Source: a virus. From it: a DNA stretch of 64,000 bases. Under the pieces are notes generated by a model. That model was given only the letters and a program-made list of their open reading frames with translations. It was not told the DNA's origin and did no database searches. Location of the stretch: the IMG/VR virus record IMGVR_UViG_3300029258_002996; one strand, given 5' to 3'. The translations under genes were made by a program, and so were the position numbers. Of the stretch, positions 1 to 64,000 are shown one piece after another (positions within the stretch are counted from its first letter, which is position 1; the number at the start of each line of letters is the position of its first letter).

Positions 1-34
1 GGAAGAGAACTCTAGCGATCCCACGCGCGTGCTG

Positions 35-943
35 CCTCCAACCCTTCTGCTTCTTTTTATCGATTGAAAGACACTCCTCTCCAAAGGCATAGAGCTGGGC
101 CTTCTCCCCTCCAACCCTTCTGCTTCTTTTTATCGATTGAAAGACCTATCCCGGCGCTCGGATAGTGAAACTCCCTCCAACCCTTCTGCTTCTTTTTATC
201 GATTGAAAGTTGATAACGGCGGCGTTGCTGCTCAAAGAGGACCCGCAGCCTCCAACCCTTCTGCTTCTTTTTATCGATTGAAAGTCAGCCCAATAGAAAA
301 TAATACAATGGACGGACAACCTCCAACCCTTCTGCTTCTTTTTATCGATTGAAAGTCGCATCGACAATACGGCCGCAAAAAGAGCGACAATCACCTCCAA
401 CCCTTCTGCTTCTTTTTATCGATTGAAAGAAGTCAGATCGCTCCCGGTAGTAATAGTATAGCCAGGGCCTCCAACCCTTCTGCTTCTTTTTATCGATTGA
501 AAGCCAACCAGCCGAGCGCCAAGAGCACTCGGCCAACAACCTCCAACCCTTCTGCTTCTTTTTATCGATTGAAAGGATTGGGCGGGGGATTCGACTATTG
601 AAAATCTATTCTCCTCCAACCCTTCTGCTTCTTTTTATCGATTGAAAGGTCATTTGCAAATCCCATCCGGAAAATAGTGCTGTCTACCTCCAACCCTTCT
701 GCTTCTTTTTATCGATTGAAAGGGATTGAGGAGGAGATCGACGAGTGGATCGCGCAGCGACCTCCAACCCTTCTGCTTCTTTTTATCGATTGAAAATATG
801 CCGTCCTCCATCAGCAAGGACAGGATGCTGTAACCTCCAACCCTTCTGCTTCTTTTTATCGATTGAAAAAAACTATATGACGAGATCATCGATTGCATAA
901 ACAAGCACCTCCAACCCTTCTGCTTCTTTTTATCGATTGAAAA
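35..943 (-). CRISPR. CRISPR array: 13 repeats of 36 nt, 12 complete spacers (30-39 nt); positions 1-34 are probably a further partial spacer
   Basis: The + strand repeat CCTCCAACCCTTCTGCTTCTTTTTATCGATTGAAAG starts at 35, 108, 174, 249, 320, 394, 468, 540, 613, 687, 761, 834 and 908. The last three copies end in A instead of G. Minus orientation is inferred from the co-oriented cas gene and tracrRNA promoter and is less certain than the array itself. Confidence 0.98.
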
Positions 944-976
944 AGCGGTCTAAAAAACCCTTAGATTTTCAAAGAG

Positions 977-2554
977 CTACTTACTCTTTTTCGAGCGGTT
1001 CGATTTCTTCGACTTCTTACCTTTCTTAAACCCCTGTTTTTTCAGCTCTTCGTCGTAATCATCAACCGACCACTCGCCTTTTCCACGAGCCAACACGTTC
1101 ATCGCGGCCCCGACATCCAGATTCACGTACCTCTCACAGGACACGCAATGCAGAACCCACTTCTTCATCTCGTACTCGATGCCGAACTCTTCGAGCTTCG
1201 AGATGATGCACTGCATCAGTGCGTAGTACGGCCACTCCTGAATCCGATCCCAAACCGCCTTTCCCCCGACCAGCTTCTCCGGCTCGCCATCACGGATCCC
1301 CGAGAAGTCCTCGATGTAGATCTTCCCAATCCCGTGCTTGACGAGGTATTTCACGAAGTTCAAAGCTATCCACTGGTTCTTGGTTCGCCGATAGCCGTTC
1401 ACCATGTTCTCCAAAACCTTGGTCGGCAACAGGACGCGCTTGCGCCCGCGTCCCAATCGACCCGAAGCTTTGGAGTTGTATTGGTACCCTTTCCGCCTGC
1501 TCTGAACCTGCTTCAGGAAAGCCTCGATGTCCCCACCATCGTACATCCACTTCACCCCGTCCTCGGTGACCCCCACCAAGAAGTTCTTGATTCCGCGATT
1601 GATGGCGGCGCACCGTACCCCGTTCGAAACCCCCTTGGGCATCTGATAGGAAAACGAGACGAACCACTGCCCCCGATGGTTCTTCTCCACCTTCGCCGCC
1701 CCGAGCACCCACTCCCCCGACATGATCTTTTCCATCGCATCCCGTTGATACCTGTCCTTCAGGTAAAACGGGATCCGGAACTGCTTGCCACCCGGATGAC
1801 GACCCGCAGCCAGAGAAAGGCAAACCAGGTACTCGTTCTTCTTCTCGCCTTTCTCTATCCGATAGTCCTGCCTACGAATCGGAATCGGGTTCTTGTCTCG
1901 GAACGCAGGGACGCTCCGGCTCCACTGGGTCAGGATCTGAAACCTCTCTTTTTTCCACTTGCTGAAAACAGCGTGACTGAGATCAGCCGCAATCCCCGCG
2001 TTCAGCTCCGGAGCCATCTTCCGAGCCAGCGCGTAGAAGTTCCCCTCCGGAATCGGCCACGCATCCCCCTTCCGGGTAGGAAACCGACCGTGCTCCAGAT
2101 AGAAATCGTCCACGTACTTCCCGTCGATCTCCCACAGCTTTCGAGCAATAGCGTTCGCCGCCCGACAGCACCCCTTTTGCGCCTCGAAGCACGCCTTCTT
2201 CACCGTCAGCTTCTCGGTCTCCTCCTCGCTCCTCAGCTCCTCGGCCCGCTTGAAATCGATCTGGAATTTAACGCATCGAACGATCACGTCGCTCTTCTTG
2301 TACCCTTTCGATTTCCGCTTCCTCTTACCTTCCCCCTCCTCCGGTTTGGCATCCGCAACGGAACCCACGACTCTATGACCCTCCTCCTGGGAGGGCGAAG
2401 CAGAAGGGTTCCCATTTTGGGAAACGTTGGTGAGCGTCGTCGGGCTTGCTTCCCCGCTCGTAGCGGCGTGTCCGAAAACTTCATCACCTTCAGGACGTGG
2501 AGTCGCCCCAGCAGTGGTCGCGGGTTCCGTTCCAGATTCCAAACCTTGCGTCAT
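977..2554 (-). CDS. cas12f: Cas12f (AsCas12f1/C2c10-like, TnpB-derived) effector, apparently nuclease-inactive; true start may be GTG at 2368 (463 aa)
   Basis: Motifs are collinear with AsCas12f1-type proteins: DDFYLEHGRFP, ELNAG, MEKIMSGEW, DGGDIEAFLKQVQSRR, GRGRKR, IYIEDFSGI (RuvC-II E), QEWPYYALMQCIISKLEEFGI, CVSC..NLDVGAAMNV (RuvC-III D). RuvC-I reads AAINRG instead of GIDLG. The stop lies 33 nt from the last repeat. Confidence 0.88.
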   Translation of the reverse strand: MTQGLESGTEPATTAGATPRPEGDEVFGHAATSGEASPTTLTNVSQNGNPSASPSQEEGHRVVGSVADAKPEEGEGKRKRKSKGYKKSDVIVRCVKFQIDFKRAEELRSEEETEKLTVKKACFEAQKGCCRAANAIARKLWEIDGKYVDDFYLEHGRFPTRKGDAWPIPEGNFYALARKMAPELNAGIAADLSHAVFSKWKKERFQILTQWSRSVPAFRDKNPIPIRRQDYRIEKGEKKNEYLVCLSLAAGRHPGGKQFRIPFYLKDRYQRDAMEKIMSGEWVLGAAKVEKNHRGQWFVSFSYQMPKGVSNGVRCAAINRGIKNFLVGVTEDGVKWMYDGGDIEAFLKQVQSRRKGYQYNSKASGRLGRGRKRVLLPTKVLENMVNGYRRTKNQWIALNFVKYLVKHGIGKIYIEDFSGIRDGEPEKLVGGKAVWDRIQEWPYYALMQCIISKLEEFGIEYEMKKWVLHCVSCERYVNLDVGAAMNVLARGKGEWSVDDYDEELKKQGFKKGKKSKKSNRSKKSK

Positions 2555-2638
2555 CGTCTTTCACCCATAATTGCTACGTACCCTACCATCCCTATTCTAC
2601 CAAACGCCGCTCGAAACCAGCGCTTCCGAGATGGCAAT
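2380..2638 (-). ncRNA. Putative tracrRNA (ends approximate)
   Basis: The minus strand reads CCAAC-[18-nt hairpin GTTTCCCAAAATGGGAAC]-CCTTCTGCTTC (2430-2397), complementary to repeat nucleotides GAAGCAGAAGGGTTGG. There is also a contiguous 14-nt match at 2397-2410. It lies downstream of a promoter at 2645-2673. Confidence 0.7.
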
Positions 2639-2644
2639 CTAAGA

Positions 2645-2673
2645 CATATAGCAGAGAGCCAAAAAGCCGTCAA
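2645..2673 (-). promoter_or_regulatory. sigma70-like promoter (phage motif) for tracrRNA/cas12f
   Basis: TTGACG-N17 (ending CTCTCTGC)-TATATG. Confidence 0.7.
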
Positions 2674-2687
2674 GAGAAAATGATCAA

Positions 2688-2909
2688 CTACCTTCCAGTA
2701 GGTACAACCGCCCTGCCGAACACGCTCCTACCGATGTGGAACCTCCCACAAATCGGGCACTGGTACGCCGAGAACCGATACCTGGTCTTCGCCTCCATCT
2801 CAAGCGCCGCCGAAGTCGCCGTCTCCAGGGAGCCATACGAGATTTTCGGCTGCCCATCCTTCCGCCAGTGGCACGGATCCTTCCAGTCAATGCTCACTTC
2901 GAGTTTCAT
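2688..2909 (-). CDS. Small Zn-finger phage protein
   Basis: AYQCPICGRFHIG motif; abuts the upstream gene. Confidence 0.65.
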   Translation of the reverse strand: MKLEVSIDWKDPCHWRKDGQPKISYGSLETATSAALEMEAKTRYRFSAYQCPICGRFHIGRSVFGRAVVPTGR

Positions 2910-3359
2910 TTATTCCCGATGCTTGTCCCGAGCGGCTCTGCGGAGAATGGCGGAGGCGCATATATCTACTACACGACTCGTTGCCTCCGGGTTCGTCTTC
3001 TCCAGCCCCTCCAAAAGACTCGAAAGATTAGGTTCCGGCATGGGCATCAACAGATTGCCGCTACCCGAGATTCTCGAAGTCCCCTTCCCGAGACCTTCGA
3101 TCTCGGGAGCCTCGTAAATCTCAGGCGCAGACCCGAGAATCATCTCGGCAATGGGCGTAAAACGAAGCTCACCATCGTCGGAAGAAACGATACCGAGTAA
3201 CACCACCTCCTCCCCGGACTCCTTGCGCCGGGTCTCCATCATCGCGGCCCCCTGAAGCCCGAAAGCTTCCTCCAGCAGCTCGAAGCTTGCCTCGCATTCC
3301 AACTTCTCGGACTCGTCCATCTCAACCTCCTTGCTGTTTTCACGATTTGGCTCGTCCAT
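2910..3359 (-). CDS. Hypothetical protein
   Basis: 149-aa ORF directly behind the promoter at 3367-3395. Confidence 0.65.
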   Translation of the reverse strand: MDEPNRENSKEVEMDESEKLECEASFELLEEAFGLQGAAMMETRRKESGEEVVLLGIVSSDDGELRFTPIAEMILGSAPEIYEAPEIEGLGKGTSRISGSGNLLMPMPEPNLSSLLEGLEKTNPEATSRVVDICASAILRRAARDKHRE

Positions 3360-3366
3360 CCTCTGT

Positions 3367-3395
3367 CATATAACACAGAGTTTTCGAGAATGCAA
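3367..3395 (-). promoter_or_regulatory. sigma70-like promoter (phage motif)
   Basis: TTGCAT-N17 (ending CTCTGTGT)-TATATG. Confidence 0.65.
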
Positions 3396-3687
3396 CAATC
3401 AAGTGCCTGGCAAGTACCCGTCAAGAAAACCTTCATCTCCGAGATAAATCTTATAACGATTCTATTTTTGAAGCACGATGCAGGTGGGAATTTTTCGAGA
3501 CAGCAGGATCCCCAATACCTACCCAATGGGACCCATTCTTTTCCGAGAGGGTTTTTCGGATTTCCGGGATTTGGCCGGGACGGGTTTGGCAGAGGTCGGG
3601 ATTGGGCGTTCAGTACTCGGAAGGGTTGGGTAGGGATTGGGTGAGGATTGGGAGGTCGTGGCGCAGCTCTACTACCGCTCAGGAGGA

Positions 3688-4624
3688 CCCTTGACGATTC
3701 GGCAAGGGTGGTCGGGGCCGGGGTCGGAGTTGGGGGTTGGGGGGATTGGGGAGGTTCGTGTGAGTTTATGTAGGTTTATGTGAGGAGATTTGGGGATAGA
3801 TGGCAGCCTACCTATATAACTAGAGCAGGGTTTTAGACAGGGAAATGCAAGGTTGAGTTTTTTGAGGCAGATGGGACCAAAAAATTTGGGAAGGGATTTT
3901 TGGAGATTTCGTGAATGATTCCCAGTAGTTGAGCAGTATTGCAAAAGGTTGGGAAGAATGTTGGATGCCGATATATTTTGCGGGGTTGCTCGGGTATTGG
4001 GGGTGATCATAAACCCGCGATCCCCGATCAGATCGCGATCAGATCGCACCCCCGATCCCTACACGATCCCCGATCCGCGATCCCTTATACAATCATTTCG
4101 CATACTTATAGAGATTTCCCCAATGATTCTACAACCTTCGGCAAACCTTGGCCAGAATCCTCGGCCAATCTCTGCCGGAGTCCGCTACAATCCCTGCGGG
4201 ATCCTCATCAACCCCTGCTCAATCCTGGGCAATCCGAATCAGATTGTCGTACAATCATCCACGATCCGGGCCGACCCTTAACGATCCGTCAAGGGCTGAC
4301 CATCCCTGCCGATACGATCCGCAATCCCCAGCAGGAACTGCCCACAATCTGCCCAAACCTGCCCAGTACTTCCCAATCCATTGGGAAAGGATTGGGCAAT
4401 GCGGGGGCAGCTCGGGCAGGCCAGGACAGAGCCTTAACGATTAATCAAGGAAACTTTTGAACCGCCTTAACGATTCGTCAAGGGTGGTTTCGGGCCTATC
4501 TCAAACCTAATCCCCAAACCTTCAAGGATTCCGCACCCTCCTGCAAAACCTCAGATATATCGGGTACAAATACATGAAACGATTTGTCATGGCTTTGGCT
4601 TCGAGGGTGTTGACGAATCGTCAA
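3688..4624. repeat. Five palindromic boxes, consensus TT(G/A)ACGA-T-TCGTCAA
   Basis: Copies at 3688-3708, 4275-4295, 4432-4450, 4465-4484 and 4610-4624. Confidence 0.75.
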
Positions 4625-4952
4625 TTCCGAGGATTCCAGAGGAGTTCTCAACCTTGAGGAATCTCTGGCCAGCTCCGGGCCGATAACTCCTCGATATTTG
4701 AGATAGATCGTAATAGACTTGTCAAGATTTTGGATCGGTTGGCGATCCGAGAGGATCCGCAAAGGAGATTACGTGGGGCTACAGTGGGGGACGAGAGATC
4801 GTGCAGAATTGGGCAAGATTGGATAGATATGCGCCCGCGATCCCGGACGATCCCCGGGAATGGATCGTAGATCGTGGGGAGATGGATCGGGGATTTTTGG
4901 CGGATTTTGGATTTTGATCGGATCGTGATCTGATCGCGGATCGGGGATCGCG
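4019..4952. repeat. Two GATC-dense clusters forming an imperfect inverted pair
   Basis: 9 GATC in 4019-4082 and 6 GATC in 4916-4949; the reverse complement of 4921-4952 resembles 4017-4048. Confidence 0.75.
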
Positions 4953-5016
4953 CTATAGGTCCTCGATCATGCAGTATAACCTAGAACCCCAAACCCCTGC
5001 TCAATCCCTGCCAAAT

Positions 5017-5076
5017 ACTGCCCAACCTACTGCCCAATCTACGGGGCAATTTACTGCCCAACCTACTGGGCAAGGT
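5017..5076 (+). repeat. 5 x 12-bp tandem repeat ACTGCCCAACCT
   Basis: actgcccaacct/actgcccaatct/acggggcaattt/actgcccaacct/actgggcaaggt. Confidence 0.8.
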
Positions 5077-5103
5077 TTGGCAATCCTGGAGCATTAGATT
5101 GGG

Positions 5104-5385
5104 AATCCTTCCTTGAGAATCCGCTAGGTTTCTGTTGAATCCTTCCTTGAGAATCTACTGAGTTCTCCTCAATCCTTCCTGGCAATCCTTCGAGGTTTGT
5201 CGAGCTGGGGGAAAACCTTGCTTACGGCCCTTGGAATTCTGCCAAATCCTTCTTTGAGAATCTGCTAGGTTCCCGCTAAACCCTTTTCTGAGAATCTGCT
5301 AGGTTTCTGTTGAATCCTTCCTTGAGGATCCCGGCTGAGGGTTTGTGGGGGCTGCTGAATCCTTCCTTGAGAATCCTCTAGGGTT
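5104..5385 (+). repeat. Seven iteron-like repeats AATCCTTCCTTGAGAATC(YGCTAGGTTTCTGTTG), ~34-bp period
   Basis: Copies start at 5104, 5138, 5171, 5245, 5279, 5313 and 5358. Confidence 0.8.
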
Positions 5386-5704
5386 TTGCTGGAGGGTTTG
5401 CTTCCTTGGCTTCCTGGGGGTTTGTGGGTCTACTGGTGTACTGGTCTATGGGTTACCTATCTACCTACTTACCTACCTACCTATCTATCTCCCTCTCTGC
5501 TTACCTTAATCCCTCCCCCTCCGGGTCATCCGGTAAAATCCTTCCTTCGTTTTTCCTCGCCGGTCACCTTCCATCTCAACCCATCTCAATCCTCGGGGGT
5601 TTAGGATTGGGGTTTGGGTTGATCTCGAACCTGACTACCTTTGGGATTGGGGATTGGGGGGATTGCCGGGTTGGGATGTATCGGGTGGGGATTGATGTAT
5701 GGGT

Positions 5705-5971
5705 TCAGTTCAACATAGATGGATCGAATGGTTTCATTACTGAGCCAGCTTTCTCCAGCAAAGCGAGGAACGTCCTTGCGTGCTCGATGGCCTTGTCGAA
5801 ATCATCCTTGAAAACTACCAACTGCATAATAACGGCCCCTACCATGAGAATCCCCTGAAACATGTAAATGTTCGGATGGTCGGGATCCATCTGGTGGATT
5901 TCCCTCGCGGTTTTCGTACACTGAGCTTGCCACTCCATGAACAACTTCTTCTGCTCATCCGATACCTTCAT
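5705..5971 (-). CDS. Hypothetical protein
   Basis: GAGGAG RBS before ATG at 5971. Confidence 0.65.
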   Translation of the reverse strand: MKVSDEQKKLFMEWQAQCTKTAREIHQMDPDHPNIYMFQGILMVGAVIMQLVVFKDDFDKAIEHARTFLALLEKAGSVMKPFDPSMLN

Positions 5972-6066
5972 CTCCTCTTCCTCACTTTCCGATCGCCTTT
6001 TTCCGATCAACCTCTTCCCCTACCTTACCAAACCGCAGGACATCGGTTGTATCGTATGGAGATTGA

Positions 6067-6318
6067 TTAACCCCGCACCTTGACTACAACACCTCTTTTT
6101 CCTCGTTGAGCTTTTCGGACCCTGAACTCCTTGAACCGGCTTTGGTACGAGGAGCACTTGCCGATAGCTTCCCAGAGATACTGAGCGATCTGGCCCAGGA
6201 AATCCACGTACTCCGCGTACAGCTCAGGTTCGTTCTCCCGGAGATGTTGGGCGAACCTGTAGTCCGTGTCGAGGATCTCCCGCAGCGTCTTGGTTTTGGT
6301 TTTGATCTTGCGTACCAT
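6067..6318 (-). CDS. Hypothetical protein
   Basis: GGAGGT RBS before MVRKIK. Confidence 0.55.
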   Translation of the reverse strand: MVRKIKTKTKTLREILDTDYRFAQHLRENEPELYAEYVDFLGQIAQYLWEAIGKCSSYQSRFKEFRVRKAQRGKRGVVVKVRG

Positions 6319-8110
6319 GTGAACCGACCTCCTCTTTCTTCCGGCTCCTCTCCCGGAAGCGTTTCCTGCGCTCCAGTTGATCTGGGGTGGCGTGGTAACG
6401 AAAGCAATTATCGATCTCATTCTTGCTCATTCCCAACTCAGCCCCGATCTCCTTGTAGGTTCTGCCCTGCTCGATGTAATCGATGATCAAATCTACGACC
6501 CGTTGGTTCCGCTGTCTGCTCTTCTTCTTGACTCGGCTCCGATACTTTCGAACACGTCTTCGTTGATCGCGGTCGAGATAGTGGGCTACGAGAACCCTGA
6601 TAACCTTGAACGGCAGATCGAGAACCTTTCCGATTTCCTCATGGGTGAGCCCCTTCTCGATACACTCGACAATGAATTCGCACAGATTCTTGCGATCTTC
6701 GCTGTTTCGAGGAAAACACTTCGGGCAATAACGGGAACTCGAAAACTCGGCAGCCGTGTAAAGCGCTCCGCAATTCCTGCAAAGCCTGGTACTCCAGGGC
6801 TCCTTCGCATACCCCAAAGAGAACTCCAGATCCCCCTCCGCCAGCATCAGCGCCTCGCGGACCTCGCGCTTGACGGCGGGCGAGACCGAGGGGATGGCGG
6901 CGGAGATCAACTGCGGGCTCTCGTGAAAGTTGTCCTTCTCGTACAAACAGTTGCGACAAAACCCGCGCTCCCGGACCCTCACCAAACGCCGAACGACCTC
7001 GTGGCAGCCGTCGCACCTCGTAAAATCCACCACAGCGCCCCCGAGAAGCTGCATCTCTTCTCGCGCCTCTTCGTCCTCAACCCTCCCGTCGAACCGAATC
7101 TGCCGTACCTTCCCCCACAAATCGCGCCTCTTCTCCAACGAGGTGCCCCGCCGAAGAATCTCGGAAACATACGAATCCGATATCCCAAGCTCCTCCCCGA
7201 TCTCCCGCTGAGTCCAACCCCGCTCCATGTACCCGACAATCAATCGGAGACGCTCCGCCCGCAGCTCCGCCCGCCTCTCCCTATCGAGCGGATCCCGCAC
7301 CCGCTGGGGCTGGGGTTTGGGTTTGGCGGCTTCAGAAGGTTCGAACTCGCCTGGAAACAGCTCCTTCGCGTATCTGCGAACGGTCGTGGCGCAGACGCCG
7401 AGCTTTCGGGCGATGCTCTCGTGTGAAAGACCCTCCTGCCGGTACTGAGCGATCTTTTTCAGCCGCTCCCCCTTCTTCCTCTTGCGCTCCCTCCTCTTCC
7501 AAGCTTTCCGAAGCTCGATCTGATGTCGCGCCTCCTCTTTCCTCCGCCTCAGATCCCCCTCGATTCTCCGCTCGCGCGCCTGCTGCTCGGACGTGGCGTG
7601 CCGAAGATATTCCCTGATGGCGGCCACGGACATGTCCGTCTCATCGGAGATCTCCTTGCGCGTCTTGCCGAGTTCGAGAAGATCCAGAACCCTGTCGACC
7701 TTCTCGATGCGCTCGGCTTCCCGCCTCTCCTCCAGCTCCTTCAACTGCCGAGCTACTTCCGCCTTCCTCGCTTCCTTTCGCGCCTGCCGTCTTCGAACCT
7801 CCTCCGCTTCCTTTTCCGCCCGCTTAGCGGCTTTTTCTCTCCCTTCGATCTTTGCGCGAGCCTCGAAATCCAAATCGTCCAACAACTTCTCGAAATATCG
7901 AATGCGCTCCTTCGGCGCTTGCTTGGCCAACCAAGTAAACTTTCCGATCAACGAAGACTGTTTTTTTCCGAAACGATTTATGTATTTTTGATAATGACCC
8001 GGACAATGCCCAGCGTGAAGATCGGGATAACGTACCTTGGCCTCGCAGCCGGGCACAACGCACTTGAAAAGCCCCTCCAGATCTACCAACTCCTCTCCGG
8101 ATTTCTCCAT
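6224..8110 (-). CDS. Multi-HTH DNA-binding protein (five sigma-region-4-like HTH repeats plus Zn ribbons)
   Basis: GKTRKEISDETDMS, GLSHESIARKLGVC, GWTQREIGEELGIS, GLTHEEIGKVLDLP, GRTYKEIGAELGMS; Cys pairs CDGC/CRNC and CRNC/CPKC. Confidence 0.8.
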   Translation of the reverse strand: MEKSGEELVDLEGLFKCVVPGCEAKVRYPDLHAGHCPGHYQKYINRFGKKQSSLIGKFTWLAKQAPKERIRYFEKLLDDLDFEARAKIEGREKAAKRAEKEAEEVRRRQARKEARKAEVARQLKELEERREAERIEKVDRVLDLLELGKTRKEISDETDMSVAAIREYLRHATSEQQARERRIEGDLRRRKEEARHQIELRKAWKRRERKRKKGERLKKIAQYRQEGLSHESIARKLGVCATTVRRYAKELFPGEFEPSEAAKPKPQPQRVRDPLDRERRAELRAERLRLIVGYMERGWTQREIGEELGISDSYVSEILRRGTSLEKRRDLWGKVRQIRFDGRVEDEEAREEMQLLGGAVVDFTRCDGCHEVVRRLVRVRERGFCRNCLYEKDNFHESPQLISAAIPSVSPAVKREVREALMLAEGDLEFSLGYAKEPWSTRLCRNCGALYTAAEFSSSRYCPKCFPRNSEDRKNLCEFIVECIEKGLTHEEIGKVLDLPFKVIRVLVAHYLDRDQRRRVRKYRSRVKKKSRQRNQRVVDLIIDYIEQGRTYKEIGAELGMSKNEIDNCFRYHATPDQLERRKRFRERSRKKEEVGSHGTQDQNQNQDAAGDPRHGLQVRPTSPGERT

Positions 8111-8135
8111 CGCTCGCTCTCCAATCGCTCTGAGT

Positions 8136-8165
8136 AGTATAACACAGAGTTTGAGAAGAACGCAA
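8136..8165 (-). promoter_or_regulatory. sigma70-like promoter (phage motif)
   Basis: TTGCGT-N18 (ending CTCTGTGT)-TATACT. Confidence 0.65.
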
Positions 8166-8203
8166 GCGGATTCCCCCTGTCGGCGGGCTCGGGGGGATTC
8201 TCT

Positions 8204-8572
8204 TCACGCAGGAGGTCGTATTGGAATCCAAGGAGGGGGAAGCTCAGGACTGCCGTGGGCGGCGTCTCGGATCCGATGGGCTCGGCGCAAAGCCATCTGG
8301 TAAAGCAGCTCCGCGTGCTCGGGGGTCTTGGGAACTATCTCCACCTTCCCGTGGAGCTTCTTGAGGTAGTCCTCGAACTCGGGGGCGTCTCCCCGGTCCT
8401 TGGGGTGGGGCTGATGGTACTCGCGGATTGCCTGGACGTAAGCGTCCTCGTCGAACGCCCTGCACCATCCCTCCTCGTCGTCGGCCTCGTAGCACAGCGC
8501 CATCAGCTTCCCGTCGAGGAGCACTACAATGTTTTCGGTGTCCTGGTTTTCGTCCTGGTGATGTACTCTCAT
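8204..8572 (-). CDS. Hypothetical phage protein
   Basis: 122-aa ORF with ATGA overlap to the upstream gene. Confidence 0.7.
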   Translation of the reverse strand: MRVHHQDENQDTENIVVLLDGKLMALCYEADDEEGWCRAFDEDAYVQAIREYHQPHPKDRGDAPEFEDYLKKLHGKVEIVPKTPEHAELLYQMALRRAHRIRDAAHGSPELPPPWIPIRPPA

Positions 8573-8859
8573 TTTGAATCTTCCTCCTCTTTTTGATCTT
8601 CCTTCTCAAGGTTGACTGCTGACTGCAACATCCTCGCCGTACCGCCGTCCGGACTGGGAAGATGTTTGATCTCGATGTTCCAGTTGTTGAACTCGGGAGA
8701 ACTCTCCATGGATATGCTCACGACCATCTGCAAGGGCGTGTACGCGGCGTACTCCTCTACCCTGTCCGCCAGCTCCCGCAGAAGGGCCGCTCCGGACTGG
8801 AGGACCTCCTTGTGGTTCCCTGAGAACATGTCCTGGAAGTGCTGGATGGACTTCGTCAT
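8569..8859 (-). CDS. Hypothetical protein
   Basis: Operonic ORF. Confidence 0.6.
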   Translation of the reverse strand: MTKSIQHFQDMFSGNHKEVLQSGAALLRELADRVEEYAAYTPLQMVVSISMESSPEFNNWNIEIKHLPSPDGGTARMLQSAVNLEKEDQKEEEDSK

Positions 8860-8860
8860 G

Positions 8861-9067
8861 CTACCCCCGCTTCGTCGGCAGTGTCTTGGTCCAGTGACCC
8901 TGAGATCTGGACTCAACGAACTCCTGGAATTCCCGCTCGAAGGCCGCGTGCTCGTCCTTCGGTAAGAAAACCGTCAAGTTCAACGGTTCCACTTTACTCG
9001 GCGACTGCGCCTCTTCACTACAGAGGTAACAAGAACCTTCCAAAACTCCGTGTGTACACTGGCTCAT
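8861..9067 (-). CDS. Hypothetical protein
   Basis: The start follows the AAGGAG carried by the 32-bp repeat. Confidence 0.6.
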   Translation of the reverse strand: MSQCTHGVLEGSCYLCSEEAQSPSKVEPLNLTVFLPKDEHAAFEREFQEFVESRSQGHWTKTLPTKRG

Positions 9068-9861
9068 TGTGCTTCCTCCTTCGGCGGCTCGGGTAGCTGC
9101 TCGGGTTCGGAGCCTTCTACGGTCCGGCCTCCTACAATCCGGTTATCTGCGATGTAGAATGTGTAATAAGGATTCGCTCGATTCAGAGCGTCGACTATTT
9201 CTTCTAGTGTCGCTCCCTCCGGACGTTCTAATTCTCCGAGCTTTGCCGTATTCCCGATTGCACGAGCGAGATTCTGCTCAAGCTCAGCCACGCGGGTCTT
9301 GGGCACATAGTTCACCCGGTAATCCTCGCACTCGGATGCAAAATAGTCGCGCTCTTTCTCAATCTGCGCCACTTCAACGCGCAGCTTTTCATTCTCTTTC
9401 TGCATCTGGACCATTTCCGCTTTCAGCCCATCAATGTGCCCCTTGGCGACCCCCGCAATGCTGCCCGTCCGCAACTGTCGAATCTCACCCTCAAGCTCAG
9501 TGATATAATCGGCTGCCGCGTTGATGACATTTTTACCGAGATACTTGGTCGGAAGGTTTTTCTGGAGCCAGTCCAGACCCAGCGAACCGTCTTCGAAGGC
9601 AACGCGAAATGATTCTTCACGCCTACGTAACCGCTCGTTTTCCTTCTCAAGCTCAGCCACGCGGGCCTCGGCGGACTCGGCGCGGGCACCCAAGTCATGA
9701 ATCACGTCAATCGCATCGAGGTCATTTCGCTTTAGCCGCTCGCACTCGTCGTGTAGCGCTTCGATGATGGTCGCCGGGTCCTCCGCGCACGTCCCGCACC
9801 AGTCGTGCCAGGCGTTTGTTGCGTCGGCGCTTCCGCATCCACGGCATTTCCACTCACTCAT
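9064..9861 (-). CDS. Coiled-coil mosaic phage protein (ead/Ea22-like region)
   Basis: Starts MSEWKCRGC after AAGGAG; RVAELE repeats; ends EQLPEPPKEEAQ. Confidence 0.7.
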   Translation of the reverse strand: MSEWKCRGCGSADATNAWHDWCGTCAEDPATIIEALHDECERLKRNDLDAIDVIHDLGARAESAEARVAELEKENERLRRREESFRVAFEDGSLGLDWLQKNLPTKYLGKNVINAAADYITELEGEIRQLRTGSIAGVAKGHIDGLKAEMVQMQKENEKLRVEVAQIEKERDYFASECEDYRVNYVPKTRVAELEQNLARAIGNTAKLGELERPEGATLEEIVDALNRANPYYTFYIADNRIVGGRTVEGSEPEQLPEPPKEEAQ

Positions 9862-10326
9862 CGTCTCCCTCCTTCGGCGGCTCGGGTAGCTGCTCGGGTT
9901 CGGACCACCACCACGCGATAACGGGTAGTAGAGAACCTCCTCGCACTCCGGGGAATAAAACCACAAGTTCATCTGTGGGTTGATTGTACACTACATGCAC
10001 AATACCGCCCTGAAGTGGACTAAAATCCAGTGTGTGCTTCCACGGAATTACCTTATACCACCCCGGTTTCGTCGGCGGCTCCCGCGTCCAGTGCCCAACT
10101 GTTTCTATTTCGGATATAGCTGGCAGCTCAGCCCACAGGGGGCAGTGGTCCGGCATCGCCAAACCAGCACCGTGTGGCTGACGGGTTTTGTTGTCCACAT
10201 GTGTGCAGGAGTATATCTCGTCAGTCCCATCCGCCCACTGGCACTCCAAGCACAGCTTCTCCAACGTGATAGCCCTGTATTCAGTCATCGTCCGCTCCTT
10301 CGGCGGCTCGGGTAGCTGCTCGGGTT
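9076..10326 (-). repeat. Three exact 32-bp direct repeats AACCCGAGCAGCTACCCGAGCCGCCGAAGGAG at gene junctions
   Basis: Copies at 9076-9107, 9869-9900 and 10295-10326. Confidence 0.95.
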
Positions 10327-10638
10327 GGTGGGTTGCGTCACCGTTGAGGATGGCGTCAGCTATCTCAACTAATTCCCCAAACTCCGATGAATCATAGAGC
10401 GCCTTGCCCTTCCCCCAGTTGTATTCCATCTGCCGCACTAGTGTTGCCCCCCGCTCAAGCTGCGATTTGTACGACTCGGCGCGGGTCAGTTGTTTGGCGT
10501 GCTGGGCAACATGGTACGCATACTCTTTTTTGTAATCCGCGCACTCTTCTGCTAACTTTCGATTCCTTGCGGCGAGAGCATCACACTTGGCTAAAATCTC
10601 GTGGTCGTCGTAATACTTCTCAAGCTCAGCCACGCGGG
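9277..10638 (-). repeat. Three exact 20-bp intragenic repeats encoding RVAELE
   Basis: ctcaagctcagccacgcggg at 9277-9296, 9646-9665 and 10619-10638. Confidence 0.9.
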
Positions 10639-10807
10639 CAGTAAGATCGGCGTTGAAGCCTGATGCGACCTCCTCTTGCTCTCGGACGTGCGCCAACTCG
10701 GCGCGTAGCTCGTCGATCTTCTTCAACCACGTTCCGGCGCACTCCCCACAATAGACCTCGCCGTCTGCTTCACCACCACAGTTGTCACATGCTCGAATCT
10801 CATTCAT
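9854..10807 (-). CDS. Mosaic phage protein (in-frame fusion of two cassettes; internal RBS and ATG at 10288)
   Basis: N-terminal Zn ribbon plus coiled coil; second half has WTREPPTKPGWY. Confidence 0.7.
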   Translation of the reverse strand: MNEIRACDNCGGEADGEVYCGECAGTWLKKIDELRAELAHVREQEEVASGFNADLTARVAELEKYYDDHEILAKCDALAARNRKLAEECADYKKEYAYHVAQHAKQLTRAESYKSQLERGATLVRQMEYNWGKGKALYDSSEFGELVEIADAILNGDATHQPEQLPEPPKERTMTEYRAITLEKLCLECQWADGTDEIYSCTHVDNKTRQPHGAGLAMPDHCPLWAELPAISEIETVGHWTREPPTKPGWYKVIPWKHTLDFSPLQGGIVHVVYNQPTDELVVLFPGVRGGSLLPVIAWWWSEPEQLPEPPKEGDDE

Positions 10808-10942
10808 GATCTTTCTTCTCCTGATCAGCTTCTACTATCCTACCCAATGGCGGGATGTATCGTGATCCGTATGGCTAATTCTTGCGATAGTTAACACTTT
10901 TTAGCCATCAGCGAGACCGTGGGTTTGAGTTCGAAACCCTCT

Positions 10943-11239
10943 TCAGTTGGGTTTCTGAAAATCCATTAGCATCTTTTTCTTCTCGTTCAACCCGATCTCG
11001 CACATCACCACTTTCTTCAGCTCATCCACCAATATCAATGCCGTTTCATAGTCTTCAAAATGAATTAAGTTCTCGATCAACGCTGGGCCAACCGAGACAA
11101 TCGAACACAAGAATGGAGTGAGTTCGGTGCCGTCTGGGTGAGCGTCGAGCTGGTCCAGGATCCGGTTAGTCTCTTTCGTCCATTTCTTGAGAAGCTTCTG
11201 ATGGTATTGGGAAAGTTTCATTGATCTTTCACTTTTCAA
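10943..11239 (-). CDS. Hypothetical protein
   Basis: Operonic ORF. Confidence 0.6.
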   Translation of the reverse strand: MKSERSMKLSQYHQKLLKKWTKETNRILDQLDAHPDGTELTPFLCSIVSVGPALIENLIHFEDYETALILVDELKKVVMCEIGLNEKKKMLMDFQKPN

Positions 11240-11466
11240 TCCACCTCTACCAGATCCAAAAGCACTGTCCCCATAGAAAGGACTACCGGTAAGAGATTTT
11301 GCAAAACTTCCTCAGCAGGAATTTCCTCACGTCTTTCCAGAAGAACCCAATTGAGCAAATCGTGAAAGTCTTCGATAAACTGTGATCGAACGTCCCTTCG
11401 TCGTTCCTCCGGAGTAAGACGGGAGTACTTCTCTTCCCCCAAATCTATGACTTTTTCATTGTTCAT
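11236..11466 (-). CDS. Hypothetical protein
   Basis: GAGGAGAG RBS before MNNEK. Confidence 0.6.
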   Translation of the reverse strand: MNNEKVIDLGEEKYSRLTPEERRRDVRSQFIEDFHDLLNWVLLERREEIPAEEVLQNLLPVVLSMGTVLLDLVEVD

Positions 11467-11482
11467 CGGCGAACTCTCTCCT

Positions 11483-11869
11483 CTATTCCTCATCGTCGAA
11501 ATAACGTTCCCAGATATCTTCGATGTGCTCGCATACCGACTCACGGGCTTTCGGGGTCAACCCGATCAAACAGTCGGAGGATACGGACCCCTGCATTTCT
11601 AAAAGATGCTCTTGCAGGTGTTCCCAGATCCCACCATAAGCCCAGCCGTTACAAAAAAAGTTGTCCCGAATGCTAAGACAATCTACGCAAGTTTTGTGAC
11701 TTGATAGATCACCCTCCCATTTTCCCACCACTTTTTCGTACTTCTCTCCGGGTGAAATTTCCCTACCGCATTCTCCGCATTTGTGAATCTTTCGGGCTTT
11801 TACGATCTTTTCACTAACGAACTCAGGGCCGTCGTAATCCCCGACATAAACGCACGCACAATCATTCAT
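11483..11869 (-). CDS. Zn-finger phage protein
   Basis: ARKIHKCGECGREISPGEKYE...TCVDC. Confidence 0.75.
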   Translation of the reverse strand: MNDCACVYVGDYDGPEFVSEKIVKARKIHKCGECGREISPGEKYEKVVGKWEGDLSSHKTCVDCLSIRDNFFCNGWAYGGIWEHLQEHLLEMQGSVSSDCLIGLTPKARESVCEHIEDIWERYFDDEE

Positions 11870-11898
11870 CAGCAGCCTCCGGCATTTTCCCGTGGATT

Positions 11899-12531
11899 CT
11901 ATTTTTCATATTTCTTTCCCTTTTTTTGCACTTTCGAAGCAGGGCCGAGAGTCCCGGTCTGCCATCTACCGAAGGAAGGGTGGCATTTCGAAGGTTCCGC
12001 TTCGGGATTTTCCTGTTTCGTTTTTTCAACTTCTTCGAGCTTGCGCTCTCGATTTTTCAAGACCTCGGCTTTCCGGCGCTTGAGTTCCTCTTTTCGCTGC
12101 GCTTTGAGCCTCTTTAGTCTCCGGCGTTTCTTGAGCCTGTCCCATTCTCGAAATTTGGCTTTTCGAATTCGAAGATCCCATTTTCCTTTTTCGCCATCCC
12201 AATACGGATCCTCGCCTTTGAACATTTGTTTCCGTCTGCGAACCTCCTTGGGAGGCACGATCTTGATCTTTTCCGCCTTGATCGCTTCTTTTAGAGTTCT
12301 CTTCAATTGGTGGGTATTCTTGGCCAGTTGGAACATGATCCACTCTACGAACAATTCCGAAGGTGAGGATTTGCTGGAGAATCTGAGCAACTCCAGTAAC
12401 TCATTTTCATACTCCGTCAGGACTATTTCGATCTTGCAGGTCTTTTTCTCATACCGGCGATCATTTTCCCTGAGTATCTCAGGTTTGGGTTCGTAGACCC
12501 CGAACTTCTGCTTTTTTTCCTCGTCGCTCAT
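11899..12531 (-). CDS. Basic hypothetical protein
   Basis: 210-aa K/R-rich ORF. Confidence 0.6.
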   Translation of the reverse strand: MSDEEKKQKFGVYEPKPEILRENDRRYEKKTCKIEIVLTEYENELLELLRFSSKSSPSELFVEWIMFQLAKNTHQLKRTLKEAIKAEKIKIVPPKEVRRRKQMFKGEDPYWDGEKGKWDLRIRKAKFREWDRLKKRRRLKRLKAQRKEELKRRKAEVLKNRERKLEEVEKTKQENPEAEPSKCHPSFGRWQTGTLGPASKVQKKGKKYEK

Positions 12532-12614
12532 TGATCAAAATAGGGCCTTTTATGGACTTGCCCAGGTCCACGACGCCTCCACCAGGGCGAGTTTAAGGTC
12601 ATCCCGGGACCTTG

Positions 12615-12714
12615 AGGACAGGGCAGGGTTCGATACCTGCAACGAGCGCGCACCATGCCAGACCTTTTAACCGCTCTTGTCTGCGTGCTTGCGTCTCTCT
12701 TCCGCCACCTGTCC
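12615..12714 (-). ncRNA. tRNA-like RNA with aberrant anticodon arm
   Basis: Acceptor GGACAGG/CCTGTCC plus U; Leu-like D arm GGCGGAA..AGACGC; T stem GCAGG/CCTGC with an 8-nt loop TATCGAAC; no canonical 5-bp/7-nt anticodon arm. Confidence 0.6.
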
Positions 12715-12716
12715 AG

Positions 12717-13054
12717 TGGACCTGGGGGTATCGAAACCCCGTCCGCGACACCTTCAGTCAAGCCCTCGTTACGTGCGTGGCCCGGAAATCGTACAACTTC
12801 GCTGGTCCGGGCACCTACGAAGAGGTTTTGCTTTCTACGTTTCGCTCAGGATCCCGAAAGCGGATGATCGAGAGCTATCCCACTAACGGCGTCTCATCCG
12901 GGGCCGCAGGAACTCCCCGGCGAGACGGGAGGCTACGCGGCCTCCTGGAGCTGCTCTTCGGCAGTTATAGGTGAAAAGCCTTTTTAATCCGCTGACTTCT
13001 CAAAGCGGAGCACGCAAACTTGACCTCCAGTTCACGTCGAAACCTGGCAGGCCC
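12717..13054 (-). ncRNA. ssrA: tmRNA, 338 nt; tag (A)AEEQLQEAA*
   Basis: The 5' end GGGCCTG..GGTTTCGAC pairs with the 3' end GGACGGGGTTTCGATACCCCCAGGTCCA, giving the G3.U70 Ala determinant. Resume context is ATAACT-GCC; the tag ORF spans 12962-12933. Confidence 0.92.
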
Positions 13055-13226
13055 TTGGAACTGTTACCAAATTGCGGTAGATCCTCCTTTCTCCTGCGTT
13101 ACCAGGTCTATAATACCAAATCGATCCTCTCGTCGAGCACGAGACCGCCTGCCTGACGTTCTCGAACCAGGGCGTATCCTCGGAGGGGGTAGTCCTTGAT
13201 CGCGTCAGAATCGATTCTCGCGGCTC

Positions 13227-13526
13227 TCAGAAGGTACATCGTTTTCCGTTACTCCTGATCTTTATCGCCAAGGCAATCCCTTGGAGAATATCCCATTGGA
13301 CGGGAGGTTGCAGGTCTCCTAAAAACTCTGCCATTTCATCGGTATACGGGATTACCAAGCCCAAGCAGAAACGCTCGGAGCCTTTGATAAACACCTTGGG
13401 AACGTCCGAACCGCAAATTTGCTCGAAACCGATCAGCAAACCCACCTTTGCAGGCTCATTCTCGTTCGAGCGCACAATCACCTTGTTGTGACCGAAGTTT
13501 TCGTTCCACTCTGCTAGCTTATCCAT
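13227..13526 (-). CDS. Hypothetical protein
   Basis: 99-aa ORF. Confidence 0.6.
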   Translation of the reverse strand: MDKLAEWNENFGHNKVIVRSNENEPAKVGLLIGFEQICGSDVPKVFIKGSERFCLGLVIPYTDEMAEFLGDLQPPVQWDILQGIALAIKIRSNGKRCTF

Positions 13527-13534
13527 AGCTTTCT

Positions 13535-13885
13535 CTATCGGAGCCCCGGGCTGTTCAGCAGCTCGGCATCTTCGGGGCTGAGGGTCGTTTCTTTCTCCAG
13601 CTCCCGAGGTTCGATCTTTGAGAGCCGCGCGAACATTTCCACTTCCTCGTCCAAAAAATCCTGCCGATCACAAGTCGGGTGATAGCCGCTTTTGAACTTT
13701 AGAAGCCGCATGACGCCGCCCGGAACACGCCAATAGCCGTATTCGGTCGCCTCATCGAAGGTGAACGTACAGTCCGGATCCCGCAATCGCTTGTTGAAAT
13801 CTTCGATTTCGGCTTGCCGTTTCTTTCGGTTCATCTCGATTGCTTCGAGATGGAGAGCAAGATCGCTTTTAGTCAGTTTTTCCAT
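13535..13885 (-). CDS. Hypothetical protein
   Basis: AGGAGG RBS before MEKLTK. Confidence 0.65.
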   Translation of the reverse strand: MEKLTKSDLALHLEAIEMNRKKRQAEIEDFNKRLRDPDCTFTFDEATEYGYWRVPGGVMRLLKFKSGYHPTCDRQDFLDEEVEMFARLSKIEPRELEKETTLSPEDAELLNSPGLR

Positions 13886-14321
13886 CGCTCCTCCTTTTGA
13901 AATTGCAACTCTCCAACAAGGTCGCACAGTCTCTCGGCTCCAACGGCTTCAGCAAAATCATAGCGTCGATCTTCCGGAAGAACTCCAAGTCCTCTTTCGC
14001 AAAATCGTCGATTTCCCGACCTGTACAAAGAGCCAGCACGGGCACGCCGGATTCATGGGCGACGCGGAGCACCGAACACCCGTCCGGGTTCTCCTTCATT
14101 TCGTAATCGGAGATGACGGCATCGAACTCCGCCCCAACTTGTCGTAGTTGGGAAATGGCATCGTTGGAATCGTCGAACCACGTTACCGTCGCCCCGAGAT
14201 TTTGAAATGTTCGAGTGAGGATCTTCAACAGCAGCTTGTTGTCGTCGACAATGAGAATTCTCATTCTTAGTGCGCCTTTTCGAAGCTGCCGACTCCGCTC
14301 TTCGGCATTCGCATTATTCAT
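13869..14321 (-). CDS. Stand-alone response regulator receiver (CheY-like)
   Basis: RILIVDDN, VISDYEM (phospho-Asp), LCTG, LLKP. Confidence 0.85.
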   Translation of the reverse strand: MNNANAEERSRQLRKGALRMRILIVDDNKLLLKILTRTFQNLGATVTWFDDSNDAISQLRQVGAEFDAVISDYEMKENPDGCSVLRVAHESGVPVLALCTGREIDDFAKEDLEFFRKIDAMILLKPLEPRDCATLLESCNFKRRSDGKTD

Positions 14322-14324
14322 CGT

Positions 14325-15176
14325 TCAACTCCGCTTGCGTTTCGGAGCTAAGTCACCGTCACTACACGTTCCGCTGTTAACCAAATTGTCTGTTAACCGG
14401 GTTGAATCTTTTTCTAAGCACTCCCTGTCGTCGCTTTCGATCTCGACATTTTGGTCGCCGACATCGCAATAGACAACGGCAGGCTTTTTATCCTCGCCCC
14501 AGATGTACGTGCAGATGTGTCCAGAGACGGCTTGCAGCGCGGCCTCTATTGCCGGGTCGTCACACGCAATCGGTTCACGACAAAGCTCGACGGGTAGTTG
14601 TACGGTGAATGGGATGATCATCTCACCCATCACATCCACATATTCTCCCGTAGCTTCTGGCGGATTGTGGATGGGCTGTGAGTGTAGGCGCTTCCAGTCT
14701 TCTAGTTCCTTGCGGGCTTGGTCGCGCTCGTGCTCGGCTACTTCAATATCGTGCTGATAGGCCACAACATCCGCTTGGTGTTCGATGGCTTGGGCTTGAA
14801 ATGCTTCAACCTTCTTCGCCTCAGCATCCCAGAATTTCTTGGCCTTAGCAGGCGTAACGCCATCTGGGTCGCCTCCGCTTTCAAGCCCAGAAGCGTCTCG
14901 CCACATGTGGTTTTCTTCCTCGGCCTTGCGCCATGCCTCGGTTGTTTTCTGCTGGTGGTCTTTCAGGTGTTCTATTTCGTGGCGAAGAAACTCTGTCGAT
15001 TGTTGTAACTCGTCGATCCTGTCTGAACCACCAAGATCTATCTGGAGCCTGTTTCGATACCGAGTGTTGTCTTGCACCAGCCTGTTGATTTTCGCCGCAG
15101 CATCTGCGGGAGACATCGGGCGACCATCAGGGTACGAAAGGATGCCACCGTCGTCCACATAGTAAAAGTCTCTCAT
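14325..15176 (-). CDS. Coiled-coil hypothetical protein
   Basis: GGAGGG RBS before MRDFYY. Confidence 0.65.
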   Translation of the reverse strand: MRDFYYVDDGGILSYPDGRPMSPADAAAKINRLVQDNTRYRNRLQIDLGGSDRIDELQQSTEFLRHEIEHLKDHQQKTTEAWRKAEEENHMWRDASGLESGGDPDGVTPAKAKKFWDAEAKKVEAFQAQAIEHQADVVAYQHDIEVAEHERDQARKELEDWKRLHSQPIHNPPEATGEYVDVMGEMIIPFTVQLPVELCREPIACDDPAIEAALQAVSGHICTYIWGEDKKPAVVYCDVGDQNVEIESDDRECLEKDSTRLTDNLVNSGTCSDGDLAPKRKRS

Positions 15177-15496
15177 CCTAAAACCCTCCTGTTTTCCGCT
15201 CGGGAAGATTCCCAAACGTCTCGAAGTGGTCGATGTCTTGTTGAATCTCGGTCGAGTTGCCCCATCGGACACGACCAGCATGCTTCAACATCCACTCACC
15301 CGGCGACCGGCCACGGTCCAAACAGGCTGTCTCGCTGTTGTTCGGTCCAAAGACCAGTCCAGGCTGCAATCGAAGCGTCAATTTGTTGATATAGTCTTGC
15401 ATTGCTCTTCTCCAGTTTACCGTCGCGTCTCAAGTTCGAGTCCGTGATGGGTTCATAATTTCCGCCATCTCGCCCTCCTCAAATACTTACCTAAGC

Positions 15497-15526
15497 TATA
15501 TAGCAGAGAGTAGTGCCGTATGTCAA
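15497..15526 (-). promoter_or_regulatory. sigma70-like promoter (phage motif)
   Basis: TTGACA-N18 (ending CTCTCTGC)-TATATA. Confidence 0.7.
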
Positions 15527-15560
15527 GGAAAGAGCTAACCAAGATCAATCGTACTGCGCA

Positions 15561-15839
15561 CTACTTTTCGTCCGGAATCACGAGAGGAGGGTTCGGTAAG
15601 GGCATCCACGCTTGAACGGTACTGTCATCCCAGTAGCCAGGATACCACCCTCCACCTTTCTCTTCATTCTTAGGCGGTCGGTTGAACATACTGATACGAA
15701 CGCCTCCGTAGTGACTCCAAACAAGGAAGCGACCTCCGAGAGTTTTGTACCCGTCCTTCCGTTGAAAAATCACCTCCAACTCATCGTTCTTGGGAACGCG
15801 GTCAAAGATCCACTGACCGAGTTTAGCTGCGTTGCTCAT
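15561..15839 (-). CDS. Hypothetical protein (DUF551-like C-terminus)
   Basis: VQAWMPLPNPP. Confidence 0.6.
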   Translation of the reverse strand: MSNAAKLGQWIFDRVPKNDELEVIFQRKDGYKTLGGRFLVWSHYGGVRISMFNRPPKNEEKGGGWYPGYWDDSTVQAWMPLPNPPLVIPDEK

Positions 15840-16063
15840 AGTGCGAACTCCTCGTAGTTCAGCCACTCACAGTACAGAGACCCGCACTCACAAGGATCTC
15901 CTCCTCGAAGTAGAGGATCCCGAGGTTGCGGTCCAGGTTCCCCTACCCATTCCTTTCCACACTCACAACACCTGTACCTAGCATACCGTTTCGGCTTGCG
16001 CCTCTTCGGTTTCTTACCCGCTTTTCTTCGGCTCATCATCGATCTCGTCAGGAGTCGGAACAT
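15836..16063 (-). CDS. Small Zn-ribbon protein
   Basis: CCEC...CECGS. Confidence 0.55.
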   Translation of the reverse strand: MFRLLTRSMMSRRKAGKKPKRRKPKRYARYRCCECGKEWVGEPGPQPRDPLLRGGDPCECGSLYCEWLNYEEFAL

Positions 16064-16322
16064 GCCCGGTGCGAGCGTAGTCGTTGAGACTGGCGCAACA
16101 GCCCGCGCCGAAAGACAGCTCGGTCGCGATCTGCGCTTTCATTGATTCGGGAGCGTCCTCGTAGAATCCGCAGATCCACCGCTCGCCGTTCCAGCGAAGC
16201 AAAGTACAAGGTCCTTTCCCGTTTTCCCCCTTTTTTTCTGCGGCAGAGATTCCAAAAATGCAGCGAGCCTTTCGACAACACCATCCACATCCTATACAGG
16301 CTTTAGTCGGAGGGTCGACCAC
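16014..16322 (-). CDS. Cys-rich (YkgJ-like Fe-S/Zn) protein
   Basis: CIGCGWCC..C...C..L....C. Confidence 0.65.
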   Translation of the reverse strand: MVDPPTKACIGCGWCCRKARCIFGISAAEKKGENGKGPCTLLRWNGERWICGFYEDAPESMKAQIATELSFGAGCCASLNDYARTGHVPTPDEIDDEPKKSG

Positions 16323-16554
16323 CGCGTTCCTTCCAGATCTTCACGCACTTCGGACAAGCGCTGTGCTCGATATGGCCTTTCGTCAAGGGCACCTCGACAT
16401 CCCACCCATAGGATTTTTTAACCCGTCCGCACAAACTTGCCGTATCAACGCCACCCCCAGGTTTGAGCCCGACCTTGGTAAGAGGTCGAATACACCAGAG
16501 AGCGCAAGGGCCTGCCTGCGTGGGTTCACAGAATGAATATCCGTCAGCCATCAT
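16303..16554 (-). CDS. Hypothetical Cys-containing protein
   Basis: SLCG...ACPKC; AAGGAG RBS; promoter upstream. Confidence 0.55.
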   Translation of the reverse strand: MMADGYSFCEPTQAGPCALWCIRPLTKVGLKPGGGVDTASLCGRVKKSYGWDVEVPLTKGHIEHSACPKCVKIWKERGGRPSD

Positions 16555-16597
16555 CTTCTCCTTTATACTTTCAGATATACATCTTTGAGCATCTAAA

Positions 16598-16626
16598 AAT
16601 ATAGCAGAGATTCCCATCTACTTCAA
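16598..16626 (-). promoter_or_regulatory. sigma70-like promoter (phage motif)
   Basis: TTGAAG-N17 (ending TCTCTGC)-TATATT. Confidence 0.6.
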
Positions 16627-16633
16627 GAAAAGT

Positions 16634-17164
16634 TTATTTTAGAAAATCTGCTTTCTCAGAAACATCAATTTCTAAGTCCTTGATAACTTTAGCAAACAAG
16701 TCACTTATTCCGGCATGTTTGAGATGCGCATAACCGTGCCGAGGAAGATTCAAAAAAACCGCTTTATCTGTTTCTGATGAATCCAAAGTAAGGTCAGAAA
16801 GTTTGATGGGTTTCTTACAAATCGCGCAATCTCCGCCGACGAGGGCCGAGGTCTTGTACCGAACCCATTTGGCTTTTGGAAGCTTCTCAATTTGGGAAAC
16901 GAGAGCCTCCATTCTCCGTTTTGCTACCGGGTTCTGAGTGACGACCTCCACTCGACCGGGGGCATGTTCGGGGTTGTCCAGGATCCATTCAAGTATGTCA
17001 TATCCCGTCAGCTCATAGCCAGAAGACGAAAAGCTCGTAAGATCATAGTCGAGGTAGAGAACTTCCCATTCTTCTTCAAGAAGAGCTTCGAGTCCTTCTG
17101 TATAATTTCGAGCAATTCTGTCTACTTTCAGGTCTCGAACATCGTCAATCAGCAATGTGCTCAT
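16634..17164 (-). CDS. Cyclic-phosphate-processing receiver domain protein
   Basis: LLIDDVR...LYLDYDL...TGYDILEWI...VTQNPVAKRRM. Confidence 0.75.
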   Translation of the reverse strand: MSTLLIDDVRDLKVDRIARNYTEGLEALLEEEWEVLYLDYDLTSFSSSGYELTGYDILEWILDNPEHAPGRVEVVTQNPVAKRRMEALVSQIEKLPKAKWVRYKTSALVGGDCAICKKPIKLSDLTLDSSETDKAVFLNLPRHGYAHLKHAGISDLFAKVIKDLEIDVSEKADFLK

Positions 17165-17283
17165 TTTTACCTCTTGACATCCAACAGCCGTTTGCTACAC
17201 TCCGCCTTGTCCGCTTCTCGTATTCCATCGAGAACTCCTTTCGAAACAGGGCCTCGACTTCAAACGGCGTCGAGGTCTGTCTT

Positions 17284-17724
17284 CTACTTAGCAGTCCTTT
17301 GATACGCTCCGCACCAGTCGTTACGTTGGGTCATCGGCCACAGGCTCTCGTGGGAGTTCATCACCTTCGGCGGCTCCTTCCGGCAGAACCCCTTCGGGGG
17401 GTTGTTCACCTTCCAGAAGTCGCAGCGCTCGCAGATCTGAGGTTCCGAAAGATCAAGACTCTGTTCTTTGGATTTCGATTTCCGAGATTTCTTCTTCGGG
17501 GCTGTAGGCGGTGACGGTTCCTCTGAAGTTTCCGGCATCGGGGTCGCCACGACCTCGGAGGAGGGCTCCGGGGGTTGAACCTCCGGAGGGCCGTTCGGTC
17601 CAGGGGGAGACTCAGTAGGCGCTCCCGGAGGGGGAGCCCCGATGTTCGGGATCCCCGCAGGCGGCGCTTCGACATTGCTCTCTGTTTGAGGCAATCCAGA
17701 AGGGGGAGGGGCAAAATCGTCCAT
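17284..17724 (-). CDS. Pro-rich protein with C-terminal Cys domain
   Basis: CERCDFW..GFCRKEPP..WP....WCG. Confidence 0.7.
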   Translation of the reverse strand: MDDFAPPPSGLPQTESNVEAPPAGIPNIGAPPPGAPTESPPGPNGPPEVQPPEPSSEVVATPMPETSEEPSPPTAPKKKSRKSKSKEQSLDLSEPQICERCDFWKVNNPPKGFCRKEPPKVMNSHESLWPMTQRNDWCGAYQRTAK

Positions 17725-17770
17725 GACTATTCTCCTTTCTTGTTACTGTATTTCTACCAGATTGAAGGTT

Positions 17771-17974
17771 TTAATCCGCAGGAATTTTTTCGTGAAAAGC
17801 TTTTCTAAGAAAATTCTCTCGGGTTTTTTGAGAAAAATCTTCGAGCCAACCCGTAACTTTTACCCGAGCTTCGAAGATCTCTTCCTCAAGGTCCACCTCC
17901 ATCCGCTCGGCAAGCGAACGCTTCGCCAGCTTCTTGAGCTGTTTTTTGGTGAATGCTTTCCTCGGACGTCCCAT
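17771..17974 (-). CDS. Hypothetical protein
   Basis: Short basic ORF. Confidence 0.45.
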   Translation of the reverse strand: MGRPRKAFTKKQLKKLAKRSLAERMEVDLEEEIFEARVKVTGWLEDFSQKTRENFLRKAFHEKIPAD

Positions 17975-18084
17975 CCAGGAACAATACTAGTCGACGAGCT
18001 TTTTGTAAACTTTTCTGTAGGCGGTCATCAGTCTTTCGAGGCTTCTCTTGTTCGATGAAAAGACCGAACAATCCCCGACAGAGT

Positions 18085-18324
18085 CTACCATTGAGCAGTT
18101 ACGGCACTCGTATAAATAACAAAGAGCCCCGGCTTTTGAATCAAGATCGGATTTTTGATCTTCTTCTGCTCGATTTCGTTGTCTACTTGAGCAATCATGA
18201 ATGCTAGGCCATACGCCAGCATAAGGACCTTGTTTTCAAATGTCGCAAGGTATCTGGTTTGAGATGCCACTCCCCTTTTACGAATAATTTTTTTAAAAGG
18301 TTCCCACTCTTTGTTCAAATACAT
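18085..18324 (-). CDS. Hypothetical protein
   Basis: AGGAG RBS. Confidence 0.5.
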   Translation of the reverse strand: MYLNKEWEPFKKIIRKRGVASQTRYLATFENKVLMLAYGLAFMIAQVDNEIEQKKIKNPILIQKPGLFVIYTSAVTAQW

Positions 18325-18327
18325 CGA

Positions 18328-18510
18328 TCACTCCTTTTGATTTTCCCGTTCTCGAATCTCTTGCAACGTCTCCATTCTCCCACAGAGGCAGACCACCCTG
18401 AATTGGGTGACGGGGCAATGATGGAGCTTGCCGCAGTCGCACCTTATAATTACCAGATTCCGATCTTTCAGCTTCTTGATTTCCATCGAGGCTTCGCGCA
18501 CAAGTTCCAC
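18328..18510 (-). CDS. Small Zn-ribbon protein
   Basis: CDCG...CLCG; AGGAG RBS. Confidence 0.55.
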   Translation of the reverse strand: MELVREASMEIKKLKDRNLVIIRCDCGKLHHCPVTQFRVVCLCGRMETLQEIRERENQKE

Positions 18511-18581
18511 GACGTACTCCTATGTATTGTTACAATATTATTCTAAGAGAGTACGATTCGGTTTCTTAAAAACCTTTAAAA

Positions 18582-19190
18582 TTAAGCTTCCGGTTTTCCT
18601 GCCGGGACTGAATCGACGTGCGGTGTCGCATACCAAAGTGCTTTGCGCCCCTTCGCCCCCTCGACTTTCAAAGCCCAGGAAAACTTCTTGAGGATCCGTC
18701 GAACCGCCCCGACGTAACCATCCGTCAACTTCGGAATCACTTTCGCCTTCGCAGCCGCCTCGGCCACTTCTTCCACGTTCATACCGGTCTCATTCATCCC
18801 GGGAGCAGACAGAATCTCCTGGACAAACCGCGCCAAATCGGCGGACTTGACTCGGGAAGATTTCGAAGAAGCTTTCTTCTCGGTCTTTTTCTTGGGTTTT
18901 TGAGCTGTTTTTTCAACGGATTTCTTTTGTGTCTTTTTCGATTTTTTCGCCTTTCTTGGTTTCGAAGGCTCGTCAGTTTTTACTTTCTTCTTCTTCGGCC
19001 TTCCTGACTTCTTTGGATCTGGCGGTTGAGGTATCGGCAAAGCGATGGAACTGCTTTTCACCAAGTTCACGACTTCCTGAGTGATCTCCGTTTTCTTTCG
19101 GATGGCTTCTTCGATCACTGCAAGAACACGTTGCCCCACCTCCACTTCCTGCGCATACAAATCCCTTATCTGCGACAAAATTTCAGTCAT
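18582..19190 (-). CDS. Lys-rich (histone H1-like) protein with C-terminal winged helix
   Basis: K-rich linker; GMNVEEVAEAA...VRRILKK...LW. Confidence 0.7.
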   Translation of the reverse strand: MTEILSQIRDLYAQEVEVGQRVLAVIEEAIRKKTEITQEVVNLVKSSSIALPIPQPPDPKKSGRPKKKKVKTDEPSKPRKAKKSKKTQKKSVEKTAQKPKKKTEKKASSKSSRVKSADLARFVQEILSAPGMNETGMNVEEVAEAAAKAKVIPKLTDGYVGAVRRILKKFSWALKVEGAKGRKALWYATPHVDSVPAGKPEA

Positions 19191-19204
19191 GTCGGTCTCC
19201 TTCG

Positions 19205-19519
19205 TTACTTTGATTTTTTCCTAAAATCTCCCGAGCAACAGATAGCCTGCACTATCCAATACTCGGGACTTTTCCCATACTCCTCTTTACTATACCGAGA
19301 ACAGTCGATTGAGGCACACGCCTCAAAGATCGCTCTCGCGCTCCGGCCACGGATGACCCAAGTATTTCCGCAACCGTCTTCGAACGTGCAGCTCTCATAG
19401 TGCTTCACGTCCAGGCGAACGCCAAAGTAAAAAAGCGCGATGACGAACGCCGCCAAGAAAATCGCCAGCGCCCAGCTCCGCAGGGATCCCGCGTGAAACC
19501 CCAAGCGCATCAGCAACAT
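19205..19519 (-). CDS. Membrane-anchored hypothetical protein
   Basis: TM segment WALAIFLAAFVIALFYFGV. Confidence 0.55.
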   Translation of the reverse strand: MLLMRLGFHAGSLRSWALAIFLAAFVIALFYFGVRLDVKHYESCTFEDGCGNTWVIRGRSARAIFEACASIDCSRYSKEEYGKSPEYWIVQAICCSGDFRKKSK

Positions 19520-19525
19520 CTCGGA

Positions 19526-19554
19526 GATATAGCATAGACCAACATGAAGATCAA
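19526..19554 (-). promoter_or_regulatory. sigma70-like promoter (phage motif variant)
   Basis: TTGATC-N17 (ending TCTATGC)-TATATC. Confidence 0.55.
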
Positions 19555-19611
19555 CATAGATTTTGATCGACCTAAATGCAAGTTTTTCGACACCTTTCAG
19601 AAAAGCTCGGT

Positions 19612-19824
19612 TTAAGTTTTCTTTTTATTTCTAAGCCTTTTCGCAATGATTACCTTCGTGTCTTCATCTGGATTCTCCTCCTTGAGCTTCTTCAACTCTC
19701 GATAACCCCGCTCCACTTCTCGGTAGAACTTCTCTTTTTTCCCGATGTATCGTTCGGTTAAAAGACCTGCGAGAAACCCGATAAAACCGGCAATGACCCA
19801 TCCTGAAATAGTCCACTCCAACAT
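19612..19824 (-). CDS. Small membrane protein
   Basis: N-terminal TM helix. Confidence 0.55.
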   Translation of the reverse strand: MLEWTISGWVIAGFIGFLAGLLTERYIGKKEKFYREVERGYRELKKLKEENPDEDTKVIIAKRLRNKKKT

Positions 19825-19913
19825 CTGCTCCGTTGTCCTCCGATTGCATTGCTTCCCTATTATAACAAGTATGTTTTCGGAAATGAAAAGCGGTTTAAAA
19901 TACGTCTAAATCT

Positions 19914-20219
19914 TTATTTCAAATTTAAACCGAGGGATCTGGCTTCCGACTGAAGCTGGCGCAAGCGTGTGAACAGGTTCAGCCTCGCCCAGCCTAAACA
20001 CTCAGCTCGGCTGAGGAAGTACAGCTCGTGGGGAATCATGCGATTCTCCACTTCACCGTTGACGAGCTTGTGAATGACGACTTTCTCATGGGTCGTTCCG
20101 GGATAGAGGATCGCCTCCACCTTGGCATGGGTAATCCGGGCCGGAGGATCACTCTCGTACTTAGGATACTCGACGTAGTGAACCGTATCCCCCCGGTGAA
20201 CCCCTCCCGGGTCCATCAA
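19914..20219 (-). CDS. Hypothetical protein
   Basis: 101-aa ORF. Confidence 0.55.
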   Translation of the reverse strand: MMDPGGVHRGDTVHYVEYPKYESDPPARITHAKVEAILYPGTTHEKVVIHKLVNGEVENRMIPHELYFLSRAECLGWARLNLFTRLRQLQSEARSLGLNLK

Positions 20220-20391
20220 GACTTTTCCGTGCGTAAGTAGATGGTCGTCACGGCCTCACCAAACTCGGTCTCCCTCTTTCGGACTCGAATCTCCATCAGC
20301 TCGCACATGAGCTTTCCCTTCTCCAACGGGACTTCGACTACCAACTCCCCATCGAGATTCCCTTCGAGAGCTTGGACAAGTTCTTGAGCTA

Positions 20392-20637
20392 TCATGCGAA
20401 CTCAATCTCCTCGAAAAAGCGGATCCGCTGACGCAAGCGAGCAATGTGATTTTGCTTGATCACTTCGGCAGCTTCCAGAGCCTCTTGCTTGGCGTAGAAC
20501 GCCTCGCAGCCTAGTACAAGATTTGTGGGGAGGAGAGGATTTTTTTGACGAAAAATCCCGTTCTCATCCACGACACCTTTCAACCTGATCACACCCTTCG
20601 TTAGGCAGTCCTTTACCGAATATACCGTTTTTACCAT
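20392..20637 (-). CDS. Hypothetical phage protein
   Basis: CLTKGV...EALEAAE pattern. Confidence 0.55.
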   Translation of the reverse strand: MVKTVYSVKDCLTKGVIRLKGVVDENGIFRQKNPLLPTNLVLGCEAFYAKQEALEAAEVIKQNHIARLRQRIRFFEEIEFA

Positions 20638-20697
20638 AACGCACCCCCGATCTTTTAGGACGGCTTGAGTATACCAAAAATTTTTGAAAAGAAAAGA

Positions 20698-21111
20698 TTA
20701 CTTCGTGTCCGGGACGATTTTCAAGTAGGGCGGTCGTTTCGGATCCGGCTTCTCCCACGTCGAGGGGGGCCTGAGCGGCATCGAGGGCGGCTGTGCGCGC
20801 GTCCAGAACCATCCGTCCCATCCGTTGTTCAGATGGGGCTCGGCGGCTCTGAGCTTGCCACCGGGGGCCATGATGAGCGTGATGTAGCCCACCTGGGTTC
20901 CCTGGTTGTTGGCGATGGGGTACTTGCCGGGCCGGGTCGGCATCTCACGCCTCCAGTGGCCGTTGAGGAAGAAAGCCCACGTCGCGGTGATCACGTCTCC
21001 GTACAGGACCTCGTCCCCACCCGTCTGCATGACCGCACCCATCAGCTCCGCCTTCTTGACGGCGTCTTCGTTGCGGTGACCGATCTTGCGAACTTCGATC
21101 TTCGGGGGCAT
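20698..21111 (-). CDS. Hypothetical protein
   Basis: GGAGGAG RBS before MPPKIEV. Confidence 0.65.
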   Translation of the reverse strand: MPPKIEVRKIGHRNEDAVKKAELMGAVMQTGGDEVLYGDVITATWAFFLNGHWRREMPTRPGKYPIANNQGTQVGYITLIMAPGGKLRAAEPHLNNGWDGWFWTRAQPPSMPLRPPSTWEKPDPKRPPYLKIVPDTK

Positions 21112-21112
21112 C

Positions 21113-21922
21113 CTACTCCTCCATTTCTTCCTCGACCGGTCGATTCTCGTCGATCCAGTCCAGGATGTGCAGATTCCAGGGGTCGTTGGCGTCCCCGAGG
21201 GCTGCGTTCGTCTGGTTGCGGAAGAAGGCTCCCACGTCCACGGAGGCGGGGAGCTGACGAGTCGGGACGAGTGTCTGTATCTGGCGCGTGAAGGCGTTGT
21301 GCAGGCCCCACAGGCTCCGGGGATGGACATCCTCGTACTCGTCGTCGAACCAGAGCTTCCCGGCCTCACGGACAGTCGCAGCGGGCAGCAGGTTGTTGAC
21401 GAGGGCGTTCCCGAGCACTGAGCAGGCATCCCCGTGGCTCAGCTCGACGGAGTTCTGCCGGTCGATGAGGAGCTGCTCGCCTTTGCAGACATCGATCACC
21501 TTGCCGGTCATCTCGTAGATCTCCTGCCCGATGTCGAAGCCCTTGGTGTGCTTCCTGACCTGGACCACGTCGCCGGTACACATCAGGTTGTCGCACACGA
21601 AGACGCGGGCTCCAGCCGAGAGCTTGCACGCGACCGAGGAGTCGATGGTGGAGATGATCCCCGCCGACCAGGTGCGCTCATCGTTCTCGCTGTCGGGCTC
21701 GAAGTCGAAGGTACCGATCAGCTTCGTCTTCGAGGGATTGACCGCGAAGCGATGGTCGGCAACCTCGTAGCCGTGCCGGTGGATCGCATTGATCACCGAG
21801 TCGACGATGGACGCGGGGTGAATCGGCTTGTGCCGAGGTCCGAGCGGCTCGGGCTCGGGAAACTTGCGCAGATCGTCGAGTGTGACCACCTGCGATTTTC
21901 CGGTACAGATATTGGAACTCAT
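21113..21922 (-). CDS. DUF932-family protein
   Basis: HKPIHP..., GARVFVCDNL, KHT, RSLWGLHNAFT. Confidence 0.85.
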   Translation of the reverse strand: MSSNICTGKSQVVTLDDLRKFPEPEPLGPRHKPIHPASIVDSVINAIHRHGYEVADHRFAVNPSKTKLIGTFDFEPDSENDERTWSAGIISTIDSSVACKLSAGARVFVCDNLMCTGDVVQVRKHTKGFDIGQEIYEMTGKVIDVCKGEQLLIDRQNSVELSHGDACSVLGNALVNNLLPAATVREAGKLWFDDEYEDVHPRSLWGLHNAFTRQIQTLVPTRQLPASVDVGAFFRNQTNAALGDANDPWNLHILDWIDENRPVEEEMEE

Positions 21923-22104
21923 TTGCCCTCCTTTGATTTTTCAATAATCTCGTAGCCGTCCATTGCATAGCATTCGAGATGATCGCTACACAGATACGCC
22001 CGTTTTACAAGCTTTTTCGTGTCAGGATCACGTATCACGACAAGTCGGACATCGTCAGTCAGATTGTCATGCTCTCCGTCCCGACACTCTGCACACTGCT
22101 TCAT
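21919..22104 (-). CDS. Small Zn-binding protein
   Basis: MKQCAEC...LCSDH; GGAGG RBS. Confidence 0.6.
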   Translation of the reverse strand: MKQCAECRDGEHDNLTDDVRLVVIRDPDTKKLVKRAYLCSDHLECYAMDGYEIIEKSKEGK

Positions 22105-22589
22105 TTGCCCTCCTTTTTTGTTTCGGATTTTTCCCCTCGCCTGCTCCATCCCAAAGCTGCCCGAGCACGACAAGAAGCACACCATTTTTCACTTTCTGCT
22201 TCACCCCATCGATAGAAGCAATCTACGTCGCTACGAAAGGAGCAAGGTTCTCCAGCACACAACTTCAGAACAGCTACGAGATCGGAGCCTCTCCTGATTA
22301 CGGAACCTTCCCCTTGATGATCGAGAGTAATGACATCGGTCTGAGGCGGTTCATGATCGGAGTCTACCGGCCCGCACGAAACGTACTCGGACCACAACTC
22401 GACTTTGCGTTGGTTACCGTCCTCGGAACGATAAACCTGGAGAATCAGCTCAGCGAACGAATCCGTGAGCCCCCTACCCGCGACCGCTTCTACGAACTCG
22501 ACCATCTTGGGATCAGCGAGGTGCTTCTTCACGTTTGGATGGTCCAAAGCGTTGAACAGCTCGTGGAGATTGATCTTCAAGATCACCAC
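22101..22589 (-). CDS. Hypothetical protein
   Basis: Operonic ORF. Confidence 0.6.
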   Translation of the reverse strand: MVILKINLHELFNALDHPNVKKHLADPKMVEFVEAVAGRGLTDSFAELILQVYRSEDGNQRKVELWSEYVSCGPVDSDHEPPQTDVITLDHQGEGSVIRRGSDLVAVLKLCAGEPCSFRSDVDCFYRWGEAESEKWCASCRARAALGWSRRGEKSETKKEGK

Positions 22590-22786
22590 TCACCTCGCTT
22601 GTGCTTCTCCGCCAGCTCGTAGAACCGCACCCACTTCTCCGGATACCTGCTCTTATAGAACGCGAGGATCCGGTCGGCCTTGGCCAGTTTCTCTTGCTCC
22701 TCGGGGCGGTACGTTTTCGAGAACATTCGCACGCAGATCTTCGAACTGAGGTGCTTCTCGATCTCCCGCATAATCGGGTCGTCCAT
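22583..22786 (-). CDS. Hypothetical protein
   Basis: Likely start MDDPIM; the upstream in-frame part is occupied by the tRNA-like RNA. Confidence 0.55.
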   Translation of the reverse strand: MDDPIMREIEKHLSSKICVRMFSKTYRPEEQEKLAKADRILAFYKSRYPEKWVRFYELAEKHKRGEW

Positions 22787-22812
22787 TAAAGCCTGAGTGA
22801 ACGGGTGTATCT

Positions 22813-22901
22813 TGGAGGCAACGGCAGGAATCGAACCTGCGCTCAACCCGGAACCACCCTGGCGGGGGCCGCTACCTGCGTCTTTTTTGTTCCGCGTTGC
22901 C
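22813..22901 (-). ncRNA. tRNA-like RNA with encoded CCA and aberrant D/anticodon arms
   Basis: Acceptor GGCAACG/CGTTGCC plus U-CCA; canonical T arm GCAGG-TTCGATT-CCTGC; starts about 10 nt downstream of a -10 box. Confidence 0.7.
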
Positions 22902-22910
22902 ATATCTAGT

Positions 22911-22940
22911 TATATAGCACAGAGTTCAGATTATTTGCAA
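22911..22940 (-). promoter_or_regulatory. sigma70-like promoter (phage motif)
   Basis: TTGCAA-N18 (ending CTCTGTGC)-TATATA. Confidence 0.7.
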
Positions 22941-23000
22941 GAGAAAAGTTACGGATAAACTAAAGCTAGAGATTTCGGGAGGTTAGGTGAGGGAGATTTT

Positions 23001-24050
23001 CTATTCAGCCAAGAAATCCTCGGCTACCTCATCCCAATAAACCTCACCTAAAGCACCGTTGAGAAGTTCCGAGAAGGGTGACATCAGGTCGACACCCTCC
23101 AACATCTCCTCGAAATAAGTTTTCATGAGGTCGGCCAACCCGAACTTCACGGATTCTTCGGGAGTCCATACCTCGGACGGAGCACCTCCCTCGGATTTGA
23201 GATCCTCCACCTGCTCTGTCCAGTACTCGTACTCGCCTCGATCATTGTTGATGTACAAGGCGACTGCCCAGGTTTCGTAGTTCTTGTAGCCTTCGTGAGT
23301 TCCTGCCTGAGCCTGCTTCTGCATTGCGCTGGCGATTCTGGCAACGCTCGAACCTTCGAGACCTTTTTGAACTCTTCCGGATCCGTCAAACTTCAGTTCA
23401 CTTTTCATTTTCGACTCCACTCCCGGCATTCCCGTTTGCCGAGGATCAACCGGCTCGGGGCCGGGCTCTTCTTCGTCTCGTTCGAGATACCCGAGCGCAT
23501 CGAGAGCCTCTCGAATCTCTTCTTCCGGTACCCAAGCAACCCCCGTTTCATCGGGTTCCAAAGCCGTTTGATTGTTTTCCCACAACCAACTGAAAACTTG
23601 CTTCGCCCAGTCTTCAGGAGCATCTTCCCGTACCGATCCCCATCCTTCTTGATCTATGTTGTCGATAGTCTCTTCGTACTCTCGGCGAGAGACTTCTTCG
23701 TCATCCAGGACAGGGTAATCCATGAGAGCGCCCATGAAGCCTTGAAGCTCTTCGCCCGCAGGCGTCAAGCTGCCGTCAGGTTCCAAGACTTTGACCGCGC
23801 GCTCGCCTCCACGAGCGCGAACGACTTGATCCGGGTATTTCTCAAGAGCTTCCAGAACGACTTCCATGTTGGATATGTCACGATGCGTCATCATCCCTTT
23901 TTGGGTGCCTTCGAGCATTGCCCATTGATCTTCTTCCCCTTCAGGAATATCAGTATAATGCAACTGAAATCGAGCAGCAGATTCGTCTCCGTACAAGCCA
24001 GCATCGTTAACGTCTTGACGGAATCTGGTAATTTCTTTGTAGAGATCCAT
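23001..24050 (-). CDS. Acidic multi-module protein (putative virion cargo)
   Basis: A DYPVLDDEEVSRREYE module, then linker QKQAQ, then a GYKNYETWAVALYINND...VYWDEVAE module. Confidence 0.75.
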   Translation of the reverse strand: MDLYKEITRFRQDVNDAGLYGDESAARFQLHYTDIPEGEEDQWAMLEGTQKGMMTHRDISNMEVVLEALEKYPDQVVRARGGERAVKVLEPDGSLTPAGEELQGFMGALMDYPVLDDEEVSRREYEETIDNIDQEGWGSVREDAPEDWAKQVFSWLWENNQTALEPDETGVAWVPEEEIREALDALGYLERDEEEPGPEPVDPRQTGMPGVESKMKSELKFDGSGRVQKGLEGSSVARIASAMQKQAQAGTHEGYKNYETWAVALYINNDRGEYEYWTEQVEDLKSEGGAPSEVWTPEESVKFGLADLMKTYFEEMLEGVDLMSPFSELLNGALGEVYWDEVAEDFLAE

Positions 24051-25294
24051 TACAAAATCCCCTTCTTTCTCGCTTCGGCCAGCACGCGCTCACCGATGTC
24101 GCGAGGATAGAGTTCTCCGATGTTGAGAATCACATCGATGGTTCCGTAGCCACAGTCGACCATAGCTTGGATCGACTGCATGATCTCGCCGTAACCATCC
24201 TCTCCGATGCGCAGGAGGGCCTCCTCTTCCTTCGGAGTCTGCACCCGGTCACCCTCACCCATCCAAGGCGAGATGTCCATGTGGGAGGCTTCGCGGGGCT
24301 TCTCGGTGGAACGCCCCGGATATCGCTTTGCCTTACCAGGTCCCATGTCGATCCAAGTATCAATCAGCTTTCGCCACTTCTCATCCTCGATCATACTCGT
24401 TCTGGAGCGTTGATCAAGGTTTGTCATGTCCTGGCTTTGACCGAAGGACGGAACGACAGGGGGAGGGTCCTCGGGGGCACCGGGCTCCTGTTCCCAAATG
24501 CCAGATTCTTCCTTGTTGAAGCTCAGGTCCGGTCCTTTGGTCTTCAGCTCCTGATTGGGCTCGTGACTCGGATCAAAACGACGAGGCTTGCCCTCGGGAA
24601 CTCGGATCCAATCGTCCTCTCGGTTGCGCTCCCATTCATTCAGATCAGGCCAATCCTCCCGCTTCTGAGTCGTGTCGCGGCCCAGCTCGAAGTAGGGATC
24701 CGCCAGATCAGCCCATCCCGCCGATCTCCGTCCTCCTTTGGACTTGATCGCTTCTTCCTGCTGTCTCGCGGCTTCCTCGCTCGGATGCCTCCCAAGCAAC
24801 TTCTTTCCATCGTGCGTGTAGAGCCCCCAGACCTGCTCCTTGGCAGGCTTCGAAGAGTCTTTGTCCTCTTCCTTGAGCTTCTTGATCACGGCGCTACGAG
24901 CCGCCGTAGCACCCTCAGCGGGCTGCACGGAGTACTCGGTCTGGATGGACATGTCGTCGACTGAGGTGACGCCCTCGGGGACTTGCGCGCCCTGTTGATC
25001 CGCAGGCATCAACACAGTGTTCCCCTTTTCGGGCTCGTTCTCTACGACAAGGAACTCCTTCCCGGTGTTGTCGTAGAGAGGTTGGCCGACTTGGAGCTGG
25101 GACGGGTCCATTACGGAAGTGGTTAACTCCTGAGAATAACGGTGGAATATCTCCGATAGCGCCGCCGTGGACCGTCGAGGTCGCCTTCGAATCCGGGAAG
25201 CCGTGCGAGATGGTTGTGAATAAAGCTCCATGTGATTCAATCCTGGAGCACAGTTTATTACACGGCGGTTGGGATTCTTAAAATTGGTGTTCAA
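24050..25294 (-). CDS. Multi-module protein (putative head-associated)
   Basis: WGLYTHDGKKLLGRHPSEEAARQQEEAI mini-domain; RRSTAA and RRSAG linkers. Confidence 0.7.
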   Translation of the reverse strand: MNTNFKNPNRRVINCAPGLNHMELYSQPSRTASRIRRRPRRSTAALSEIFHRYSQELTTSVMDPSQLQVGQPLYDNTGKEFLVVENEPEKGNTVLMPADQQGAQVPEGVTSVDDMSIQTEYSVQPAEGATAARSAVIKKLKEEDKDSSKPAKEQVWGLYTHDGKKLLGRHPSEEAARQQEEAIKSKGGRRSAGWADLADPYFELGRDTTQKREDWPDLNEWERNREDDWIRVPEGKPRRFDPSHEPNQELKTKGPDLSFNKEESGIWEQEPGAPEDPPPVVPSFGQSQDMTNLDQRSRTSMIEDEKWRKLIDTWIDMGPGKAKRYPGRSTEKPREASHMDISPWMGEGDRVQTPKEEEALLRIGEDGYGEIMQSIQAMVDCGYGTIDVILNIGELYPRDIGERVLAEARKKGIL

Positions 25295-26091
25295 ATTTCG
25301 TCAATCCGGGCTCCGAGGAATCTTGCAATGCCTCTGATATGCTTGTCGTACTTCCGAGATTTCTCTGAGGATGGGTCCGTGGTCGGCCAGAGCTTCCAGG
25401 GACGTTGACGTGCTTTCGGAAATTGGATCGCTCGATTCGCCATCTCATGCACCCCCTTGTGGACCCCGGGATTGAGGGAAAGGATGTCGTCCAGATTCTG
25501 CAAAGTCTTTTTTGCCGATCTGCGCACCTGGAGCGGTCCCGCATCGAACCTCCATCTCTTTGATACTTTTTGGATTTTGACAATAATCTTTCGTATCTCT
25601 TTCTTTGAATAGGACATTTTGTACTTTTTCACAGCACCTACGTGCCATCCAAATATTCGAGAATCTTTGTCGAGAGCGCACATGTCGAAGCCACCTTCTT
25701 TGTGGACGGTTGCTAGAACTCCCCACGGATTGATCTTCACGCCGAACTCCTCTTTTGCCGAATCGACGGCGTCCAAAACCGCAGTGGCCCACTCGCCCGC
25801 TCGCTCCTCACGTTCATCTTCCAACACACGCTTACCGCACTCAAACCAATAGGGCTTTCTGTAGCGCTCCCCTTTTTGTTTTTCGACTTTCACACTTCTC
25901 GACTTCAGGATCCCGGCAACAAAACGATCATACAGCGTTGGCTCCGGTTCGATGGTTTTAGATTCTTCGGATGTCTTGTCGACGGAAGTGATCAACTCCG
26001 GGGACGCGGAAGCCTCCTCCAAGTCATTTGCCTGAGCGCCGATGCAGACGGCAATCGAAAGTAGGAAAAAAAGGAATAACAATCGTTTCAT
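25291..26091 (-). CDS. Secreted lysozyme-like/SLT-fold protein
   Basis: Signal peptide; VLATVHKEGGF (catalytic Glu context); DAGPLQV. Confidence 0.6.
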   Translation of the reverse strand: MKRLLFLFFLLSIAVCIGAQANDLEEASASPELITSVDKTSEESKTIEPEPTLYDRFVAGILKSRSVKVEKQKGERYRKPYWFECGKRVLEDEREERAGEWATAVLDAVDSAKEEFGVKINPWGVLATVHKEGGFDMCALDKDSRIFGWHVGAVKKYKMSYSKKEIRKIIVKIQKVSKRWRFDAGPLQVRRSAKKTLQNLDDILSLNPGVHKGVHEMANRAIQFPKARQRPWKLWPTTDPSSEKSRKYDKHIRGIARFLGARIDEI

Positions 26092-26180
26092 GGTTCTCTC
26101 CTTCGTTTGTTGAATCAGACGCTGATGTTATCGCGAGACTGTTTGGGAATCCTTAAATACAGTAGGACTGTAGAATACCC

Positions 26181-26894
26181 TCATAAACCAAAAGTTTCGA
26201 TAGGTTCTTTTGGGTTGCTGTTGTCGATCCAGTAAAATTTCGTAGGCGCTTGACCTCCATTATGCTTGCGATAGAGCACATCGAGACTGTCACCGAGCCA
26301 GTAGAACATGCAGTACTCGGAATAATCGGTACCGCCACCGACCGACTCGTCGAGGTGTTCAAAAGAGACTCTTCGGACGAATACTCCGATCTCCACCGGG
26401 GGGCGCGACTTGAACAGAGCCACACGTCCTTTCGAAGCACAGAACTGGATCCGCAGGAGAAGTCCCAGCACACCCCACGGGTTGAGCAGCTCCAGAGAGC
26501 GATTGATAAATTTCTCCGCGAGACTGTACGGAGGGTTCGTGATTATCAGATGGAAACCTCCGTCCTCCTTCACCGATTCGAAGTACCGATTGTCCGAGAA
26601 GTAGTTGAGGCCGTGAATCTTGGAGAAGTTCCCGCTCTTCACCATGTCCGCAGTGAGCTTCGGATCGAGAGTCGCCGAGGAGGTCTCCTTTTCGATAGCA
26701 AGGACGTTACACCCTCGCTCATACGCGGCGTGAGAGAACGGCGCGTAGGGGCCGCAGCCTGGCTCCAAAAAGAGGATGTCGTCCGACCGCTTGGGTGGGT
26801 TCAGGATCTGGAGACCGCGCTCTACGGCGTAGTCTGCGAAGCGGTACGGGGTGATGTAGTCGTCGCGTCCGCTCTTCGATGGATCTCGTGCCAT
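26181..26894 (-). CDS. DNA amino-methyltransferase (N6A/N4C)
   Basis: YITP, FLEPGCG (motif I), IITNPPY (motif IV). Confidence 0.85.
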   Translation of the reverse strand: MARDPSKSGRDDYITPYRFADYAVERGLQILNPPKRSDDILFLEPGCGPYAPFSHAAYERGCNVLAIEKETSSATLDPKLTADMVKSGNFSKIHGLNYFSDNRYFESVKEDGGFHLIITNPPYSLAEKFINRSLELLNPWGVLGLLLRIQFCASKGRVALFKSRPPVEIGVFVRRVSFEHLDESVGGGTDYSEYCMFYWLGDSLDVLYRKHNGGQAPTKFYWIDNSNPKEPIETFGL

Positions 26895-26927
26895 ATTGCC
26901 TCCTTCCTTATACATTACCAAATTGAG

Positions 26928-26976
26928 AATAAAGGAACCCCCCAAAAGGAGGGCGGTCCGGATATGGGGGATTCCT
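26928..26976 (-). terminator. Probable intrinsic terminator
   Basis: GGAATCCCCCA...TGGGGGGTTCC followed by TTTATT, just after the stop at 26989. Confidence 0.5.
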
Positions 26977-26988
26977 AGTTAAGGAAGG

Positions 26989-27582
26989 TTACTCAGAGGA
27001 CAGGGCCGTGTCGTAGTACTTCACCTGCTTCTTGTACTTCTTGACCTTGTTCTGAGCGTATTTGAGCTTCTTCTCCCAGTTGGTGAGATTCTTCCGGGCT
27101 CGGTCGGCGCGGACCTGCTGAACGGGAGTCTTAGGCTTGGGCTCGCGGGTGGCGTAACTCGGAGCCTTCATCCACTGAGCGACGAGGGGGCCTTTCTGAG
27201 CATCGAAGAGTTCCACAACCTGCTTGGCCATGTGATCAGCGTCCCCCTCCCTGTAGCGCCCCTTAAGAACCTCCCGAGATTGAGTCAAATGAGCGATCTC
27301 GTGAGCGGTGACATCGACGAGGGACTTGATCCTCCCCATCGCGCCCACGGTCGCCCCGCCCCAACTCCACGGAAAAACACTATCAGAGATCGAGACTCGG
27401 AACTTCCGAAACCAAGGCTCCGCCACTCCGTTTACTCGGGTATGAGAGTCTTGACGAACTTTCCGAAAAGCCGCCTCTTCGATGTGCTTGACCTTCCAGC
27501 CGATTGGCTTCTGCCGACAGATCCAGCCGATCATCCGTCGCAGGAACCAGTCAGGGAAGTCTGTTGAGTTCTTGAGTTTCAC
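26989..27582 (-). CDS. HExxH metallopeptidase-like protein
   Basis: TAHEIAH..Q......E; C-terminal basic coiled coil. Confidence 0.7.
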   Translation of the reverse strand: MKLKNSTDFPDWFLRRMIGWICRQKPIGWKVKHIEEAAFRKVRQDSHTRVNGVAEPWFRKFRVSISDSVFPWSWGGATVGAMGRIKSLVDVTAHEIAHLTQSREVLKGRYREGDADHMAKQVVELFDAQKGPLVAQWMKAPSYATREPKPKTPVQQVRADRARKNLTNWEKKLKYAQNKVKKYKKQVKYYDTALSSE

Positions 27583-27591
27583 CGCAACCCC

Positions 27592-27846
27592 CTACAGTTT
27601 GAGTTCGGCGGTGGACTTGGCGGATTCGCGGGTGGCGAACATCTTCGGCTCGCTCCAGTGGCCATTTTCTCTTCGGATCCGCATCTCCCAGCTCAGCTTG
27701 TGCTCCATCCAAGGAAGCTCGACGAAGTTTCTTCCTTGAACTTTTTTCAGACGTTTGATACGCGCCTCCACGTTGATCTTGCGAACTCGCGCTTGCCGAT
27801 ATCCCCGTTGCAGTCGGTAAGCGCCCATTTTTCGTTTCCATCTCAT
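27592..27846 (-). CDS. Hypothetical protein
   Basis: GGAGG RBS. Confidence 0.55.
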   Translation of the reverse strand: MRWKRKMGAYRLQRGYRQARVRKINVEARIKRLKKVQGRNFVELPWMEHKLSWEMRIRRENGHWSEPKMFATRESAKSTAELKL

Positions 27847-27865
27847 TTCGTTTGCCCTCCTTGGT

Positions 27866-30253
27866 TTAATGTCTGTCCAGATCTTGTTCGATCAAATCCA
27901 TCTTCGATATCGGTTCCTTCTCCCACTTCTCGGCGAACGCCTCAAACCAGGAGACGATATCCACATCTTCGGGCAGCTCCTGACCGGCAGTGACTGCGTC
28001 GACAATCGCGCGCTTGGACTCGATGAGATCGATGATGTCGTTGTCGAAGGTGCCGTCCGCATACAGCCAGTAGGAGTTGATGTTGCTGGCCTCGGTACCG
28101 ATCCGGTGGACGCGGGCCTCGGCCTGATCCATGTCGGCAGGGTTCCAACCGAACTCGACGAACGCGACGTTCGAGGCGACCTGGAGGTTGAGTCCGACAT
28201 TCCCCGACTTGAGAGAGGTCACGATAACTCGGCAAGAATCGTCGGTCCAGAACTTCTCAATCTCCTCAGCGCGTCTCTCGTCACCGTCACCGCCCGAGAT
28301 CCTGGCAGGGTTGTAGTCCTTCAGTTCCCTACTCAGATGTTCCTGAACGTCCCTGTGATGCGCGAAGAGGACCAGCTTACCATCGGAATCCAGGAAGTTC
28401 TTGACCCACTCTACGCAGCCTCTGAGCTTGTGCTTGACGACGATCTGCTTCAGTCCCTCGATCTCGGCCAATGCCTCCACTGAGTACGCCTTTTGATCAA
28501 AGCTCCTGTTTCCTTCGCGTTCCGCCTTCTTATCCTTCAACCACTCGATGACGTTGGCGACGGCATCCCTGTATTTCTCGGGACGGTCAATCTCGATGGG
28601 CACGCGAGTCCGCTGAATAGGCGGCAGTTCCTTGGCCACATCTTTCTTCTCGCGGCGCACGAAGCAGCTCGCCCGCAGCTTGCGACCGAGTTCCTCCAGG
28701 TTCGAAGCGCCACTCATATCCCACCCGTACTTGGTCCTGGTGGCGTCGCAGTAACGCTTCATGAAGTTCCAAGCCCCGCCGAACTCGTCCAGACGGTCCA
28801 GGAACGCAAGCTGATTGACCATCTCGACCGGGCGGTTGAGAACTGGGGTGCCGGTCAGGCAGAGCCTTACCTTGGCGGAGGGGAGCGCTGAGAGCGCCAT
28901 CGCCGCCATCGAACGAGCCGCCTTCTTGTTCTTGATGTAGTGGCTCTCGTCGAGGATAATGGCTTTCCACTCGATCTTCGCAAGAGCAGCCTCGTGGCTC
29001 GCCAGGATGTCGTAGTTGATGAACACGAAGTCCGCGTCGTAGGACTGCTCCTGCTTGCCCGAGATGATCTTCACGGACTTGCCAGGAACCCACCTACGAG
29101 CTTCGGCGGCGAACTGAAGCTTGACCGGAGAGGGGATGATGAAGAGAGCGGGGTAAGCGTTCTCGGCTTGGACAGTACCGATGGCCTGGATCGACTTGCC
29201 AAGTCCCATTTCATCACCGATAAAAGTGCGCTTGGCTTTCATCGCGTAGGCAACCCCACCGCGCTGGAAGGGGCGCAGCTTCAGAGTATCGTCCCCGAGC
29301 CCGTCGACCTCCAGCTCCGCGTCGAGCGCCATGCTGCCCTCGACCTTTTTCTTCGCATCGCCTTCGAGATCGAGGAGTTGTTCCTTGACGCCAGGAGCGA
29401 AGTTCCAGCCGAACTCGTCAGCCATGTCGATGATCTTGCGCGCGGACTCGATGTTGATCGGGAAGGTATTGACCTTCTTCTCCGGATCCCATTTACGCCC
29501 CTGGACGTTTCGCATCGAGCTGATGGCGGAGGCATTGTAAGGGGTCCTGGCAACAATGCGCTTGCCTTCGATGGAGAGGTGGTGCGCCTTCGACTCTTCG
29601 ATCTTGCGTTCTTCCTGAAGTCGATGCTCGGCCTTGATCAATCCTTCGAGCTTCGTGAGATCCTCATCGGAGATGATGAAGTCAAACTCGTCGAGGATCG
29701 CCTTGAGACCGATCAAACCAGGACCACTAACCGTCCAGCAAGAGCCCGTCCACTTGCGCCCTTTCCAAGGAAGAGACTTGATCGCGGCGATAAGATTGGC
29801 GTTGCGAGGTGAGTATAACTCGAAGCAGACACCAGTGGGATTCCAGACGGCGATCATTTGCTTCTTGAACTTGTAGATCGCAGCTCGAACCCCCTGTTCC
29901 TTCAGGACCTTCAAGCATTCTTCCCGCTCCGCCTTGGCCTTCATCCTCTTGGAGACTTCGCCACGCTTCGGCCCCTTCTCCCACTTGATCTGCGGACGGG
30001 GCAGCTCGGCATAGTCGATGCCATGATCGGTGAGCTGACCCCGGTACTTTCGGAGCATCTCCCAAACGACATAACAGGTCTCGTCATCCCACTTGTGCGG
30101 GGGGACGATGGCGATGTAGTTGCCGAAGCTCTGATCGCTCTTGTTAAAACCATGACCATCTTTGAGCGCAGCCCCGTCGCAGACAGCAGAGAGGGAAGCC
30201 GCCGCATGTTGAAGTTCGGTGGCAACCTCCGTCATTGTCATCTTGCCCTCCAT
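27866..30253 (-). CDS. SNF2-family helicase with HARP-like domains (SMARCAL1-like annealing helicase)
   Basis: DEMGLGKS, ILDESH, LTGTP, GLNLQ, QAEARVHRIG; TPYN...GRKWDPEKK HARP-like repeats. Confidence 0.92.
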   Translation of the reverse strand: MEGKMTMTEVATELQHAAASLSAVCDGAALKDGHGFNKSDQSFGNYIAIVPPHKWDDETCYVVWEMLRKYRGQLTDHGIDYAELPRPQIKWEKGPKRGEVSKRMKAKAEREECLKVLKEQGVRAAIYKFKKQMIAVWNPTGVCFELYSPRNANLIAAIKSLPWKGRKWTGSCWTVSGPGLIGLKAILDEFDFIISDEDLTKLEGLIKAEHRLQEERKIEESKAHHLSIEGKRIVARTPYNASAISSMRNVQGRKWDPEKKVNTFPINIESARKIIDMADEFGWNFAPGVKEQLLDLEGDAKKKVEGSMALDAELEVDGLGDDTLKLRPFQRGGVAYAMKAKRTFIGDEMGLGKSIQAIGTVQAENAYPALFIIPSPVKLQFAAEARRWVPGKSVKIISGKQEQSYDADFVFINYDILASHEAALAKIEWKAIILDESHYIKNKKAARSMAAMALSALPSAKVRLCLTGTPVLNRPVEMVNQLAFLDRLDEFGGAWNFMKRYCDATRTKYGWDMSGASNLEELGRKLRASCFVRREKKDVAKELPPIQRTRVPIEIDRPEKYRDAVANVIEWLKDKKAEREGNRSFDQKAYSVEALAEIEGLKQIVVKHKLRGCVEWVKNFLDSDGKLVLFAHHRDVQEHLSRELKDYNPARISGGDGDERRAEEIEKFWTDDSCRVIVTSLKSGNVGLNLQVASNVAFVEFGWNPADMDQAEARVHRIGTEASNINSYWLYADGTFDNDIIDLIESKRAIVDAVTAGQELPEDVDIVSWFEAFAEKWEKEPISKMDLIEQDLDRH

Positions 30254-30259
30254 AAGACA

Positions 30260-30299
30260 ATCATACCAGAACCAGCGCTCTTGTCAATATAGCAGAGAG
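30260..30299 (-). promoter_or_regulatory. Tandem promoter elements before the helicase
   Basis: CTCTCTGCTATATT motif overlapping TTGACA-N16-TATGAT. Confidence 0.55.
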
Positions 30300-30323
30300 T
30301 AAAAACTGAGAAAAATAACCGTT

Positions 30324-31175
30324 TTAATTCTCGGAATTTGGGGAGAGGCCCTTGTGGAGGCGGAGATTCTTTCCGTCCTGAACGCCTTCGTCGAGGTGGC
30401 GCGGATTAACCATGTTCGACCCACGGTCTTTGCGCCCTTTGCGTTCTCGGGTCTCGATGCCCTGCTGCTCCAACCAGGAGGCCGCAATGCCTTCATACTG
30501 AATCGCAAGAGCAGTGATGCGTGAACCCTCAGCCGAAGCAGCCTCGCGCTCCTTCAGTTCCTTGAGGTAACGGCCAAACCCGATGACGAGTCCTTCTCTG
30601 TACTCTCTTTTGGCAGCGGCTCGGTAGGTCTCGAACGAGGAGTACTCGTTGATCTTGACGCCCTGCGTTTCCATCAAGCGCCGGAACAGTCCCGCGTGTC
30701 GTCGACTGTTTTCCCACTCACCCCGAGTGACCTTGTGTTTCCGACTCAAGGTTCTGATCTGGTTTAACAGGGACTGGAATGCGTGCGCAGCGACTTCGGC
30801 GTTGAGCTTCACCCCGTAGAACACTAAGGAGGCTCCCTGCCAAGATCCGCCTTCCGAGTAGAACACCTTCGCGTTCATGTAGTCGGCAACAGTGACCGCC
30901 AACATGAGCGCCCACTTGGCGGTTCTCTTGGCTTTGAACTCGACAACGTAGGAGTCCGCAGGCATCCCAGCCGCAGCGGGCCTTCCGTGCTCGGCGGTCT
31001 CGATGTCCTCCATCTCCAGCCCGTACTGGATCATGAGCTTGCGCGCCATCTCCAGCGCGGCCTGCGCCTCGTGGTCGACCTCGTCGGGGTTGTTGGAGTT
31101 TTCGACCTTGCTCTCTGCTCGATTGAACAGGAGCTGGATCCGCTCGATAACTTTCTGGCGTTTCTCGTCGGTCAA
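30324..31175 (-). CDS. DUF2786-domain protein
   Basis: KVIERIQLLFNRA...HEAQAALEMARKLMIQYGL. Confidence 0.85.
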   Translation of the reverse strand: MTDEKRQKVIERIQLLFNRAESKVENSNNPDEVDHEAQAALEMARKLMIQYGLEMEDIETAEHGRPAAAGMPADSYVVEFKAKRTAKWALMLAVTVADYMNAKVFYSEGGSWQGASLVFYGVKLNAEVAAHAFQSLLNQIRTLSRKHKVTRGEWENSRRHAGLFRRLMETQGVKINEYSSFETYRAAAKREYREGLVIGFGRYLKELKEREAASAEGSRITALAIQYEGIAASWLEQQGIETRERKGRKDRGSNMVNPRHLDEGVQDGKNLRLHKGLSPNSEN

Positions 31176-31198
31176 GGTTTGCCCTCCTTGCTCTCTGT

Positions 31199-31228
31199 TA
31201 TATAGCAGAGAGTTTAGAAGGGTGTCAA
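31199..31228 (-). promoter_or_regulatory. sigma70-like promoter (phage motif)
   Basis: TTGACA-N18 (ending CTCTCTGC)-TATATA; the -10 sits inside the palindrome CTCTCTGtTATATAgCAGAGAG. Confidence 0.7.
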
Positions 31229-31239
31229 GAAGATAGCAG

Positions 31240-31434
31240 TTAATTTTCCTTGATTCGAATCTTCTTTATTCGATTTCCGGGACATTGAATAATGGCGCGT
31301 TTATAGGGAGGAAAGTCATCTTCAATCTTCAATATATCGCAATGAGGATACTTCTGCTTGATGTACCAAATGTAGGGATCTCGGGTACAAGCTGCGATGA
31401 CAAACAGCGAGAGAATGATAATGAAGAGCTTCAT
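31240..31434 (-). CDS. Small lipoprotein
   Basis: Lipobox-like IAAC after a hydrophobic leader. Confidence 0.55.
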   Translation of the reverse strand: MKLFIIILSLFVIAACTRDPYIWYIKQKYPHCDILKIEDDFPPYKRAIIQCPGNRIKKIRIKEN

Positions 31435-33056
31435 CAGCGAGCAGCTACTTCAATCTCATCCCACCGAACTTTGATCAAAGTAAGATCATCTTCGAGGCGC
31501 ACGAGATAGCGGTTTCCCCACCGATCAAGGAGACTTTCAGCATACCCTATCGTTCCTTTCGGAATTGTTTTGGTACCGCCCCATCCGAAAGGAACTTTCA
31601 GCTCGCGCTTCGTTTTCACTTTCTCGTTCTGGTTAAAGCTCTGCGTAGGAAAAGCTTCGTGCTCAACGTTCTCCCCCAATTCCTCAATGCGCTCCTCGGC
31701 GGTCTCTGCTTCCTCGAAAGCTTTTTTCGAAGCCGCAACCTGACCTCCCTGCACGGATTGAAGGGCCTGCTGAATCGCCATCGTGGACTCGGCATCGAGG
31801 GTCTGGTTCGCCCAATACGCATCGACGAGCTGCGAGGCGGTCATCTCGTCGTAGCCAGCAGCCATTAAAGCATCGATGACGGAGAGCTTCGTGTCCTCCT
31901 CGCCCCAATCGAACGACCAGCTCTGTTGCTGTCCGAGCTTCTTGGCGACGAAACCGAACTGAACGGCCTCCAGAGCCTCCTGGATGTCCATCGTGGTCTG
32001 CGCATCCAGAGTATCGCCTGCCCAGTACGCAGCGACGGCGTTCCCCGCCATGCCCTCGTCGTAACCCTTCTGCATGAGGTAGTAGGTCACGTCATCCTTG
32101 GTTGTGCTTTCCTCGTCAGAAGGGGTGTAAGACCAGAACTGAGCCCGGAGGCGACGGCGGACGAGCTTCGGATCCAAGTTTGCGTGGCGCTCAACAGTGA
32201 AAGAGACGATGGGCTCCAACGGTGTGGAGAGATCGACACCCTCCATCAGGCTCGCCAGATCCGCAGCCATGTTCGGAGCCGCGTCCATCCCGGTCGGCTC
32301 GACCACGTTCTGCTGGAGGCACGTCAGAGTCAGCTCGTGCATCTGGGTTTCGAGCCTCTCGCGCTTCATCCAGCTATCATCTGAGTTCATTTGGGCTTCG
32401 TCGATGGCATCTTCGAGATCGAGCAGCTCACGAATCTTGGCAATCGCTTGAGGTTCGAGCGGATCCCCGACGAATCGAGCAAGGTAGTCCTCGATGTCGC
32501 ACCAACCCCAAAACGCTTTCTTCTTTTTGGCTGAGATCACGATGACCGCAGCGGCTTCGGAGGAGGTGGCTTTCATCCGCTCCAGATTGAGCATGTCGAG
32601 GTCGTACATGATCTTGTCTTTTTGGCGGTACAGATCGTTGATCGGTTGGTTCTCAGTCTCCTGCATCCCCAACTCGAAGTAGGTCTGGAGCATCGCAGCG
32701 GCTTCCTCTTCGAACTGAGTGCCTTTGAACGACATGAACCAGTCCTCCCACTGCATCGAATCGAAATAACCTTTTTTCCGCATCGCCTGTACCTCCGCAG
32801 CAGCTCCTTGACCTAAAGTGCCTTTTTCGGACTCGTAAAGATCCACGGCTGCGTTACTCACGTAGTTCAAAAGAGCGTCGGAGCCGTCAAGCTCTTCATT
32901 CTCCCCTTGTAAATTATCAAGATCAACGGGAACATCCGTCTCCCATCCTAAGCTTCCGTGCTCGGACACATTGACGTGATAAGAATCCGGGACATCGGAC
33001 GGTGAAACCGTCACGTCGTAACCCCGGATAAGCGTGGTGTAAGTGTCCTGTCCCAT
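31434..33056 (-). CDS. Acidic multi-module protein with two internal tandem domain duplications
   Basis: Likely start MGQDT at 33056; linkers KKKKAF, RRLRAQ, KKLGQ, KKAF. Confidence 0.75.
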   Translation of the reverse strand: MGQDTYTTLIRGYDVTVSPSDVPDSYHVNVSEHGSLGWETDVPVDLDNLQGENEELDGSDALLNYVSNAAVDLYESEKGTLGQGAAAEVQAMRKKGYFDSMQWEDWFMSFKGTQFEEEAAAMLQTYFELGMQETENQPINDLYRQKDKIMYDLDMLNLERMKATSSEAAAVIVISAKKKKAFWGWCDIEDYLARFVGDPLEPQAIAKIRELLDLEDAIDEAQMNSDDSWMKRERLETQMHELTLTCLQQNVVEPTGMDAAPNMAADLASLMEGVDLSTPLEPIVSFTVERHANLDPKLVRRRLRAQFWSYTPSDEESTTKDDVTYYLMQKGYDEGMAGNAVAAYWAGDTLDAQTTMDIQEALEAVQFGFVAKKLGQQQSWSFDWGEEDTKLSVIDALMAAGYDEMTASQLVDAYWANQTLDAESTMAIQQALQSVQGGQVAASKKAFEEAETAEERIEELGENVEHEAFPTQSFNQNEKVKTKRELKVPFGWGGTKTIPKGTIGYAESLLDRWGNRYLVRLEDDLTLIKVRWDEIEVAAR

Positions 33057-33058
33057 CT

Positions 33059-35929
33059 CTACCAGTTCTGCGCTATCGCGAGAAGAACGTCCTCGATGAG
33101 CGCCTTTGACCCCTTTGCGATGAAGTGAGGAAGCTCTTTCAACAGCTCGTCCGCGCTCCACTCCCGGAAATGGTACTCCTCGCCGTTGCTGAGCTTGATG
33201 TCGATTGAAGGGAGACTCGGATCGTAATTCACTTCACCGCCAGCAGCACGCTCGGATTCCGCACGCTCGATGTACTGCTGGACCATTTCGTCTTCCGATA
33301 CCTGAGCCCCCCGTCGATCAAAAGGGCGCTTATCCCCCTTCTTCGAGGCGCTCTTTTCTTCATAAATAAACTGCTCCCAAACACCTTGATTGCCTCGAAG
33401 AGACTCCAAAGCATCTTCGAAGATTTCCTGCTGCTCCTCCTCATCTTCAGGGCGTGGCACCTCATCGTAAGGATGCGAGTTCGCTATGGCGGACTTGAGG
33501 TGTACGTAAGTCACCGGTTCCGTATCCGCAGCACCTTCCATAATGTAGTCGTACAGTTGTTCCCGAAGCTCGTCGTCCTCGTAGACAAAATCCTCGAAAA
33601 CAGGGACAGTATCGATCAGATGCAGTTCGGCAGACGGAGTTAACTCTGCGACGTGAACGCCGAGATTTGCATCGAACAGGTAACCGCTGTAGACCTTCTT
33701 GATGCCTTTAGGAAGAGAAGTCCAGTATTCCGTATCGTCCATCAGGTAGATACGAAGATCCATCATCTTCTGCTCTTCTTGAGCCTTCTTCTTCGAGGCG
33801 CTTTCCACTTCCCATCCTTCTTCCGCTTCCCCTACCGCGCCTCCGCTAACCAAAGTCTCCCTACCAAAGGATTCGAAAATACTTTCGTTCCCGCAAGCAT
33901 TTCTTTGAGCCTCTTCAAGTGAGTCATATTCCGCCGCTTGACCTCGATCATTAGTATAAGAACTTAAAGAACCGGGACGAGACACATACATGCCGTCTTC
34001 ATTTCTTTTAAGCACGTACTTACCTACTTTCTTCGAGGCGATCCTCTCCGTCCCCGGGCGCATCCGTCCTCGGTTGCTGCCGTAAGGATTGATGATGAAC
34101 CCATCGTTTGTCAGGTGGACCATCCAGTGATGCGACGAGCAAGTGGAGAGCCTCTTCAGGATGTAGTTTTTCTCGACGTGCGCGTAGGAACGCGGGAACG
34201 TGTCGAGACCTTCCTCCTCGGCCTGGACCATGTCCCCGAGAACCAGATCATAACCGGGCGGAGTGAACTTCTGAAGCTCGGGTTCACGCTTCGAAGTGGG
34301 GTCGAAGGGATCGAACTGCTGAGCTTTTTTATCCATTTTATCACCTGCTTTTCTAACGCCAGTTACGTACTCAGCGATGATTCTCGCCGCGAGCTTACGA
34401 CCCGTTGCCGTCTGCATTCCGGACTGACCCACGTAGGTCACGAGATCCTGAGTCAACTGATGCCAGTCGATTTCCTGGTCCGGGTAGATTTGCATCGAAA
34501 GAGGTCGCACGGCATCATAGACCATCGAGACCTGCTCCTCGAAGGTCGGAGGAGCAAGAGAAGCTTCGATGTAACTCAACATCTCAGGTTGCTGGACTAC
34601 CTGGTTGTACATATCCGCAGTGGGAGTGGCGGCTCCGTACTGAGGTTGGGTTTGTTCTGTCGGTGCATAGATGTCCGTCTGCTGCACCATCGTGGGATCC
34701 GTAGCTACGTCAGGACGACCGCCCTGCTCGGGAGAGAGGACGCGAGTTTCTTGAGCTTCCCTCTTAGCCCACATCTTCTTGAAGGTCCTCGGAAGCGGCT
34801 CGATATCATCTACCGTCACCCGGTATTCCATTCCCTTGGCATTGACAATCATCGTGTTCGCGTCCGGGTCCAACTCGACAATCTTTCCTCGGATGGAACC
34901 ATCGAGACCGTTGAACTTCACCGAGTCTCCCGCTTCAATGGGAGTTTTGGTGTTCGGGTACATGAGGTGTGTCGGCGTAACCTCGGGACTCTCCTCGTCC
35001 GAAGGGGGCTCCGAAATGTCGGTGTTGATCTGAGCAGACCTCTGAACTCCCTTTCCCTTCTCAACCACCTCGACAATCGATTCCTCGAACCCGGAGGTCT
35101 CCATGCCCGTCGCGGGATCGATCCCCGAAAAACCGGGCTTGCCGCCCCACAGCTCGGGGTGACGTTCGGTGACGATGGCGGTCGTGAACTCGCCCGGGCT
35201 CACCTCGTACTGAACGAGATCCCCGATCTCGTAAGGAACACCACCAGGCTCCTGCCCCATCATGGGAAAGAGTTGCTCCTCTTTTCTCCGGTAGGTCCTC
35301 CGGTTGTAGTTTTCGTCCATCGGAACGCGCCGAGGTTGATAACCCATTTCGTTTCGTCGCTCTACCGCGATGTCGAGTTCCTCCCCTTGGTTCGGGGCTT
35401 GGTATTGCCTCCGAAGGGGATCCAGAAAGTACGAGCTATTGCGACGGATGATCTCGTCGATAGCCCCTTGTCCGAGAACGTACAGTCGATCCTCGAACAT
35501 CATCGTCGAGGGGGGAACCACTGCTCCGGATACTACGGGCACAAAAATCGTCGCATTCCTAACAGCACCTGAAGTCGTCGCAAAGCGGAGATTGAAGAGC
35601 AGCTCACCAGAGACGAGCTGGGATTCGTCGTGCCTGGCGTACTTGAGCTTGCGGGCTTGGCGGAACTCGACCCTCGGCACCAACGGCCAGTCGAGGACGT
35701 TCACCACTTCCTGCGTGGCAATCGCAGCTTCCTGAATGTAGGCGTTCAGATCCCGCACTCCAGACTTCATACCGACCTGCTTGACCTTGGAAAAGATGTC
35801 ATCGAGATCGACTTTCTCCGAAGTCTTCGTCATCTTCTGCCGCATTGCGGCCATGCGCCTGTCGTAATCGTCGAACAGAGGATGTTCGGCAACGTGCTTT
35901 TTTTTCTTCAGTTCCTCAAAAGTCGGCAT
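33059..35929 (-). CDS. 956-aa acidic multi-module protein (putative polyprotein)
   Basis: Linkers QRSAQ, KREAQ, KKAQ, KKKAQ, RRGAQ. Confidence 0.8.
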   Translation of the reverse strand: MPTFEELKKKKHVAEHPLFDDYDRRMAAMRQKMTKTSEKVDLDDIFSKVKQVGMKSGVRDLNAYIQEAAIATQEVVNVLDWPLVPRVEFRQARKLKYARHDESQLVSGELLFNLRFATTSGAVRNATIFVPVVSGAVVPPSTMMFEDRLYVLGQGAIDEIIRRNSSYFLDPLRRQYQAPNQGEELDIAVERRNEMGYQPRRVPMDENYNRRTYRRKEEQLFPMMGQEPGGVPYEIGDLVQYEVSPGEFTTAIVTERHPELWGGKPGFSGIDPATGMETSGFEESIVEVVEKGKGVQRSAQINTDISEPPSDEESPEVTPTHLMYPNTKTPIEAGDSVKFNGLDGSIRGKIVELDPDANTMIVNAKGMEYRVTVDDIEPLPRTFKKMWAKREAQETRVLSPEQGGRPDVATDPTMVQQTDIYAPTEQTQPQYGAATPTADMYNQVVQQPEMLSYIEASLAPPTFEEQVSMVYDAVRPLSMQIYPDQEIDWHQLTQDLVTYVGQSGMQTATGRKLAARIIAEYVTGVRKAGDKMDKKAQQFDPFDPTSKREPELQKFTPPGYDLVLGDMVQAEEEGLDTFPRSYAHVEKNYILKRLSTCSSHHWMVHLTNDGFIINPYGSNRGRMRPGTERIASKKVGKYVLKRNEDGMYVSRPGSLSSYTNDRGQAAEYDSLEEAQRNACGNESIFESFGRETLVSGGAVGEAEEGWEVESASKKKAQEEQKMMDLRIYLMDDTEYWTSLPKGIKKVYSGYLFDANLGVHVAELTPSAELHLIDTVPVFEDFVYEDDELREQLYDYIMEGAADTEPVTYVHLKSAIANSHPYDEVPRPEDEEEQQEIFEDALESLRGNQGVWEQFIYEEKSASKKGDKRPFDRRGAQVSEDEMVQQYIERAESERAAGGEVNYDPSLPSIDIKLSNGEEYHFREWSADELLKELPHFIAKGSKALIEDVLLAIAQNW

Positions 35930-35932
35930 CGA

Positions 35933-36283
35933 TTACCTCGGACTTTGTCTAGGTATGGGTTGAGTCATCGGAGAAGGAGCCGGATTTCTAATCTTACGTC
36001 TCCGATCTTTGTCGTTCTGTCTTTGTTGGTCCCGAGTCGTTTGTACCGGCTCCGAGCCAAACGGATTGTCCACTCCGATAATCAAGCTGGATTTTACTCT
36101 TATGTTTGCATAACCGCCCGATTTCTTGGGATTCCAAAACGGAATCTCGTCATTCCCGGATCGAATATCGGCCCACAGCTCGTCGATTGTCTTATGCTCG
36201 CACAACACCGAAAACGTAGCTCCGGAACAAAACAAACGATACGGGTACAGAACCTCGGGAATTTGAACCAAGCTCGACATCAA
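35933..36283 (-). CDS. Hypothetical protein
   Basis: Operonic ORF. Confidence 0.6.
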   Translation of the reverse strand: MMSSLVQIPEVLYPYRLFCSGATFSVLCEHKTIDELWADIRSGNDEIPFWNPKKSGGYANIRVKSSLIIGVDNPFGSEPVQTTRDQQRQNDKDRRRKIRNPAPSPMTQPIPRQSPR

Positions 36284-36852
36284 AGCTCATCCTCGATCAA
36301 TGCGCGAACGATGTTGTCGGACCTTCGTTCATGCTCTAAATTTCGGTCGTCGATTTCGGAAAAAGCGAAAATGGCGATTTTGTCTCCGGGGCTCACTTCA
36401 TTCAGATCGCAAAATCCGCCATTGACTTCGATCACTCCATCGCAATTTCGGCAGCCCCACCTCTCCTTCGAGTTGACCTGAGTATTTCTCTGGACTTTGG
36501 AAACAACGCTATCTTTCAGGAACAACAGGTCTAGGGGGAACTTCACGGATCCTTGATGGAACACGACATCGTGATATCCCGGATAGGGGAAGTACAGACC
36601 GCAATCCTCCGGCAGACAATCGTAGTTTTGCAAGCCGACTCTCTTCTTTTCGAGGGTATCGGCGACATCGCAATGAACTTTGATCGATTTGTCCAGCCAC
36701 ATCGCGGTGACGTGGGTTACCGGAACAGGTTTGAGATCATCCGTCAGTCGCACAACTCCGGCTTCGAACATGTGGACATGCGGCGGCCCGTCCCAGTTGA
36801 TCAGGAGGCCGTAGTCCTCTTCGAACTGCCGTGCGTGCAACTTGACCAGCAT
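36280..36852 (-). CDS. DUF192-family protein
   Basis: VADTLEKKRVGL...GLYF...VKFPLDLLF...VIEVNGG. Confidence 0.85.
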   Translation of the reverse strand: MLVKLHARQFEEDYGLLINWDGPPHVHMFEAGVVRLTDDLKPVPVTHVTAMWLDKSIKVHCDVADTLEKKRVGLQNYDCLPEDCGLYFPYPGYHDVVFHQGSVKFPLDLLFLKDSVVSKVQRNTQVNSKERWGCRNCDGVIEVNGGFCDLNEVSPGDKIAIFAFSEIDDRNLEHERRSDNIVRALIEDEL

Positions 36853-37256
36853 TACTTCTTCCGAGTCTTCCTCGTTTTCTTGGACTTCTTCTCTTTTGGA
36901 GGCTCGGGTTCCTCTTTCGGCGCAGGCTCCGTCTCCGGCTCGGGTTCCGGAGAGGCTGCTTTCTTCTCGGCCTTCTTCGGCTTCTCCTCGGAATCCTTCT
37001 TCTCAAAGAGCTTAGGCACCCTCGAATGGAGCATATGCAGCAGCTCAGGCTGCTCCTTCAGGTCCGCCACGCTCATTCCCGTAAGCTCAACCAGATCCAC
37101 CGAGGACTGCTTCGTCACCACCACCGGAATCGCAGAGGAACGTAGCAATCTGCGTTTCTTGTGCCGAGACATTTCGTCGGGAAGGTCCACTTTCGGATAG
37201 AGCGTGAAGCTCACCGAACCTTGACCCGGGTTGAAAACTACGAATTTTTCAGTCAT
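36852..37256 (-). CDS. Hypothetical protein
   Basis: AAGGAG RBS; operonic. Confidence 0.65.
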   Translation of the reverse strand: MTEKFVVFNPGQGSVSFTLYPKVDLPDEMSRHKKRRLLRSSAIPVVVTKQSSVDLVELTGMSVADLKEQPELLHMLHSRVPKLFEKKDSEEKPKKAEKKAASPEPEPETEPAPKEEPEPPKEKKSKKTRKTRKK

Positions 37257-37268
37257 GAATCTCTCCTT

Positions 37269-40200
37269 TTATTCAAAAAGGGCCGACATCGATTTGTTCT
37301 GCGGAAGACCGAACAGCTTGCGGGCGTCCGACAGATTGAGCCCCAGCTCCAGGAGCAGACGACGGGATAGCTCGGCCACCTTCTGCGTGGTTACTTGCTC
37401 CGGGCTCGTAGCGTTCACCGGCATCGACTGAACTTCTGCCAGAATCTGAAACGCCTGCTGCTCGGCGGGCATCTCCTTCGGCATCCCCTCCCCGAACTCA
37501 GGCATCGGGGCCGCAGGTTGGGTTAGCGCGGGAGTCTCTGGAGCTGCGGGAGCTGCCGGGGCCATCTGCGCCCGGCGCTTGTCGATCTTTTTCTGGATCA
37601 GGAGCGCCATCCGCTTGGCGACCGGGGGCGACACCGCAGGTCCCGTAGGCGCGGCAGGAGCCGGTACCCCAGGCCCCGGAGCCGATGGGCCGGGCGTGGC
37701 TGGAGCAGGCCCCGGAGCCTTCGGGGCACCTGGCATCTGTTTCTCGGGACCTTTCTTCTTGGTCCCGGGCTTGTTGAGCTTGATTTCGAGGACCTTCTTC
37801 TTGTCCTCGTCATCCATCAGCGAGATGTCCTCGGGAGTCCACCCGAGAGCCTGGAGACCCTCGTCTCCCGTTCCCGGAGACATTCCGGGGGCCTTGGGGG
37901 CTCCTGTAGCGCCGGGAGCCTTCGGAGCACCAGGAGCGGCTGGAGGAGCCGCAGGAGCAGGTCCGGGAGCCGGAGCGGTAGGCGCCGGTGCGGGAGCAGC
38001 CGGTTGGGCCATCGGAGCGGCGGCTTGGGCCTCGCGCTTGGCGCGGATCCATGCCTCGCGGCGCTTCTTGCGACCGGCTTTTCCCTTCAGTCCCTTTGGA
38101 ATACCCATCGGGCCTTTGCCTTTCCCCCGCATCTTCCCTTCACCTTTGCCCTTGGGAAGCTTCTTCTCCGGCTTCGGCTTGGTGACATCCCCATCCTCGG
38201 TGAGCTGCTTCCCGTACTCGCCCGCGTAGCCCTGCCAGTACTCCTTGGCGGATTCGTCGACCGCTTCCATCTCGCCGCCAGCAGAATTGCCATACCTACC
38301 TACTTTATTGTTTTCACGAACTTCCCATTCATCCTCCGGACCAAAGTCACTTGGAGGATCGTAGTCGGAACCTTCCTCGTCCAGAATACGACGCAATCTT
38401 TCAGGAGAAACAATCTGAACCATGCGACCGAGATCTTTATCGTATCTATGAGTAATCTCTGATGCTTCCATCTCGCCGCCAGCGGACTCTTCCTTCTTGG
38501 AGCTTGGGCACCCGGCTGCGGCTTGGCGAGATTCCTTATCCCAGCCTTGTCGCTTAACGTACTCTTCGTACTCCTCACGGTACTCCTCGTATTCTTCGAG
38601 AAGTTCGTCAGCTCCATCTGTCATGTACATTTCGAAAAGGTAGTCCAACGCATCCTCTTCTGTATCGAAAACAGACAAATCAGTTCGATCCATATAGCCA
38701 GGAGCGGACATGTAAGCGCCGTAACCTTGACGAAGCTCGATATCGTGAATCTCGCTATTCTCCAGATAGTCTCGAAGGGAAGTCCCCTCGACGCTCGCCC
38801 TCCCATCTTTCTCGATCTCCCGTTTCAACTCTTCGATCTCTTCTCCATCGACATACTCAGCCGAAACAGATTCACCACCCATCGGACCATCTACCTCAAC
38901 CCACTCACCATGTTCAACGAAAGGCTCCATGAACGCGGCCTGCTTCCGAGCCTGAACGGCAGGAGCTTGCTCCATCGGAGCCTGACCTTCTACCTCACCC
39001 GAGCCGGTCGGTTCGCTCCCTTCCTCGGGTTGAGCTGGGCGAAAAGGGCTCCAGTCCACCTCCTCCCCGCCAAACGCCATCGTCAGGGCGTGAAGCTCCT
39101 CGGCGGACTCGGCCTCAATGTCGCGACCGTAGCCGCCCTCGGGAGACCACTTCTCGCGAAGCTTGGGGCCAGCGACCTTCCAGTTGATCGCGCCAGGCTT
39201 CAAATCCCCGTTCCCGACGAGCATCCAAGCGAAGTCTTTAAGATCGTCGAGCTTGAACTCATCAACTTCCGCAACGAGCCGCGAAGCAATCTTAATGAAG
39301 TCGTCAGTGACATCCAGATCACCGCGCAAGATGGAAGCAATCAACTCGGACTTTTTCTTCTTGTCTTTGCCACCCGGAGTGTAGCCCTCGCCCTCCATCC
39401 AGTTGGCCAACGCCCATGGGTTGTCGATCTCGGGATCTCCCTTCATCTCCTTGACCGTCTTCTCCCACTTCTTCGGAACCTTGGCCTCGGTGTTGCCACC
39501 GGCTTCATCCATCGCACGGCGAGCGTGGCGCTGAGTCTTCTCGGTCGGCAGGAACACGTTGTTCGCAGCCCACTTGTCCGGATCCATGATGTCCCGGAGA
39601 AGCTGCTCGCTCGGACGTGCCCGTTTCATTTCCCGGTAGATATGGGAAGCATCGGGGGGTGAGTCGAAGGAGTCGACGATCTTGGAACCTTCCCGCTCTT
39701 CCCCTAAAAACTTGGAAATGAGCATCGGCTGAATGCCGGAAACGTCTTTGTAGTCAGTACGCATCAACTCAGCAGCGTGCTGCATCGTCTTGGTATACAA
39801 AGGTTCTATACCAGGGATCAGTAAGATGTAGTTGTAACCTTTTTCCTGCATCCCACGAGCGACCTCCTCTTCGTCCATCGCCCTGCGACGACCTTCCTTC
39901 TCATCTCGCAGATCCTTGCCCTCACCCTTCTCCTGGTCGATGACCTTCGACGGATCCGAGGGAGTCTCGCCCTTGTTCAGGTTCTTGCCAGGCTCCTCCT
40001 GGACCTTGACCTTGAAGGGGTCTTTACCGCCGTCTTCGGCACGGCGACGAGAACCCTTACCCGGGTATGAACGAAGTCGATTCTCAAAGGACGTCCAATC
40101 TACCGGACCTTTTGGAGTATCCCAATCGGGATTCTCTCCAGGAGCGGCGATGAAATAATCAGACCACTCCGAGATTTTTCCGTTTTCGATTACGACATTA

Positions 40201-40850
40201 TCCAAATTTTCGGGAGCATTCTCGACTAGGTCCCCTAAAGTCCCTATGTAGTTGGATTCATCGTCGTATACTTCTAATTCCGACCAATGAATTCCCGATT
40301 CGGCTCGGCGACGAGCATCCTTTTCGTTCCGCATCCTTCGATCACCCCAGTTTGTATCCGCGCCACCGGTATCCTTCCCGAGACTCGTGTCCGGAAGACC
40401 GCCACGTCCTTCGTCCTGTCGAGGACGCTTGTTGATGGCCGGGTCGAAGTTTCGAGGATTTCGATCCGAAGTATCTGGACCGAGCCGTGGGTTCGAGGTC
40501 GAAGTACCCTTCGAATCCGTCCCCTTCGGAGTCTCGTTCACGGTCGGATTGTACTTTGGATATTCCTTGGTCGAGGTATCCTTTTCGAGAACTTCGGCAG
40601 GCGAAGGAAGGCTCTGAGAAGGTCCTTGCGTCTCGTTCACACCCGGGATGGGCATGTCGGCTTCCTTGCAGAACCGGCGCACCTCCTCATCGAGTCGGCC
40701 AATATGGGTGGCGAAGCCATCGCCCTCGGGTGGCCAGATCTCTACATCGTCGTTGTCGTTGATTCGCATCAACCAGCCGCCAGGATTCTCGACAGTCTGA
40801 CCGTCAAAGAGTGCGCTCTTTACCTGCCTCGGATTCAATTCCTTTGCCAT
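37269..40850 (-). CDS. ~1190-aa multi-module protein (putative polyprotein/internal head protein)
   Basis: Likely start MAKELN at 40850; linkers RRRAE x2, RRRAM, RRAM, RKQAA, KREAQ, KRRAQ; IDNPWALANWM and SAPGYMDRTD modules; Pro/Ala-rich tail. Confidence 0.8.
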   Translation of the reverse strand: MAKELNPRQVKSALFDGQTVENPGGWLMRINDNDDVEIWPPEGDGFATHIGRLDEEVRRFCKEADMPIPGVNETQGPSQSLPSPAEVLEKDTSTKEYPKYNPTVNETPKGTDSKGTSTSNPRLGPDTSDRNPRNFDPAINKRPRQDEGRGGLPDTSLGKDTGGADTNWGDRRMRNEKDARRRAESGIHWSELEVYDDESNYIGTLGDLVENAPENLDNVVIENGKISEWSDYFIAAPGENPDWDTPKGPVDWTSFENRLRSYPGKGSRRRAEDGGKDPFKVKVQEEPGKNLNKGETPSDPSKVIDQEKGEGKDLRDEKEGRRRAMDEEEVARGMQEKGYNYILLIPGIEPLYTKTMQHAAELMRTDYKDVSGIQPMLISKFLGEEREGSKIVDSFDSPPDASHIYREMKRARPSEQLLRDIMDPDKWAANNVFLPTEKTQRHARRAMDEAGGNTEAKVPKKWEKTVKEMKGDPEIDNPWALANWMEGEGYTPGGKDKKKKSELIASILRGDLDVTDDFIKIASRLVAEVDEFKLDDLKDFAWMLVGNGDLKPGAINWKVAGPKLREKWSPEGGYGRDIEAESAEELHALTMAFGGEEVDWSPFRPAQPEEGSEPTGSGEVEGQAPMEQAPAVQARKQAAFMEPFVEHGEWVEVDGPMGGESVSAEYVDGEEIEELKREIEKDGRASVEGTSLRDYLENSEIHDIELRQGYGAYMSAPGYMDRTDLSVFDTEEDALDYLFEMYMTDGADELLEEYEEYREEYEEYVKRQGWDKESRQAAAGCPSSKKEESAGGEMEASEITHRYDKDLGRMVQIVSPERLRRILDEEGSDYDPPSDFGPEDEWEVRENNKVGRYGNSAGGEMEAVDESAKEYWQGYAGEYGKQLTEDGDVTKPKPEKKLPKGKGEGKMRGKGKGPMGIPKGLKGKAGRKKRREAWIRAKREAQAAAPMAQPAAPAPAPTAPAPGPAPAAPPAAPGAPKAPGATGAPKAPGMSPGTGDEGLQALGWTPEDISLMDDEDKKKVLEIKLNKPGTKKKGPEKQMPGAPKAPGPAPATPGPSAPGPGVPAPAAPTGPAVSPPVAKRMALLIQKKIDKRRAQMAPAAPAAPETPALTQPAAPMPEFGEGMPKEMPAEQQAFQILAEVQSMPVNATSPEQVTTQKVAELSRRLLLELGLNLSDARKLFGLPQNKSMSALFE

Positions 40851-40891
40851 TTTATTCCTCGACCTTCCTTTGTGAAAAAGGTTTTTAGTTT

Positions 40892-41953
40892 TTATTCGAA
40901 ATCCTCTTCGTCGTCCTCGAAACCCCTCAACCACAGCTTCGCTTCAGGATGCTCGGACGCTCTCAGAGTTTGAACAAAATCCTCAAGTGTATCAAACTCT
41001 TCAGACCAGTATTGCCACCCTTCGGTAATCGCGTTCATATAAGCTTCTTCAATCTGGTATTGATCTGCGTCGGGACCGAACTCTTCCCTGATTTCGTTCC
41101 AGAGACCTTCGTCCAACTCTTCGGAAAGTTTGTCATTGAAGAAAGCGTCATGAGCCTTTTCAAGACCGTGATCGATACCCCGTCCCGTAATGACGACGTA
41201 GGAGTCCGCCTCCATCTCGTCGCCGTCATAAACCCCAACTACGGAGACGGGGGAATCAGCATCTTGGGGGTAGAAAACGTCTTGATCGACGATGTCCTTG
41301 ACTGGATACTGGCTGAGGAGAGCGTCAAGGTTGGCTTTCTTTCTCCGACCCTCACGTCCGAAGTCCTCTTCGTCGTCCTCGAACTCTTCTTCCTCGGGTT
41401 TGTCCCAGTCCGTGTCGTACTCTTCTCCAAAGAGTTCGTGAACCTCTTTGTAATTGAGAGTGAGTGGGTATTGGTCGAACTCGAAAGGTCCGAAGTACCA
41501 AATAAGATCTCGATAAGCCTGCCCACGTTCGGCAGGGTCGTCCGACTTCAATTCGTTTACGAGTTCTTCTTTAGAAGACCCTACACTATCGGCAACCCCT
41601 TCCAAATCCTTCGCCCAGAAAGGTTCATCAAAGCGGGAAACTCCTCGATTAAATGTCAAGGCAACGTCGGGAACTAGATAACCGTCGATCTCCGCGAACT
41701 TCTCGATGTCAAATCGAGAGATGGTCCAGGTGGCTTGGTACTCGTTCTCCGCATCTGGATTCCAGTCCAGATCGTTCTCGACGTACCAGCCTTCGGGACC
41801 GTACTGGGTCTGGACAATCAAGAGACCGCCGTAGTCAATGAAGTTCACATCTCCGAGATTGGCGATAATGTCAGGTTTGTCACTCTTGCCTTCCTGAGCT
41901 TTGACGTTCTTGGAGATCCTCTTCAATGCTTCGTCAGGGAGTACTTGTCTCAT
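40892..41953 (-). CDS. Acidic two-module protein
   Basis: KNVKAQ, then a GDVNFIDYGG module, then RRKKAN, then a second module. Confidence 0.75.
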   Translation of the reverse strand: MRQVLPDEALKRISKNVKAQEGKSDKPDIIANLGDVNFIDYGGLLIVQTQYGPEGWYVENDLDWNPDAENEYQATWTISRFDIEKFAEIDGYLVPDVALTFNRGVSRFDEPFWAKDLEGVADSVGSSKEELVNELKSDDPAERGQAYRDLIWYFGPFEFDQYPLTLNYKEVHELFGEEYDTDWDKPEEEEFEDDEEDFGREGRRKKANLDALLSQYPVKDIVDQDVFYPQDADSPVSVVGVYDGDEMEADSYVVITGRGIDHGLEKAHDAFFNDKLSEELDEGLWNEIREEFGPDADQYQIEEAYMNAITEGWQYWSEEFDTLEDFVQTLRASEHPEAKLWLRGFEDDEEDFE

Positions 41954-44319
41954 CTTTCCAACCCCTCTTCCTCGCGCATTTCGGCAAGGTCGTTCAGAAT
42001 TTCGAGCAGCTCAGGGTCTCCCGCGTAGGCCAACTCCGTCTCCATTCCCGCAGTATGTGGGATTTCCAACCCGTGATGCTCGTGACTGTCGTACCACCCT
42101 ACTCCGTGACCCATTCCCTCCATCGCGAGGTAGTGACCGAACTCGTCGCGGTTGAAGTCCTCATCCTCACCAGGAGGAATGAAGGTTTCCAGGTCGACGT
42201 TGTTGGAGCGCTCGATATCTCGGTAGAAGTTGGTTGCAAATTCGATAGCTTCGGGTGGAGTCTCCGGGGCAATGTTCATCAACTCGGCCCCCATGAAGTT
42301 CGGGGACTCGATTTCGACATCCACTTCATCGGCAAGGCGGTCAGCCTCCTCCCATTCGTCTGCCCACGAAGAGACAAAGAAGGCGCGAGCCATCGCTTCG
42401 ACAATAGTAGGATCCGGTTCACCCGCTTGAGCTTGACGACGAGCCTCGTGTCCAGGAGTTCCGAGAAGGTTTAACACATCCTTCAAATCCCACAAAAGCT
42501 CCGTACCTTCATCCAGAGCTTCCCGGTATTCCCTTTTCTTTGATTCATCCGCGACTACGTCAGGTTGCTTGATATTCACCTCGTACCATCTAACCGCGTC
42601 CTCAAGCTCCTCATGCGCGGCTTCGATTACGTCTTTTTCTACCGGATGCCCTGCGGACCAGTTAGATCCCAGCGCATAGAGTGCAGATCCTTGCCCTCCG
42701 TGCCATTTGAGAAGATCTTCCGCAAGCCCCCGATCTGGCTTGATTTCTTCTTCTTGAGCTTGACGACGAGATCCCCTCCAAGCAGGACCCCAAAGCTCAC
42801 CCTCGGGGGGTTCCTCTTCGCGGGAGGGCTTGTCCCAATCGAAATCCTCGACGAGGTGGAAGTTCCCGTGATCGGAAACGTGCCAAATATTTGGCCAATA
42901 CTGTTGACGGTTCCCCTCTTCTCGAATGGCATCTTCAATGCCATCCCACTCGACAAACTCTCCAAGATGCTTTCCTGCGAAGTAGACATCTTCGCCCCCA
43001 AGATATGAAGCGGACTGGATGAAAACATCATCTTCGTCGGGCTCAAAATCGTCTCCCTGAGCTTGGCGACGAGCAACCGCTCCAGAACCCATCCCGCCAT
43101 GACCAGGACCAGCTTCAGGACCCGCCTGCGCTTTACCTTTTCCTACCTGACCAGGTCCGCGCTTGGGTTTCTTGACTTCGTGGAGAGATTCTTTTTCAGC
43201 TTGCTGCTGAGACTGAGGTCGAGGGGGAAGGGAGGGATCTGGTTCGAGACCGAGGAGATCTCCCATTGCTTCACCCGGACGCATGTTGAGCGCAGGATCT
43301 TCCCCTAAAGGATCCGAAGGGAAGTAATCCTCAAGAGGATTCCAAGTAGCCCATTCGGGTGCCCCGCTCATCGCACGCTCTTCTTCGGGACTTAACCATC
43401 TCTGTGAAGGATCCGAAAATGTTTCTTCCGGTGTTTTCGCGAATGGCGCATCCTGCTGCACCGTTGCAGGTCCTCGCGGAGTCTGAATGTACTTGACGCC
43501 CGGTTCATTGCCGGACGCCTGAGCGTCCCTACGGTAAAAAGGGCGCTTCCCACCCCCTCGACGAGCATTCGGACCTTGACGCTTGCGCTTGGGGGGAGGA
43601 TTCTCCTTACGGAACTCCCCGGAATCACCACCCCCGACCTCGTGCTTGATCTTCTTCTGCACCCAGTCGGCAGTCTCCTCGCCATATTCCAGGTCAGGCT
43701 CTTCCCCGTTTACCATTGAAAGAACAAACCGGCGAGCCTTTACCTGATGTGGGAGAGGACCGTTCAAACCGTGCTTTAGGATCAGACGGTCGTAGTCTTC
43801 CTGAGTTTCGATCTGAGAGGCGATGCGCTGGAGGTCGTTGATCGGGAGAGTCGCGTAACCTTTCTGACCGATTTCGACGATCACCTCCGCCGCCGCCGAC
43901 TTGGGGAAGTTCCGTTTGTAGTGATCGTGGAGCGTGAGGTAGGAGCTGGCAGTAATGGACCCGGTGCGGTTCTTCTTCCACATCCCCTCCAGATGACCGT
44001 ACAAAGCCCGAAGACCGTGATCAGTCCCGAGGTCCTTGCGCGCCTTCACGATTCGATAGGCGTCGAAGACGGAAGCTACGGGAAGATTTCCGTTGATCTG
44101 CCCCGCTTCTCGATCAAGCTCCTCGGCGATCTTCTTCCGAACCTGCTCGACATGGGGAATATTCAACCGGAACTCCCGGGAATTCGCCTCATCTTGAGCT
44201 TGACGGCGAGCGACGGCTCCCGAGTAGAGTTTCGCAAGCCTGCCGACTCGAAGATCACCGACAGATTGCTGGGAAAAATCCGCGAGGTCCTGTTTGACGT
44301 TACGCCCGAATCTATTCAT
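41950..44319 (-). CDS. 789-aa multi-module protein (putative polyprotein)
   Basis: RRQAQ x4 and RRDAQ separate unrelated acidic modules. Confidence 0.8.
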   Translation of the reverse strand: MNRFGRNVKQDLADFSQQSVGDLRVGRLAKLYSGAVARRQAQDEANSREFRLNIPHVEQVRKKIAEELDREAGQINGNLPVASVFDAYRIVKARKDLGTDHGLRALYGHLEGMWKKNRTGSITASSYLTLHDHYKRNFPKSAAAEVIVEIGQKGYATLPINDLQRIASQIETQEDYDRLILKHGLNGPLPHQVKARRFVLSMVNGEEPDLEYGEETADWVQKKIKHEVGGGDSGEFRKENPPPKRKRQGPNARRGGGKRPFYRRDAQASGNEPGVKYIQTPRGPATVQQDAPFAKTPEETFSDPSQRWLSPEEERAMSGAPEWATWNPLEDYFPSDPLGEDPALNMRPGEAMGDLLGLEPDPSLPPRPQSQQQAEKESLHEVKKPKRGPGQVGKGKAQAGPEAGPGHGGMGSGAVARRQAQGDDFEPDEDDVFIQSASYLGGEDVYFAGKHLGEFVEWDGIEDAIREEGNRQQYWPNIWHVSDHGNFHLVEDFDWDKPSREEEPPEGELWGPAWRGSRRQAQEEEIKPDRGLAEDLLKWHGGQGSALYALGSNWSAGHPVEKDVIEAAHEELEDAVRWYEVNIKQPDVVADESKKREYREALDEGTELLWDLKDVLNLLGTPGHEARRQAQAGEPDPTIVEAMARAFFVSSWADEWEEADRLADEVDVEIESPNFMGAELMNIAPETPPEAIEFATNFYRDIERSNNVDLETFIPPGEDEDFNRDEFGHYLAMEGMGHGVGWYDSHEHHGLEIPHTAGMETELAYAGDPELLEILNDLAEMREEEGLER

Positions 44320-44421
44320 TTTGGATACTCCTCGGTGGTTTCCATTGTCATATTGAAAAACAGTTGTACCATAAGATGTTTGCTATGCTCTAAAGGCTGG
44401 GAAAGGAATTTTTCAGATTTT

Positions 44422-44724
44422 TTACAAGGCTTTGCCGATATCTCGCATCAAGTGAACCTTCCCGCACTCCAAGCATTTGATCTCTAAAGGTAATGTACCA
44501 AAGATCGTCTCCATCTGCGCGGAACAACATGGACTTCGAACCTCGTCACAATCGTCTTCGTCCTCGACGCAGGGATCCCCCTTGTCCTGATCTTCCTCTT
44601 CGGATTTACTCTGCTTGGCCCGTTGGAAAAGCTCGAACAGCTCTTGGACTTTTTCCTTGTTCAGATTTTTGAGGTTCTCGGGGACGTTCTCCAGCGCTTG
44701 CTGGAGTTCGGGAGGAAGGCTCAC
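44422..44724 (-). CDS. Small Zn-ribbon protein
   Basis: SPCC...CLECG. Confidence 0.6.
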   Translation of the reverse strand: MSLPPELQQALENVPENLKNLNKEKVQELFELFQRAKQSKSEEEDQDKGDPCVEDEDDCDEVRSPCCSAQMETIFGTLPLEIKCLECGKVHLMRDIGKAL

Positions 44725-44727
44725 GGA

Positions 44728-45603
44728 TTACTTCCGGACGTTGGAAGGGGAGAGCTTGGCGGGTACTACAGACACCCAAGCAGAGCCGTATGCCCCATAG
44801 TAATTTTCCCAATAAGCCGCAGCTACATCGTCCACTCCGTTCTTCCTCATCCAGGCACCCGCCATATCCGCCTTGACGCGCTTTTTCACGTCCTGAACGA
44901 GATCTTGGCCGTACAGCCCGTAGTACTCTTCGTAGTACGATTTGGCTGCCTCGTCCACCGCGATTTTTCTCGAACTGGCGTCCGCGAAATCGCGGAAAAC
45001 TTTCGAGACCTTCTGCGCGATTCCCCCATGTTTCAGAAAGGCTTCCCGGACCCGTCCCAGCTTCACGAGATCTACCGTCTCTCGCAGCACAGCGGGGGGA
45101 ACATCCTTACAGGTGTTGAGAACGTCCTTCGTCATGATGAAGGGAAGGTTCAAATACTTTGAAGCGCTTCTCGTCCGGATGCCGTCTGCAACCGACTGAC
45201 GAATCTCTTGCACGGTTTCGGATCCGTAAGCTCTGCGCAGCTCTTCCCAGCTCGGAACGCGGGGAGACTGCTCCCTGCGGTCAGACGCATTGAATCGACG
45301 CACCACCGCCACGGGGATGTCCGTAGAGAAAGTGGAGTCGTCTACAAGGTCGGCTCCGAAGAGACCCCACATCGCGGCGCAGGTATCCTTCGCTTCCTGC
45401 TTCCGCTTGGCTTCGTCACGACGCTTGCTTGCAGCTTTCAGCATCGCCCGACGTTTTTCCTGCTCGAAGCTTTCCTTCTCCTGCTTACTCCGCCGAAGAT
45501 GGACTCGACCATCCTCGCCCCTTCCGGCGGACCACATGTGGTGCGCATCTCTTCGGGGATTTTCGGAACGTCGCATTTCGTTTGCCTCCATGTTTCGTCT
45601 CAT
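44728..45603 (-). CDS. Hypothetical protein with two VD..A..Y[WY]..YYG.YG repeats
   Basis: AVDEAAKSYYEEYYGLYG; VDDVAAAYWENYYGAYG. Confidence 0.7.
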   Translation of the reverse strand: MRRNMEANEMRRSENPRRDAHHMWSAGRGEDGRVHLRRSKQEKESFEQEKRRAMLKAASKRRDEAKRKQEAKDTCAAMWGLFGADLVDDSTFSTDIPVAVVRRFNASDRREQSPRVPSWEELRRAYGSETVQEIRQSVADGIRTRSASKYLNLPFIMTKDVLNTCKDVPPAVLRETVDLVKLGRVREAFLKHGGIAQKVSKVFRDFADASSRKIAVDEAAKSYYEEYYGLYGQDLVQDVKKRVKADMAGAWMRKNGVDDVAAAYWENYYGAYGSAWVSVVPAKLSPSNVRK

Positions 45604-45872
45604 AAGTACGGGGCGACCAAGTAATCGTAAGATTTATCGACTTCGGATTCTACTTGATCTGCCTCCCGATCACTTACCCAGGATTGTAACAGCTTTGTGA
45701 TCGCAGTCAACTGCCAATCCATCGACCAGCTAGCTACCTGTTCCAGGGATTTCAACGCCCCACGAACGAGCGTACCCCAGTAGGTATTGGCCAAAGGATT
45801 TTGCGAGGTTTTTCGAAGGAGGGTATCGTCCTCCAAGATCAACCTCAGAAATCTTTCGGCTTCTGGTCTCAT
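45600..45872 (-). CDS. Hypothetical protein
   Basis: ATGA overlap. Confidence 0.6.
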   Translation of the reverse strand: MRPEAERFLRLILEDDTLLRKTSQNPLANTYWGTLVRGALKSLEQVASWSMDWQLTAITKLLQSWVSDREADQVESEVDKSYDYLVAPYL

Positions 45873-45981
45873 GCCGATCTTATATTAACATAAATATTTT
45901 AGATATTTTTAAGCAAAGGGAAGGTAGGAAAAAGCAAAGATCAGCTACTTGCGATCTTGAATCCGTAGGTTCCGAAAATCT

Positions 45982-46878
45982 TCACTTCCCGTATTTGGAG
46001 ATCAGCTCCTGAGCCTTGGCTTGGCCGACAGGGGTGAGAACCATCGTCTGCTTGTCGGTGGGATGAAGCTGAAGAAGCTCGGGATTTTTGTAAACCTCCC
46101 GTCTCGTGTTGTTCTTTCTGGGGTGAGTCGTCCCGTCCGAAGTCGTCAGGTTCTTCACCAACTCATCTACCCGAGCGGATCCGCCCATCTTGTGAAGGGC
46201 CATCAAAACCTTGTCGGAAAACACCGGCCCCTCCACGTGTCGTTTCCGCTTCTTCTTTTGTACTGTCGTATTTCCGTTTTGCGAATACTCGGGCATCTTC
46301 ACTCTCCTTTTTTTCTTCAAACGAAGATCAAAATACACCGGATGGCAATCGCCGAAATGTATCGGCGAAGGGGCCAGTGCAAACTTGTCGTCCGATATTT
46401 GTTCGATCCTCGGTCTTCCTCTCAGGATCGATTGAACCACCGACACCGGTGCGTTCGTCATTATGTAGTTTTGATCCAATGCGTTCAAACAGGCGCAGAA
46501 CCTCTTCGACCGAAGTTTTTTGAGGACGTAGTCGTGGCGGCTGTAAGAGCTTCGCCGGATATCGAGAAGGTAACACTTGTCCGACTTGCAGATGTACTTC
46601 CGACGAAACTCCTGGAACGGCAGGTTGAAGTACCGTTTGATCCAATGATAGATGGTGACAAAGCTGACTCCGATGTAATCGGCCATCCCACCTGCCGATT
46701 TGAAGATCGCGGCGTCGAGAAGAATGTCCCGAATCGGCATCTCGTGCTCGACCTGGGCAATGAGGACGCGGTACGAGTGCGCTGCCTTGCATTTGTCGCA
46801 AAACAGATGCCCCTGCAATTCCCGGTTCGAAATTCCCGAAACCAACTGGGTGCAGTAGGGAGTGTCGCACTCTCTCAT
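45982..46878 (-). CDS. HTH/Zn DNA-binding protein
   Basis: MADYIGVSFVTIYHWIKR HTH; Cys pairs; C-terminal winged-helix-like region. Confidence 0.7.
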   Translation of the reverse strand: MRECDTPYCTQLVSGISNRELQGHLFCDKCKAAHSYRVLIAQVEHEMPIRDILLDAAIFKSAGGMADYIGVSFVTIYHWIKRYFNLPFQEFRRKYICKSDKCYLLDIRRSSYSRHDYVLKKLRSKRFCACLNALDQNYIMTNAPVSVVQSILRGRPRIEQISDDKFALAPSPIHFGDCHPVYFDLRLKKKRRVKMPEYSQNGNTTVQKKKRKRHVEGPVFSDKVLMALHKMGGSARVDELVKNLTTSDGTTHPRKNNTRREVYKNPELLQLHPTDKQTMVLTPVGQAKAQELISKYGK

Positions 46879-46884
46879 ACAAAA

Positions 46885-47331
46885 CTAATCCTCATCCGTA
46901 TCGAAAAACTTCTTGACGTAACCCTCCAAACTGAGCAACGCCGGGGGAATGTACAGGAGCGCCGGAGTATCCGAAGTCTCTGGTTTCGTAAATCTGATCT
47001 GATCTACGTATACGTGAAGGTTCTGCCGGAGAACCGACAACGTCTGCTCATTGTCCAGATTGGAAACCTTTTGCAAATCCTCCTCGGAAGGTTCTTTCGC
47101 GGCGTGTCCGTCAAGAACTTTCATATCCCCCGGCATCGGGACTCCGATCACCTCATCCACCCAATGACAATCCCGGTACGGGTGCGTACCCGCAGAGCGG
47201 ACGGTCATCTGGAACTCTTCTTCGGTCATCACATCGTCCGGTGAGCCGAACGACGGACACTCACCCGGGCAGCGTTTCGTCTTCTTGATCAGATCGACTG
47301 CCCAATTCTTCCACGCTTGTTTCATCGGCAT
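46885..47331 (-). CDS. Hypothetical protein
   Basis: Operonic ORF; start uncertain. Confidence 0.6.
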   Translation of the reverse strand: MPMKQAWKNWAVDLIKKTKRCPGECPSFGSPDDVMTEEEFQMTVRSAGTHPYRDCHWVDEVIGVPMPGDMKVLDGHAAKEPSEEDLQKVSNLDNEQTLSVLRQNLHVYVDQIRFTKPETSDTPALLYIPPALLSLEGYVKKFFDTDED

Positions 47332-48586
47332 CTGTCCACTTGATCCTTTCCATAACGTCATCGATAAACTCCGCACCACCGGGATCCACATCGTACTCAC
47401 TCCCGTACCAGAGCATCGCTAGACGTTGCATGTAATCTCGGTAAATCTGACCTTTGAATCTATTTCGAAACGATTCTTCATCGGTCACCCCGACCGCCAA
47501 CATCGCTTGCTTTTGATTTCCCCGAAATCTATCGAGGTGCAAGTCGATCATCCGGTCGATGTTCTTTTTCAACCATTCTTGAGGCAGCGGTGGTATTGGA
47601 GAATTTCGGATAATCTGTCCAAGAATATGATCGGTAGCGGTCGCTTGCTCGGCGTTCGTCTTGTACCTTTTGTAATCTTCAACGAACTTTTTCCGAAAAG
47701 CTTTCAGATCATCAAAACCCGCTTTCTTCGCAAGATCATCGTCGACTTCCGGATAGTTCACGATTTTTATCTCATGAACTGTGATCTCGACCTGCACGGT
47801 TTTCCCCAAAACCTCGGGGTCGTGTTTCGGCTCGAACTCCAGCTCGAACACGTCCCCCCTCTTGTGCTCCAGTAAAGCTTCCTGGATTTCAGGCACGACC
47901 ATTTCCCGCCATTCAATCCATTGATCTCGGATGGTGCCGTTGGGGTAAGGTTCTCCGTCGATTTCCGCGAGAATCGTAAGATTCAGATCGTGGTTCTCCT
48001 TGATCTGATCCTCACCTTCAGGAACTGCTACATGAGTTTTCTGATCTGCTTGAATTTCCTTGCAGCGACGTTCCCACTCTTCCTTCTCGCTCAAAACCGG
48101 TGGATAGGGACATGCAAAGTTGATCTCCTTTTTCGGTTTCAGCTTCGGAGTGAAGTAGACGACGGCCCCCAACTGAACTTGCTCGCCAGGTTCGAAATTG
48201 AAAAGCTCATAACCGTCAATAAACATAATTTCATCGTTGAGATGATCATGAATCTCGTTGATCAGAACCTCTGAGTACAGGCGCTTGACGCCGATCTGCT
48301 TCTCGACGATCTTGCGCGCATTTCGCGCTTTACCGCCCTTTTGTTTTTTACTCTTCGCCAACCGGGAAAGCTTCTTCTCGTTCTTCTCCCAGAACAAGTC
48401 GAACTTCGCCTTCAAGTCCTCGTAGTAAAACCAGCAGACGAGCCGATAAGGCTGCGCCAAGGGCTCGACTACGATAGGGGGGAGGGGCTCGCGCTCGGAC
48501 TCCTCCTCCTGCTCTGCACCAACGCCCTCTTCCTGGGCATCCTCAGTAAGGTCGGACGATGATTTCTGTTCGAGGTTCTCCGTCAT
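47261..48586 (-). CDS. tig: Trigger factor homolog (divergent)
   Basis: FKBP-like region (IDGEPY..MVVPEIQEALLEHKRGD...LGKTVQVEITVHEIK...PEVDDDLAKKAGFDDLKAFR) and C-terminal PLPQEWL. Confidence 0.8.
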   Translation of the reverse strand: MTENLEQKSSSDLTEDAQEEGVGAEQEEESEREPLPPIVVEPLAQPYRLVCWFYYEDLKAKFDLFWEKNEKKLSRLAKSKKQKGGKARNARKIVEKQIGVKRLYSEVLINEIHDHLNDEIMFIDGYELFNFEPGEQVQLGAVVYFTPKLKPKKEINFACPYPPVLSEKEEWERRCKEIQADQKTHVAVPEGEDQIKENHDLNLTILAEIDGEPYPNGTIRDQWIEWREMVVPEIQEALLEHKRGDVFELEFEPKHDPEVLGKTVQVEITVHEIKIVNYPEVDDDLAKKAGFDDLKAFRKKFVEDYKRYKTNAEQATATDHILGQIIRNSPIPPLPQEWLKKNIDRMIDLHLDRFRGNQKQAMLAVGVTDEESFRNRFKGQIYRDYMQRLAMLWYGSEYDVDPGGAEFIDDVMERIKWTDADETSVEELGSRSDQEDETLPG

Positions 48587-49010
48587 AATCCATATCTCCT
48601 TTAACTACCTTTCTACTGTGCTCCTCACGTACCAAACGATCATCTTCGATAACTACGGCCACCTTCATTCTACGGTTCCCGCGAACCGGGACCCCCTGCA
48701 TCGCATCAAAGATGAATGCGGGGAGATTGTCCAAATCGGGCTCATGGACCCGCTCTACATAGAATACCAAATCGACCGAAATTAGATAACTGATCGGTCT
48801 CCGACCCCCTTGTTTTTTGAATTGCCGATGGAGATCGACAGATGCCGCATCCCTCGCCGCGCGCATATCGGCGGAGTGATCGACAAAAGGCCCAATCTTT
48901 CTGCGGGGATTCCGGTACATAATCTCCAGATTGTTTTTCTGGACCCAAGATTTTCCCAAGATCAAAAATTTATAGGTAGGACGCTCTGGAAAATGAATCG
49001 GGCGGACCAT
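48543..49010 (-). CDS. rusA: RusA-family Holliday junction resolvase
   Basis: PDLDNL...FDAMQG...IEDDRLV...PRTEIIV. Confidence 0.85.
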   Translation of the reverse strand: MVRPIHFPERPTYKFLILGKSWVQKNNLEIMYRNPRRKIGPFVDHSADMRAARDAASVDLHRQFKKQGGRRPISYLISVDLVFYVERVHEPDLDNLPAFIFDAMQGVPVRGNRRMKVAVVIEDDRLVREEHSRKVVKGDMDYDGEPRTEIIVRPY

Positions 49011-49011
49011 G

Positions 49012-49269
49012 TCATTTGCAAACCAAGCTGTTGATGATCTGAACTACTCGATCATCTCCCCGAAACCACAGGTTCTTGACGATGTAGTCCCTTTCAATCG
49101 GACCTTGAACAAACAGTTCGCGCACCTTCCGTCCTCCGTAAGGTCCGTTAGTCAAGAGAATGTCGTCTCCCTCAACTTGGTAGCCTACGAGGTTTAGTTG
49201 CTTCTGCTGCCGTTTCGCAGCTTCGTGCGCCTTCTCGCGGCGAGCCATAGAAGCAGGTTTGTTCATCAA
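49012..49269 (-). CDS. Hypothetical protein
   Basis: Operonic ORF. Confidence 0.6.
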   Translation of the reverse strand: MMNKPASMARREKAHEAAKRQQKQLNLVGYQVEGDDILLTNGPYGGRKVRELFVQGPIERDYIVKNLWFRGDDRVVQIINSLVCK

Positions 49270-49733
49270 TGCGCTCTTCCTATGTTCGGTGGCATGGCGG
49301 AGATAACCTCGATACCCGAATCCTGACCTTGATGAGACTTGAGCGCGCCTTCGTACTGCTGAGTGAGCATTTTATCCGAACGTCGATCCTTAGAAAAAAT
49401 GTAGATAGATTCAGGATGGACGAGCTGATAAGGGAGGGTCTGCAAGATCAAAGAAGGCTTCTGGAACGCAGGAGCAATGCCCACGGAACGACCGTCTTCG
49501 CTCTGCTGCATCGGAACTTCCGCATAGAGCAACGGCCCATACAGAACCAAAAATCCTGCATCCGGATCCGGTAAGTCGTCGATACCACCCATCATCATGC
49601 GCCCGTTCACAGTGAGCAGAGCCATGTAGGTATCTTCAATCATCGGATTGACGAAAGGAGCGAATCCGAAGGTTTCTTCGATCCACGCTCCGAAATCAAC
49701 ATCCTTTTTTTGATCTTTCCGTTCATCTGTCAT
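49266..49733 (-). CDS. Hypothetical protein
   Basis: Operonic ORF. Confidence 0.65.
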   Translation of the reverse strand: MTDERKDQKKDVDFGAWIEETFGFAPFVNPMIEDTYMALLTVNGRMMMGGIDDLPDPDAGFLVLYGPLLYAEVPMQQSEDGRSVGIAPAFQKPSLILQTLPYQLVHPESIYIFSKDRRSDKMLTQQYEGALKSHQGQDSGIEVISAMPPNIGRAH

Positions 49734-51796
49734 CTCGCCACCTCTATCGCAGTAATACCATTTTTCTTCCGAGCTACCCAGGTTTCATTGAAACTGAGAA
49801 GATCATTTACGTGCCCCGAGTTGTCCGTGATCAGAATCGTCCCGGCAGGGATGTTCGTAAAGCTGCCCACGAGCTTCTCCGAGTTGCTCTGATCGACGAA
49901 CGCGAATATCTCATCGAGTAAGATCAAATTACAACCTTGACCATTTTGGACAGCCATATCGTGAAGCGCTCTGATCAGAGCGTTAGAGAGTTTACTCGTT
50001 TCCCCATCCGAGTAGAGCCGGGGATCGATGTTCTTCTCCCCGTCGATCACCTCGACGCTCACCTCGGACTTGAGGAGATCCTTGATGTCGCCCGCGCCCT
50101 TCTTCACCTTCTTCTCATCGAACGAGGAGAGATTCATCCGAACGGTCTCGCCCATTTCGGAAAGATATCGATTGATCTGCTCCGAGAGCATCCCGAGGGC
50201 TACGGACAACTTGTGCAACTTGATGTAGGGGATGTTCTGAATCAGCCAACCGAGAACTTCGACTTCGGCAAGCTGATCTGCGATTCTCTGTTCGGCGGAA
50301 AGGACATCGTCCTGAGCGCGTTGAATGTTTCCCTCAATCTCCGCAAGCTGATTGAGGTTATGATGGCACGATTGAGCCCACTCCTCGTACTGCTCGGCTT
50401 CTCGAACCGCCGCAGCAACGAGACCTTTTATTCGCGCCACCTCGGTTTGAAAGACCTGAACCTGTTGAGTAATCTGCTCGTACTCAGACGAGCTTTTCTG
50501 CATTTGGAGTTTCTTTTCCTGGACTTGTTGAGAAATCTCGGTGACTCGCTGTTGACGATCTCGGTAAGCTTCCTCCCGGGCTTTTTGAATCTCAGCCTCT
50601 TTCGCCTGCTGCTGACGAAGAAGATCGGCGTACTGTCCATCCTGAAATTGAATTTCCGATTGAAGCTCGCCAATATGTTTTTCGATCTGCACCTTTTTCG
50701 TCTTGGTGATTTTCGACCCGCAAGTCGGGCATTCATCGATGTTTCGAAAGTCTCCGGTTCGAAGAAAAGCTTGCAGAGTTCCCTTCGCTTGATCAAGCTT
50801 CGCCTTGGTATCGATCACCTGCTGTCGCAGAATCGGATCAAAAGATGGAAGATCCTGTTCGAGGGCTCTGGAGTTCCGAAGTGATCTTTCCTCGACCTCC
50901 AAATCCGCGATCTCCTGCGTGAGCGTTCCGATGCCGCTGCTCGCATATTTCTCCTGCTGTTTTTGCAAAAGTCTTTGAATCTGATCTTCCTTTGTTTCAA
51001 CCTCTTGAACCCATGCGGCGGCATCGTTGCGTTTTTGGTCTCGGGCAGCTACGTACTCACTCTCTTTTTGCGCCCAGTCGGTCTGTTCGAGATTCCTCTT
51101 CGACGTTTTCAACTGTTCTAAGGTTCCTTTGAGGTAGGAGATCTCCTCCTGAGCAGCTTGGACAGTCGACTGGAGATTGCTCTTCTCGGACCGACATCGA
51201 GAAAGAACTTGATCCCACTCCTCTATGCCGGTGACCCCCGTGAGGATGCCCACACGCTCCTTGTTCGTGCCTCGGAGAAACCTGGAACCTACCCGGTGGC
51301 TCAGGTAGGAAGTGGCGACAAAACGCTCGTAGGAGACCCCAAGCGCATTGATAAGGATCTGTCGGGTTTGGCTCATCTTCGAGCCCCGCGAGTCCCGCCA
51401 GGATCCGTCCACGAACTTATCGAGAAACAGCTCGGTCCCCTTGTAGACGGTTCCATTGTCATTGTCGGTGGGGTACATCTCCGGGTCCTTCCAGTCCCGG
51501 CAGTAGGTGACTCGATAGTAGATTCCTTCCCAGGAGACGAACTCGACTCGACCGGCGAATCCGTACTTCCAGACCTGGTTGACGACTCCGTTCCCGCTTA
51601 CGCCGGTCGGGTTCTCCCCGTAGAGGATCTCGCAGAGGGCGTTGAAAACGGAAGACTTGCCAGCTCCGTTCGAGTCGCCTCCGGTGTCCTCGTTCTCCCC
51701 GAGCAGGTTCACCAGCCCCCGCTGCTGGAGATCGATGTTCTCCGAACGACCGAACGAAAACAGGCCAGTGGGATTGAGATATCTAATCACCAACAT
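49730..51796 (-). CDS. sbcC: SbcC/Rad50/gp46-like ABC ATPase
   Basis: NGAGKSS Walker A, coiled coil, CPTC zinc hook, YSDGE signature, ILLDEIF Walker B. Confidence 0.9.
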   Translation of the reverse strand: MLVIRYLNPTGLFSFGRSENIDLQQRGLVNLLGENEDTGGDSNGAGKSSVFNALCEILYGENPTGVSGNGVVNQVWKYGFAGRVEFVSWEGIYYRVTYCRDWKDPEMYPTDNDNGTVYKGTELFLDKFVDGSWRDSRGSKMSQTRQILINALGVSYERFVATSYLSHRVGSRFLRGTNKERVGILTGVTGIEEWDQVLSRCRSEKSNLQSTVQAAQEEISYLKGTLEQLKTSKRNLEQTDWAQKESEYVAARDQKRNDAAAWVQEVETKEDQIQRLLQKQQEKYASSGIGTLTQEIADLEVEERSLRNSRALEQDLPSFDPILRQQVIDTKAKLDQAKGTLQAFLRTGDFRNIDECPTCGSKITKTKKVQIEKHIGELQSEIQFQDGQYADLLRQQQAKEAEIQKAREEAYRDRQQRVTEISQQVQEKKLQMQKSSSEYEQITQQVQVFQTEVARIKGLVAAAVREAEQYEEWAQSCHHNLNQLAEIEGNIQRAQDDVLSAEQRIADQLAEVEVLGWLIQNIPYIKLHKLSVALGMLSEQINRYLSEMGETVRMNLSSFDEKKVKKGAGDIKDLLKSEVSVEVIDGEKNIDPRLYSDGETSKLSNALIRALHDMAVQNGQGCNLILLDEIFAFVDQSNSEKLVGSFTNIPAGTILITDNSGHVNDLLSFNETWVARKKNGITAIEVAR

Positions 51797-52076
51797 TTTT
51801 TTTGCCTGGATAAACGGCCAGCACATCATTAGCGCCGTAACTCATGTCAAAGTCAGCCGCCGAAGGCATACGCAGCCACGGAACCGCTCCATCTTTAGGG
51901 ACCATGAACAAATCCTCGGGACAAACCATCAAGACGACAGCTCGATAATGACTGAAATTCTTATCCTCATCCAGAATCGGGAACTTGGCTTCGATTAAGC
52001 AATATTCGGAGTGCCCTATTTTCGGTTCAAAACCTAAAATCCGAATCTTCGGAGGTTCTATGAATACTCGATTCAT
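51783..52076 (-). CDS. Hypothetical protein
   Basis: Start MNRVFIE with ATGA overlap. Confidence 0.55.
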   Translation of the reverse strand: MNRVFIEPPKIRILGFEPKIGHSEYCLIEAKFPILDEDKNFSHYRAVVLMVCPEDLFMVPKDGAVPWLRMPSAADFDMSYGANDVLAVYPGKKNVGD

Positions 52077-52261
52077 AGGCCGTTTCTGTCGTTGAAGGAC
52101 CACCGATGGCAGTTGTCCTTGCGGTTGAAGACCTGGAACGTGCCCCCGCACTCGCACTTCTCGTCGAGTTTCTCCGGGAAGTCTTCGGTGTCGTTGCACA
52201 GCTCTTCGCGGTTGCGCTCGCACTTGTCGCACTTGTAGTTGACCAGCTTCATTTTCCACAC
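52073..52261 (-). CDS. FmdB-like zinc ribbon protein
   Basis: YKCDKC....E......CECGG. Confidence 0.7.
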   Translation of the reverse strand: MWKMKLVNYKCDKCERNREELCNDTEDFPEKLDEKCECGGTFQVFNRKDNCHRWSFNDRNGL

Positions 52262-52596
52262 CCCTTTCCAGAGAGAAAATCGCGAAGTATTCGGTTCCTC
52301 TTATCTCGATTCTCGTTCATCTTCAGACAAACCCAGCTTTCAGGGGGAAGCCCCAACAAGTTGTCGGTATCGTAGGACTCGTCGATATAGGCTTCGAGAA
52401 TGCGCCTTACAAGATCCTCATCGGGCGTCAAGTCTACCCAGATCTTCTCCTGTAAATACCTATTATATTTCTCAATCTGCTGATGAAGCTCGTCAATGAC
52501 AGAACGAAGTTCCGCATTTTCCTTCTTCAGTTTGGCTGGTTTAATTTCGTTTTCTAAGATTTGCTGTATTGTTTTCGGATGTGGGATTCCTACCAT
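52249..52596 (-). CDS. Hypothetical protein
   Basis: Operonic ORF. Confidence 0.6.
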   Translation of the reverse strand: MVGIPHPKTIQQILENEIKPAKLKKENAELRSVIDELHQQIEKYNRYLQEKIWVDLTPDEDLVRRILEAYIDESYDTDNLLGLPPESWVCLKMNENRDKRNRILRDFLSGKGCGK

Positions 52597-52598
52597 CT

Positions 52599-53711
52599 CT
52601 AACCCTCCTGAAGCATTCGTTGCAGGACCTCGAAGATTTTGTCCTGGTTGAGGTTACCGATATTGGCGAAACCGCTCCCGAGGTAAATCCCCAGGTCGTC
52701 GACCGCGTTCGTCGACGAGGTGAGGTCCACAACGGCTTCTTTTTGCTGAACCTTGTAATCCCGAATAATCTCGATGCTGCGCGCCATCATGATATCGGTG
52801 TAGTTCGCCCATTTCGGGTCGTCAGCCACGCGGTCTACGTCCTTGCGGTCACCGACGAGCTTCACCTCGACCGCCTGGTCGTCCACGTAGCGCTCGTCGA
52901 TCCGGATATCCTCGAACTTGGTGTCGGGACCGACCTCCCAGGTCTCCCGATGGAAGAAGTTCCGGGTGGGTTTGAACTCGGTCTCGACTTCCCAGCCGGA
53001 TCCGTTATTGGTCGCGGTCACTTCGAGCCATCCACGTTCCTGGTCCGCGTCTGCCCTGGTGCGCTGAAGCACAGCTCCGAGGTAACCACCTCTCGTGTTC
53101 CGGAACGGAATCTGCTGCGGAACGTGGACATCGCCGCCGAGCACAAAATCCCATTCCGGACGGTCAATCTCCGATACCGCAATTCCGTCCTGGAAAACCG
53201 CATCGCTGTTGTCGGCGATGAATGAGCCCCGAACTACGTTGTGGAAGATGAACAGATTGAATCTCTCTGGATCGACTTGGTAGTTCGCCATGTCGAAGGG
53301 TACGTCCGCAGGAAGGGAATGGATAACTGCGTTCCCGCAAGTAATCGACTCAGGAGTGTCCATCACAAAAAGGTACTGATCGGAATCCATCAAGTACTTC
53401 AAGGACTCGGAAGTGTGCCACCCACGGTCGTTCTTTGTCCAATCGTGGTTCCCCACTAAATGAAAATGAGGGACTGCCCGCTCCCCTTGCCGCGCAGATA
53501 GCAACGCCACGTCTGCCCGAACCTTCACCTCATCCTCGGGTTCGCGCTTCAGATAGCGGTCACCTCCGAACACCGAAAAGTCAAAACCTCCGTCTCGAAT
53601 ATAGTGATGAATCTGCGATTCCAGGTTCACCGTGTCGTCGAGAGTAATGCACCTCGCGGCCTTCCGGTCGTGGTGAATATCGCTATAAGCAAGAAAACGG
53701 ATCCGTTTCAT
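52599..53711 (-). CDS. sbcD: SbcD/Mre11/gp47-like metallophosphoesterase nuclease
   Basis: SDIH, GGD, VGNHD, FHN, GGDVH. Confidence 0.9.
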   Translation of the reverse strand: MKRIRFLAYSDIHHDRKAARCITLDDTVNLESQIHHYIRDGGFDFSVFGGDRYLKREPEDEVKVRADVALLSARQGERAVPHFHLVGNHDWTKNDRGWHTSESLKYLMDSDQYLFVMDTPESITCGNAVIHSLPADVPFDMANYQVDPERFNLFIFHNVVRGSFIADNSDAVFQDGIAVSEIDRPEWDFVLGGDVHVPQQIPFRNTRGGYLGAVLQRTRADADQERGWLEVTATNNGSGWEVETEFKPTRNFFHRETWEVGPDTKFEDIRIDERYVDDQAVEVKLVGDRKDVDRVADDPKWANYTDIMMARSIEIIRDYKVQQKEAVVDLTSSTNAVDDLGIYLGSGFANIGNLNQDKIFEVLQRMLQEG

Positions 53712-53986
53712 GCCTGGCTCCGGGCCAACAGAGAAGGGGAGTTCGTGACGGTGATGAAGGTCACGAGGAACGGGTAGATTGCCTTGGTGAACTTCTCCAA
53801 TTCATCCATTACGGCCTCTGGAGTTGAAGATGGGTTTGCGTGCGGAGAAGTCTTGAGAAAACGAAGAACGACGTACTTACAGATCAGATCAATATCCTCG
53901 ATTAGGAGATCCTCACCGAGCTGGATGAGCTGGTTTCGAACCAAGTGAAAGTAGGCTGTGCTACTGGGATCGAGCGTCGATTCCAT
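53708..53986 (-). CDS. Hypothetical protein
   Basis: Operonic ORF. Confidence 0.55.
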   Translation of the reverse strand: MESTLDPSSTAYFHLVRNQLIQLGEDLLIEDIDLICKYVVLRFLKTSPHANPSSTPEAVMDELEKFTKAIYPFLVTFITVTNSPSLLARSQA

Positions 53987-54992
53987 GTTTCTCCAGTACC
54001 GTCTTCTCGATGAAGCTCATCACGTCGGGATATTGGCTAAGAGCGAACGCGGCCTTATCCGATCCCTGACCGAGAGTGTTGTCCCCGTAGTAGTACCAAG
54101 CACCATTCTTCGAAATGATTTTGTTTTCGACTCCTTGCTGAAGAAGATCCTTGGTACGAGAGAAGCCGCTCCCGAAATACAGCTCCAAGATCTCCTCTTT
54201 GAAGGGCATTGCGATTTTGTTTTTGACAACCTTCAGTCGGACTTTCTGCCCTACGATTTCGTCCTTCGGGCCTTTAATCCTTCCGGCAGGCTTTACCTCA
54301 ATCCGCTGACTCGCGTAGAACTTGAGCGCACGACCTCCTGTGGTTGTTTCGTTGGACCCGTATATCACCCCAATTTTATGCCTGAGCTGATTTATGAAGA
54401 TCACAGTCGCGCCCGATCTCGAAACAATCGCCGTGAGCCTCCGCATAGCTTGGCTCATCATCCTAGCCTGCAATCCTACGTGCTGATCCCCCATCTCTCC
54501 CTTCAGCTCCAGCTCAGGAACGAGATTGGCAACAGAATCGACCACAATGATGTCGCCCGGCTGCATGTTCTCACAAAAGGCTTCGACCGCTGACAGAGCT
54601 TTCTCACCGGAATCCGGCTGTCCGAAAAGAAGCCTCGAAACATCCACCCCTAGCTCCTGCGCATATGGAAGACTGACTGCATGCTCTACGTCGACGAAAG
54701 CACCAACGCCGCCCCGAGATTGAGCAGAAGCGACAGCTTGCAAAGCCAACGTGGTTTTTCCGGAACCTTCGGATCCAAACAACTCCACGATTCGACCTTG
54801 CGGATAACCCCCACCCAAAATGAGATCGACGCTCAAGAGTCCGGAAGGAATGGTGGGGATATTCTCGATCTTATTGGCATCCGCCACCGTGAAATCCTCG
54901 AACTCAGATCCTACTTGAATCTTCTTCAGAATTTCTGCGGTACGGCTCAATTCCTTCTTAGGTTCTTTTTCCTTTGTTTTTTTCTTCGCCAT
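53961..54992 (-). CDS. recA: RecA recombinase
   Basis: GRIVELFGSEGSGKTT, VVDSVANL, GLQARMMSQAMR, FINQLR, ETTTGGRALKFYAS, VVKNK. Confidence 0.97.
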   Translation of the reverse strand: MAKKKTKEKEPKKELSRTAEILKKIQVGSEFEDFTVADANKIENIPTIPSGLLSVDLILGGGYPQGRIVELFGSEGSGKTTLALQAVASAQSRGGVGAFVDVEHAVSLPYAQELGVDVSRLLFGQPDSGEKALSAVEAFCENMQPGDIIVVDSVANLVPELELKGEMGDQHVGLQARMMSQAMRRLTAIVSRSGATVIFINQLRHKIGVIYGSNETTTGGRALKFYASQRIEVKPAGRIKGPKDEIVGQKVRLKVVKNKIAMPFKEEILELYFGSGFSRTKDLLQQGVENKIISKNGAWYYYGDNTLGQGSDKAAFALSQYPDVMSFIEKTVLEKHGIDARSQ

Positions 54993-54994
54993 CT

Positions 54995-56485
54995 CTACCA
55001 CTTCCTACGCTTGGCTCCCGGAGGTTGATCTCCTCCCGGAGGGGCGCTTCTGTCCGGAGGCTGCGCATGAGCGGGTTGCTGAAATCCCGGAGCAGTCGGA
55101 ATCGGCGGCTGAGGTTGCACTGCGGGCGGCTGCTGCGGAATCGGCGCTTGGGGCTGAGCCGGAGCCGTCTGAGCCGGAAGTTGCTGTTGCGGAGGCGCTC
55201 CCGGAGGGGGCGAACCCGCAGGGGCCGGAGGTTGAGCCGCTGGAGGAGTTCCCGGAGGAGGCGGGCTGCCCGGAATCGGTGTGCCAATCTGCGCCCCCGG
55301 AGGAGGCGAGCCGGGAGGAGGGGGAGCCATTGCGGCAGTACCCGCAGGCTGAGCGGGGGGAGCGCCCTGCGGAGCGGGAGGCGCCCCCTGCTGCTGCGGT
55401 AGAGATCCGGAAGCTCCCATCGGAGGCGCTCCAGGGGGCAACTGAGCGCCCGAAAAAGCCGGAGCAGTGTTGTACTCCTGCGGAACCTGCGTCTGCTGTC
55501 CTTGCGGAACGTTGGCCGATTCCCGAAGCTGAGAAATGTAAAAACGGCCCTCTTCGTAGGAAAGTTGATGCAGGTACTGCGTCGGGTCCACCTGAGACTG
55601 CTGGTTCCTGATGTAGTCCGTCCATTCTTGCGGATAGAGATGCATTTTTCCCATGTAAGAAACCGAGTACTTCGTGTTTCTCAGATTGTTGCCCTCGCAC
55701 TCGCTGGTATCCTTCGTGACGGTGATGATCGGCCAGCCTTGAGGCGTGGGCTCGAAGAAGGGGAATCCTCCAGGAGTCATCTCATAGAGGTTCCACAACT
55801 CAGTGTAGACCGACTTCGGGGCGTACCAAATCTGGTGGTGGACCCCCTCCTCTCCGTCATCGAGCTTGCGAACCCCGGTGAATTTGTCATGATCAAACAC
55901 TGACACGATGCACCGGTCGGTTGTACCCAGCTCCTTGGCGGTCCGATGTGTCGCGCTAAGAATGGGATCCCGTTTGATTTGGTCCCAATAGCCTTCGTTA
56001 CTGAGACCCTTCTTGTCGACACCGATGGAATCCCAACGCTCATTGTGGCTATCCCACATCTGGGAAGCCTCTTCGCAAAATGCGCAACGAGGCATGTCGT
56101 ACAGCGGTTGCTTACCTAGAGTCTCAGTCAAGTACCTGTTAAATTCGATGGGACATATGACGTTCGCGTGACCAACCTTGCCATCCTTATGGTGAAACTT
56201 CCGAACCTGATGAACCGCGATTCTCAGGTAAAACGTCTGCAAAGGATTGTTCGCGTCCAGCGAGACCAACCCCCCGCCGCCCGCGATTCCGTACTTCTGA
56301 GCGTCCTCCACTGTGGGGTTGAACAGCGCCCAGTTGTTCGGAGAGAACAACGGAATGATCACTTGATTTCGATTTGTTTGCTTCGCCTTGTCGGGAAGCG
56401 GTCGGTAGAAATCGAGAGACCAAGATCCCTTCCCGCCGTCCATCGACTCCTTGTCTTGTTGGTAAGGCATATTGAAGTTGCTCAT
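54995..56485 (-). CDS. gp32-like single-stranded DNA-binding protein with Pro/Gln-rich tail
   Basis: H...ICP....CAFC Zn site, TKY motif; located between the uvsY-like gene and recA. Confidence 0.6.
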   Translation of the reverse strand: MSNFNMPYQQDKESMDGGKGSWSLDFYRPLPDKAKQTNRNQVIIPLFSPNNWALFNPTVEDAQKYGIAGGGGLVSLDANNPLQTFYLRIAVHQVRKFHHKDGKVGHANVICPIEFNRYLTETLGKQPLYDMPRCAFCEEASQMWDSHNERWDSIGVDKKGLSNEGYWDQIKRDPILSATHRTAKELGTTDRCIVSVFDHDKFTGVRKLDDGEEGVHHQIWYAPKSVYTELWNLYEMTPGGFPFFEPTPQGWPIITVTKDTSECEGNNLRNTKYSVSYMGKMHLYPQEWTDYIRNQQSQVDPTQYLHQLSYEEGRFYISQLRESANVPQGQQTQVPQEYNTAPAFSGAQLPPGAPPMGASGSLPQQQGAPPAPQGAPPAQPAGTAAMAPPPPGSPPPGAQIGTPIPGSPPPPGTPPAAQPPAPAGSPPPGAPPQQQLPAQTAPAQPQAPIPQQPPAVQPQPPIPTAPGFQQPAHAQPPDRSAPPGGDQPPGAKRRKW

Positions 56486-57135
56486 CCGTTCCTCCTACTT
56501 TCCATGTTTTCAATGAGCCTCCGTTCATCCAAAGGCTCGACGTTCGACTTCTTCGCTCTGAGCATCCGAGCGTACAGATCCAGATGGAACGACCTCGAAT
56601 GCAACCTCTCTGCTGTTATTTGTACCAATTCCAAGCCCTCTCGCAGCGAGTGGGCGGTGTCCATCAAGGTTTCGTAGTACCAAGGAGGGTCGAAATAAAG
56701 ATATTTATACATAGATTTCACAAATTCTTCTTCGGACTCGTAAAGCTTTTTTGTGGAAGCCACTCCAAACGCTGTCGTGCCGTACTTATTTCTTTCGTTC
56801 TGAGTTGTGTCGGCGGAATAGAGAATAACTGTAGTATCGATGATGGAATCCACGGTGGGTTTAGACTCTCCATAAGAAGTTAAAACATATTTCGCGAACC
56901 TCTTATTATGAGCCCACCATTTTTTCATCCAGCCTTCCTTGAATCTCTCGTAGCGGGTTTTCAACCGAACTGTCAGCGCCTCCCAGTAGGCTTGCGTAGA
57001 GGACTGAGTCCTCAGAAGAGTTTCGATATCTTCCGCATCGAAACGAAGCATCTCGACGATATCGGCCTCTTCCTTACTCTCGTTCACCGTCGCCATTACC
57101 CCGTTCGGAGTTATCTGGATCCCGAAATCGCTCAT
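56482..57135 (-). CDS. UvsY-like recombination mediator
   Basis: Helical protein ending ERLHSRSFHLDLYARM; genomic context. Confidence 0.5.
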   Translation of the reverse strand: MSDFGIQITPNGVMATVNESKEEADIVEMLRFDAEDIETLLRTQSSTQAYWEALTVRLKTRYERFKEGWMKKWWAHNKRFAKYVLTSYGESKPTVDSIIDTTVILYSADTTQNERNKYGTTAFGVASTKKLYESEEEFVKSMYKYLYFDPPWYYETLMDTAHSLREGLELVQITAERLHSRSFHLDLYARMLRAKKSNVEPLDERRLIENMESRRNG

Positions 57136-57463
57136 TCTCACTCTCTGGCTCGCGCATCCGCTGCGCCATCGCCCGGCGCACTCGATTGCGACCATACGTT
57201 TGCTTACCGAGACTTTCGCCCCCGGTTCTTACCCTACTCGCCGTTCCTTTCTCAATTCTCTCGGCTTCCTCCTTCACAATTTTTGAACCCATCGAGTCCA
57301 AAGGAACCTTGCGCTTCTGGTAGAACCCACAATTCCCGCAAAAAACTTTCTCGATTCGATACGCACTCGTAACGATCAGTCCTCTGGACCTCAACCACCT
57401 CCTACAGCGCGGACACCTCTCGTCGAGATGCCACTGACTTTTGTAAATTTTTTGATCTTCCAT
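57074..57463 (-). CDS. Zn-ribbon protein
   Basis: CPRC...CGNCG. Confidence 0.55.
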   Translation of the reverse strand: MEDQKIYKSQWHLDERCPRCRRWLRSRGLIVTSAYRIEKVFCGNCGFYQKRKVPLDSMGSKIVKEEAERIEKGTASRVRTGGESLGKQTYGRNRVRRAMAQRMREPESENERFRDPDNSERGNGDGERE

Positions 57464-58540
57464 TCATTGACCGCATACCCTTGTTGCAAACAATTCCCAA
57501 ACCACCTTCGGATAGGTGGCGTACTTCATAGCTTCGAAGCTCTTCTCCCACAACCCGTCAATCCTTCGCACATCCTCAAGGGACAAGGTTAAATTACCAG
57601 AAAGGGATTCGTAGGGGATTCCAGTCAAGTAGGATACCTCGGGTCCGAGACCGCTCAAATACACCGAAAAATCCCTCAAAAGTATAGGGATTCCGTCAAT
57701 ATAGAGCTGAACCAAATCTCGGCCCTCCCAATACCATCTGGAAATTTCTTTCAAAAAAAGTGGGAGATTTCTCTGGTCGAGGACATCTGCAAGGTCTCCG
57801 TACTCCTCGACAGAGACAATTCCTACCGTATCACGAAGTAAATTCACCGACAGTTCACCGCCCTGCGCGGCGAGCATCAGACGTTCGAGCACCTGCTGCA
57901 CGTCCCGGAGAGATCCGCCGCCGAGGAGGGCCAGATTCTCCACGAAGGCGTCCTCAGCCGCGTGCCCCTCTCGTTCGAGGAGGGAGCGCACATTCGAGGC
58001 CACGTCCGCCACGGAAAGCGGCTGGAGGGGCATCTGGAGACATCTGGAACGAATCGTGTCTTCGAGCCTCTGCGGATCCGTCGTCACCAGAATGAAAACG
58101 GTGTTGGGTGGCGGCTCTTCGAGGATCTTGAGCAACGCGGCCTGCGCGGACTTGGAGAGCATATGGACCTCGTCCAGGATGAGGATCCGGTATCGATGGA
58201 GAATCGTGTGCTTGACGAGGACCTCGAAATCGCGGACGTGCTCGACCCCCGAGTAGGAAGCCGCGTCGAACTCCAAAATGGACTGATTCGCACCCCGGGA
58301 GGCGTCCACGCAGGACTCGCACTGGTCGCAGATCTCCTGCTGCTCGGAGAAAGTCGGACAATTAAGAGCCTTGGCGTACAGCCGCGCCAGCGTGGTCTTC
58401 CCTACGCCCCGCATCCCCGAAAACAGCAAAGCTGCCGGAACCCGACCCATCAGAATCGAGTTGATCAAGATTCTCACCGAAGCAGACTGTCCCGCTACCT
58501 CAGCAAACCGCTGAGGTCGGTATTTCACCGACAATTGCAC
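57464..58540 (-). CDS. dnaX: DNA polymerase III gamma/tau (clamp loader)
   Basis: KYRPQRF, GMRGVGKTT, Zn cluster, ILDEVHMLS, LLKILEEPP, TIRSRC, GSLRD. Confidence 0.95.
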   Translation of the reverse strand: MQLSVKYRPQRFAEVAGQSASVRILINSILMGRVPAALLFSGMRGVGKTTLARLYAKALNCPTFSEQQEICDQCESCVDASRGANQSILEFDAASYSGVEHVRDFEVLVKHTILHRYRILILDEVHMLSKSAQAALLKILEEPPPNTVFILVTTDPQRLEDTIRSRCLQMPLQPLSVADVASNVRSLLEREGHAAEDAFVENLALLGGGSLRDVQQVLERLMLAAQGGELSVNLLRDTVGIVSVEEYGDLADVLDQRNLPLFLKEISRWYWEGRDLVQLYIDGIPILLRDFSVYLSGLGPEVSYLTGIPYESLSGNLTLSLEDVRRIDGLWEKSFEAMKYATYPKVVWELFATRVCGQ

Positions 58541-58743
58541 TTATTACCTATTGACCTCGTCTTCTCAGCTCTACTAACGCCCGTGACAAATCCATACTGG
58601 CCCGTTTTAGATCTCCAGTTTCTCGACTTCCTGAAAATGCGGCCCATTTGTCTTTTTTTCAGCAACTCTTTGACTTTCTTAGCTCTCTTCAAAAATCTCT
58701 GAGCTTCGAACACCGCTTCATCCAGAGTCTTTCGCGTAATCAT
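58525..58743 (-). CDS. Small basic hypothetical protein
   Basis: Operonic ORF. Confidence 0.45.
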   Translation of the reverse strand: MITRKTLDEAVFEAQRFLKRAKKVKELLKKRQMGRIFRKSRNWRSKTGQYGFVTGVSRAEKTRSIGNKCNCR

Positions 58744-58752
58744 GATCTTCCC

Positions 58753-59646
58753 CTACTTGTAGAGCTTCAGATCGATCCCATAAAACTCTTTCATAGCCTT
58801 CTTGATCCGAACCACCCGAGGAGACTTGTTCTCGGGCTTTCCGTAGCCCCAGTTTCCGAACTTGGACCGGCACGCCTTCTTCCACGCCAGCCCGAAATAG
58901 CGCTCCTCGGTGACACCCGAATTCTTCACCGTTTTGAACAGCCGGTACGCAGCTCCGGGGTTGTTCTGCCACAGATTAAAAAACAAAGCGGGAGCTGGCG
59001 TGTCCCACGTCCCGTCGAGAAGCCACGCAATCGACTTGCCGCCGAGCGGAGAACGTTTGAACTGAAGCTCGCGCTTGAACTCCTGGATGGCGAACTGGAT
59101 CTGAGCTTCCGGCACCGCGAACTGATGTGCGAGATCGACGAAAATCTTCGCAAGCTTGAGAGCATGGAACTTTTGGTCCTTAAGGGTTTTGTACTGCGTG
59201 CGCCCCATGCACACATCGTCGATCCTCTTCTTCTGACTCTTGTTTCGAGGATCCAGCTTCTTCCCCGTCGCCAACTCGACAAACTTACCGCCTTGGATAC
59301 AAAACCCGCAACGTTCGAATATCTGCACGTCTTCCTCAAGCTCACAGACCTCATCGAACAGGGTGTGATGCACCTCGGAGGGAGTGTCCAGATCGTAGTA
59401 CGGAATAGACTTGAACGATTCGAGCAGCTTCTGGAGTCGACCCGAGGTGAAGGTCCACTGCATGAACCCCCAGGTGATTCCCGTCGCATCGTAGGAGACC
59501 ACCGTATCGTGGTTACCTTCGCACCTGGCGATAACGCCCATAATCTTGTCCCACATGTCCCACGGCTGCGGAGGATCGTACTTGAGAGACCCTCGATGCT
59601 TTGCACCCTGGTGATTCTTCCATTTTACCCATTGAACTTTGCCCAT
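58753..59646 (-). CDS. Lysozyme-fold peptidoglycan hydrolase-like protein
   Basis: CEGNHDTVVSYDATGITWGFMQWT motif. Confidence 0.6.
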   Translation of the reverse strand: MGKVQWVKWKNHQGAKHRGSLKYDPPQPWDMWDKIMGVIARCEGNHDTVVSYDATGITWGFMQWTFTSGRLQKLLESFKSIPYYDLDTPSEVHHTLFDEVCELEEDVQIFERCGFCIQGGKFVELATGKKLDPRNKSQKKRIDDVCMGRTQYKTLKDQKFHALKLAKIFVDLAHQFAVPEAQIQFAIQEFKRELQFKRSPLGGKSIAWLLDGTWDTPAPALFFNLWQNNPGAAYRLFKTVKNSGVTEERYFGLAWKKACRSKFGNWGYGKPENKSPRVVRIKKAMKEFYGIDLKLYK

Positions 59647-59654
59647 GACTCCTC

Positions 59655-61880
59655 CTACGCAGCTTCTTCCTCTTCCTTGAGGTGTTTGTCCGACCACCTC
59701 TGAACGATTCCCGTATCGACCTTAATCGGAACTCGTAGCTGAGTGAACTCCTGAAGACGGTCCTCCATGCAATAATCCATGATTCGATCTACCTGCTCCA
59801 GACAAGACCGATGACAACATACTACCAACTCGTCGTGAATATGAAGAATCGGGGCCGCGTCGAGGTTTTGCCCCCTCAACTCCTCGCCAATCCAGATCAA
59901 AGAAAAACTCGCCATATCCACGGCAGTTCCCTGAATCGGTGCATTCACGCCCTGACGCAGCGCACGGCTCACGCGACCTTTTATGTACTTGACTTCAGTA
60001 TTGACAAAACAGGAATGCAGATGAGGACAATCGGGACAGCGTTTGCTGTGTGGGTAGTAATGTTTGGCCTTCAGATGACTCTTGAGCTGCGGTGCGGTGA
60101 TGTCGAGCACATCATCGGGGTCGATCCCCATCATGCGCACCTGAGGACCGTCCCGGTAACAGCTTGGTCGATACTCCTCATCCGGCCATTGCATCCCGGG
60201 AGGGGGCTCCAACATTCCATCGGGAAGGTGGCGACGGCGACCAAAAAGATTGATAACGTATCCGTACTCTCGGATGAACTGATGGGTTTGCTCAATCCAC
60301 TGACGAAGGACTGGAGCTGCCCCAAAATACTCATCATAGATGAGATGGTGCGCTTCCTCAACGGTGATTCCGAGCCTCTGCGCCAATGAAAAGTCAGACT
60401 CTCCGTAAGCAATCCCGAAATTCACGGTTTTCGCGCTCGAACGCTTATCCGGGTAGAGTTTTTTGACATCCTTGACATCGCACGGGAGATTCCAAATGCG
60501 GTGCGCCATCGCCGCATGCATGTCGTAACCCTGGTTGAAACCATCAATCCACACCGGCTCACCTGACATGTGCGCGATGACTCGAAGCTCGATCTGGCTG
60601 AAATCCTTGAAAATGAGAACATAGTCTTCGGGCGTACACCACACGGATTTTACGATCATGCCGCCATTCTCAGGGCGAGGAAGAGTCGTCAAGTTCGGAT
60701 CCGTCAGCTTCAGCCGACCGGTACGGGAGTCCATCCAGTACTCGGGGTGGACCCAACCTATAGCGCCATTGTTAGTAACCTCCACCACCCCTTCGAGCGC
60801 CGGTTCGATGTAGTGTCCGTGGATTTGCTCGGCTCGTCGAAACTTGAGCACATGATCGCCAATCGGATGCTTGAGATTCTTCATCGAGTCGGCATCGGTC
60901 GCCCACTTACCATCTTTGGTTTTCTTGCCTCCGGCAAGCTGCATCACCTCGAAGAGAATCGCGCCGAGCTGGGAACTGGAGGCCACGTTGAACTTTTGCC
61001 CAGAGATTTCCTGGATCTTCTCCGCCGCCTCGGCCATCGCACGAGCTTGGTCATCGCGGACGTAGCGAGCCATTGCCATATCGAGAGGAACACCGTGCAG
61101 CTCCATCAGCATCAAAGCGTGCTGCAACGGCATGACCAGCTCACGAAACAGACGCAACATCCCCTCTTCTTCCAGCATTCGCTCGAACACGAGCTTGAGG
61201 GACAAAGTCAAATCGGAGTCCGCGCAACCATAAGGGTAAAGCACCTGAAGAGGAACCTTCGAATATCGACGCATATGAGGATCATAATGCTCCAGAGCAC
61301 TCTCCAGACCAGTCTTGAACAAGCTCGACTGCGCATCAAGGTACGAATCGGACATTCCGAGCTTGATTACTTGACCTTCTTTTCCATAATCAGATTTCAA
61401 AGCATGTGAGCAAGTGCGCCGGTCCTCATCGAGCAACGAATGGGCAAGCATCGTATCGAAAGTAAAATTCTGAACCTCGATGTCGAGCAATCTCTTGAGA
61501 TTCTTACAGTCAAACTTTCCATTTTGCGCGATCTTGGGGACATCGTTTTCTAAGATCTCCCGAACTGCCTTAAGAACGGCTTCTTGCCGGGATCCCCACG
61601 CTGGAGAATCGTCAGAACGGTGGAGCTGGATGTAAGCAGCGTTCCCCGGTTTCCAAGGGTCGGTAACTTCAGTACGGCCCCAGGCAAAGGACACCCCGCT
61701 GACTAAATGTACAAATTCGGGTGGAAGCTTCCGCTTCCCCCTCCAGGTCGGATGGTTCGTCTCAATGTCGAACGCGAACTCAGTAGTCTTCTCCAGCTCT
61801 CGAATAAGCCAAGAAAGCTTCTTCGGATTATCAATCAGATGATAGGTAGCTGGAATCTTATCTTTTAAAAAGTAGAGCAT
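59655..61880 (-). CDS. polA: Family A DNA polymerase (3'-5' exonuclease plus polymerase, no 5' nuclease)
   Basis: FDIET, QNGKFD, YGCAD, TGRL, DFSQIELR, KTVNFGIAYG, NAPIQGTA, HIHDEL. Confidence 0.95.
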   Translation of the reverse strand: MLYFLKDKIPATYHLIDNPKKLSWLIRELEKTTEFAFDIETNHPTWRGKRKLPPEFVHLVSGVSFAWGRTEVTDPWKPGNAAYIQLHRSDDSPAWGSRQEAVLKAVREILENDVPKIAQNGKFDCKNLKRLLDIEVQNFTFDTMLAHSLLDEDRRTCSHALKSDYGKEGQVIKLGMSDSYLDAQSSLFKTGLESALEHYDPHMRRYSKVPLQVLYPYGCADSDLTLSLKLVFERMLEEEGMLRLFRELVMPLQHALMLMELHGVPLDMAMARYVRDDQARAMAEAAEKIQEISGQKFNVASSSQLGAILFEVMQLAGGKKTKDGKWATDADSMKNLKHPIGDHVLKFRRAEQIHGHYIEPALEGVVEVTNNGAIGWVHPEYWMDSRTGRLKLTDPNLTTLPRPENGGMIVKSVWCTPEDYVLIFKDFSQIELRVIAHMSGEPVWIDGFNQGYDMHAAMAHRIWNLPCDVKDVKKLYPDKRSSAKTVNFGIAYGESDFSLAQRLGITVEEAHHLIYDEYFGAAPVLRQWIEQTHQFIREYGYVINLFGRRRHLPDGMLEPPPGMQWPDEEYRPSCYRDGPQVRMMGIDPDDVLDITAPQLKSHLKAKHYYPHSKRCPDCPHLHSCFVNTEVKYIKGRVSRALRQGVNAPIQGTAVDMASFSLIWIGEELRGQNLDAAPILHIHDELVVCCHRSCLEQVDRIMDYCMEDRLQEFTQLRVPIKVDTGIVQRWSDKHLKEEEEAA

Positions 61881-62512
61881 TATTCTTCGGAATAATAGCC
61901 GCCTTCGATCCCAGCAGTATTTCCAAAATTCTCAGATTTCGATTCGGACTGTGAGATATTTTCTTTTTCAAATTTTTCGAGATATCGCCAACTCTCACCT
62001 ACCGAAATCAAGAGATCCCGAAGACTACGCTGTTGGATAGACATTGACAGCCTGCGCTCACCCTCAGAGACGAACTCGTGGCAACATCGAATCGCCAAAT
62101 CGCCATCTACGGAGCGGTTGTACGCTTCGACGAGCACGCTCCCACGTTTAAATTCGGTGAGCTTCTTTCGCCCTTCGATCCCCTCGTCAACTTCCCGAGG
62201 AATGACCCCGAACCGCTCTCCCACTACTTCATGATTATCGATTCGTCGTTCGCGAGAATTTCTCATCTCTTTATGACGCTTGGAGATGAACTCCAGGGCC
62301 TCGGTTACGGCGATCACTAAAGAGGGGATTTGATCCTTGGGGATAAAATGCGAAAGGCGTCGATCACCGTCCAAGATCATCTCCGCAGTGCAAAACACGT
62401 CGAAAACGATCATCAAGTCCGACTTTGATCGGTTGTCGATGGCCTTCTGGTAAACTTCTACGGTGGCGTTGTCCTTCACGAATTCCGCCACCTTAAAAGG
62501 TCGTGTAGACAT
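61880..62512 (-). CDS. Protein with two tandem homologous domains (PC4-like fold possible)
   Basis: F.K....VEVY....D...GDRRLS is repeated as FKRG..LVEAY...D...GERRLS. Confidence 0.65.
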   Translation of the reverse strand: MSTRPFKVAEFVKDNATVEVYQKAIDNRSKSDLMIVFDVFCTAEMILDGDRRLSHFIPKDQIPSLVIAVTEALEFISKRHKEMRNSRERRIDNHEVVGERFGVIPREVDEGIEGRKKLTEFKRGSVLVEAYNRSVDGDLAIRCCHEFVSEGERRLSMSIQQRSLRDLLISVGESWRYLEKFEKENISQSESKSENFGNTAGIEGGYYSEE

Positions 62513-62528
62513 AGAGTTCACCTTCCTC

Positions 62529-63221
62529 TTAGCTCTCGACGACCGTTTTTCTCGACTCTCGTAATTTTTCGACTTCTTCTCGGAGTACATAGTTACACCC
62601 ATCGATTACGATTCGCTGCAAGTTCCCACGCTTGACGTGAGAGTACATGTTTACGTAGGTGCATCCGTAAAGTCGGCTCGCTTCCGTGATCGAGAGCAGC
62701 TCGCGACCGGTGTCGTCGTAGAGCGGACCCAATCGCCGTTTGGGTTTCTTTTCCGGTTGATCTGAGCCGTTCGGTTCCGGCTCGACTTCGATCTCCAACT
62801 GCATTCCGTCGTGAATGACGGGATCCTGCAACGTTTTCTCCTTTTTCGAAGGAATAGTACAACGCTCCATCACGAGTTGGTAGAGTTTTTTGTACGTCAA
62901 GCTCCCAAGATTGTGCTGAATCGCCTTCGGAATGCTGTTCTTTTTGGATGCGCCTATCCCGAGACGAAAAGCGTACATTCCCAAGCAGAAGTAGTTTATG
63001 TGACAAGTGATCTTGCATTGCCTCCCTAATATATTACCGCAATGCTCGCAGGATTTCCCACCCTCCACAGGAGCTTGAGGGTTGCAGTAGTGCGAATCTA
63101 ACTTCGGATCCGAGAAACATTCAGTCCCGAGTACTTCATCGCCCAGCGCACAAGAGTAGAATTTGTTGATACGTTTGAGCATTTCGGAATCCAGAGTAAG
63201 TTTTGGCTTTATTTCCTCCAC
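62529..63221 (-). CDS. Cys-rich protein with C-terminal MerR/Xis-type HTH
   Basis: LLSITEASRLYGCTYVNMYSHVKRGNL. Confidence 0.7.
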   Translation of the reverse strand: MEEIKPKLTLDSEMLKRINKFYSCALGDEVLGTECFSDPKLDSHYCNPQAPVEGGKSCEHCGNILGRQCKITCHINYFCLGMYAFRLGIGASKKNSIPKAIQHNLGSLTYKKLYQLVMERCTIPSKKEKTLQDPVIHDGMQLEIEVEPEPNGSDQPEKKPKRRLGPLYDDTGRELLSITEASRLYGCTYVNMYSHVKRGNLQRIVIDGCNYVLREEVEKLRESRKTVVES

Positions 63222-63230
63222 ATTCTCCTC

Positions 63231-64000
63231 CTAGATCAAATCTTTCATCAGCATTGTCACGCCGCACCGCTCTTTACCGTCAGACAGGGCAAACATATTG
63301 TCCATGTCGCGCAGCACTGGATTACCATCACATTCTTTGACCGTGTTCAAGAAAATCTTCCTATTTATTCGAAAAGACGGCAATTCAGACTCGTTGCCAT
63401 CTACGCATTCGAGATTCTCGGAAAGATCGAAACCGGTAACGGACTGTGCGCTGATTTTCCAGACCGGAAGCTTCGAAGAGGACATTCCGACAAAATCAAA
63501 GCGTACCAAGGTCTCCTCCTCGCGCATCACTGACGAAATCATCTCCAAAGTTACGACAAGCTGTTGCTTATCGAAGACAAACGTTTCCCGACTTGGAGCG
63601 AGCTGCGCAACACTATCCTCCAGGTGTAGGTAAGACCCGTACTCGGACGGATGCGAATCTACTAGAGTCGGCATGTAGAAATACAAACCACTCTCCAAAA
63701 CCACGCCAAAATGATCTTTTCGATACAAAAATGACTGAACTCGATCCGAGAGAGAGCGAATCGCCTGGGAAATTTCCGGAGGTATGAGAATTCGAGAGTG
63801 CGCCAGCGATACTTTTGGAAAAGCTGCGACTCGAAATGCGTTATCGCCAAACTGAATGAGCCTTGTGATATTCCGATAATCGTTGTCAATCAGGATCCCC
63901 GGATATCGTCGACTATTCGGAATAATTTTCGAGCACTGAGCCACTTGTCGCGACATCCACTTGGCAAGCTCCGTATCCATAACTTCAAAATTGGGAACTC
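63231..64000 (-). CDS. dnaN: DNA polymerase III beta clamp-like protein (5' end beyond the window)
   Basis: FVFDKQQLVVTLEMIS, FRINRKIFLNTVK and terminal TMLMK follow the beta-clamp domain pattern; the frame is open to the window edge. Confidence 0.6.
   Translation of the reverse strand, partial: VPNFEVMDTELAKWMSRQVAQCSKIIPNSRRYPGILIDNDYRNITRLIQFGDNAFRVAAFPKVSLAHSRILIPPEISQAIRSLSDRVQSFLYRKDHFGVVLESGLYFYMPTLVDSHPSEYGSYLHLEDSVAQLAPSRETFVFDKQQLVVTLEMISSVMREEETLVRFDFVGMSSSKLPVWKISAQSVTGFDLSENLECVDGNESELPSFRINRKIFLNTVKECDGNPVLRDMDNMFALSDGKERCGVTMLMKDLI

Follow-up and report, generated by a model that had tools for sequence, protein, structure and literature searches.

A phage-borne clade of Cas12f1-like proteins lacking the RuvC-I aspartate: putative RNA-guided silencers with an in-frame tracrRNA

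Introduction

Cas12m is monomeric and independent of a tracrRNA, and the TldR proteins derive from TnpB and use a single guide. Natural nuclease-dead Cas12 proteins are already known and form an established trend, of which the phage clade described here is a variant. Silencing without cleavage has been reported for Cas12m and Cas12c (PMC12669027, PMC11656645). As for the Cas12f lineage, the dCas12f proteins of Hoffmann et al. (PMC13472631) are described as C-terminally truncated, with the loss of part of RuvC, with 365 aa in PDB 9n9c; the characterised dCas12f-sigmaE systems come from Bacteroidota, use single guides, have no tracrRNA and act with a sigma partner, and an array-linked dCas12f cluster from the same study was proposed to repress genes. 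Finally, branches of Cas12f and V-U with altered active sites have been noted (PMC10691335).

The locus considered here lies at one end of a 64,000-nt stretch of the virus record IMGVR_UViG_3300029258_002996, called the window in what follows. It is real and non-random: an AsCas12f-like gene, a CRISPR array and a tracrRNA occur together on one phage. Judging from its sequence and from models of the effector, the system is probably an RNA-guided DNA-binding silencer that would act on host defence or on rival elements with no cutting of DNA.

The phage and the locus

Besides many unknown genes, the window has those of a family A DNA polymerase, RecA, SbcC, a clamp loader and an SNF2 helicase. 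The 182-kb contig L028 is the same element, and the window polymerase has 59-60% identity to the polymerases of IMG/VR viruses 205-212 kb long; together with the gene content, this contig and this kinship show the carrier to be a large phage, some 180-210 kb long. Pfam searches for terminase and portal proteins in related virus records gave no match.

The features of the locus, with the evidence for each, are the following.

1..34, minus strand: part of spacer 13, which has 40 nt in L028 (comparison with L028)
35..943, minus strand: CRISPR array, with 13 of its 36-nt repeats inside the window (repeat search; orientation from the repeat 3' end and the pairing with the tracrRNA loop)
977..2554, minus strand: RuvC-I-dead Cas12f1-like effector (ORF, homology, profile and fold model)
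1115..1117, minus strand: RuvC-III Asp, kept (alignment)
1165..1166, minus strand: junction of a 69-nt in-frame deletion, with the first zinc-finger Cys pair lost (comparison with intact contigs)
1310..1312, minus strand: RuvC-II Glu415, kept in the window (alignment; Glu in 83 of 109 clade members)
1598..1600, minus strand: Asn319 at the position of the RuvC-I catalytic Asp (alignment; Asp lost clade-wide)
2378..2396, minus strand: 7-bp hairpin at the tracrRNA 3' end, containing a Shine-Dalgarno-like sequence before the in-frame GTG at 2368 (sequence)
2397..2410, minus strand: anti-repeat, 14 nt fully complementary to the central part of the repeat (complementarity)
2425..2511, minus strand: structured tracrRNA scaffold in the coding frame (covariation, conservation)
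2502-2498, minus strand: loop of the tracrRNA 5' hairpin, pairing with the repeat 3' end (cognate pairing test)
2645..2673, minus strand: sigma70-like phage promoter motif, TTG-N17-TATA with a conserved pre--10 element (shared motif)

The effector

The ORF at 977-2554 encodes 525 aa in the window and 548 aa in the intact allele (P0033). Its closest known protein is AsCas12f, found by sequence as PDB 8j3r (E 3e-24), and the PADLOC profiles Cas12f and Cas12u3 match it with E values of 4.5e-52 and 5.7e-51, respectively. The AlphaFold2 model of the intact allele had a pLDDT of 85, and AsCas12f was also its best fold match in Foldseek (8j12, E 8.6e-32; TM 0.74 to the target). Residues 1-70 are predicted to be disordered, and the core, of about 430 aa, begins near position 2287. 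Besides the ATG at 2554, the frame has an alternative GTG start at 2368, and in the two closest relatives the gene was called with a downstream start. Regarding its oligomeric state, the homodimer model, built without RNA, scored 0.42 against 0.00 for the best control, a value that may reflect likeness to solved Cas12f dimers; of the reference cases, 20 of 30 solved pairs and 1 of 23 single chains attained the mark used for this score. Contacts agreed between runs to at least 75% with a pLDDT of at least 76, and the predicted interface runs through the N-terminal helical lobe.

Asn319 (codon 1600-1598) aligns with the RuvC-I Asp of AsCas12f, the same position that is Ala in PDB 7wju. This agrees with the initial annotation, which had read an Asp-to-Asn change at this codon and had described the RuvC-II Glu and the RuvC-III Asp as intact; both are present in the alignment. 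The annotation had also asked whether the change is clade-wide, and had named closest homologs that all retain the Asp as the case that would speak against its reading: the opposite was found, as the Asp occurs in 0 of 109 clade members (N in 78, H in 14, T in 7, R in 7, Q in 2 and C in 1), against 39 of 40 outgroup Cas12f proteins. The RuvC-II Glu is present in all outgroup proteins and in 83 of the 109 members, the others having Asp, Ala, Ser, Pro, Gly, Val or Gln, while RuvC-III is Asp or Glu in 109 of 109. Asp416 is kept in 98 members and Glu440 in 87; in addition, the clade has its own conserved acidic insertion in the lid, of about 11 aa, and conserved surface acids.

The family counts about 110 members with intact ORFs, 30-49% identical to the query, and the clade and four further Asn-bearing relatives form one monophyletic group (support 0.94), set off by a long branch. 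In the RuvC region, codon positions 1, 2 and 3 gave values of 0.77, 0.81 and 0.67, the third position being the most variable. The loss of the RuvC-I Asp reads as an old inactivation in a maintained gene and not as decay, because the ORFs have stayed intact at this degree of divergence from the query. No clade member was found in 185,579 GTDB genomes by a pattern-based, non-exhaustive search; two clade loci lie in IMG/VR virus records, the other annotated neighbourhoods look phage-like, and the clade is apparently restricted to viruses.

The conservation of the RuvC-III Asp, of Asp416, of the zinc finger and of the acidic lid insertion leaves some room for an altered chemistry. One form of it, an active site that is rearranged and not dead, so that the protein would be a nickase or a nuclease of single-stranded DNA or RNA, is improbable. 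The invariably acidic RuvC-III position and the frequent retention of Asp416 and Glu440 would suit such an enzyme, and rearranged sites are known in TnpB (PMC10691335); however, the rearrangements in that work concern RuvC-II and RuvC-III, whereas in the clade the RuvC-I position takes six different residues, none of them acidic, and RuvC-II has accepted Ala, Ser, Pro, Gly, Val and Gln.

The zinc-finger deletion

The initial annotation had reported that half of the zinc finger is missing, and had taken this loss, with the RuvC-I change, as two separate nuclease lesions. The half finger is indeed absent from the window assembly, the deletion being of 23 aa (69 nt, junction 1166/1165, with 2-nt microhomology) and not of about 25, but it is confined to this one assembly. 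Five other contigs of the same phage have the full zinc finger: two in P0032 (Logan), two in P0033 (ENA) and L005 (JGI), the last with a 1-nt frameshift. L028 is otherwise identical to the window across the 12.5 kb compared. All four cysteines are kept in nearly all clade members, so that the C4 zinc finger is present in the intact allele and in the clade and absent in the window assembly; its loss as a clade feature is ruled out, and the two-lesion argument falls with it. Private to the window assembly, the 69-nt deletion stems either from faulty assembly or from a rare variant, and is therefore no evidence for the function of the system; the window allele, with half of its finger gone, may be crippled or mis-assembled.

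These defects bear on the reading of the locus as a decaying TnpB/Cas12f pseudogene, or an assembly error, with no function. The deletion and the frameshift in L005 would fit it, as would the arrays that are degenerate or missing at a few clade loci (L006, L009, L011, L013 and L029). Against it stand the roughly 110 diverged yet intact ORFs, the variability of the third codon positions in the RuvC region and a tracrRNA that covaries with the repeat; decay can thus fit the deletion allele of the window alone. For the clade it is largely refuted, and as a general explanation it is hardly credible.

The tracrRNA and its in-frame position

The whole tracrRNA spans about 2511-2378, or some 135 nt, of which about 90 nt form the conserved scaffold. 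Covariation supports its structure: 17 of 24 pairs changed on both sides, 0 of 500 shuffles reached the score, and controls with slid positions collapsed. The scaffold is conserved once per locus, also in loci held out from the model. As for its pairing with the repeat, the five nucleotides of the loop matched the repeat 3' end completely (5/5) in 14 of 14 cognate pairs, compared with 42% of non-cognate ones (permutation p 5e-5), and loop and repeat end switch together among three variants; for the repeat of the same locus, the anti-repeat (2410-2397) takes first or second rank in 11 of 12 loci. It should be noted that the p values overstate certainty, because related loci are not independent. 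The resulting layout of two tracrRNA-repeat duplexes resembles that of Cas12f and Cas12k guides; a search of Rfam with the tracrRNA gave no match.

The initial annotation had assigned the locus its own promoter as well as a tracrRNA. While covariation bears out the second, the first stands as a promoter-like motif found six times in the window, always on the minus strand, and shared by six phage units, the copy at 2673-2645 lying upstream of the ATG at 2554; a generic promoter scanner made no call at that site.

The scaffold is also coding. The effector frame is open across it in 17 of 21 loci, with the ATG 13-52 nt upstream and often preceded by a Shine-Dalgarno-like sequence, while of the 42 cases in the two remaining frames a single one is open. 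The scaffold length is a multiple of three in 17 of the 17 in-frame loci (84-96 nt) and in 0 of the 4 loci that are not in frame. Conservation in this region has no codon periodicity (0.75, 0.75 and 0.71), and the encoded peptide is predicted to be disordered; the conserved entity is therefore the RNA. A conserved protein domain at the N-terminus was considered and rejected on these two grounds, and also because the motif persists where it is out of frame.

From these lengths and frames, selection appears to keep the scaffold translatable, and since in 17 of 21 loci the tracrRNA falls within the 5' part of the coding region, a single transcript likely carries tracrRNA, effector and array. The ribosome site of the GTG at 2368 falls inside the last tracrRNA hairpin. 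This is an unusual dual-coding layout with a possible feedback role, and a literature search found no description of an in-frame tracrRNA or of the phage clade.

The CRISPR array and its spacers

The array ends 33 nt from the effector stop codon and has 12 complete spacers in the window, all different and of 30-39 nt, plus part of a 13th. In L028 the full array counts 14 repeats and 13 spacers, the 14th repeat being degenerate and just outside the window; the near-invariant array of at least 13 repeats with all-different spacers, as first annotated at this distance from the gene, is confirmed. The three gene-proximal repeats have a one-base variant in common, which is consistent with spacer gain at the gene-proximal end. 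Most related loci likewise have an array immediately after the gene and in its orientation, and the 3' end of the repeat is conserved among them. The first repeat overlaps the effector stop codon in at least six loci, which suggests that the arrays may have grown out of the 3' end of the gene. A plus-strand array, hinted at by the array ending and by the variant repeats near the gene, was excluded by the conserved repeat end and by the covariation of the pseudoknot. A search of the window and of two related virus records turned up no cas1, so the acquisition of new spacers probably relies on a host Cas1-Cas2.

Regarding their targets, the 13 spacers of the window phage had none in phage and plasmid records or in four related viruses, an exact scan of IMG/VR with spacer 3 only returned no target, and the translated window spacers found none in Pfam, PHROG and NCBIfam. 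Self-targeting spacers were absent from the window, from the loci and from two full virus records. Spacer 3, which may resemble the C-terminus of an AlpA/excisionase protein, gave only a non-significant match to the excise gene of a Gordonia phage (E 0.1).

A lead comes from a relative, L014, one spacer of which matches two rhuM genes over 36 of 41 nt (E 0.007 each). The mismatches are mostly synonymous and the 5' flank is T-rich in both genes; the translated spacer matches Pfam RhuM (E 0.0015), with 14 residues identical to those of the Enterobacter gene. The Thiodictyon copy is flanked by the gene of a DNA methyltransferase and, downstream, by that of a helicase; a roadblock at this point would leave the methylase expressed and shut off the helicase, the latter presumably a restriction subunit. 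This match is a lead only, because it concerns one spacer of another locus, and the genes matched are homologs and not the true target.

The spacers have no strand bias (43 of 92, with a classifier accuracy of 60-87%), which argues against a complex that binds RNA. Such a binder, or a decoy that jams the host CRISPR machinery, is very improbable as the role of this complex: a sequestering role was proposed for a phage Cas9 with a dead RuvC (PMC11656645), but here the tracrRNA co-evolves with its own repeat and not with a foreign one.

Neighbouring genes

Among the 21 loci, a neighbour family is shared by 4 at most, and none of these families includes a near neighbour of the gene in the window phage. 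Neither Tn7-like tnsB, tnsC and tniQ nor a transposase was found among the window ORFs of at least 90 aa (coding strand), and the flanks of L028 have no Tn7 genes. Likewise, no linked pair of an ECF sigma factor and an HTH protein emerged, with no conserved neighbour and no sigma region 2 nearby. To the left of the array, which the initial annotation had left for inspection, the 9 kb of L028 contain small hypothetical genes only, with no cas, Tn7 or sigma gene; as far as examined, its statement that cas1/2/4, Tn7 and sigma genes are not adjacent holds on this flank as well.

This bears on the possibility that the dead effector does the targeting for an unlinked factor of phage or host origin (an activator, a recombinase or a nuclease) that it recruits, in the manner of Cas12k-Tn7 or dCas12f-sigma-E. 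The clade-specific lid insertion and the surface acids could serve such recruitment, and the sigma-E precedent arose within the Cas12f1 lineage (PMC10691335, PMC13472631). It is nevertheless unlikely, given the sparse sharing of neighbour families, none of them near the gene of the window phage, and the lack of a transposase in the window; a 628-aa protein with multiple HTH motifs (6224-8110) matches sigma region 4 but not region 2.

Proposed mechanism

Silencing by binding rather than by cutting is the preferred reading because the catalytic residue was lost while the array and the tracrRNA were kept. The initial annotation had also proposed a binding-only effector; the RuvC-I loss, the drift at RuvC-II, the fold, the covarying tracrRNA and the kept arrays speak for it, and only its two-lesion argument does not stand. 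In the proposed scheme, the phage promoter would drive one transcript on which the start codon is followed by the tracrRNA scaffold, which would be translated in frame into a disordered N-terminal tail, and then by the effector and the array. The tracrRNA and the crRNAs would then be excised by a presumed processing route and would pair through the 5-bp loop-repeat pseudoknot and the anti-repeat duplex. These RNAs would load a Cas12f homodimer, the RNP and its dimeric state being predicted, and the loaded dimer would form an R-loop at a PAM that is probably T-rich. Left uncleaved, the R-loop may keep host defence genes and rival mobile elements from being transcribed or replicated; binding with no cut would let the phage hit host genes while the chromosome stays unbroken.

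A narrower version is offered tentatively, as somewhat less than an even bet: phage-specific, tracrRNA-dependent dead Cas12f silencers would shut host restriction or defence operons by a polar block of transcription, and the dual-use transcript, with a tracrRNA that is also coding, would set the dose of the effector. As the tracrRNA is coding, loading it or cutting it out would destroy the effector's own mRNA, a presumed feedback.

If silencing by binding is correct, a large and apparently virus-restricted lineage joins the short list of natural CRISPRi effectors, and the finding bears on whether phages counter host defence by gene silencing that is programmable and non-lethal. With a core of about 430 aa, a 135-nt scaffold and roughly 110 natural variants, the clade is a resource for compact binding tools.

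Comparison with known systems

The closest system is AsCas12f/Cas12f1, of the V-U3 group and type V-F1 (PDB 8j12, 7wju and 8dzj; SpCas12f1, OsCas12f), with which the clade shares the fold and the zinc finger, as well as 36-nt repeats, a tracrRNA-dependent guide and the lack of linked cas1/cas2, and possibly the dimeric state that the model predicts. The features that define Cas12f1 membership are present in profile, fold, adjacent array and tracrRNA, while the RuvC triad is N-E-D and not D-E-D. Unlike Cas12f1, to which it has 22-28% identity, the clade has lost the RuvC-I Asp, has gained the lid insertion of about 11 aa, has its tracrRNA upstream and inside the reading frame, and is phage-borne and not found in GTDB genomes by the pattern-based search.

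The dCas12f-sigmaE systems and the array-associated dCas12f cluster (Hoffmann et al., PMC13472631; PDB 9n9c) are also natural nuclease-dead Cas12f proteins; the clade differs from dCas12f-sigmaE by its tracrRNA, by the retention of both RuvC-III and the zinc finger, and by the lack of a sigma gene, the array-linked cluster being compared by its description only. Cas12m (V-M) is likewise a compact Cas12 that is carried by mobile elements and silences through binding, with no cutting (PMC11656645, PMC12669027), but it is distant from the effector, with 9-10% identity and a fold match of E 5e-12 against 9e-32 for AsCas12f, and it is not the best match by profile or fold. TldR, the TnpB-like nuclease-dead repressors (10.1101/2023.11.30.569447), are phage-encoded dead RNA-guided repressors too, whereas the clade has a multi-spacer CRISPR array and a tracrRNA. 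Cas12k (V-K CAST) also has a dead RuvC and depends on a tracrRNA; the clade has no Tn7 genes and only a weak structural match to it. As for the TnpB of IS200/IS605, the effector scored 47 with NF040570 against a cutoff of 100, and its gene has an array and a tracrRNA and no transposase neighbour.

Given the array-linked cluster of PMC13472631 and the altered-site branches of PMC10691335, the clade may already have been catalogued unnamed, possibly within V-O, V-P or V-U24/43/44 (altered RuvC). In conclusion, by analogy the effector would work like Cas12m or TldR, yet it descends from the V-U3 Cas12f1 lineage.

Regulatory context and other genes of the window

The CRISPR module is a member of a regulon defined by a shared promoter-like motif that occurs in six copies in the window, with a conserved element preceding the -10 box. 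As for regulators, one large protein with helix-turn-helix (HTH) repeats lacks sigma region 2 and is a possible candidate for a phage transcription regulator. The corresponding features are:

2673, 3395, 8165, 15526, 22940 and 31228, minus strand: promoter-like motif
6224-8110, minus strand: 628-aa protein with several HTH/sigma region 4-like repeats and Cys pairs

Elsewhere on the minus strand, genes for a host-like RecA and DnaX clamp loader (53964-61880), each product exceeding its NCBIfam cutoff, lie next to a family A polymerase, and the large proteins of 956, 1221 and 789 aa (33059-44319) had no PHROG match.

Arrays and tracr scaffolds in the relatives

In seven relatives (L002, L008, L010, L019, L022, L023 and L025), the first CRISPR repeat overlaps the effector stop codon, and there is no separate leader between effector and array. 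The arrays of L006 (11270-11550), L011, L021 and L023 have short, irregular spacers and eroded repeats, and they resemble decaying or mini-arrays. Three relatives have second arrays with a related repeat, 3-5 kb from the effector, for which no second tracr scaffold was found:

L014:14560-14900
L015:16486-17307
L017:11200-11750

Regarding the tracr scaffold, in locus L020 (824-909) the effector is preceded by it at a distance of ∼1.7 kb, and other ORFs occupy the interval; in L004, which is more distantly related, a weak match to the scaffold (3035-3583) is located behind the array and not within the gene. Four Asn-bearing proteins (P0148, P0168, P0171 and P0174) all branch with the RuvC-I-dead clade. 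In L005, another contig of the same phage, a 1-nt deletion in the effector gene (position 6311), probably a sequencing or assembly error, truncates the product, P0034.

Spacer matches

Spacer 3 of the phage array (723-760), read on the plus strand, resembles the C-terminal end of AlpA/excisionase proteins from integrative elements; its search returned a sole, non-significant match, the excise gene of a Gordonia phage. A spacer of the relative L014 (11673-11714) matches rhuM-family genes, with a T-rich 5′ flank, and one of these genes sits within a methyltransferase-helicase operon.

Comparison with TnpB

Finally, a related 212-kb virus (L040) carries, in place of the dead Cas12f-array system, a TnpB (1429-2784) with an intact RuvC-I Asp and without an array.

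Follow-up and report, generated by a model that had tools for sequence, protein, structure and literature searches.

The window, meaning here the whole 64-kb stretch of viral DNA that was analysed, carries on its minus strand a long open reading frame (ORF) for a Cas12f-like effector and, 3′ of this gene, a CRISPR array. The principal features of the locus are the following.

35..943, minus strand: CRISPR array of 13 repeats of 36 nt, with spacers of 35-39 nt
977..2554, minus strand: long ORF encoding the Cas12f-like effector P0001 (525 aa)
2366..2368, minus strand: in-frame GTG, codon 63 of ORF 977-2554, candidate internal start of a 463-aa product
2552..2554, minus strand: upstream in-frame ATG, candidate start of the 525-aa product
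2645..2673, minus strand: promoter-like TTGACG-17-TATATG, which fails a consensus scan

The array continues past the start of the window, and on the minus strand the repeat end adjoining the spacer reads ..GAAGCAGAAGGGUUGGAGG. The effector stop codon and the first repeat are separated by 33 nt, and no terminator-like site was found between the effector gene and the array. Reading of the array on the minus strand, as proposed in an initial sequence-only reading of this DNA, is supported by the RNA fold described below, which is strand-specific because it contains many G:U pairs, by the position of the array, which across homologous loci always lies 3′ of the effector gene in the same orientation, and by the conserved portion of the repeat, which is its spacer-proximal part. 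The promoter invoked in the same proposal fares less well. The TTGACG-17-TATATG at 2673-2645 exists but fails sigma-70 criteria because its -10 hexamer ends in G, and since a consensus scan over 850-3500 returned no sigma-70-type promoter, it counts as a motif only. The two ORFs immediately upstream (149 aa and 73 aa) are not conserved beside homologs of the effector, and neither has a Pfam or NCBIfam match to a sigma factor.

P0001 is most similar to AsCas12f, whose chains match residues 132-481 with E-values of 3e-24 to 6e-23; the match to a TnpB-family model (2e-12) falls below that model's curated cut-off. By sequence similarity and predicted core it is placed with Cas12f, a group characterised by a WED, REC, RuvC and zinc-ribbon layout. 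AlphaFold yields a confident core from about residue 87-90, while residues 1-84 are predicted to be unstructured (pLDDT 30-45). The RuvC-I Asp position is occupied by Asn319, and among 112 family members this residue is N (83), H (14), T (7), R (5), C (1) or Q (1), and never D; the RuvC-II Glu and RuvC-III Asp are mostly retained. The D-E-D triad of RuvC is not intact, and the phage-borne effector is predicted to be cutting-disabled.

The structured RNA within the effector gene

About 30 homologous genes for Cas12f-like proteins carry an RNA element of about 200 nt at their 5′ end. Its parts in the window, from 5′ to 3′, are listed below.

2343..2545, minus strand: predicted tracrRNA scaffold within the long ORF, bounded by the outer ends of the closing stem
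2517..2545, minus strand: closing stem, 5′ arm
2492..2509, minus strand: hairpin 1 (GGGGCG / CGUCCU), with the 6-nt loop ACUCCA at 2503-2498
2498..2502, minus strand: pseudoknot anti-repeat R:AR-1, CUCCA, with repeat UGGAG (-6 to -2)
2429..2488, minus strand: core helices 2-5, with conserved GGAAG and CGCUC motifs
2488-2484 with 2433-2429, minus strand: helix 2, GGUGA paired with UCACC
2408..2425, minus strand: hairpin A, its sequence varying among loci and its position kept
2397..2410, minus strand: main anti-repeat R:AR-2, 14 nt, complement of repeat GAAGCAGAAGGGUU, its first 3 nt common to hairpin A
2378..2396, minus strand: hairpin B (GCCCUCC / GGAGGGU), its 3′ arm also forming the Shine-Dalgarno (SD)-like GGAGGAGGG
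2343..2371, minus strand: closing stem, 3′ arm, carrying the in-frame GTG 2368-2366

The closing stem is formed by a 29-nt inverted repeat (2517-2545 with 2343-2371; 86% complementary) that had escaped the sequence-only reading and encloses the whole element. Inside it are arranged hairpin 1, a four-helix core, hairpin A, a single-stranded anti-repeat and hairpin B. Folding of the RNA in the window gives -97.2 kcal/mol (z = -3.05). The minus-strand letters at 2438-2397 are as originally reported, and both hairpins noticed at that stage fold as described, with predicted energies of -6.3 kcal/mol (GUUUCCCAAAAUGGGAAC) and -11.8 kcal/mol (GCCCUCC..GGAGGGU).

Comparison of homologous loci, which the sequence-only reading had named as a check, bears the fold out. 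A closing stem of 25-35 bp is present in 20 of 21 loci (z = -5 to -9), a count that, like the other locus counts given here, exceeds the number of independent events because the loci are mutually related. Over 20 loci the 22 core pairs are paired in 93.6% of cells and compensatory changes occur at 17 of them, values that none of 500 shuffles reached; slid controls are only 32-42% paired. A profile of the core finds one match per locus, always on the gene strand. A permissive-threshold Rfam search of region 1-6000 returned no relevant family. Two loci depart from the usual arrangement: in one (L023) the element stands as a gene of its own, 1.7 kb upstream, and the usual frame contains a stop, and in the other (L036) it is circularly permuted with the frame kept.

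The element could in principle be conserved for a functional N-terminal protein domain or signal peptide, the RNA fold being a by-product. In public gene calls the peptide encoded by the RNA does stand at the extreme N-terminus of 49 family proteins, where ..PRPEGE..GHA..GEASP.TLAN.. is recognisable. However, conservation lacks the third-codon-position periodicity used to test for peptide-level selection, while changes that compensate base pairs are abundant. Two loci (L007 and L014) carry the middle of the element in another frame, which is still open; the permutation in L036 reorders the peptide, and the region is predicted to be unstructured. A protein-level explanation is therefore rated as extremely improbable, and what conservation preserves is, judging from the pattern of substitutions, the RNA and not the peptide.

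Two-site pairing with the CRISPR repeat

The main anti-repeat, R:AR-2, is a contiguous 14-nt perfect complement at 2397-2410 to all 13 repeats, facing repeat bases -19 to -6. With up to one mismatch allowed, it is the sole match that the 64-kb window adds to those of the array, and the 14-mer is absent elsewhere outside the array. The chance expectation for such repeat matches totals 0.06, and a length of 14 nt was reached in 0 of 100 shuffles. Across loci, R:AR-2 is found at an invariable position within the RNA, and its pairing partner lies 5-8 nt short of the 3′ end of the repeat; in 12 of 14 loci the match to the repeat of the same locus extends over 8-14 nt, while repeats taken from other loci match over about 5.5 nt. 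Position-anchored tests were adopted in place of a genome-wide RNAduplex scan of repeat against locus, which gives much background in loci rich in GC, residual degenerate repeats being the main cause.

A second site, also overlooked at first, lies in the loop of hairpin 1 (2498-2503, ACUCCA), which co-varies with the last 5-6 bases of the repeat. The loop is complementary to the tail of its own repeat over 5-6 nt in all 16 loci compared, even though the tails comprise six different hexamers; when loops and tails are cross-paired between loci, the mean is 2.8 nt and 3% of pairs reach 5 nt. Covariation thus shows two predicted sites at which the crRNA repeat pairs with the RNA, the R:AR-2 duplex and the R:AR-1 pseudoknot.

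The sequence-only reading had instead described an anti-repeat split by a hairpin, in which removal of 18 nt (2408-2425) leaves a 16-nt complement. The arithmetic holds (5 + 11 = 16), but the gain over the contiguous 14 nt is merely 2 nt. Since its CCAAC half does not co-vary with the repeat and sits in a conserved internal helix, the split is not supported. CCAA(N) belongs to the motif CGCUCGCCAA, which is kept whatever the repeat sequence, and its CC pairs within helix 2 (GGUGA/UCACC). Tested across loci, the split anti-repeat (CCAAC + CCUUCUGCUUC) was ruled out as a conserved feature; the true second anti-repeat is the hairpin-1 loop, about 90 nt upstream of CCAAC.

These pairings also bear on whether the element might be a cis-regulatory leader, such as an autoregulatory protein-binding site or an attenuator, whose complementarity to the repeat is incidental. 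Its location in the 5′ region of the mRNA, the burial of start sites and the lack of an Rfam match would all suit such a role. Against it, two separate segments co-vary with their own repeat, and the geometry fits the R:AR-2 plus pseudoknot arrangement of Cas12f and TnpB guide RNAs (PMC10097598). Moreover, the window offers no other repeat-complementary segment, gene and array are just 33 nt apart, and L023 retains the element as a separate gene. A purely regulatory leader is accordingly given very little credence.

Covariation of the fold, together with covariation of the anti-repeats with their own repeats, upholds the original proposal that the long cas12f-like ORF harbours a tracrRNA at its 5′ end. 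On this comparative footing, the minus strand at 2343-2545 is confirmed as a structured RNA and as the predicted tracrRNA of the phage-associated Cas12f-like effector. It combines R:AR-2, an R:AR-1 pseudoknot (from covariation) and a multi-stem scaffold on the crRNA strand, all features of Cas12f-type tracrRNAs; it does not share their position between effector gene and array.

Reading frame, start codons and translation

In 19 of 21 loci the RNA contains no stop in the effector frame, and the remaining two frames are stop-free in 3 and 0 of these 21 loci, respectively; in the window the corresponding numbers of stops are 0 in the effector frame and 0 and 5 in the others. Although core and gene are 52 to 226 nt apart, 17 of 20 loci share one value of this distance modulo 3. 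Of the 21 loci, 19 place an ATG (in 18 of them) or a GTG of the effector frame at or within the 5′ arm of the closing stem, frequently accompanied by an SD sequence. Beyond the RNA, six loci, among them the L002, L009 and L022 types, offer no start in frame. The comparison shows that the RNA lies inside the 5′ end of the predicted effector frame, which is open and in phase in most family members. From the open frame in 19 of 21 loci and the six loci devoid of a downstream start, we infer that the RNA is translated through in most of the family. Read-through is not obligatory, since in two loci (L013 and L025) stops interrupt the RNA and a separate SD and start follow it.

Whether the phage analysed here follows the majority depends on its start codon, and both ATG 2554 and the SD-preceded GTG 2368 are possible. 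The sequence-only reading had favoured the latter, with the tracrRNA as 5′ leader of the message. In the corresponding rival explanation the same tracrRNA would be a purely untranslated 5′ leader in this phage, the effector would begin at GTG 2368 (463 aa), and the 62 codons before it would be left over from relatives. The RBS-like GGAGGAGGG in hairpin B that the sequence-only reading described is indeed present (2387-2379; AGGAGG), a strong SD about 10-11 nt ahead of the GTG, whereas by the scoring used no SD-like match of at least 4 nt precedes ATG 2554. GTG 2368 is also where the annotated starts of P0002 and P0003, the two closest homologs, fall in an alignment; L013 and L025 demonstrate that a start after the RNA is viable, and the predicted disorder of residues 1-84 points the same way. 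On the other hand, the effector frame is open in this window too, and the open frame and its phase are conserved family-wide. Furthermore, GTG 2368 and its SD are base-paired in the fold, in the closing stem and hairpin B respectively, and access to them would be poor as long as the RNA stays folded. An untranslated leader is thus considered unlikely, though it retains an appreciable share of the probability. The alternative that the sequence-only reading had allowed, an overlap of the tracrRNA with the N-terminal codons, fits the 19 of 21 open frames and the conserved phase; its main version, with codons 1-62 only apparent, sits less well with them, and for this window alone GTG 2368 is a plausible start.

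The explanation that we regard as probable is a tracrRNA that belongs to a Cas12f-like effector lacking the RuvC-I Asp, lies inside the 5′ reading frame of that effector, pairs with the repeat at two sites and is read through by ribosomes. As the open frame suggests, ribosomes that initiate upstream would translate the RNA, giving the protein an N-terminal extension of about 60-90 disordered residues whose sequence is dictated by the RNA. One transcript would then supply the tracrRNA, the effector message and, given the short gap and the lack of a terminator-like site before the array, probably the array as well. Folding or excision of the tracrRNA would bury or remove the start region, and the closing stem might suit RNase III. 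Maturation of the tracrRNA and translation of the effector would in this way compete on each transcript, and effector translation may be gated by crRNA pairing or autoregulated.

Taken further, a single phage transcript could be mRNA, tracrRNA precursor and pre-crRNA at once, each copy undergoing either translation or folding followed by effector binding and excision, perhaps by RNase III acting on the 25-35-bp closing stem. Such a choice would be imposed by the placement of the tracrRNA in a translated 5′ end and by a closing stem that buries the start codons. This proposal is tentative, and we hold it to be possible rather than probable. If true, it would provide a built-in feedback that sets the ratio of effector to guide, and the nascent effector might load in cis on its own message. 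Competition between translation and tracrRNA maturation would also give CRISPR systems that are phage-borne and do not cut a simple means of autoregulation.

Recognition of the tracrRNA ties the arrays of this family to their effector and supplies two pairing sites and a minimal scaffold for guide design; the permuted (L036), stand-alone (L023) and in-ORF versions indicate which parts are connectors. Searches of the DNA between gene and array would miss the tracrRNA in this family because it lies inside an annotated ORF. Caution is likewise warranted in annotation, as gene calls of the family carry an N-terminal tail dictated by the RNA. A literature search, incomplete in coverage, returned no report of a tracrRNA encoded within the 5′ coding part of cas12f.

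Comparison with known systems

In characterised loci, small type V tracrRNAs occupy non-coding DNA between effector gene and array, those of Cas12f1 measuring 153-169 nt (PMC8548392, PMC7229846). The present RNA resembles the V-F1 tracrRNAs of AsCas12f1, SpCas12f1 and Un1Cas12f1 in being a long multi-stem scaffold (about 200 nt here) on the crRNA strand, with a bipartite arrangement of an R:AR-2 duplex and an R:AR-1 pseudoknot beside the guide (PMC8548392, PMC10097598). It differs in lying within the 5′ end of the effector frame instead of the gene-array gap, and in its internal anti-repeat, which is followed by hairpin B and the closing stem, whereas theirs is at the 3′ end. The effector differs as well, in lacking the RuvC-I Asp.

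Loss of the RuvC-I Asp recalls dCas12f-sigmaE and CRISPR-linked dCas12f, Cas12f homologs with inactivating RuvC changes, some of them CRISPR-associated; these nuclease-dead proteins are truncated at the C-terminus and work with single guide RNAs, and no tracrRNA-like species was found for them (Hoffmann et al., PMC13472631). By analogy, the effector described here would be expected to perform RNA-guided DNA binding without cutting. Unlike dCas12f-sigmaE, which is defined by a neighbouring ECF sigma factor gene and one chimeric guide RNA, it is accompanied by a full CRISPR array and a separate tracrRNA, with no sigma factor in the two adjacent ORFs, and it falls outside that group.

The IscB/IsrB omega RNA is a guide scaffold located ahead of the effector ORF, at or in the 5′ region of the latter, and is comparable in this placement. 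It differs in belonging to the lineage ancestral to Cas9, in having its guide at the 5′ end and in not being a trans partner of an array. TnpB, in turn, reportedly processes the message that encodes it into omega RNA, and a conflict of message with guide would have a precedent there.

A parallel in the use of coding sequence is the TnpB omega RNA (reRNA) of IS200/IS605 elements, where the scaffold and the gene for its RNA-guided protein likewise overlap. Cas12 guide RNAs keep a common guide-pseudoknot-stem layout, the R:AR-1/R:AR-2 architecture extends to TnpB, and the present RNA and the TnpB omega RNA share this core (PMC10097598). The TnpB omega RNA overlaps the 3′ end of tnpB with its guide fused in cis, whereas the RNA described here overlaps the 5′ end and receives its guides in trans from a separate downstream array, and is not itself an omega RNA of this type. 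At the 5′ end of the effector gene the same bases would thus serve as RNA scaffold and as coding sequence, a dual use that mirrors the 3′-end overlap of the TnpB omega RNA.

A conserved structured RNA at the 5′ end of the effector gene

Features of the locus (window coordinates)
35-943, read on the minus strand: CRISPR array of 13 repeats of 36 nt; the window begins inside the array
977-2554, minus strand, the strand on which the array is read: effector ORF of 525 codons, ending 33 nt before the first repeat is reached
1598-1600, minus strand: codon of Asn319, the RuvC-I position of the effector

Homolog searches returned 33 proteins at first and later 97 cluster representatives at E of 1e-30 or better; the loci compared (L numbers) comprise 31 metagenome loci, 3 genome loci and 3 IMG/VR viral contigs (78-182 kb). 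The element immediately preceding the conserved part of the protein is a conserved structured RNA. The folding energy of a 229-nt stretch is -97 kcal/mol (z = -3.05), and a core of ~100 nt can be aligned in all loci. RNAalifold predicts 22 core pairs, 17 of them with compensatory changes, and 93.6% of cells are paired in the named core structure, falling to 32-42% in a control with slid partners. All five covariation measures beat at least 499 of 500 shuffles. Since G:U pairs are frequent, the RNA is assigned to the gene strand (minus in the window), and a core profile finds one match per locus, on the gene strand every time. The arms of a 29-nt inverted repeat, 2517-2545 and 2343-2371, surround the whole element, and GTG 2368 lies within the second arm; 20 of the 21 loci have a closing stem of 25-35 bp, differing in sequence, with z from -5 to -9.

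The RNA is a type V-F-like tracrRNA, a known kind, as the sequence-only reading had proposed for this region. The sequence quoted there is correct at its coordinates, and its 18-nt hairpin (hairpin A, 2408-2425), CCCUCC/GGAGGG hairpin (hairpin B, 2378-2396), GGAGGAGGG motif and in-frame GTG 2368 are each present. On the viral contig of L036 the RNA is circularly permuted (L036:2989-3200, z = -7.6), opened at helix 5 of the core and keeping the frame of the gene; its 3′ half precedes the 5′ half, and helix 5 is where a new closing stem is formed.

Two pairing sites for the repeat

Read on the minus strand, the 13 window repeats finish ..GAAGCAGAAGGGUUGGAGG at the spacer side. In ~17 related loci the array directly follows the gene in the same orientation, with repeats ending ..GGAGG, ..GGAAGG or ..GCAGG on the gene strand. 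In many related arrays (L005, L007, L008, L013, L015, L021, L023 and L024) conservation is confined to the 14-28 nt of the repeat nearest the spacer, which are the tracrRNA-pairing parts; the 5′ part drifts. Downstream of the L036 gene, an array-like run (L036:4440-4852) has units of only ~15-40 nt ending (G)AGAUGGAGG, with conservation limited to the tracrRNA-pairing parts. The three gene-proximal window repeats (760-943) begin with U, not C, on the minus strand (plus-strand form ..ATTGAAAA, versus ..ATTGAAAG in the others) and could mark one array end.

Pairing with the repeat occurs at two sites. Positions 2397-2410 form a contiguous, perfect 14-nt complement to the repeat; beyond the array, the 64-kb window has no other match. 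In 12 of 14 loci this main anti-repeat (site 1), the segment directly after hairpin A, complements 8-14 nt of the repeat of its own locus, compared with ~5.5 nt for repeats of other loci; the exceptions are L015, with a truncated repeat consensus, and the divergent L023. The segment occupies a constant position in the RNA, and pairing stops 5-8 nt before the repeat 3′ end. At site 2, the 6-nt loop of hairpin 1 (ACUCCA in the window, 2503-2498) complements the last 5-6 nt of the cognate repeat in all 16 loci, through covarying pairs (CUCCA:UGGAG, CUUCC:GGAAG, CCGCAC:GUGCGG, CCUGCA:UGCAGG and CUGCC:GGCAG); pairings with the repeats of other loci average 2.8 nt. In L023 the main anti-repeat pairs with the extreme end of the repeat.

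An anti-repeat split by hairpin A had been proposed instead, with CCAAC as one half. This half belongs to a family-wide motif, CGCUCGCCAA(N), that is independent of repeat sequence: a ..GUGCGGG repeat is accompanied by CCAAG in L007, and a ..GUUGGAGG repeat by CUGAC in L013. Because the motif does not track the repeat and its CC pairs within helix 2, the split reading is an arithmetic coincidence or, at best, secondary.

The pseudoknot loop of site 2 (ACUCCA or CCUCCA, window 2498-2503) is similar to the anti-Shine-Dalgarno of 16S rRNA, and the repeat tail seen most often, UGGAGG, is similar to a Shine-Dalgarno (SD) sequence. The SD-like GGAGGAGGG of hairpin B could likewise pair with this loop over 4 bp.

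An RNA in frame with the effector

The RNA lies in the reading frame of the effector. In 19 of 21 loci no stop interrupts this frame between the inside of the 5′ arm of the closing stem and the point where the conserved protein begins; the alternative frames are stop-free in 3 and 0 loci, and the stops of the three frames total 3, 29 and 57, respectively. The core-to-protein distance ranges from 52 to 226 nt, yet is equal modulo 3 in 17 of 20 loci. At or within the 5′ arm, 19 of 21 loci have an ATG or GTG in this frame (an ATG in 18 of them), in many cases together with an SD, and six loci lack an in-frame start downstream of the RNA. Public gene calls place the RNA-encoded peptide at residues ~1-60 of 49 family proteins. 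What is conserved is the RNA: no third-position periodicity in conservation was found across it, L007 and L014 read the middle of the element in a different frame that is still open, and AlphaFold gives residues 1-84 a pLDDT of 30-45 without secondary structure, the fold beginning at strand 90-99.

Natural variants depart from this arrangement. L013 and L025 contain stops and have their own SD and start downstream of the RNA. In L023 the RNA forms a stand-alone gene (L023:821-1000) whose usual frame contains a stop. This gene lies 1.7 kb upstream of the effector, separated from it by three ORFs (L023:1007-2526): a small XRE/HTH-like one, a PAPS-reductase-like one of 302 aa (both by eye only) and a third of 105 aa.

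In the window, no SD-like motif was found upstream of ATG 2554. GTG 2368 has AGGAGG at 11-nt spacing and aligns with the annotated starts of the closest homologs; it is paired in the closing stem, and its SD in hairpin B. Both the 525-aa and the 463-aa product are possible. Translation through the RNA is slightly better than an even chance at this locus and far more probable for the family. The same locus on a second metagenome contig (L001:4005-4217 on Ga0180431_10021044) differs by a T-to-C change at window 2370, where the closing stem has its inner end, two bases ahead of GTG 2368. Two small minus-strand ORFs immediately precede the tracrRNA, 2688-2909 (73 aa, weak Zn-ribbon match) and 2910-3359 (149 aa, acidic), with counterparts at none of the homologous loci compared.

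A single transcript would comprise tracrRNA and effector message, and probably the array, since no terminator-like site was found between gene and array. Formation of the closing stem would occlude the start regions, and the ORF would be cut off from the start upstream of it if the RNA were excised; maturation of the tracrRNA would then compete with translation.

The effector and known Cas12f systems

The effector is Cas12f-like, its best solved relatives being AsCas12f chains (E = 3e-24 to 6e-23, residues 132-481). None of the 112 family members examined has the RuvC-I Asp (N 83, H 14, T 7, R 5, C 1, Q 1; never D); most retain RuvC-II Glu and RuvC-III Asp. Only in the window protein is the first CxxC of the zinc ribbon absent as well. 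These absences are consistent with RNA-guided binding without cutting. The published dCas12f-sigmaE systems, unlike this family, have C-terminal truncations and single guides (PMC13472631).

The two-site pairing matches the arrangement in Cas12f sgRNA and TnpB omega RNA, which combine a guide-proximal pseudoknot (R:AR-1) with a repeat:anti-repeat stem (R:AR-2) (PMC10097598). A literature search found no description of a tracrRNA placed inside the translated 5′ end of a gene and conserving its frame. In characterised Cas12f1 loci the tracrRNA is encoded between gene and array (PMC8548392, PMC7229846), whereas in the window these are only 33 nt apart and the RNA occupies the 5′ end of the gene.

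Follow-up and report, generated by a model that had tools for sequence, protein, structure and literature searches.

Portable modules, a common joint motif and a candidate leader tag in a conserved carrier operon of large uncultured marine phages

Unrelated, fast-changing internal proteins of phage T4 share a short conserved N-terminal leader, the capsid-targeting sequence (CTS) (PMC3012670). For gp245 of phage SPN3US, head-internal proteins, capsid and portal share one short motif, and long propeptides are cut repeatedly (PMC10052503). Polyvalent proteins carry many conflict-type domains; they are predicted to accompany the DNA and, for some of them, to be split into parts (Iyer et al. 2017; PMC5512222). 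Here we describe a gene cluster in a 64,000-nucleotide stretch of viral DNA (IMG/VR record IMGVR_UViG_3300029258_002996, hereafter the window). The cluster comes from a large uncultured marine phage, and its small modules are chained into giant proteins through a joint of the form basic-x-Ala-Gln.

A conserved operon of carrier proteins

Five genes form one conserved operon that encodes the carrier proteins A to D; all features given here and below lie on the minus strand. Synteny of the operon extends to at least nine contigs of related phages, among them four complete genomes of 175 to 212 kb, and the same cluster is present in GenBank record KX853510.1. No cultured relative carrying these genes was found. 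Each of the large proteins combines a conserved core with variable modules. Protein A (789 aa; positions 41950 to 44319) consists of a conserved core, a long disordered stretch rich in basic residues and proline, and three portable modules. Its core domain (aa 1 to 209; 43693 to 44319), seen in an alignment with relatives, is predicted to be all-alpha (AF2 mean pLDDT of 75) and makes up the entire protein A in the relatives G001, G004 and L009, where the orthologues are 210 to 213 aa long. A Foldseek search of the PDB returned no fold match for the core, and a role for it as a protease was rejected, since no position of the alignment is invariantly Ser, His, Asp or Cys.

The 353-aa protein (40892 to 41953) is built from an N-terminal leader (aa 1 to 21, ending in KAQ and recognized by its match to the leader described below; 41891 to 41953), a module of the GDVNFIDYGG type (aa 27 to 179) and an acidic tail. 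Protein B, a 1,221-aa ORF with a probable start at Met29 (37269 to 40934), is conserved at aa 24 to 350 and aa 884 to 1221, with variable modules between these two parts and joints at aa 208, 296, 349, 472, 663, 966 and 1119; the RRRAE at aa 296 is kept in its orthologues. Three small operon members, of 134 aa (36852 to 37256), 190 aa (36280 to 36852) and 116 aa (35933 to 36283), are conserved in synteny. The 190-aa protein belongs to DUF192 (PF02643; Pfam E value of 2.3e-16), and the other two match no family. Protein C (956 aa; 33059 to 35929) has a conserved core at aa 1 to 220 followed by variable modules, with joints at aa 296, 389, 534, 713 and 872. Protein D is a 575-aa ORF (31434 to 33161), conserved at aa 36 to 315 and aa 474 to 575, that contains loose joints only; it probably starts at Met36, which gives the 540 aa of the initial annotation.

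Family searches gave little for these proteins. The five large proteins had no Pfam match at an E value of 0.1 or below, and in PHROGs they matched a single weak family of unknown function. None of the modules could be placed in a family of known function in Pfam or PHROGs, and searches of these two databases with the three small proteins of the operon and with modules that occur alone were informative for DUF192 only. PDB sequence searches with A, B, C and the protease profile, and a BFVD fold search with the modules, returned no match, and an ESM Atlas search added no usable one.

Joints between portable modules

The initial annotation had listed a series of basic linkers in the large proteins, and translation followed by motif mapping reproduced all of them, including their coordinates in the 789-aa protein. 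The 1,221-aa ORF contains RRRAE twice, RRRAM, RRAM, RKQAA, KREAQ and KRRAQ, and the 956-aa ORF contains QRSAQ, KREAQ, KKAQ, KKKAQ and RRGAQ. The strict motif [RK][RK]xA[QEM] was observed 6, 5 and 3 times in the 789-, 1,221- and 956-aa proteins, against 0.19, 0.40 and 0.17 expected from residue shuffles (P ≤ 0.001 for each), and the composition of the 789-aa protein predicts only 7e-4 copies of RRQAQ. Ten copies of [RK][RK]xAQ fall in these three proteins and one in the rest of the window. The linker had also been assigned to the 353- and 540-aa proteins; looser forms are indeed present there, but the strict motif is absent from both the 353-aa protein and the 575-aa ORF. Across 56 cluster proteins we counted 141 [RK][RK]xA sites, compared with about 41 expected, with Q at position +1 in 30% of sites (background, 4.5%) and A, S or G at position -4 in 52%. 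The joint consensus is [A/S/G]-[R/K]-[R/K]-x-A-[Q/A/E/G]. A function of the joints as internal ribosome-binding sites or starts was rejected: their Arg codons are CGN and not AGG, and most joints have no start codon after them.

In protein A, the joint RRDAQ (aa 263 to 267; 43519 to 43533) is preceded by KRPF, and this extended form, KRPF.RR.AQ, is common to the 789-aa protein and protein C. The RRQAQ joints at aa 417 to 421 (43057 to 43071) and aa 518 to 522 (42754 to 42768) lie in stretches with pLDDT below 50, the latter spanning aa 497 to 525. The RRQAQ joint at aa 627 to 631 (42427 to 42441) sits in a short connecting helix at which the AF2 pLDDT dips to 66 to 69 between domains at 85 and 97. 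Joints lie between independently occurring domains, but the first RRQAQ (aa 38; 44194 to 44208) is situated inside helix 33-52 of the folded, conserved core. This copy is not conserved in relatives.

Module 1 of protein A (YWPNIWH type, aa 422 to 503; 42811 to 43056) has stand-alone homologues of 84 to 103 aa (P0065, P0123, P0148, P0141 and P0112), and homology of the stand-alone proteins to protein A begins at approximately aa 419 to 426. This module was folded without alignment support, MAFFT having misplaced its homologues. Module 2 (WHGGQGS type, aa 530 to 620; 42460 to 42732) is helical, with an AF2 pLDDT of 78 to 91, and has homologues in P0039, P0058, P0072 and P0074. Module 3 (FGHYLAME..GHGVGW type, aa 634 to 784; 41968 to 42420), modeled at a pLDDT of 92 to 98, is a separate 185-aa gene with 60% identity in G002 and has dozens of stand-alone homologues of 127 to 170 aa.

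Modules swap between carrier proteins. The GDVNFIDYGG module also occurs in P0012 and P0021 and inside the C-type 1,009-aa protein of G001, the SAPGYMDRTD module of protein B recurs in the A-type proteins P0010 and P0016, and in P0007 a module is duplicated in tandem exactly at the joint. Database searches returned 942 matches to modules, many of them stand-alone proteins of 84 to 170 aa in which homology starts right after the joint, and stand-alone module proteins of 84 to 185 aa were present in hundreds of other sequences. The initial annotation had likened the modules to small stand-alone phage proteins, and both these homologues and the separate genes of G002 agree with this. In other phage lineages the stand-alone homologues lack any leader, so that the modules would be able to function without being packaged, a point against the processing scheme proposed below.

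A leader peptide and the head proteins of relatives

In relatives, many unrelated genes share an N-terminal leader of about 16 aa ending in RRIAQ. More generally, the leader is N-terminal, spans about 16 to 22 aa, contains the core GIPDxGL[KR]RIA and ends in A-Q or A-E. It heads an array of eight consecutive genes in G003 and about six genes in G002, and it is also found in G001, in G005 and in the 353-aa protein of the window. The IP loci of T-even phages are variable, and the G003 array resembles them. Outside the cluster, a 349-aa protein (23001 to 24050) carries an internal leader-like peptide ending in QKQAQ (23307 to 23321) and then an NYETWAV module (phrog_871), which in G002 is a stand-alone, leader-headed gene of 132 aa. 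Because the leader of unrelated genes ends in RRIAQ, the joint can be viewed as an embedded leader end. Judged by sequence comparison, it is the shortened, retained end of the leader that heads many single-module genes, a relationship that is new in this analysis. Of the leader, internal joints have retained the [RK][RK]xA[Q] end alone, the upstream GIPDxGL part being lost. The stop and start codons of neighboring leader-tagged genes overlap, and we infer that fusion of such adjacent genes would turn a leader into an internal joint.

The joint might alternatively be nothing but a recombination scar, a DNA microhomology used for cassette shuffling that has no role in the protein. Several observations would fit such a scar: 13 of the 16 joint Ala codons in the window are GCT (34% overall), joint DNA is almost identical between the copies in the window, four leaders of G003 are nearly identical in DNA, and the duplication in P0007 is bounded by the joint. 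However, relatives keep the peptide while their codons differ freely, and in distant members of the family basic-x-Ala-Gln/Asp is encoded by unrelated DNA. Leader codons also vary synonymously, which indicates that the constraint acts on the protein, and an RNA-level role of the leader was rejected on the same grounds. We regard a scar without protein function as very improbable; recombination probably does take place at the joints, but as a secondary matter.

All evidence on head genes was taken from relatives. The relatives have a major head protein (phrog_2522) and a head-maturation protease (phrog_18299) with conserved His and Ser motifs. Their capsid protein contains an invariant TK[KR]NA approximately 300 aa from the C-terminus, their scaffold-like protein a conserved RRAQEQ and a C-terminal [RK][RK]xA..GNF, and their portal a conserved KRTAQE. 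In the capsid and scaffold-like proteins, the conserved [RK][RK]xA thus falls where maturation could plausibly take place. When proteins are ranked genome-wide by motif excess, those of the capsid, scaffold and portal stand high; the enrichment is modest (P values of 0.005 to 0.4), comes from genomes that are not independent and is inflated by the basic N-terminus of the capsid protein. A strict motif, RKLAQ, lies within the folded capsid body and, like the copy at aa 38 of protein A, speaks against the proposed cut. The initial annotation had called for a prohead protease and for the same motif in capsid and scaffold; both were found in relatives, the motif at plausible processing sites. PF03420 (MEROPS S77, the gp21 family) had no match in five relatives, and the control likewise matched nowhere. 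The protease search with PF04586 and PF00574 gave no match, and no operon protein matched a protease.

Proposed processing and comparison with known systems

The best reading of these data is a tag-and-cut system resembling that of the T4 CTS, with cutting after Ala, to which we would give slightly less than an even chance. The leader would act like a capsid-targeting sequence that docks its protein in the prohead during assembly, after which cuts by the head-maturation protease would follow the Ala of [RK][RK]xA. Cutting would remove leaders and split polyproteins into free modules, capsid and scaffold proteins would mature by the same [RK][RK]xA rule, and the modules would leave with the DNA at infection. 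That the leader ends in the same motif strengthens this idea. Of the interpretation in the initial annotation, the modular build with joints between domains is supported; packaging, injection and a DNA-mimic or anti-defence role of the modules are hypothetical.

The leader and joint may instead be a docking peptide and not a cut site, binding a common partner such as an operon core protein, a chaperone or a scaffold, with the modules working intact as beads on a string. The leader core is a conserved, helix-like peptide that recurs in the C-terminal tail of the prohead protease, in a tape-measure paralogue and in small proteins. The tape-measure site would not be expected to be a substrate of the prohead protease and so counts against a cut. 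One joint is predicted to be helical, conserved cores without a recognized fold accompany the modules, and some polyvalent proteins act uncleaved (PMC5512222). In contrast, the loss of GIPDxGL from joints that retain the [RK][RK]xA[Q] end fits a retained cut site better, the same short rule recurs where capsid and scaffold would plausibly be matured, and the same modules exist as free proteins elsewhere. On balance, we consider docking alone unlikely.

The setting of the operon argues against tag-and-cut. It lies in the replication/recombination region (SbcCD, UvsX and helicase), far from the head genes, and alignment of the window with six relatives upstream of gene A identified a conserved sigma-70-like promoter in front of it (TTTAGA-N17-TGnTAnAnT; 44360 to 44394), the sole copy in the window. 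This arrangement would suit a cytoplasmic polyprotein with early or middle expression, from which a phage or host protease frees effectors in the cell with no packaging. The leaderless homologues in other phages, presumably cytoplasmic, and the conservation of the DUF192 protein and two small proteins within the operon are consistent with this view. However, tail-fibre-like genes too have a promoter of this class in front of them, the searches turned up a single protease, that of head maturation, and the motif and the leader core are common to head-assembly proteins. A purely cytoplasmic route is, in our estimation, quite unlikely, more so than docking. A broader form of the tag-and-cut reading would be a general address-and-cut code: one leader of about 16 residues would load any protein into the capsid and mark the protease cut, and since this signal would outlast gene fusion, tagged arrays and polyproteins would be freely interchangeable, giving expandable delivery, together with the DNA, of dozens of small proteins that take over the host or counter its defences. 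This generalization appears doubtful to us.

The descriptive part, comprising a conserved carrier operon, portable modules and a leader-derived joint, stands on the present evidence and brings order to about 13 kb that had carried no annotation, and to the same cluster in KX853510.1. If tag-and-cut holds true, the T4 capsid-targeting idea would extend to modular, fusion-tolerant shipping of many small proteins, which would explain hundreds of orphan small phage proteins that occur alone or chained. The leader plus [RK][RK]xA would then provide a simple sequence rule by which genomes of uncultured phages could be searched for putative injected effectors, along with a portable tag that brings foreign proteins into capsids.

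Assemblin of herpesviruses is a capsid-maturation serine protease from the HK97-type capsid protease superfamily, with Ala at P1 (V/L/I-X-A, cut before S). The protease of this clade resembles it in its conserved His and Ser motifs and in the proposed Ala cut, but has no detectable sequence match to solved proteases, and the basic P3 and P4 residues are not in the assemblin rule. The carrier proteins are large, like polyvalent proteins, and have multiple independent domains per polypeptide in mosaic, shuffled architectures. Polyvalent proteins, however, are defined by zincin-like peptidase, ArdC, MuF and LPD families and by self-processing, none of which was found here with Pfam, and they are not known to share a joint peptide or a leader. 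One short motif common to many head proteins is a likeness to SPN3US and phiKZ, whose cuts (AXE or S/A/G-X-E) remove N-terminal propeptides, the released pieces not being independent portable domains; the consensus [ASG][RK][RK]xA[QAEG] does not fit their cleavage motif, and there is no sequence relationship. As in T4 IPI-III and Alt, a short N-terminal leader ending at a protease-type site is common to otherwise unrelated proteins. The motif here is [RK][RK]xA, whereas T4 gp21 processing follows (L/I)xE, and the genes, known here from sequence alone, are outside a late/head context. Unlike in T4, the leader end is here also an internal joint, chaining modules into proteins of 800 to 1,200 aa.

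Conserved operon and portable modules

A protein search with the 789-aa protein A identified about a dozen relatives, which were alike only over the first ~210 residues and then carried differing sets of modules; it also matched an identical protein on a 139,861-bp JGI contig. Ten IMG/VR loci, including four on complete 175- to 212-kb genomes, share one syntenic operon encoding A with its ~210-aa core, B (1000 to 1450 aa, N and C parts conserved), three small proteins, C with a conserved 220-aa N-terminal core, and D, again conserved in its N and C parts. The middle small protein is a DUF192 protein (PF02643; window 36280-36852, minus strand), and it and its two small neighbors are conserved mid-operon in all relatives. 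In two genomes (G001 and G004) and at locus L009, protein A consists of the core only. The core was modeled as all-alpha (AF2 mean pLDDT 75); alignment of the relatives revealed no invariant catalytic-type residue, and no fold match was found in the PDB. Orthologues of B (37269-40934, minus strand) share its repeated short LGKDTS/LPDTS-type peptides (aa ~100 to 210 and ~970 to 1130); B also has a long Ala/Pro-rich stretch ahead of a conserved C-terminal domain.

The modules behind the cores are portable. The last module of A is a separate 185-aa gene in relative G002 (60% identity), the module of the 353-aa protein occurs inside a C-type protein of G001, the SAPGYMDRTD module of B is also present in A-type proteins, and the homologue P0007 contains a perfect tandem duplication whose unit starts and ends at a joint, the short basic-x-Ala-Gln motif between modules. 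Searching 1.84 billion representatives with residues 211 to 789 of A (HMMER) gave 942 matches. These bear out the suggestion of the initial annotation that the modules exist as small stand-alone phage proteins: module 1 (aa 422-503) as proteins of 84 to 103 aa and module 3 (aa 634-784) as proteins of 127 to 170 aa, both also occurring within many other multi-module proteins. Homology to these proteins begins no more than a few residues past the joints, and homology breakpoints lie near a motif about twice as often as random positions do. No known function was matched for the modules in Pfam, PHROGs, or a fold search against BFVD.

An AF2 model of A residues 404 to 789 was confident for modules 2 (aa 530-620) and 3 (pLDDT 78 to 98). 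Of the joints, those at aa 417 and 518 lie where pLDDT is below 50, and the one at aa 627 coincides with a drop in confidence separating modules 2 and 3. The proposal that joints mark module borders fits these three but not RRQAQ at aa 38, which lies within a core helix and is not conserved, and so is not a linker.

Joint motif and leader peptide

All motifs listed in the initial annotation were recovered at their stated positions by translation and motif mapping, and enrichment of [RK][RK]xA[QEM] over shuffled sequence was observed in A (6 versus 0.19), B (1221 aa; 5 versus 0.40), and C (956 aa; 3 versus 0.17). The 353-aa and 575-aa (D) proteins contain loose versions but not the strict form. 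[RK][RK]xAQ occurs ten times in the three large proteins versus once in the remainder of the window, in a 628-aa protein (6224-8110, minus strand) with many weak PHROG matches to helix-turn-helix, transposase, and regulator families. Across 56 cluster proteins (42,080 aa), 141 [RK][RK]xA sites were counted versus ~41 expected; position +1 is Gln in 30% (background, 4.5%), followed by Ala, Glu, and Gly, and position -4 is Ala, Ser, or Gly in 52%. Distant members retain basic-x-Ala, the next residue being Gln, Asp, or Glu, and so does the same cluster in GenBank KX853510.1 (Virus Rctr197k, genes 034-036, L060), where all are annotated "hypothetical." The joints of its 990-aa protein read SRRVAD, SRRIAD, and GRRRAE.

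GCT encodes 13 of the 16 joint Ala residues in the window (overall GCT share, 34%), and some homogenization of joint DNA within a genome probably aids module shuffling. Joint codons differ freely among relatives while the peptide is kept, and therefore the peptide is under selection; that joints are purely scars of recombination is highly improbable.

The first ~20 residues of the 353-aa protein resemble those encoded by a stand-alone module gene of G002, and both peptides close with A-Q. Six-frame scans defined this leader as a core, GIPDxGL[KR]RIA, 8 to 10 residues from the start Met and ending in A-Q/E, with variable synonymous sites. Its presence on genes of relatives is a new finding of this analysis: about six genes in G002, of which two lie amid structural genes; two or three in both G001 and G005; and eight consecutive genes with unrelated bodies and overlapping stop and start codons directly downstream of D in G003 (L038:3877-10190). 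The leaders of this array are near-identical, four almost so in DNA; one body matches DUF5662 and one, weakly, ParB_N. The G003 leader ends in RRIAQ, the joint motif itself, and in the 349-aa window protein (23001-24050, minus strand) the leader is internal, ahead of an NYETWAV module that in G002 is a leader-headed stand-alone gene. Thus, the joint is best read as the leader end retained after in-frame fusion of tagged genes. A literature search found no description of leader-derived joints or such polyproteins.

Joint-like sites in head proteins

A prohead protease was sought, and the relatives do encode a head-maturation protease (phrog_18299), together with a portal, a long scaffold-like protein, and a major head protein (phrog_2522; E value, 4e-58). 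The protease tail carries EGLLRIAS-like peptides resembling the leader core. Conserved sites include an invariant TK[KR]NA ~300 residues from the capsid protein C terminus, RRAQEQ (4/5 genomes) and a C-terminal [RK][RK]xA..GNF (5/5) in the scaffold-like protein, and KRTAQE in the portal (4/4). Ranked by motif excess, the capsid protein comes 2/134, 4/131, 30/152, and 1/111, and the scaffold-like and portal proteins are also high, just behind the polyproteins. The anticipated capsid and scaffold motif was found as conserved candidate sites, and the tie between joint and head proteins is suggestive but not decisive: statistical significance is modest, the genomes compared are relatives of one another, and the folded body of the capsid protein contains the strict motif as well. 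An intein bearing a LAGLIDADG domain (Pfam, 2.4e-12) is present in the G002 portal gene (L020:3997-7143); the other relatives have portals of 1193 to 1435 aa. The gene adjoining the G002 major head protein gene (L019:16571-17497) matches RRXRR (Pfam, 2.3e-8).

Possible processing and known systems

The most economical reading, drawn from sequence patterns and analogy and to which we give slightly less than even weight, is a tag-and-cut system similar to that of T4, in which the leader would dock the protein, the protease would cut after Ala, and joints would let several modules ride one carrier. Against it, one of three tape-measure paralogues has a conserved internal peptide like the leader core, DGLRRIA/S (G002 161138, G003 42916), a site that processing by a prohead protease would leave unexplained, and leaderless homologues occur elsewhere. 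A docking motif that is never cleaved is the likeliest alternative, though still unlikely.

The operon's location also speaks against the tag-and-cut reading. All window genes are on the minus strand, and the operon (31434-44319) sits within a replication and recombination region, downstream of PolA (59655-61880) and of a UvsX-like recombinase, SbcD, and SbcC, and upstream of a phrog_421 protein, a helicase (27866-30253), and a methyltransferase. Its sigma-70-like promoter is a further objection; this element, TTTAGA-N17-TGnTAnAnT (44360-44394, minus strand), lies upstream of gene A and is kept in the window and six relatives, and in G002 the same class precedes one leader-tagged gene and tail-fibre-like genes. 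Processing in the cytoplasm is doubtful, more so than an uncleaved docking motif.

The tag-and-cut reading would share its principle with the T4 CTS system and differ from it in code (PMC3012670). SPN3US shows how a single protease motif can suffice for capsid, portal, and many ejection proteins, and a propeptide there can be cut several times (PMC10052503).
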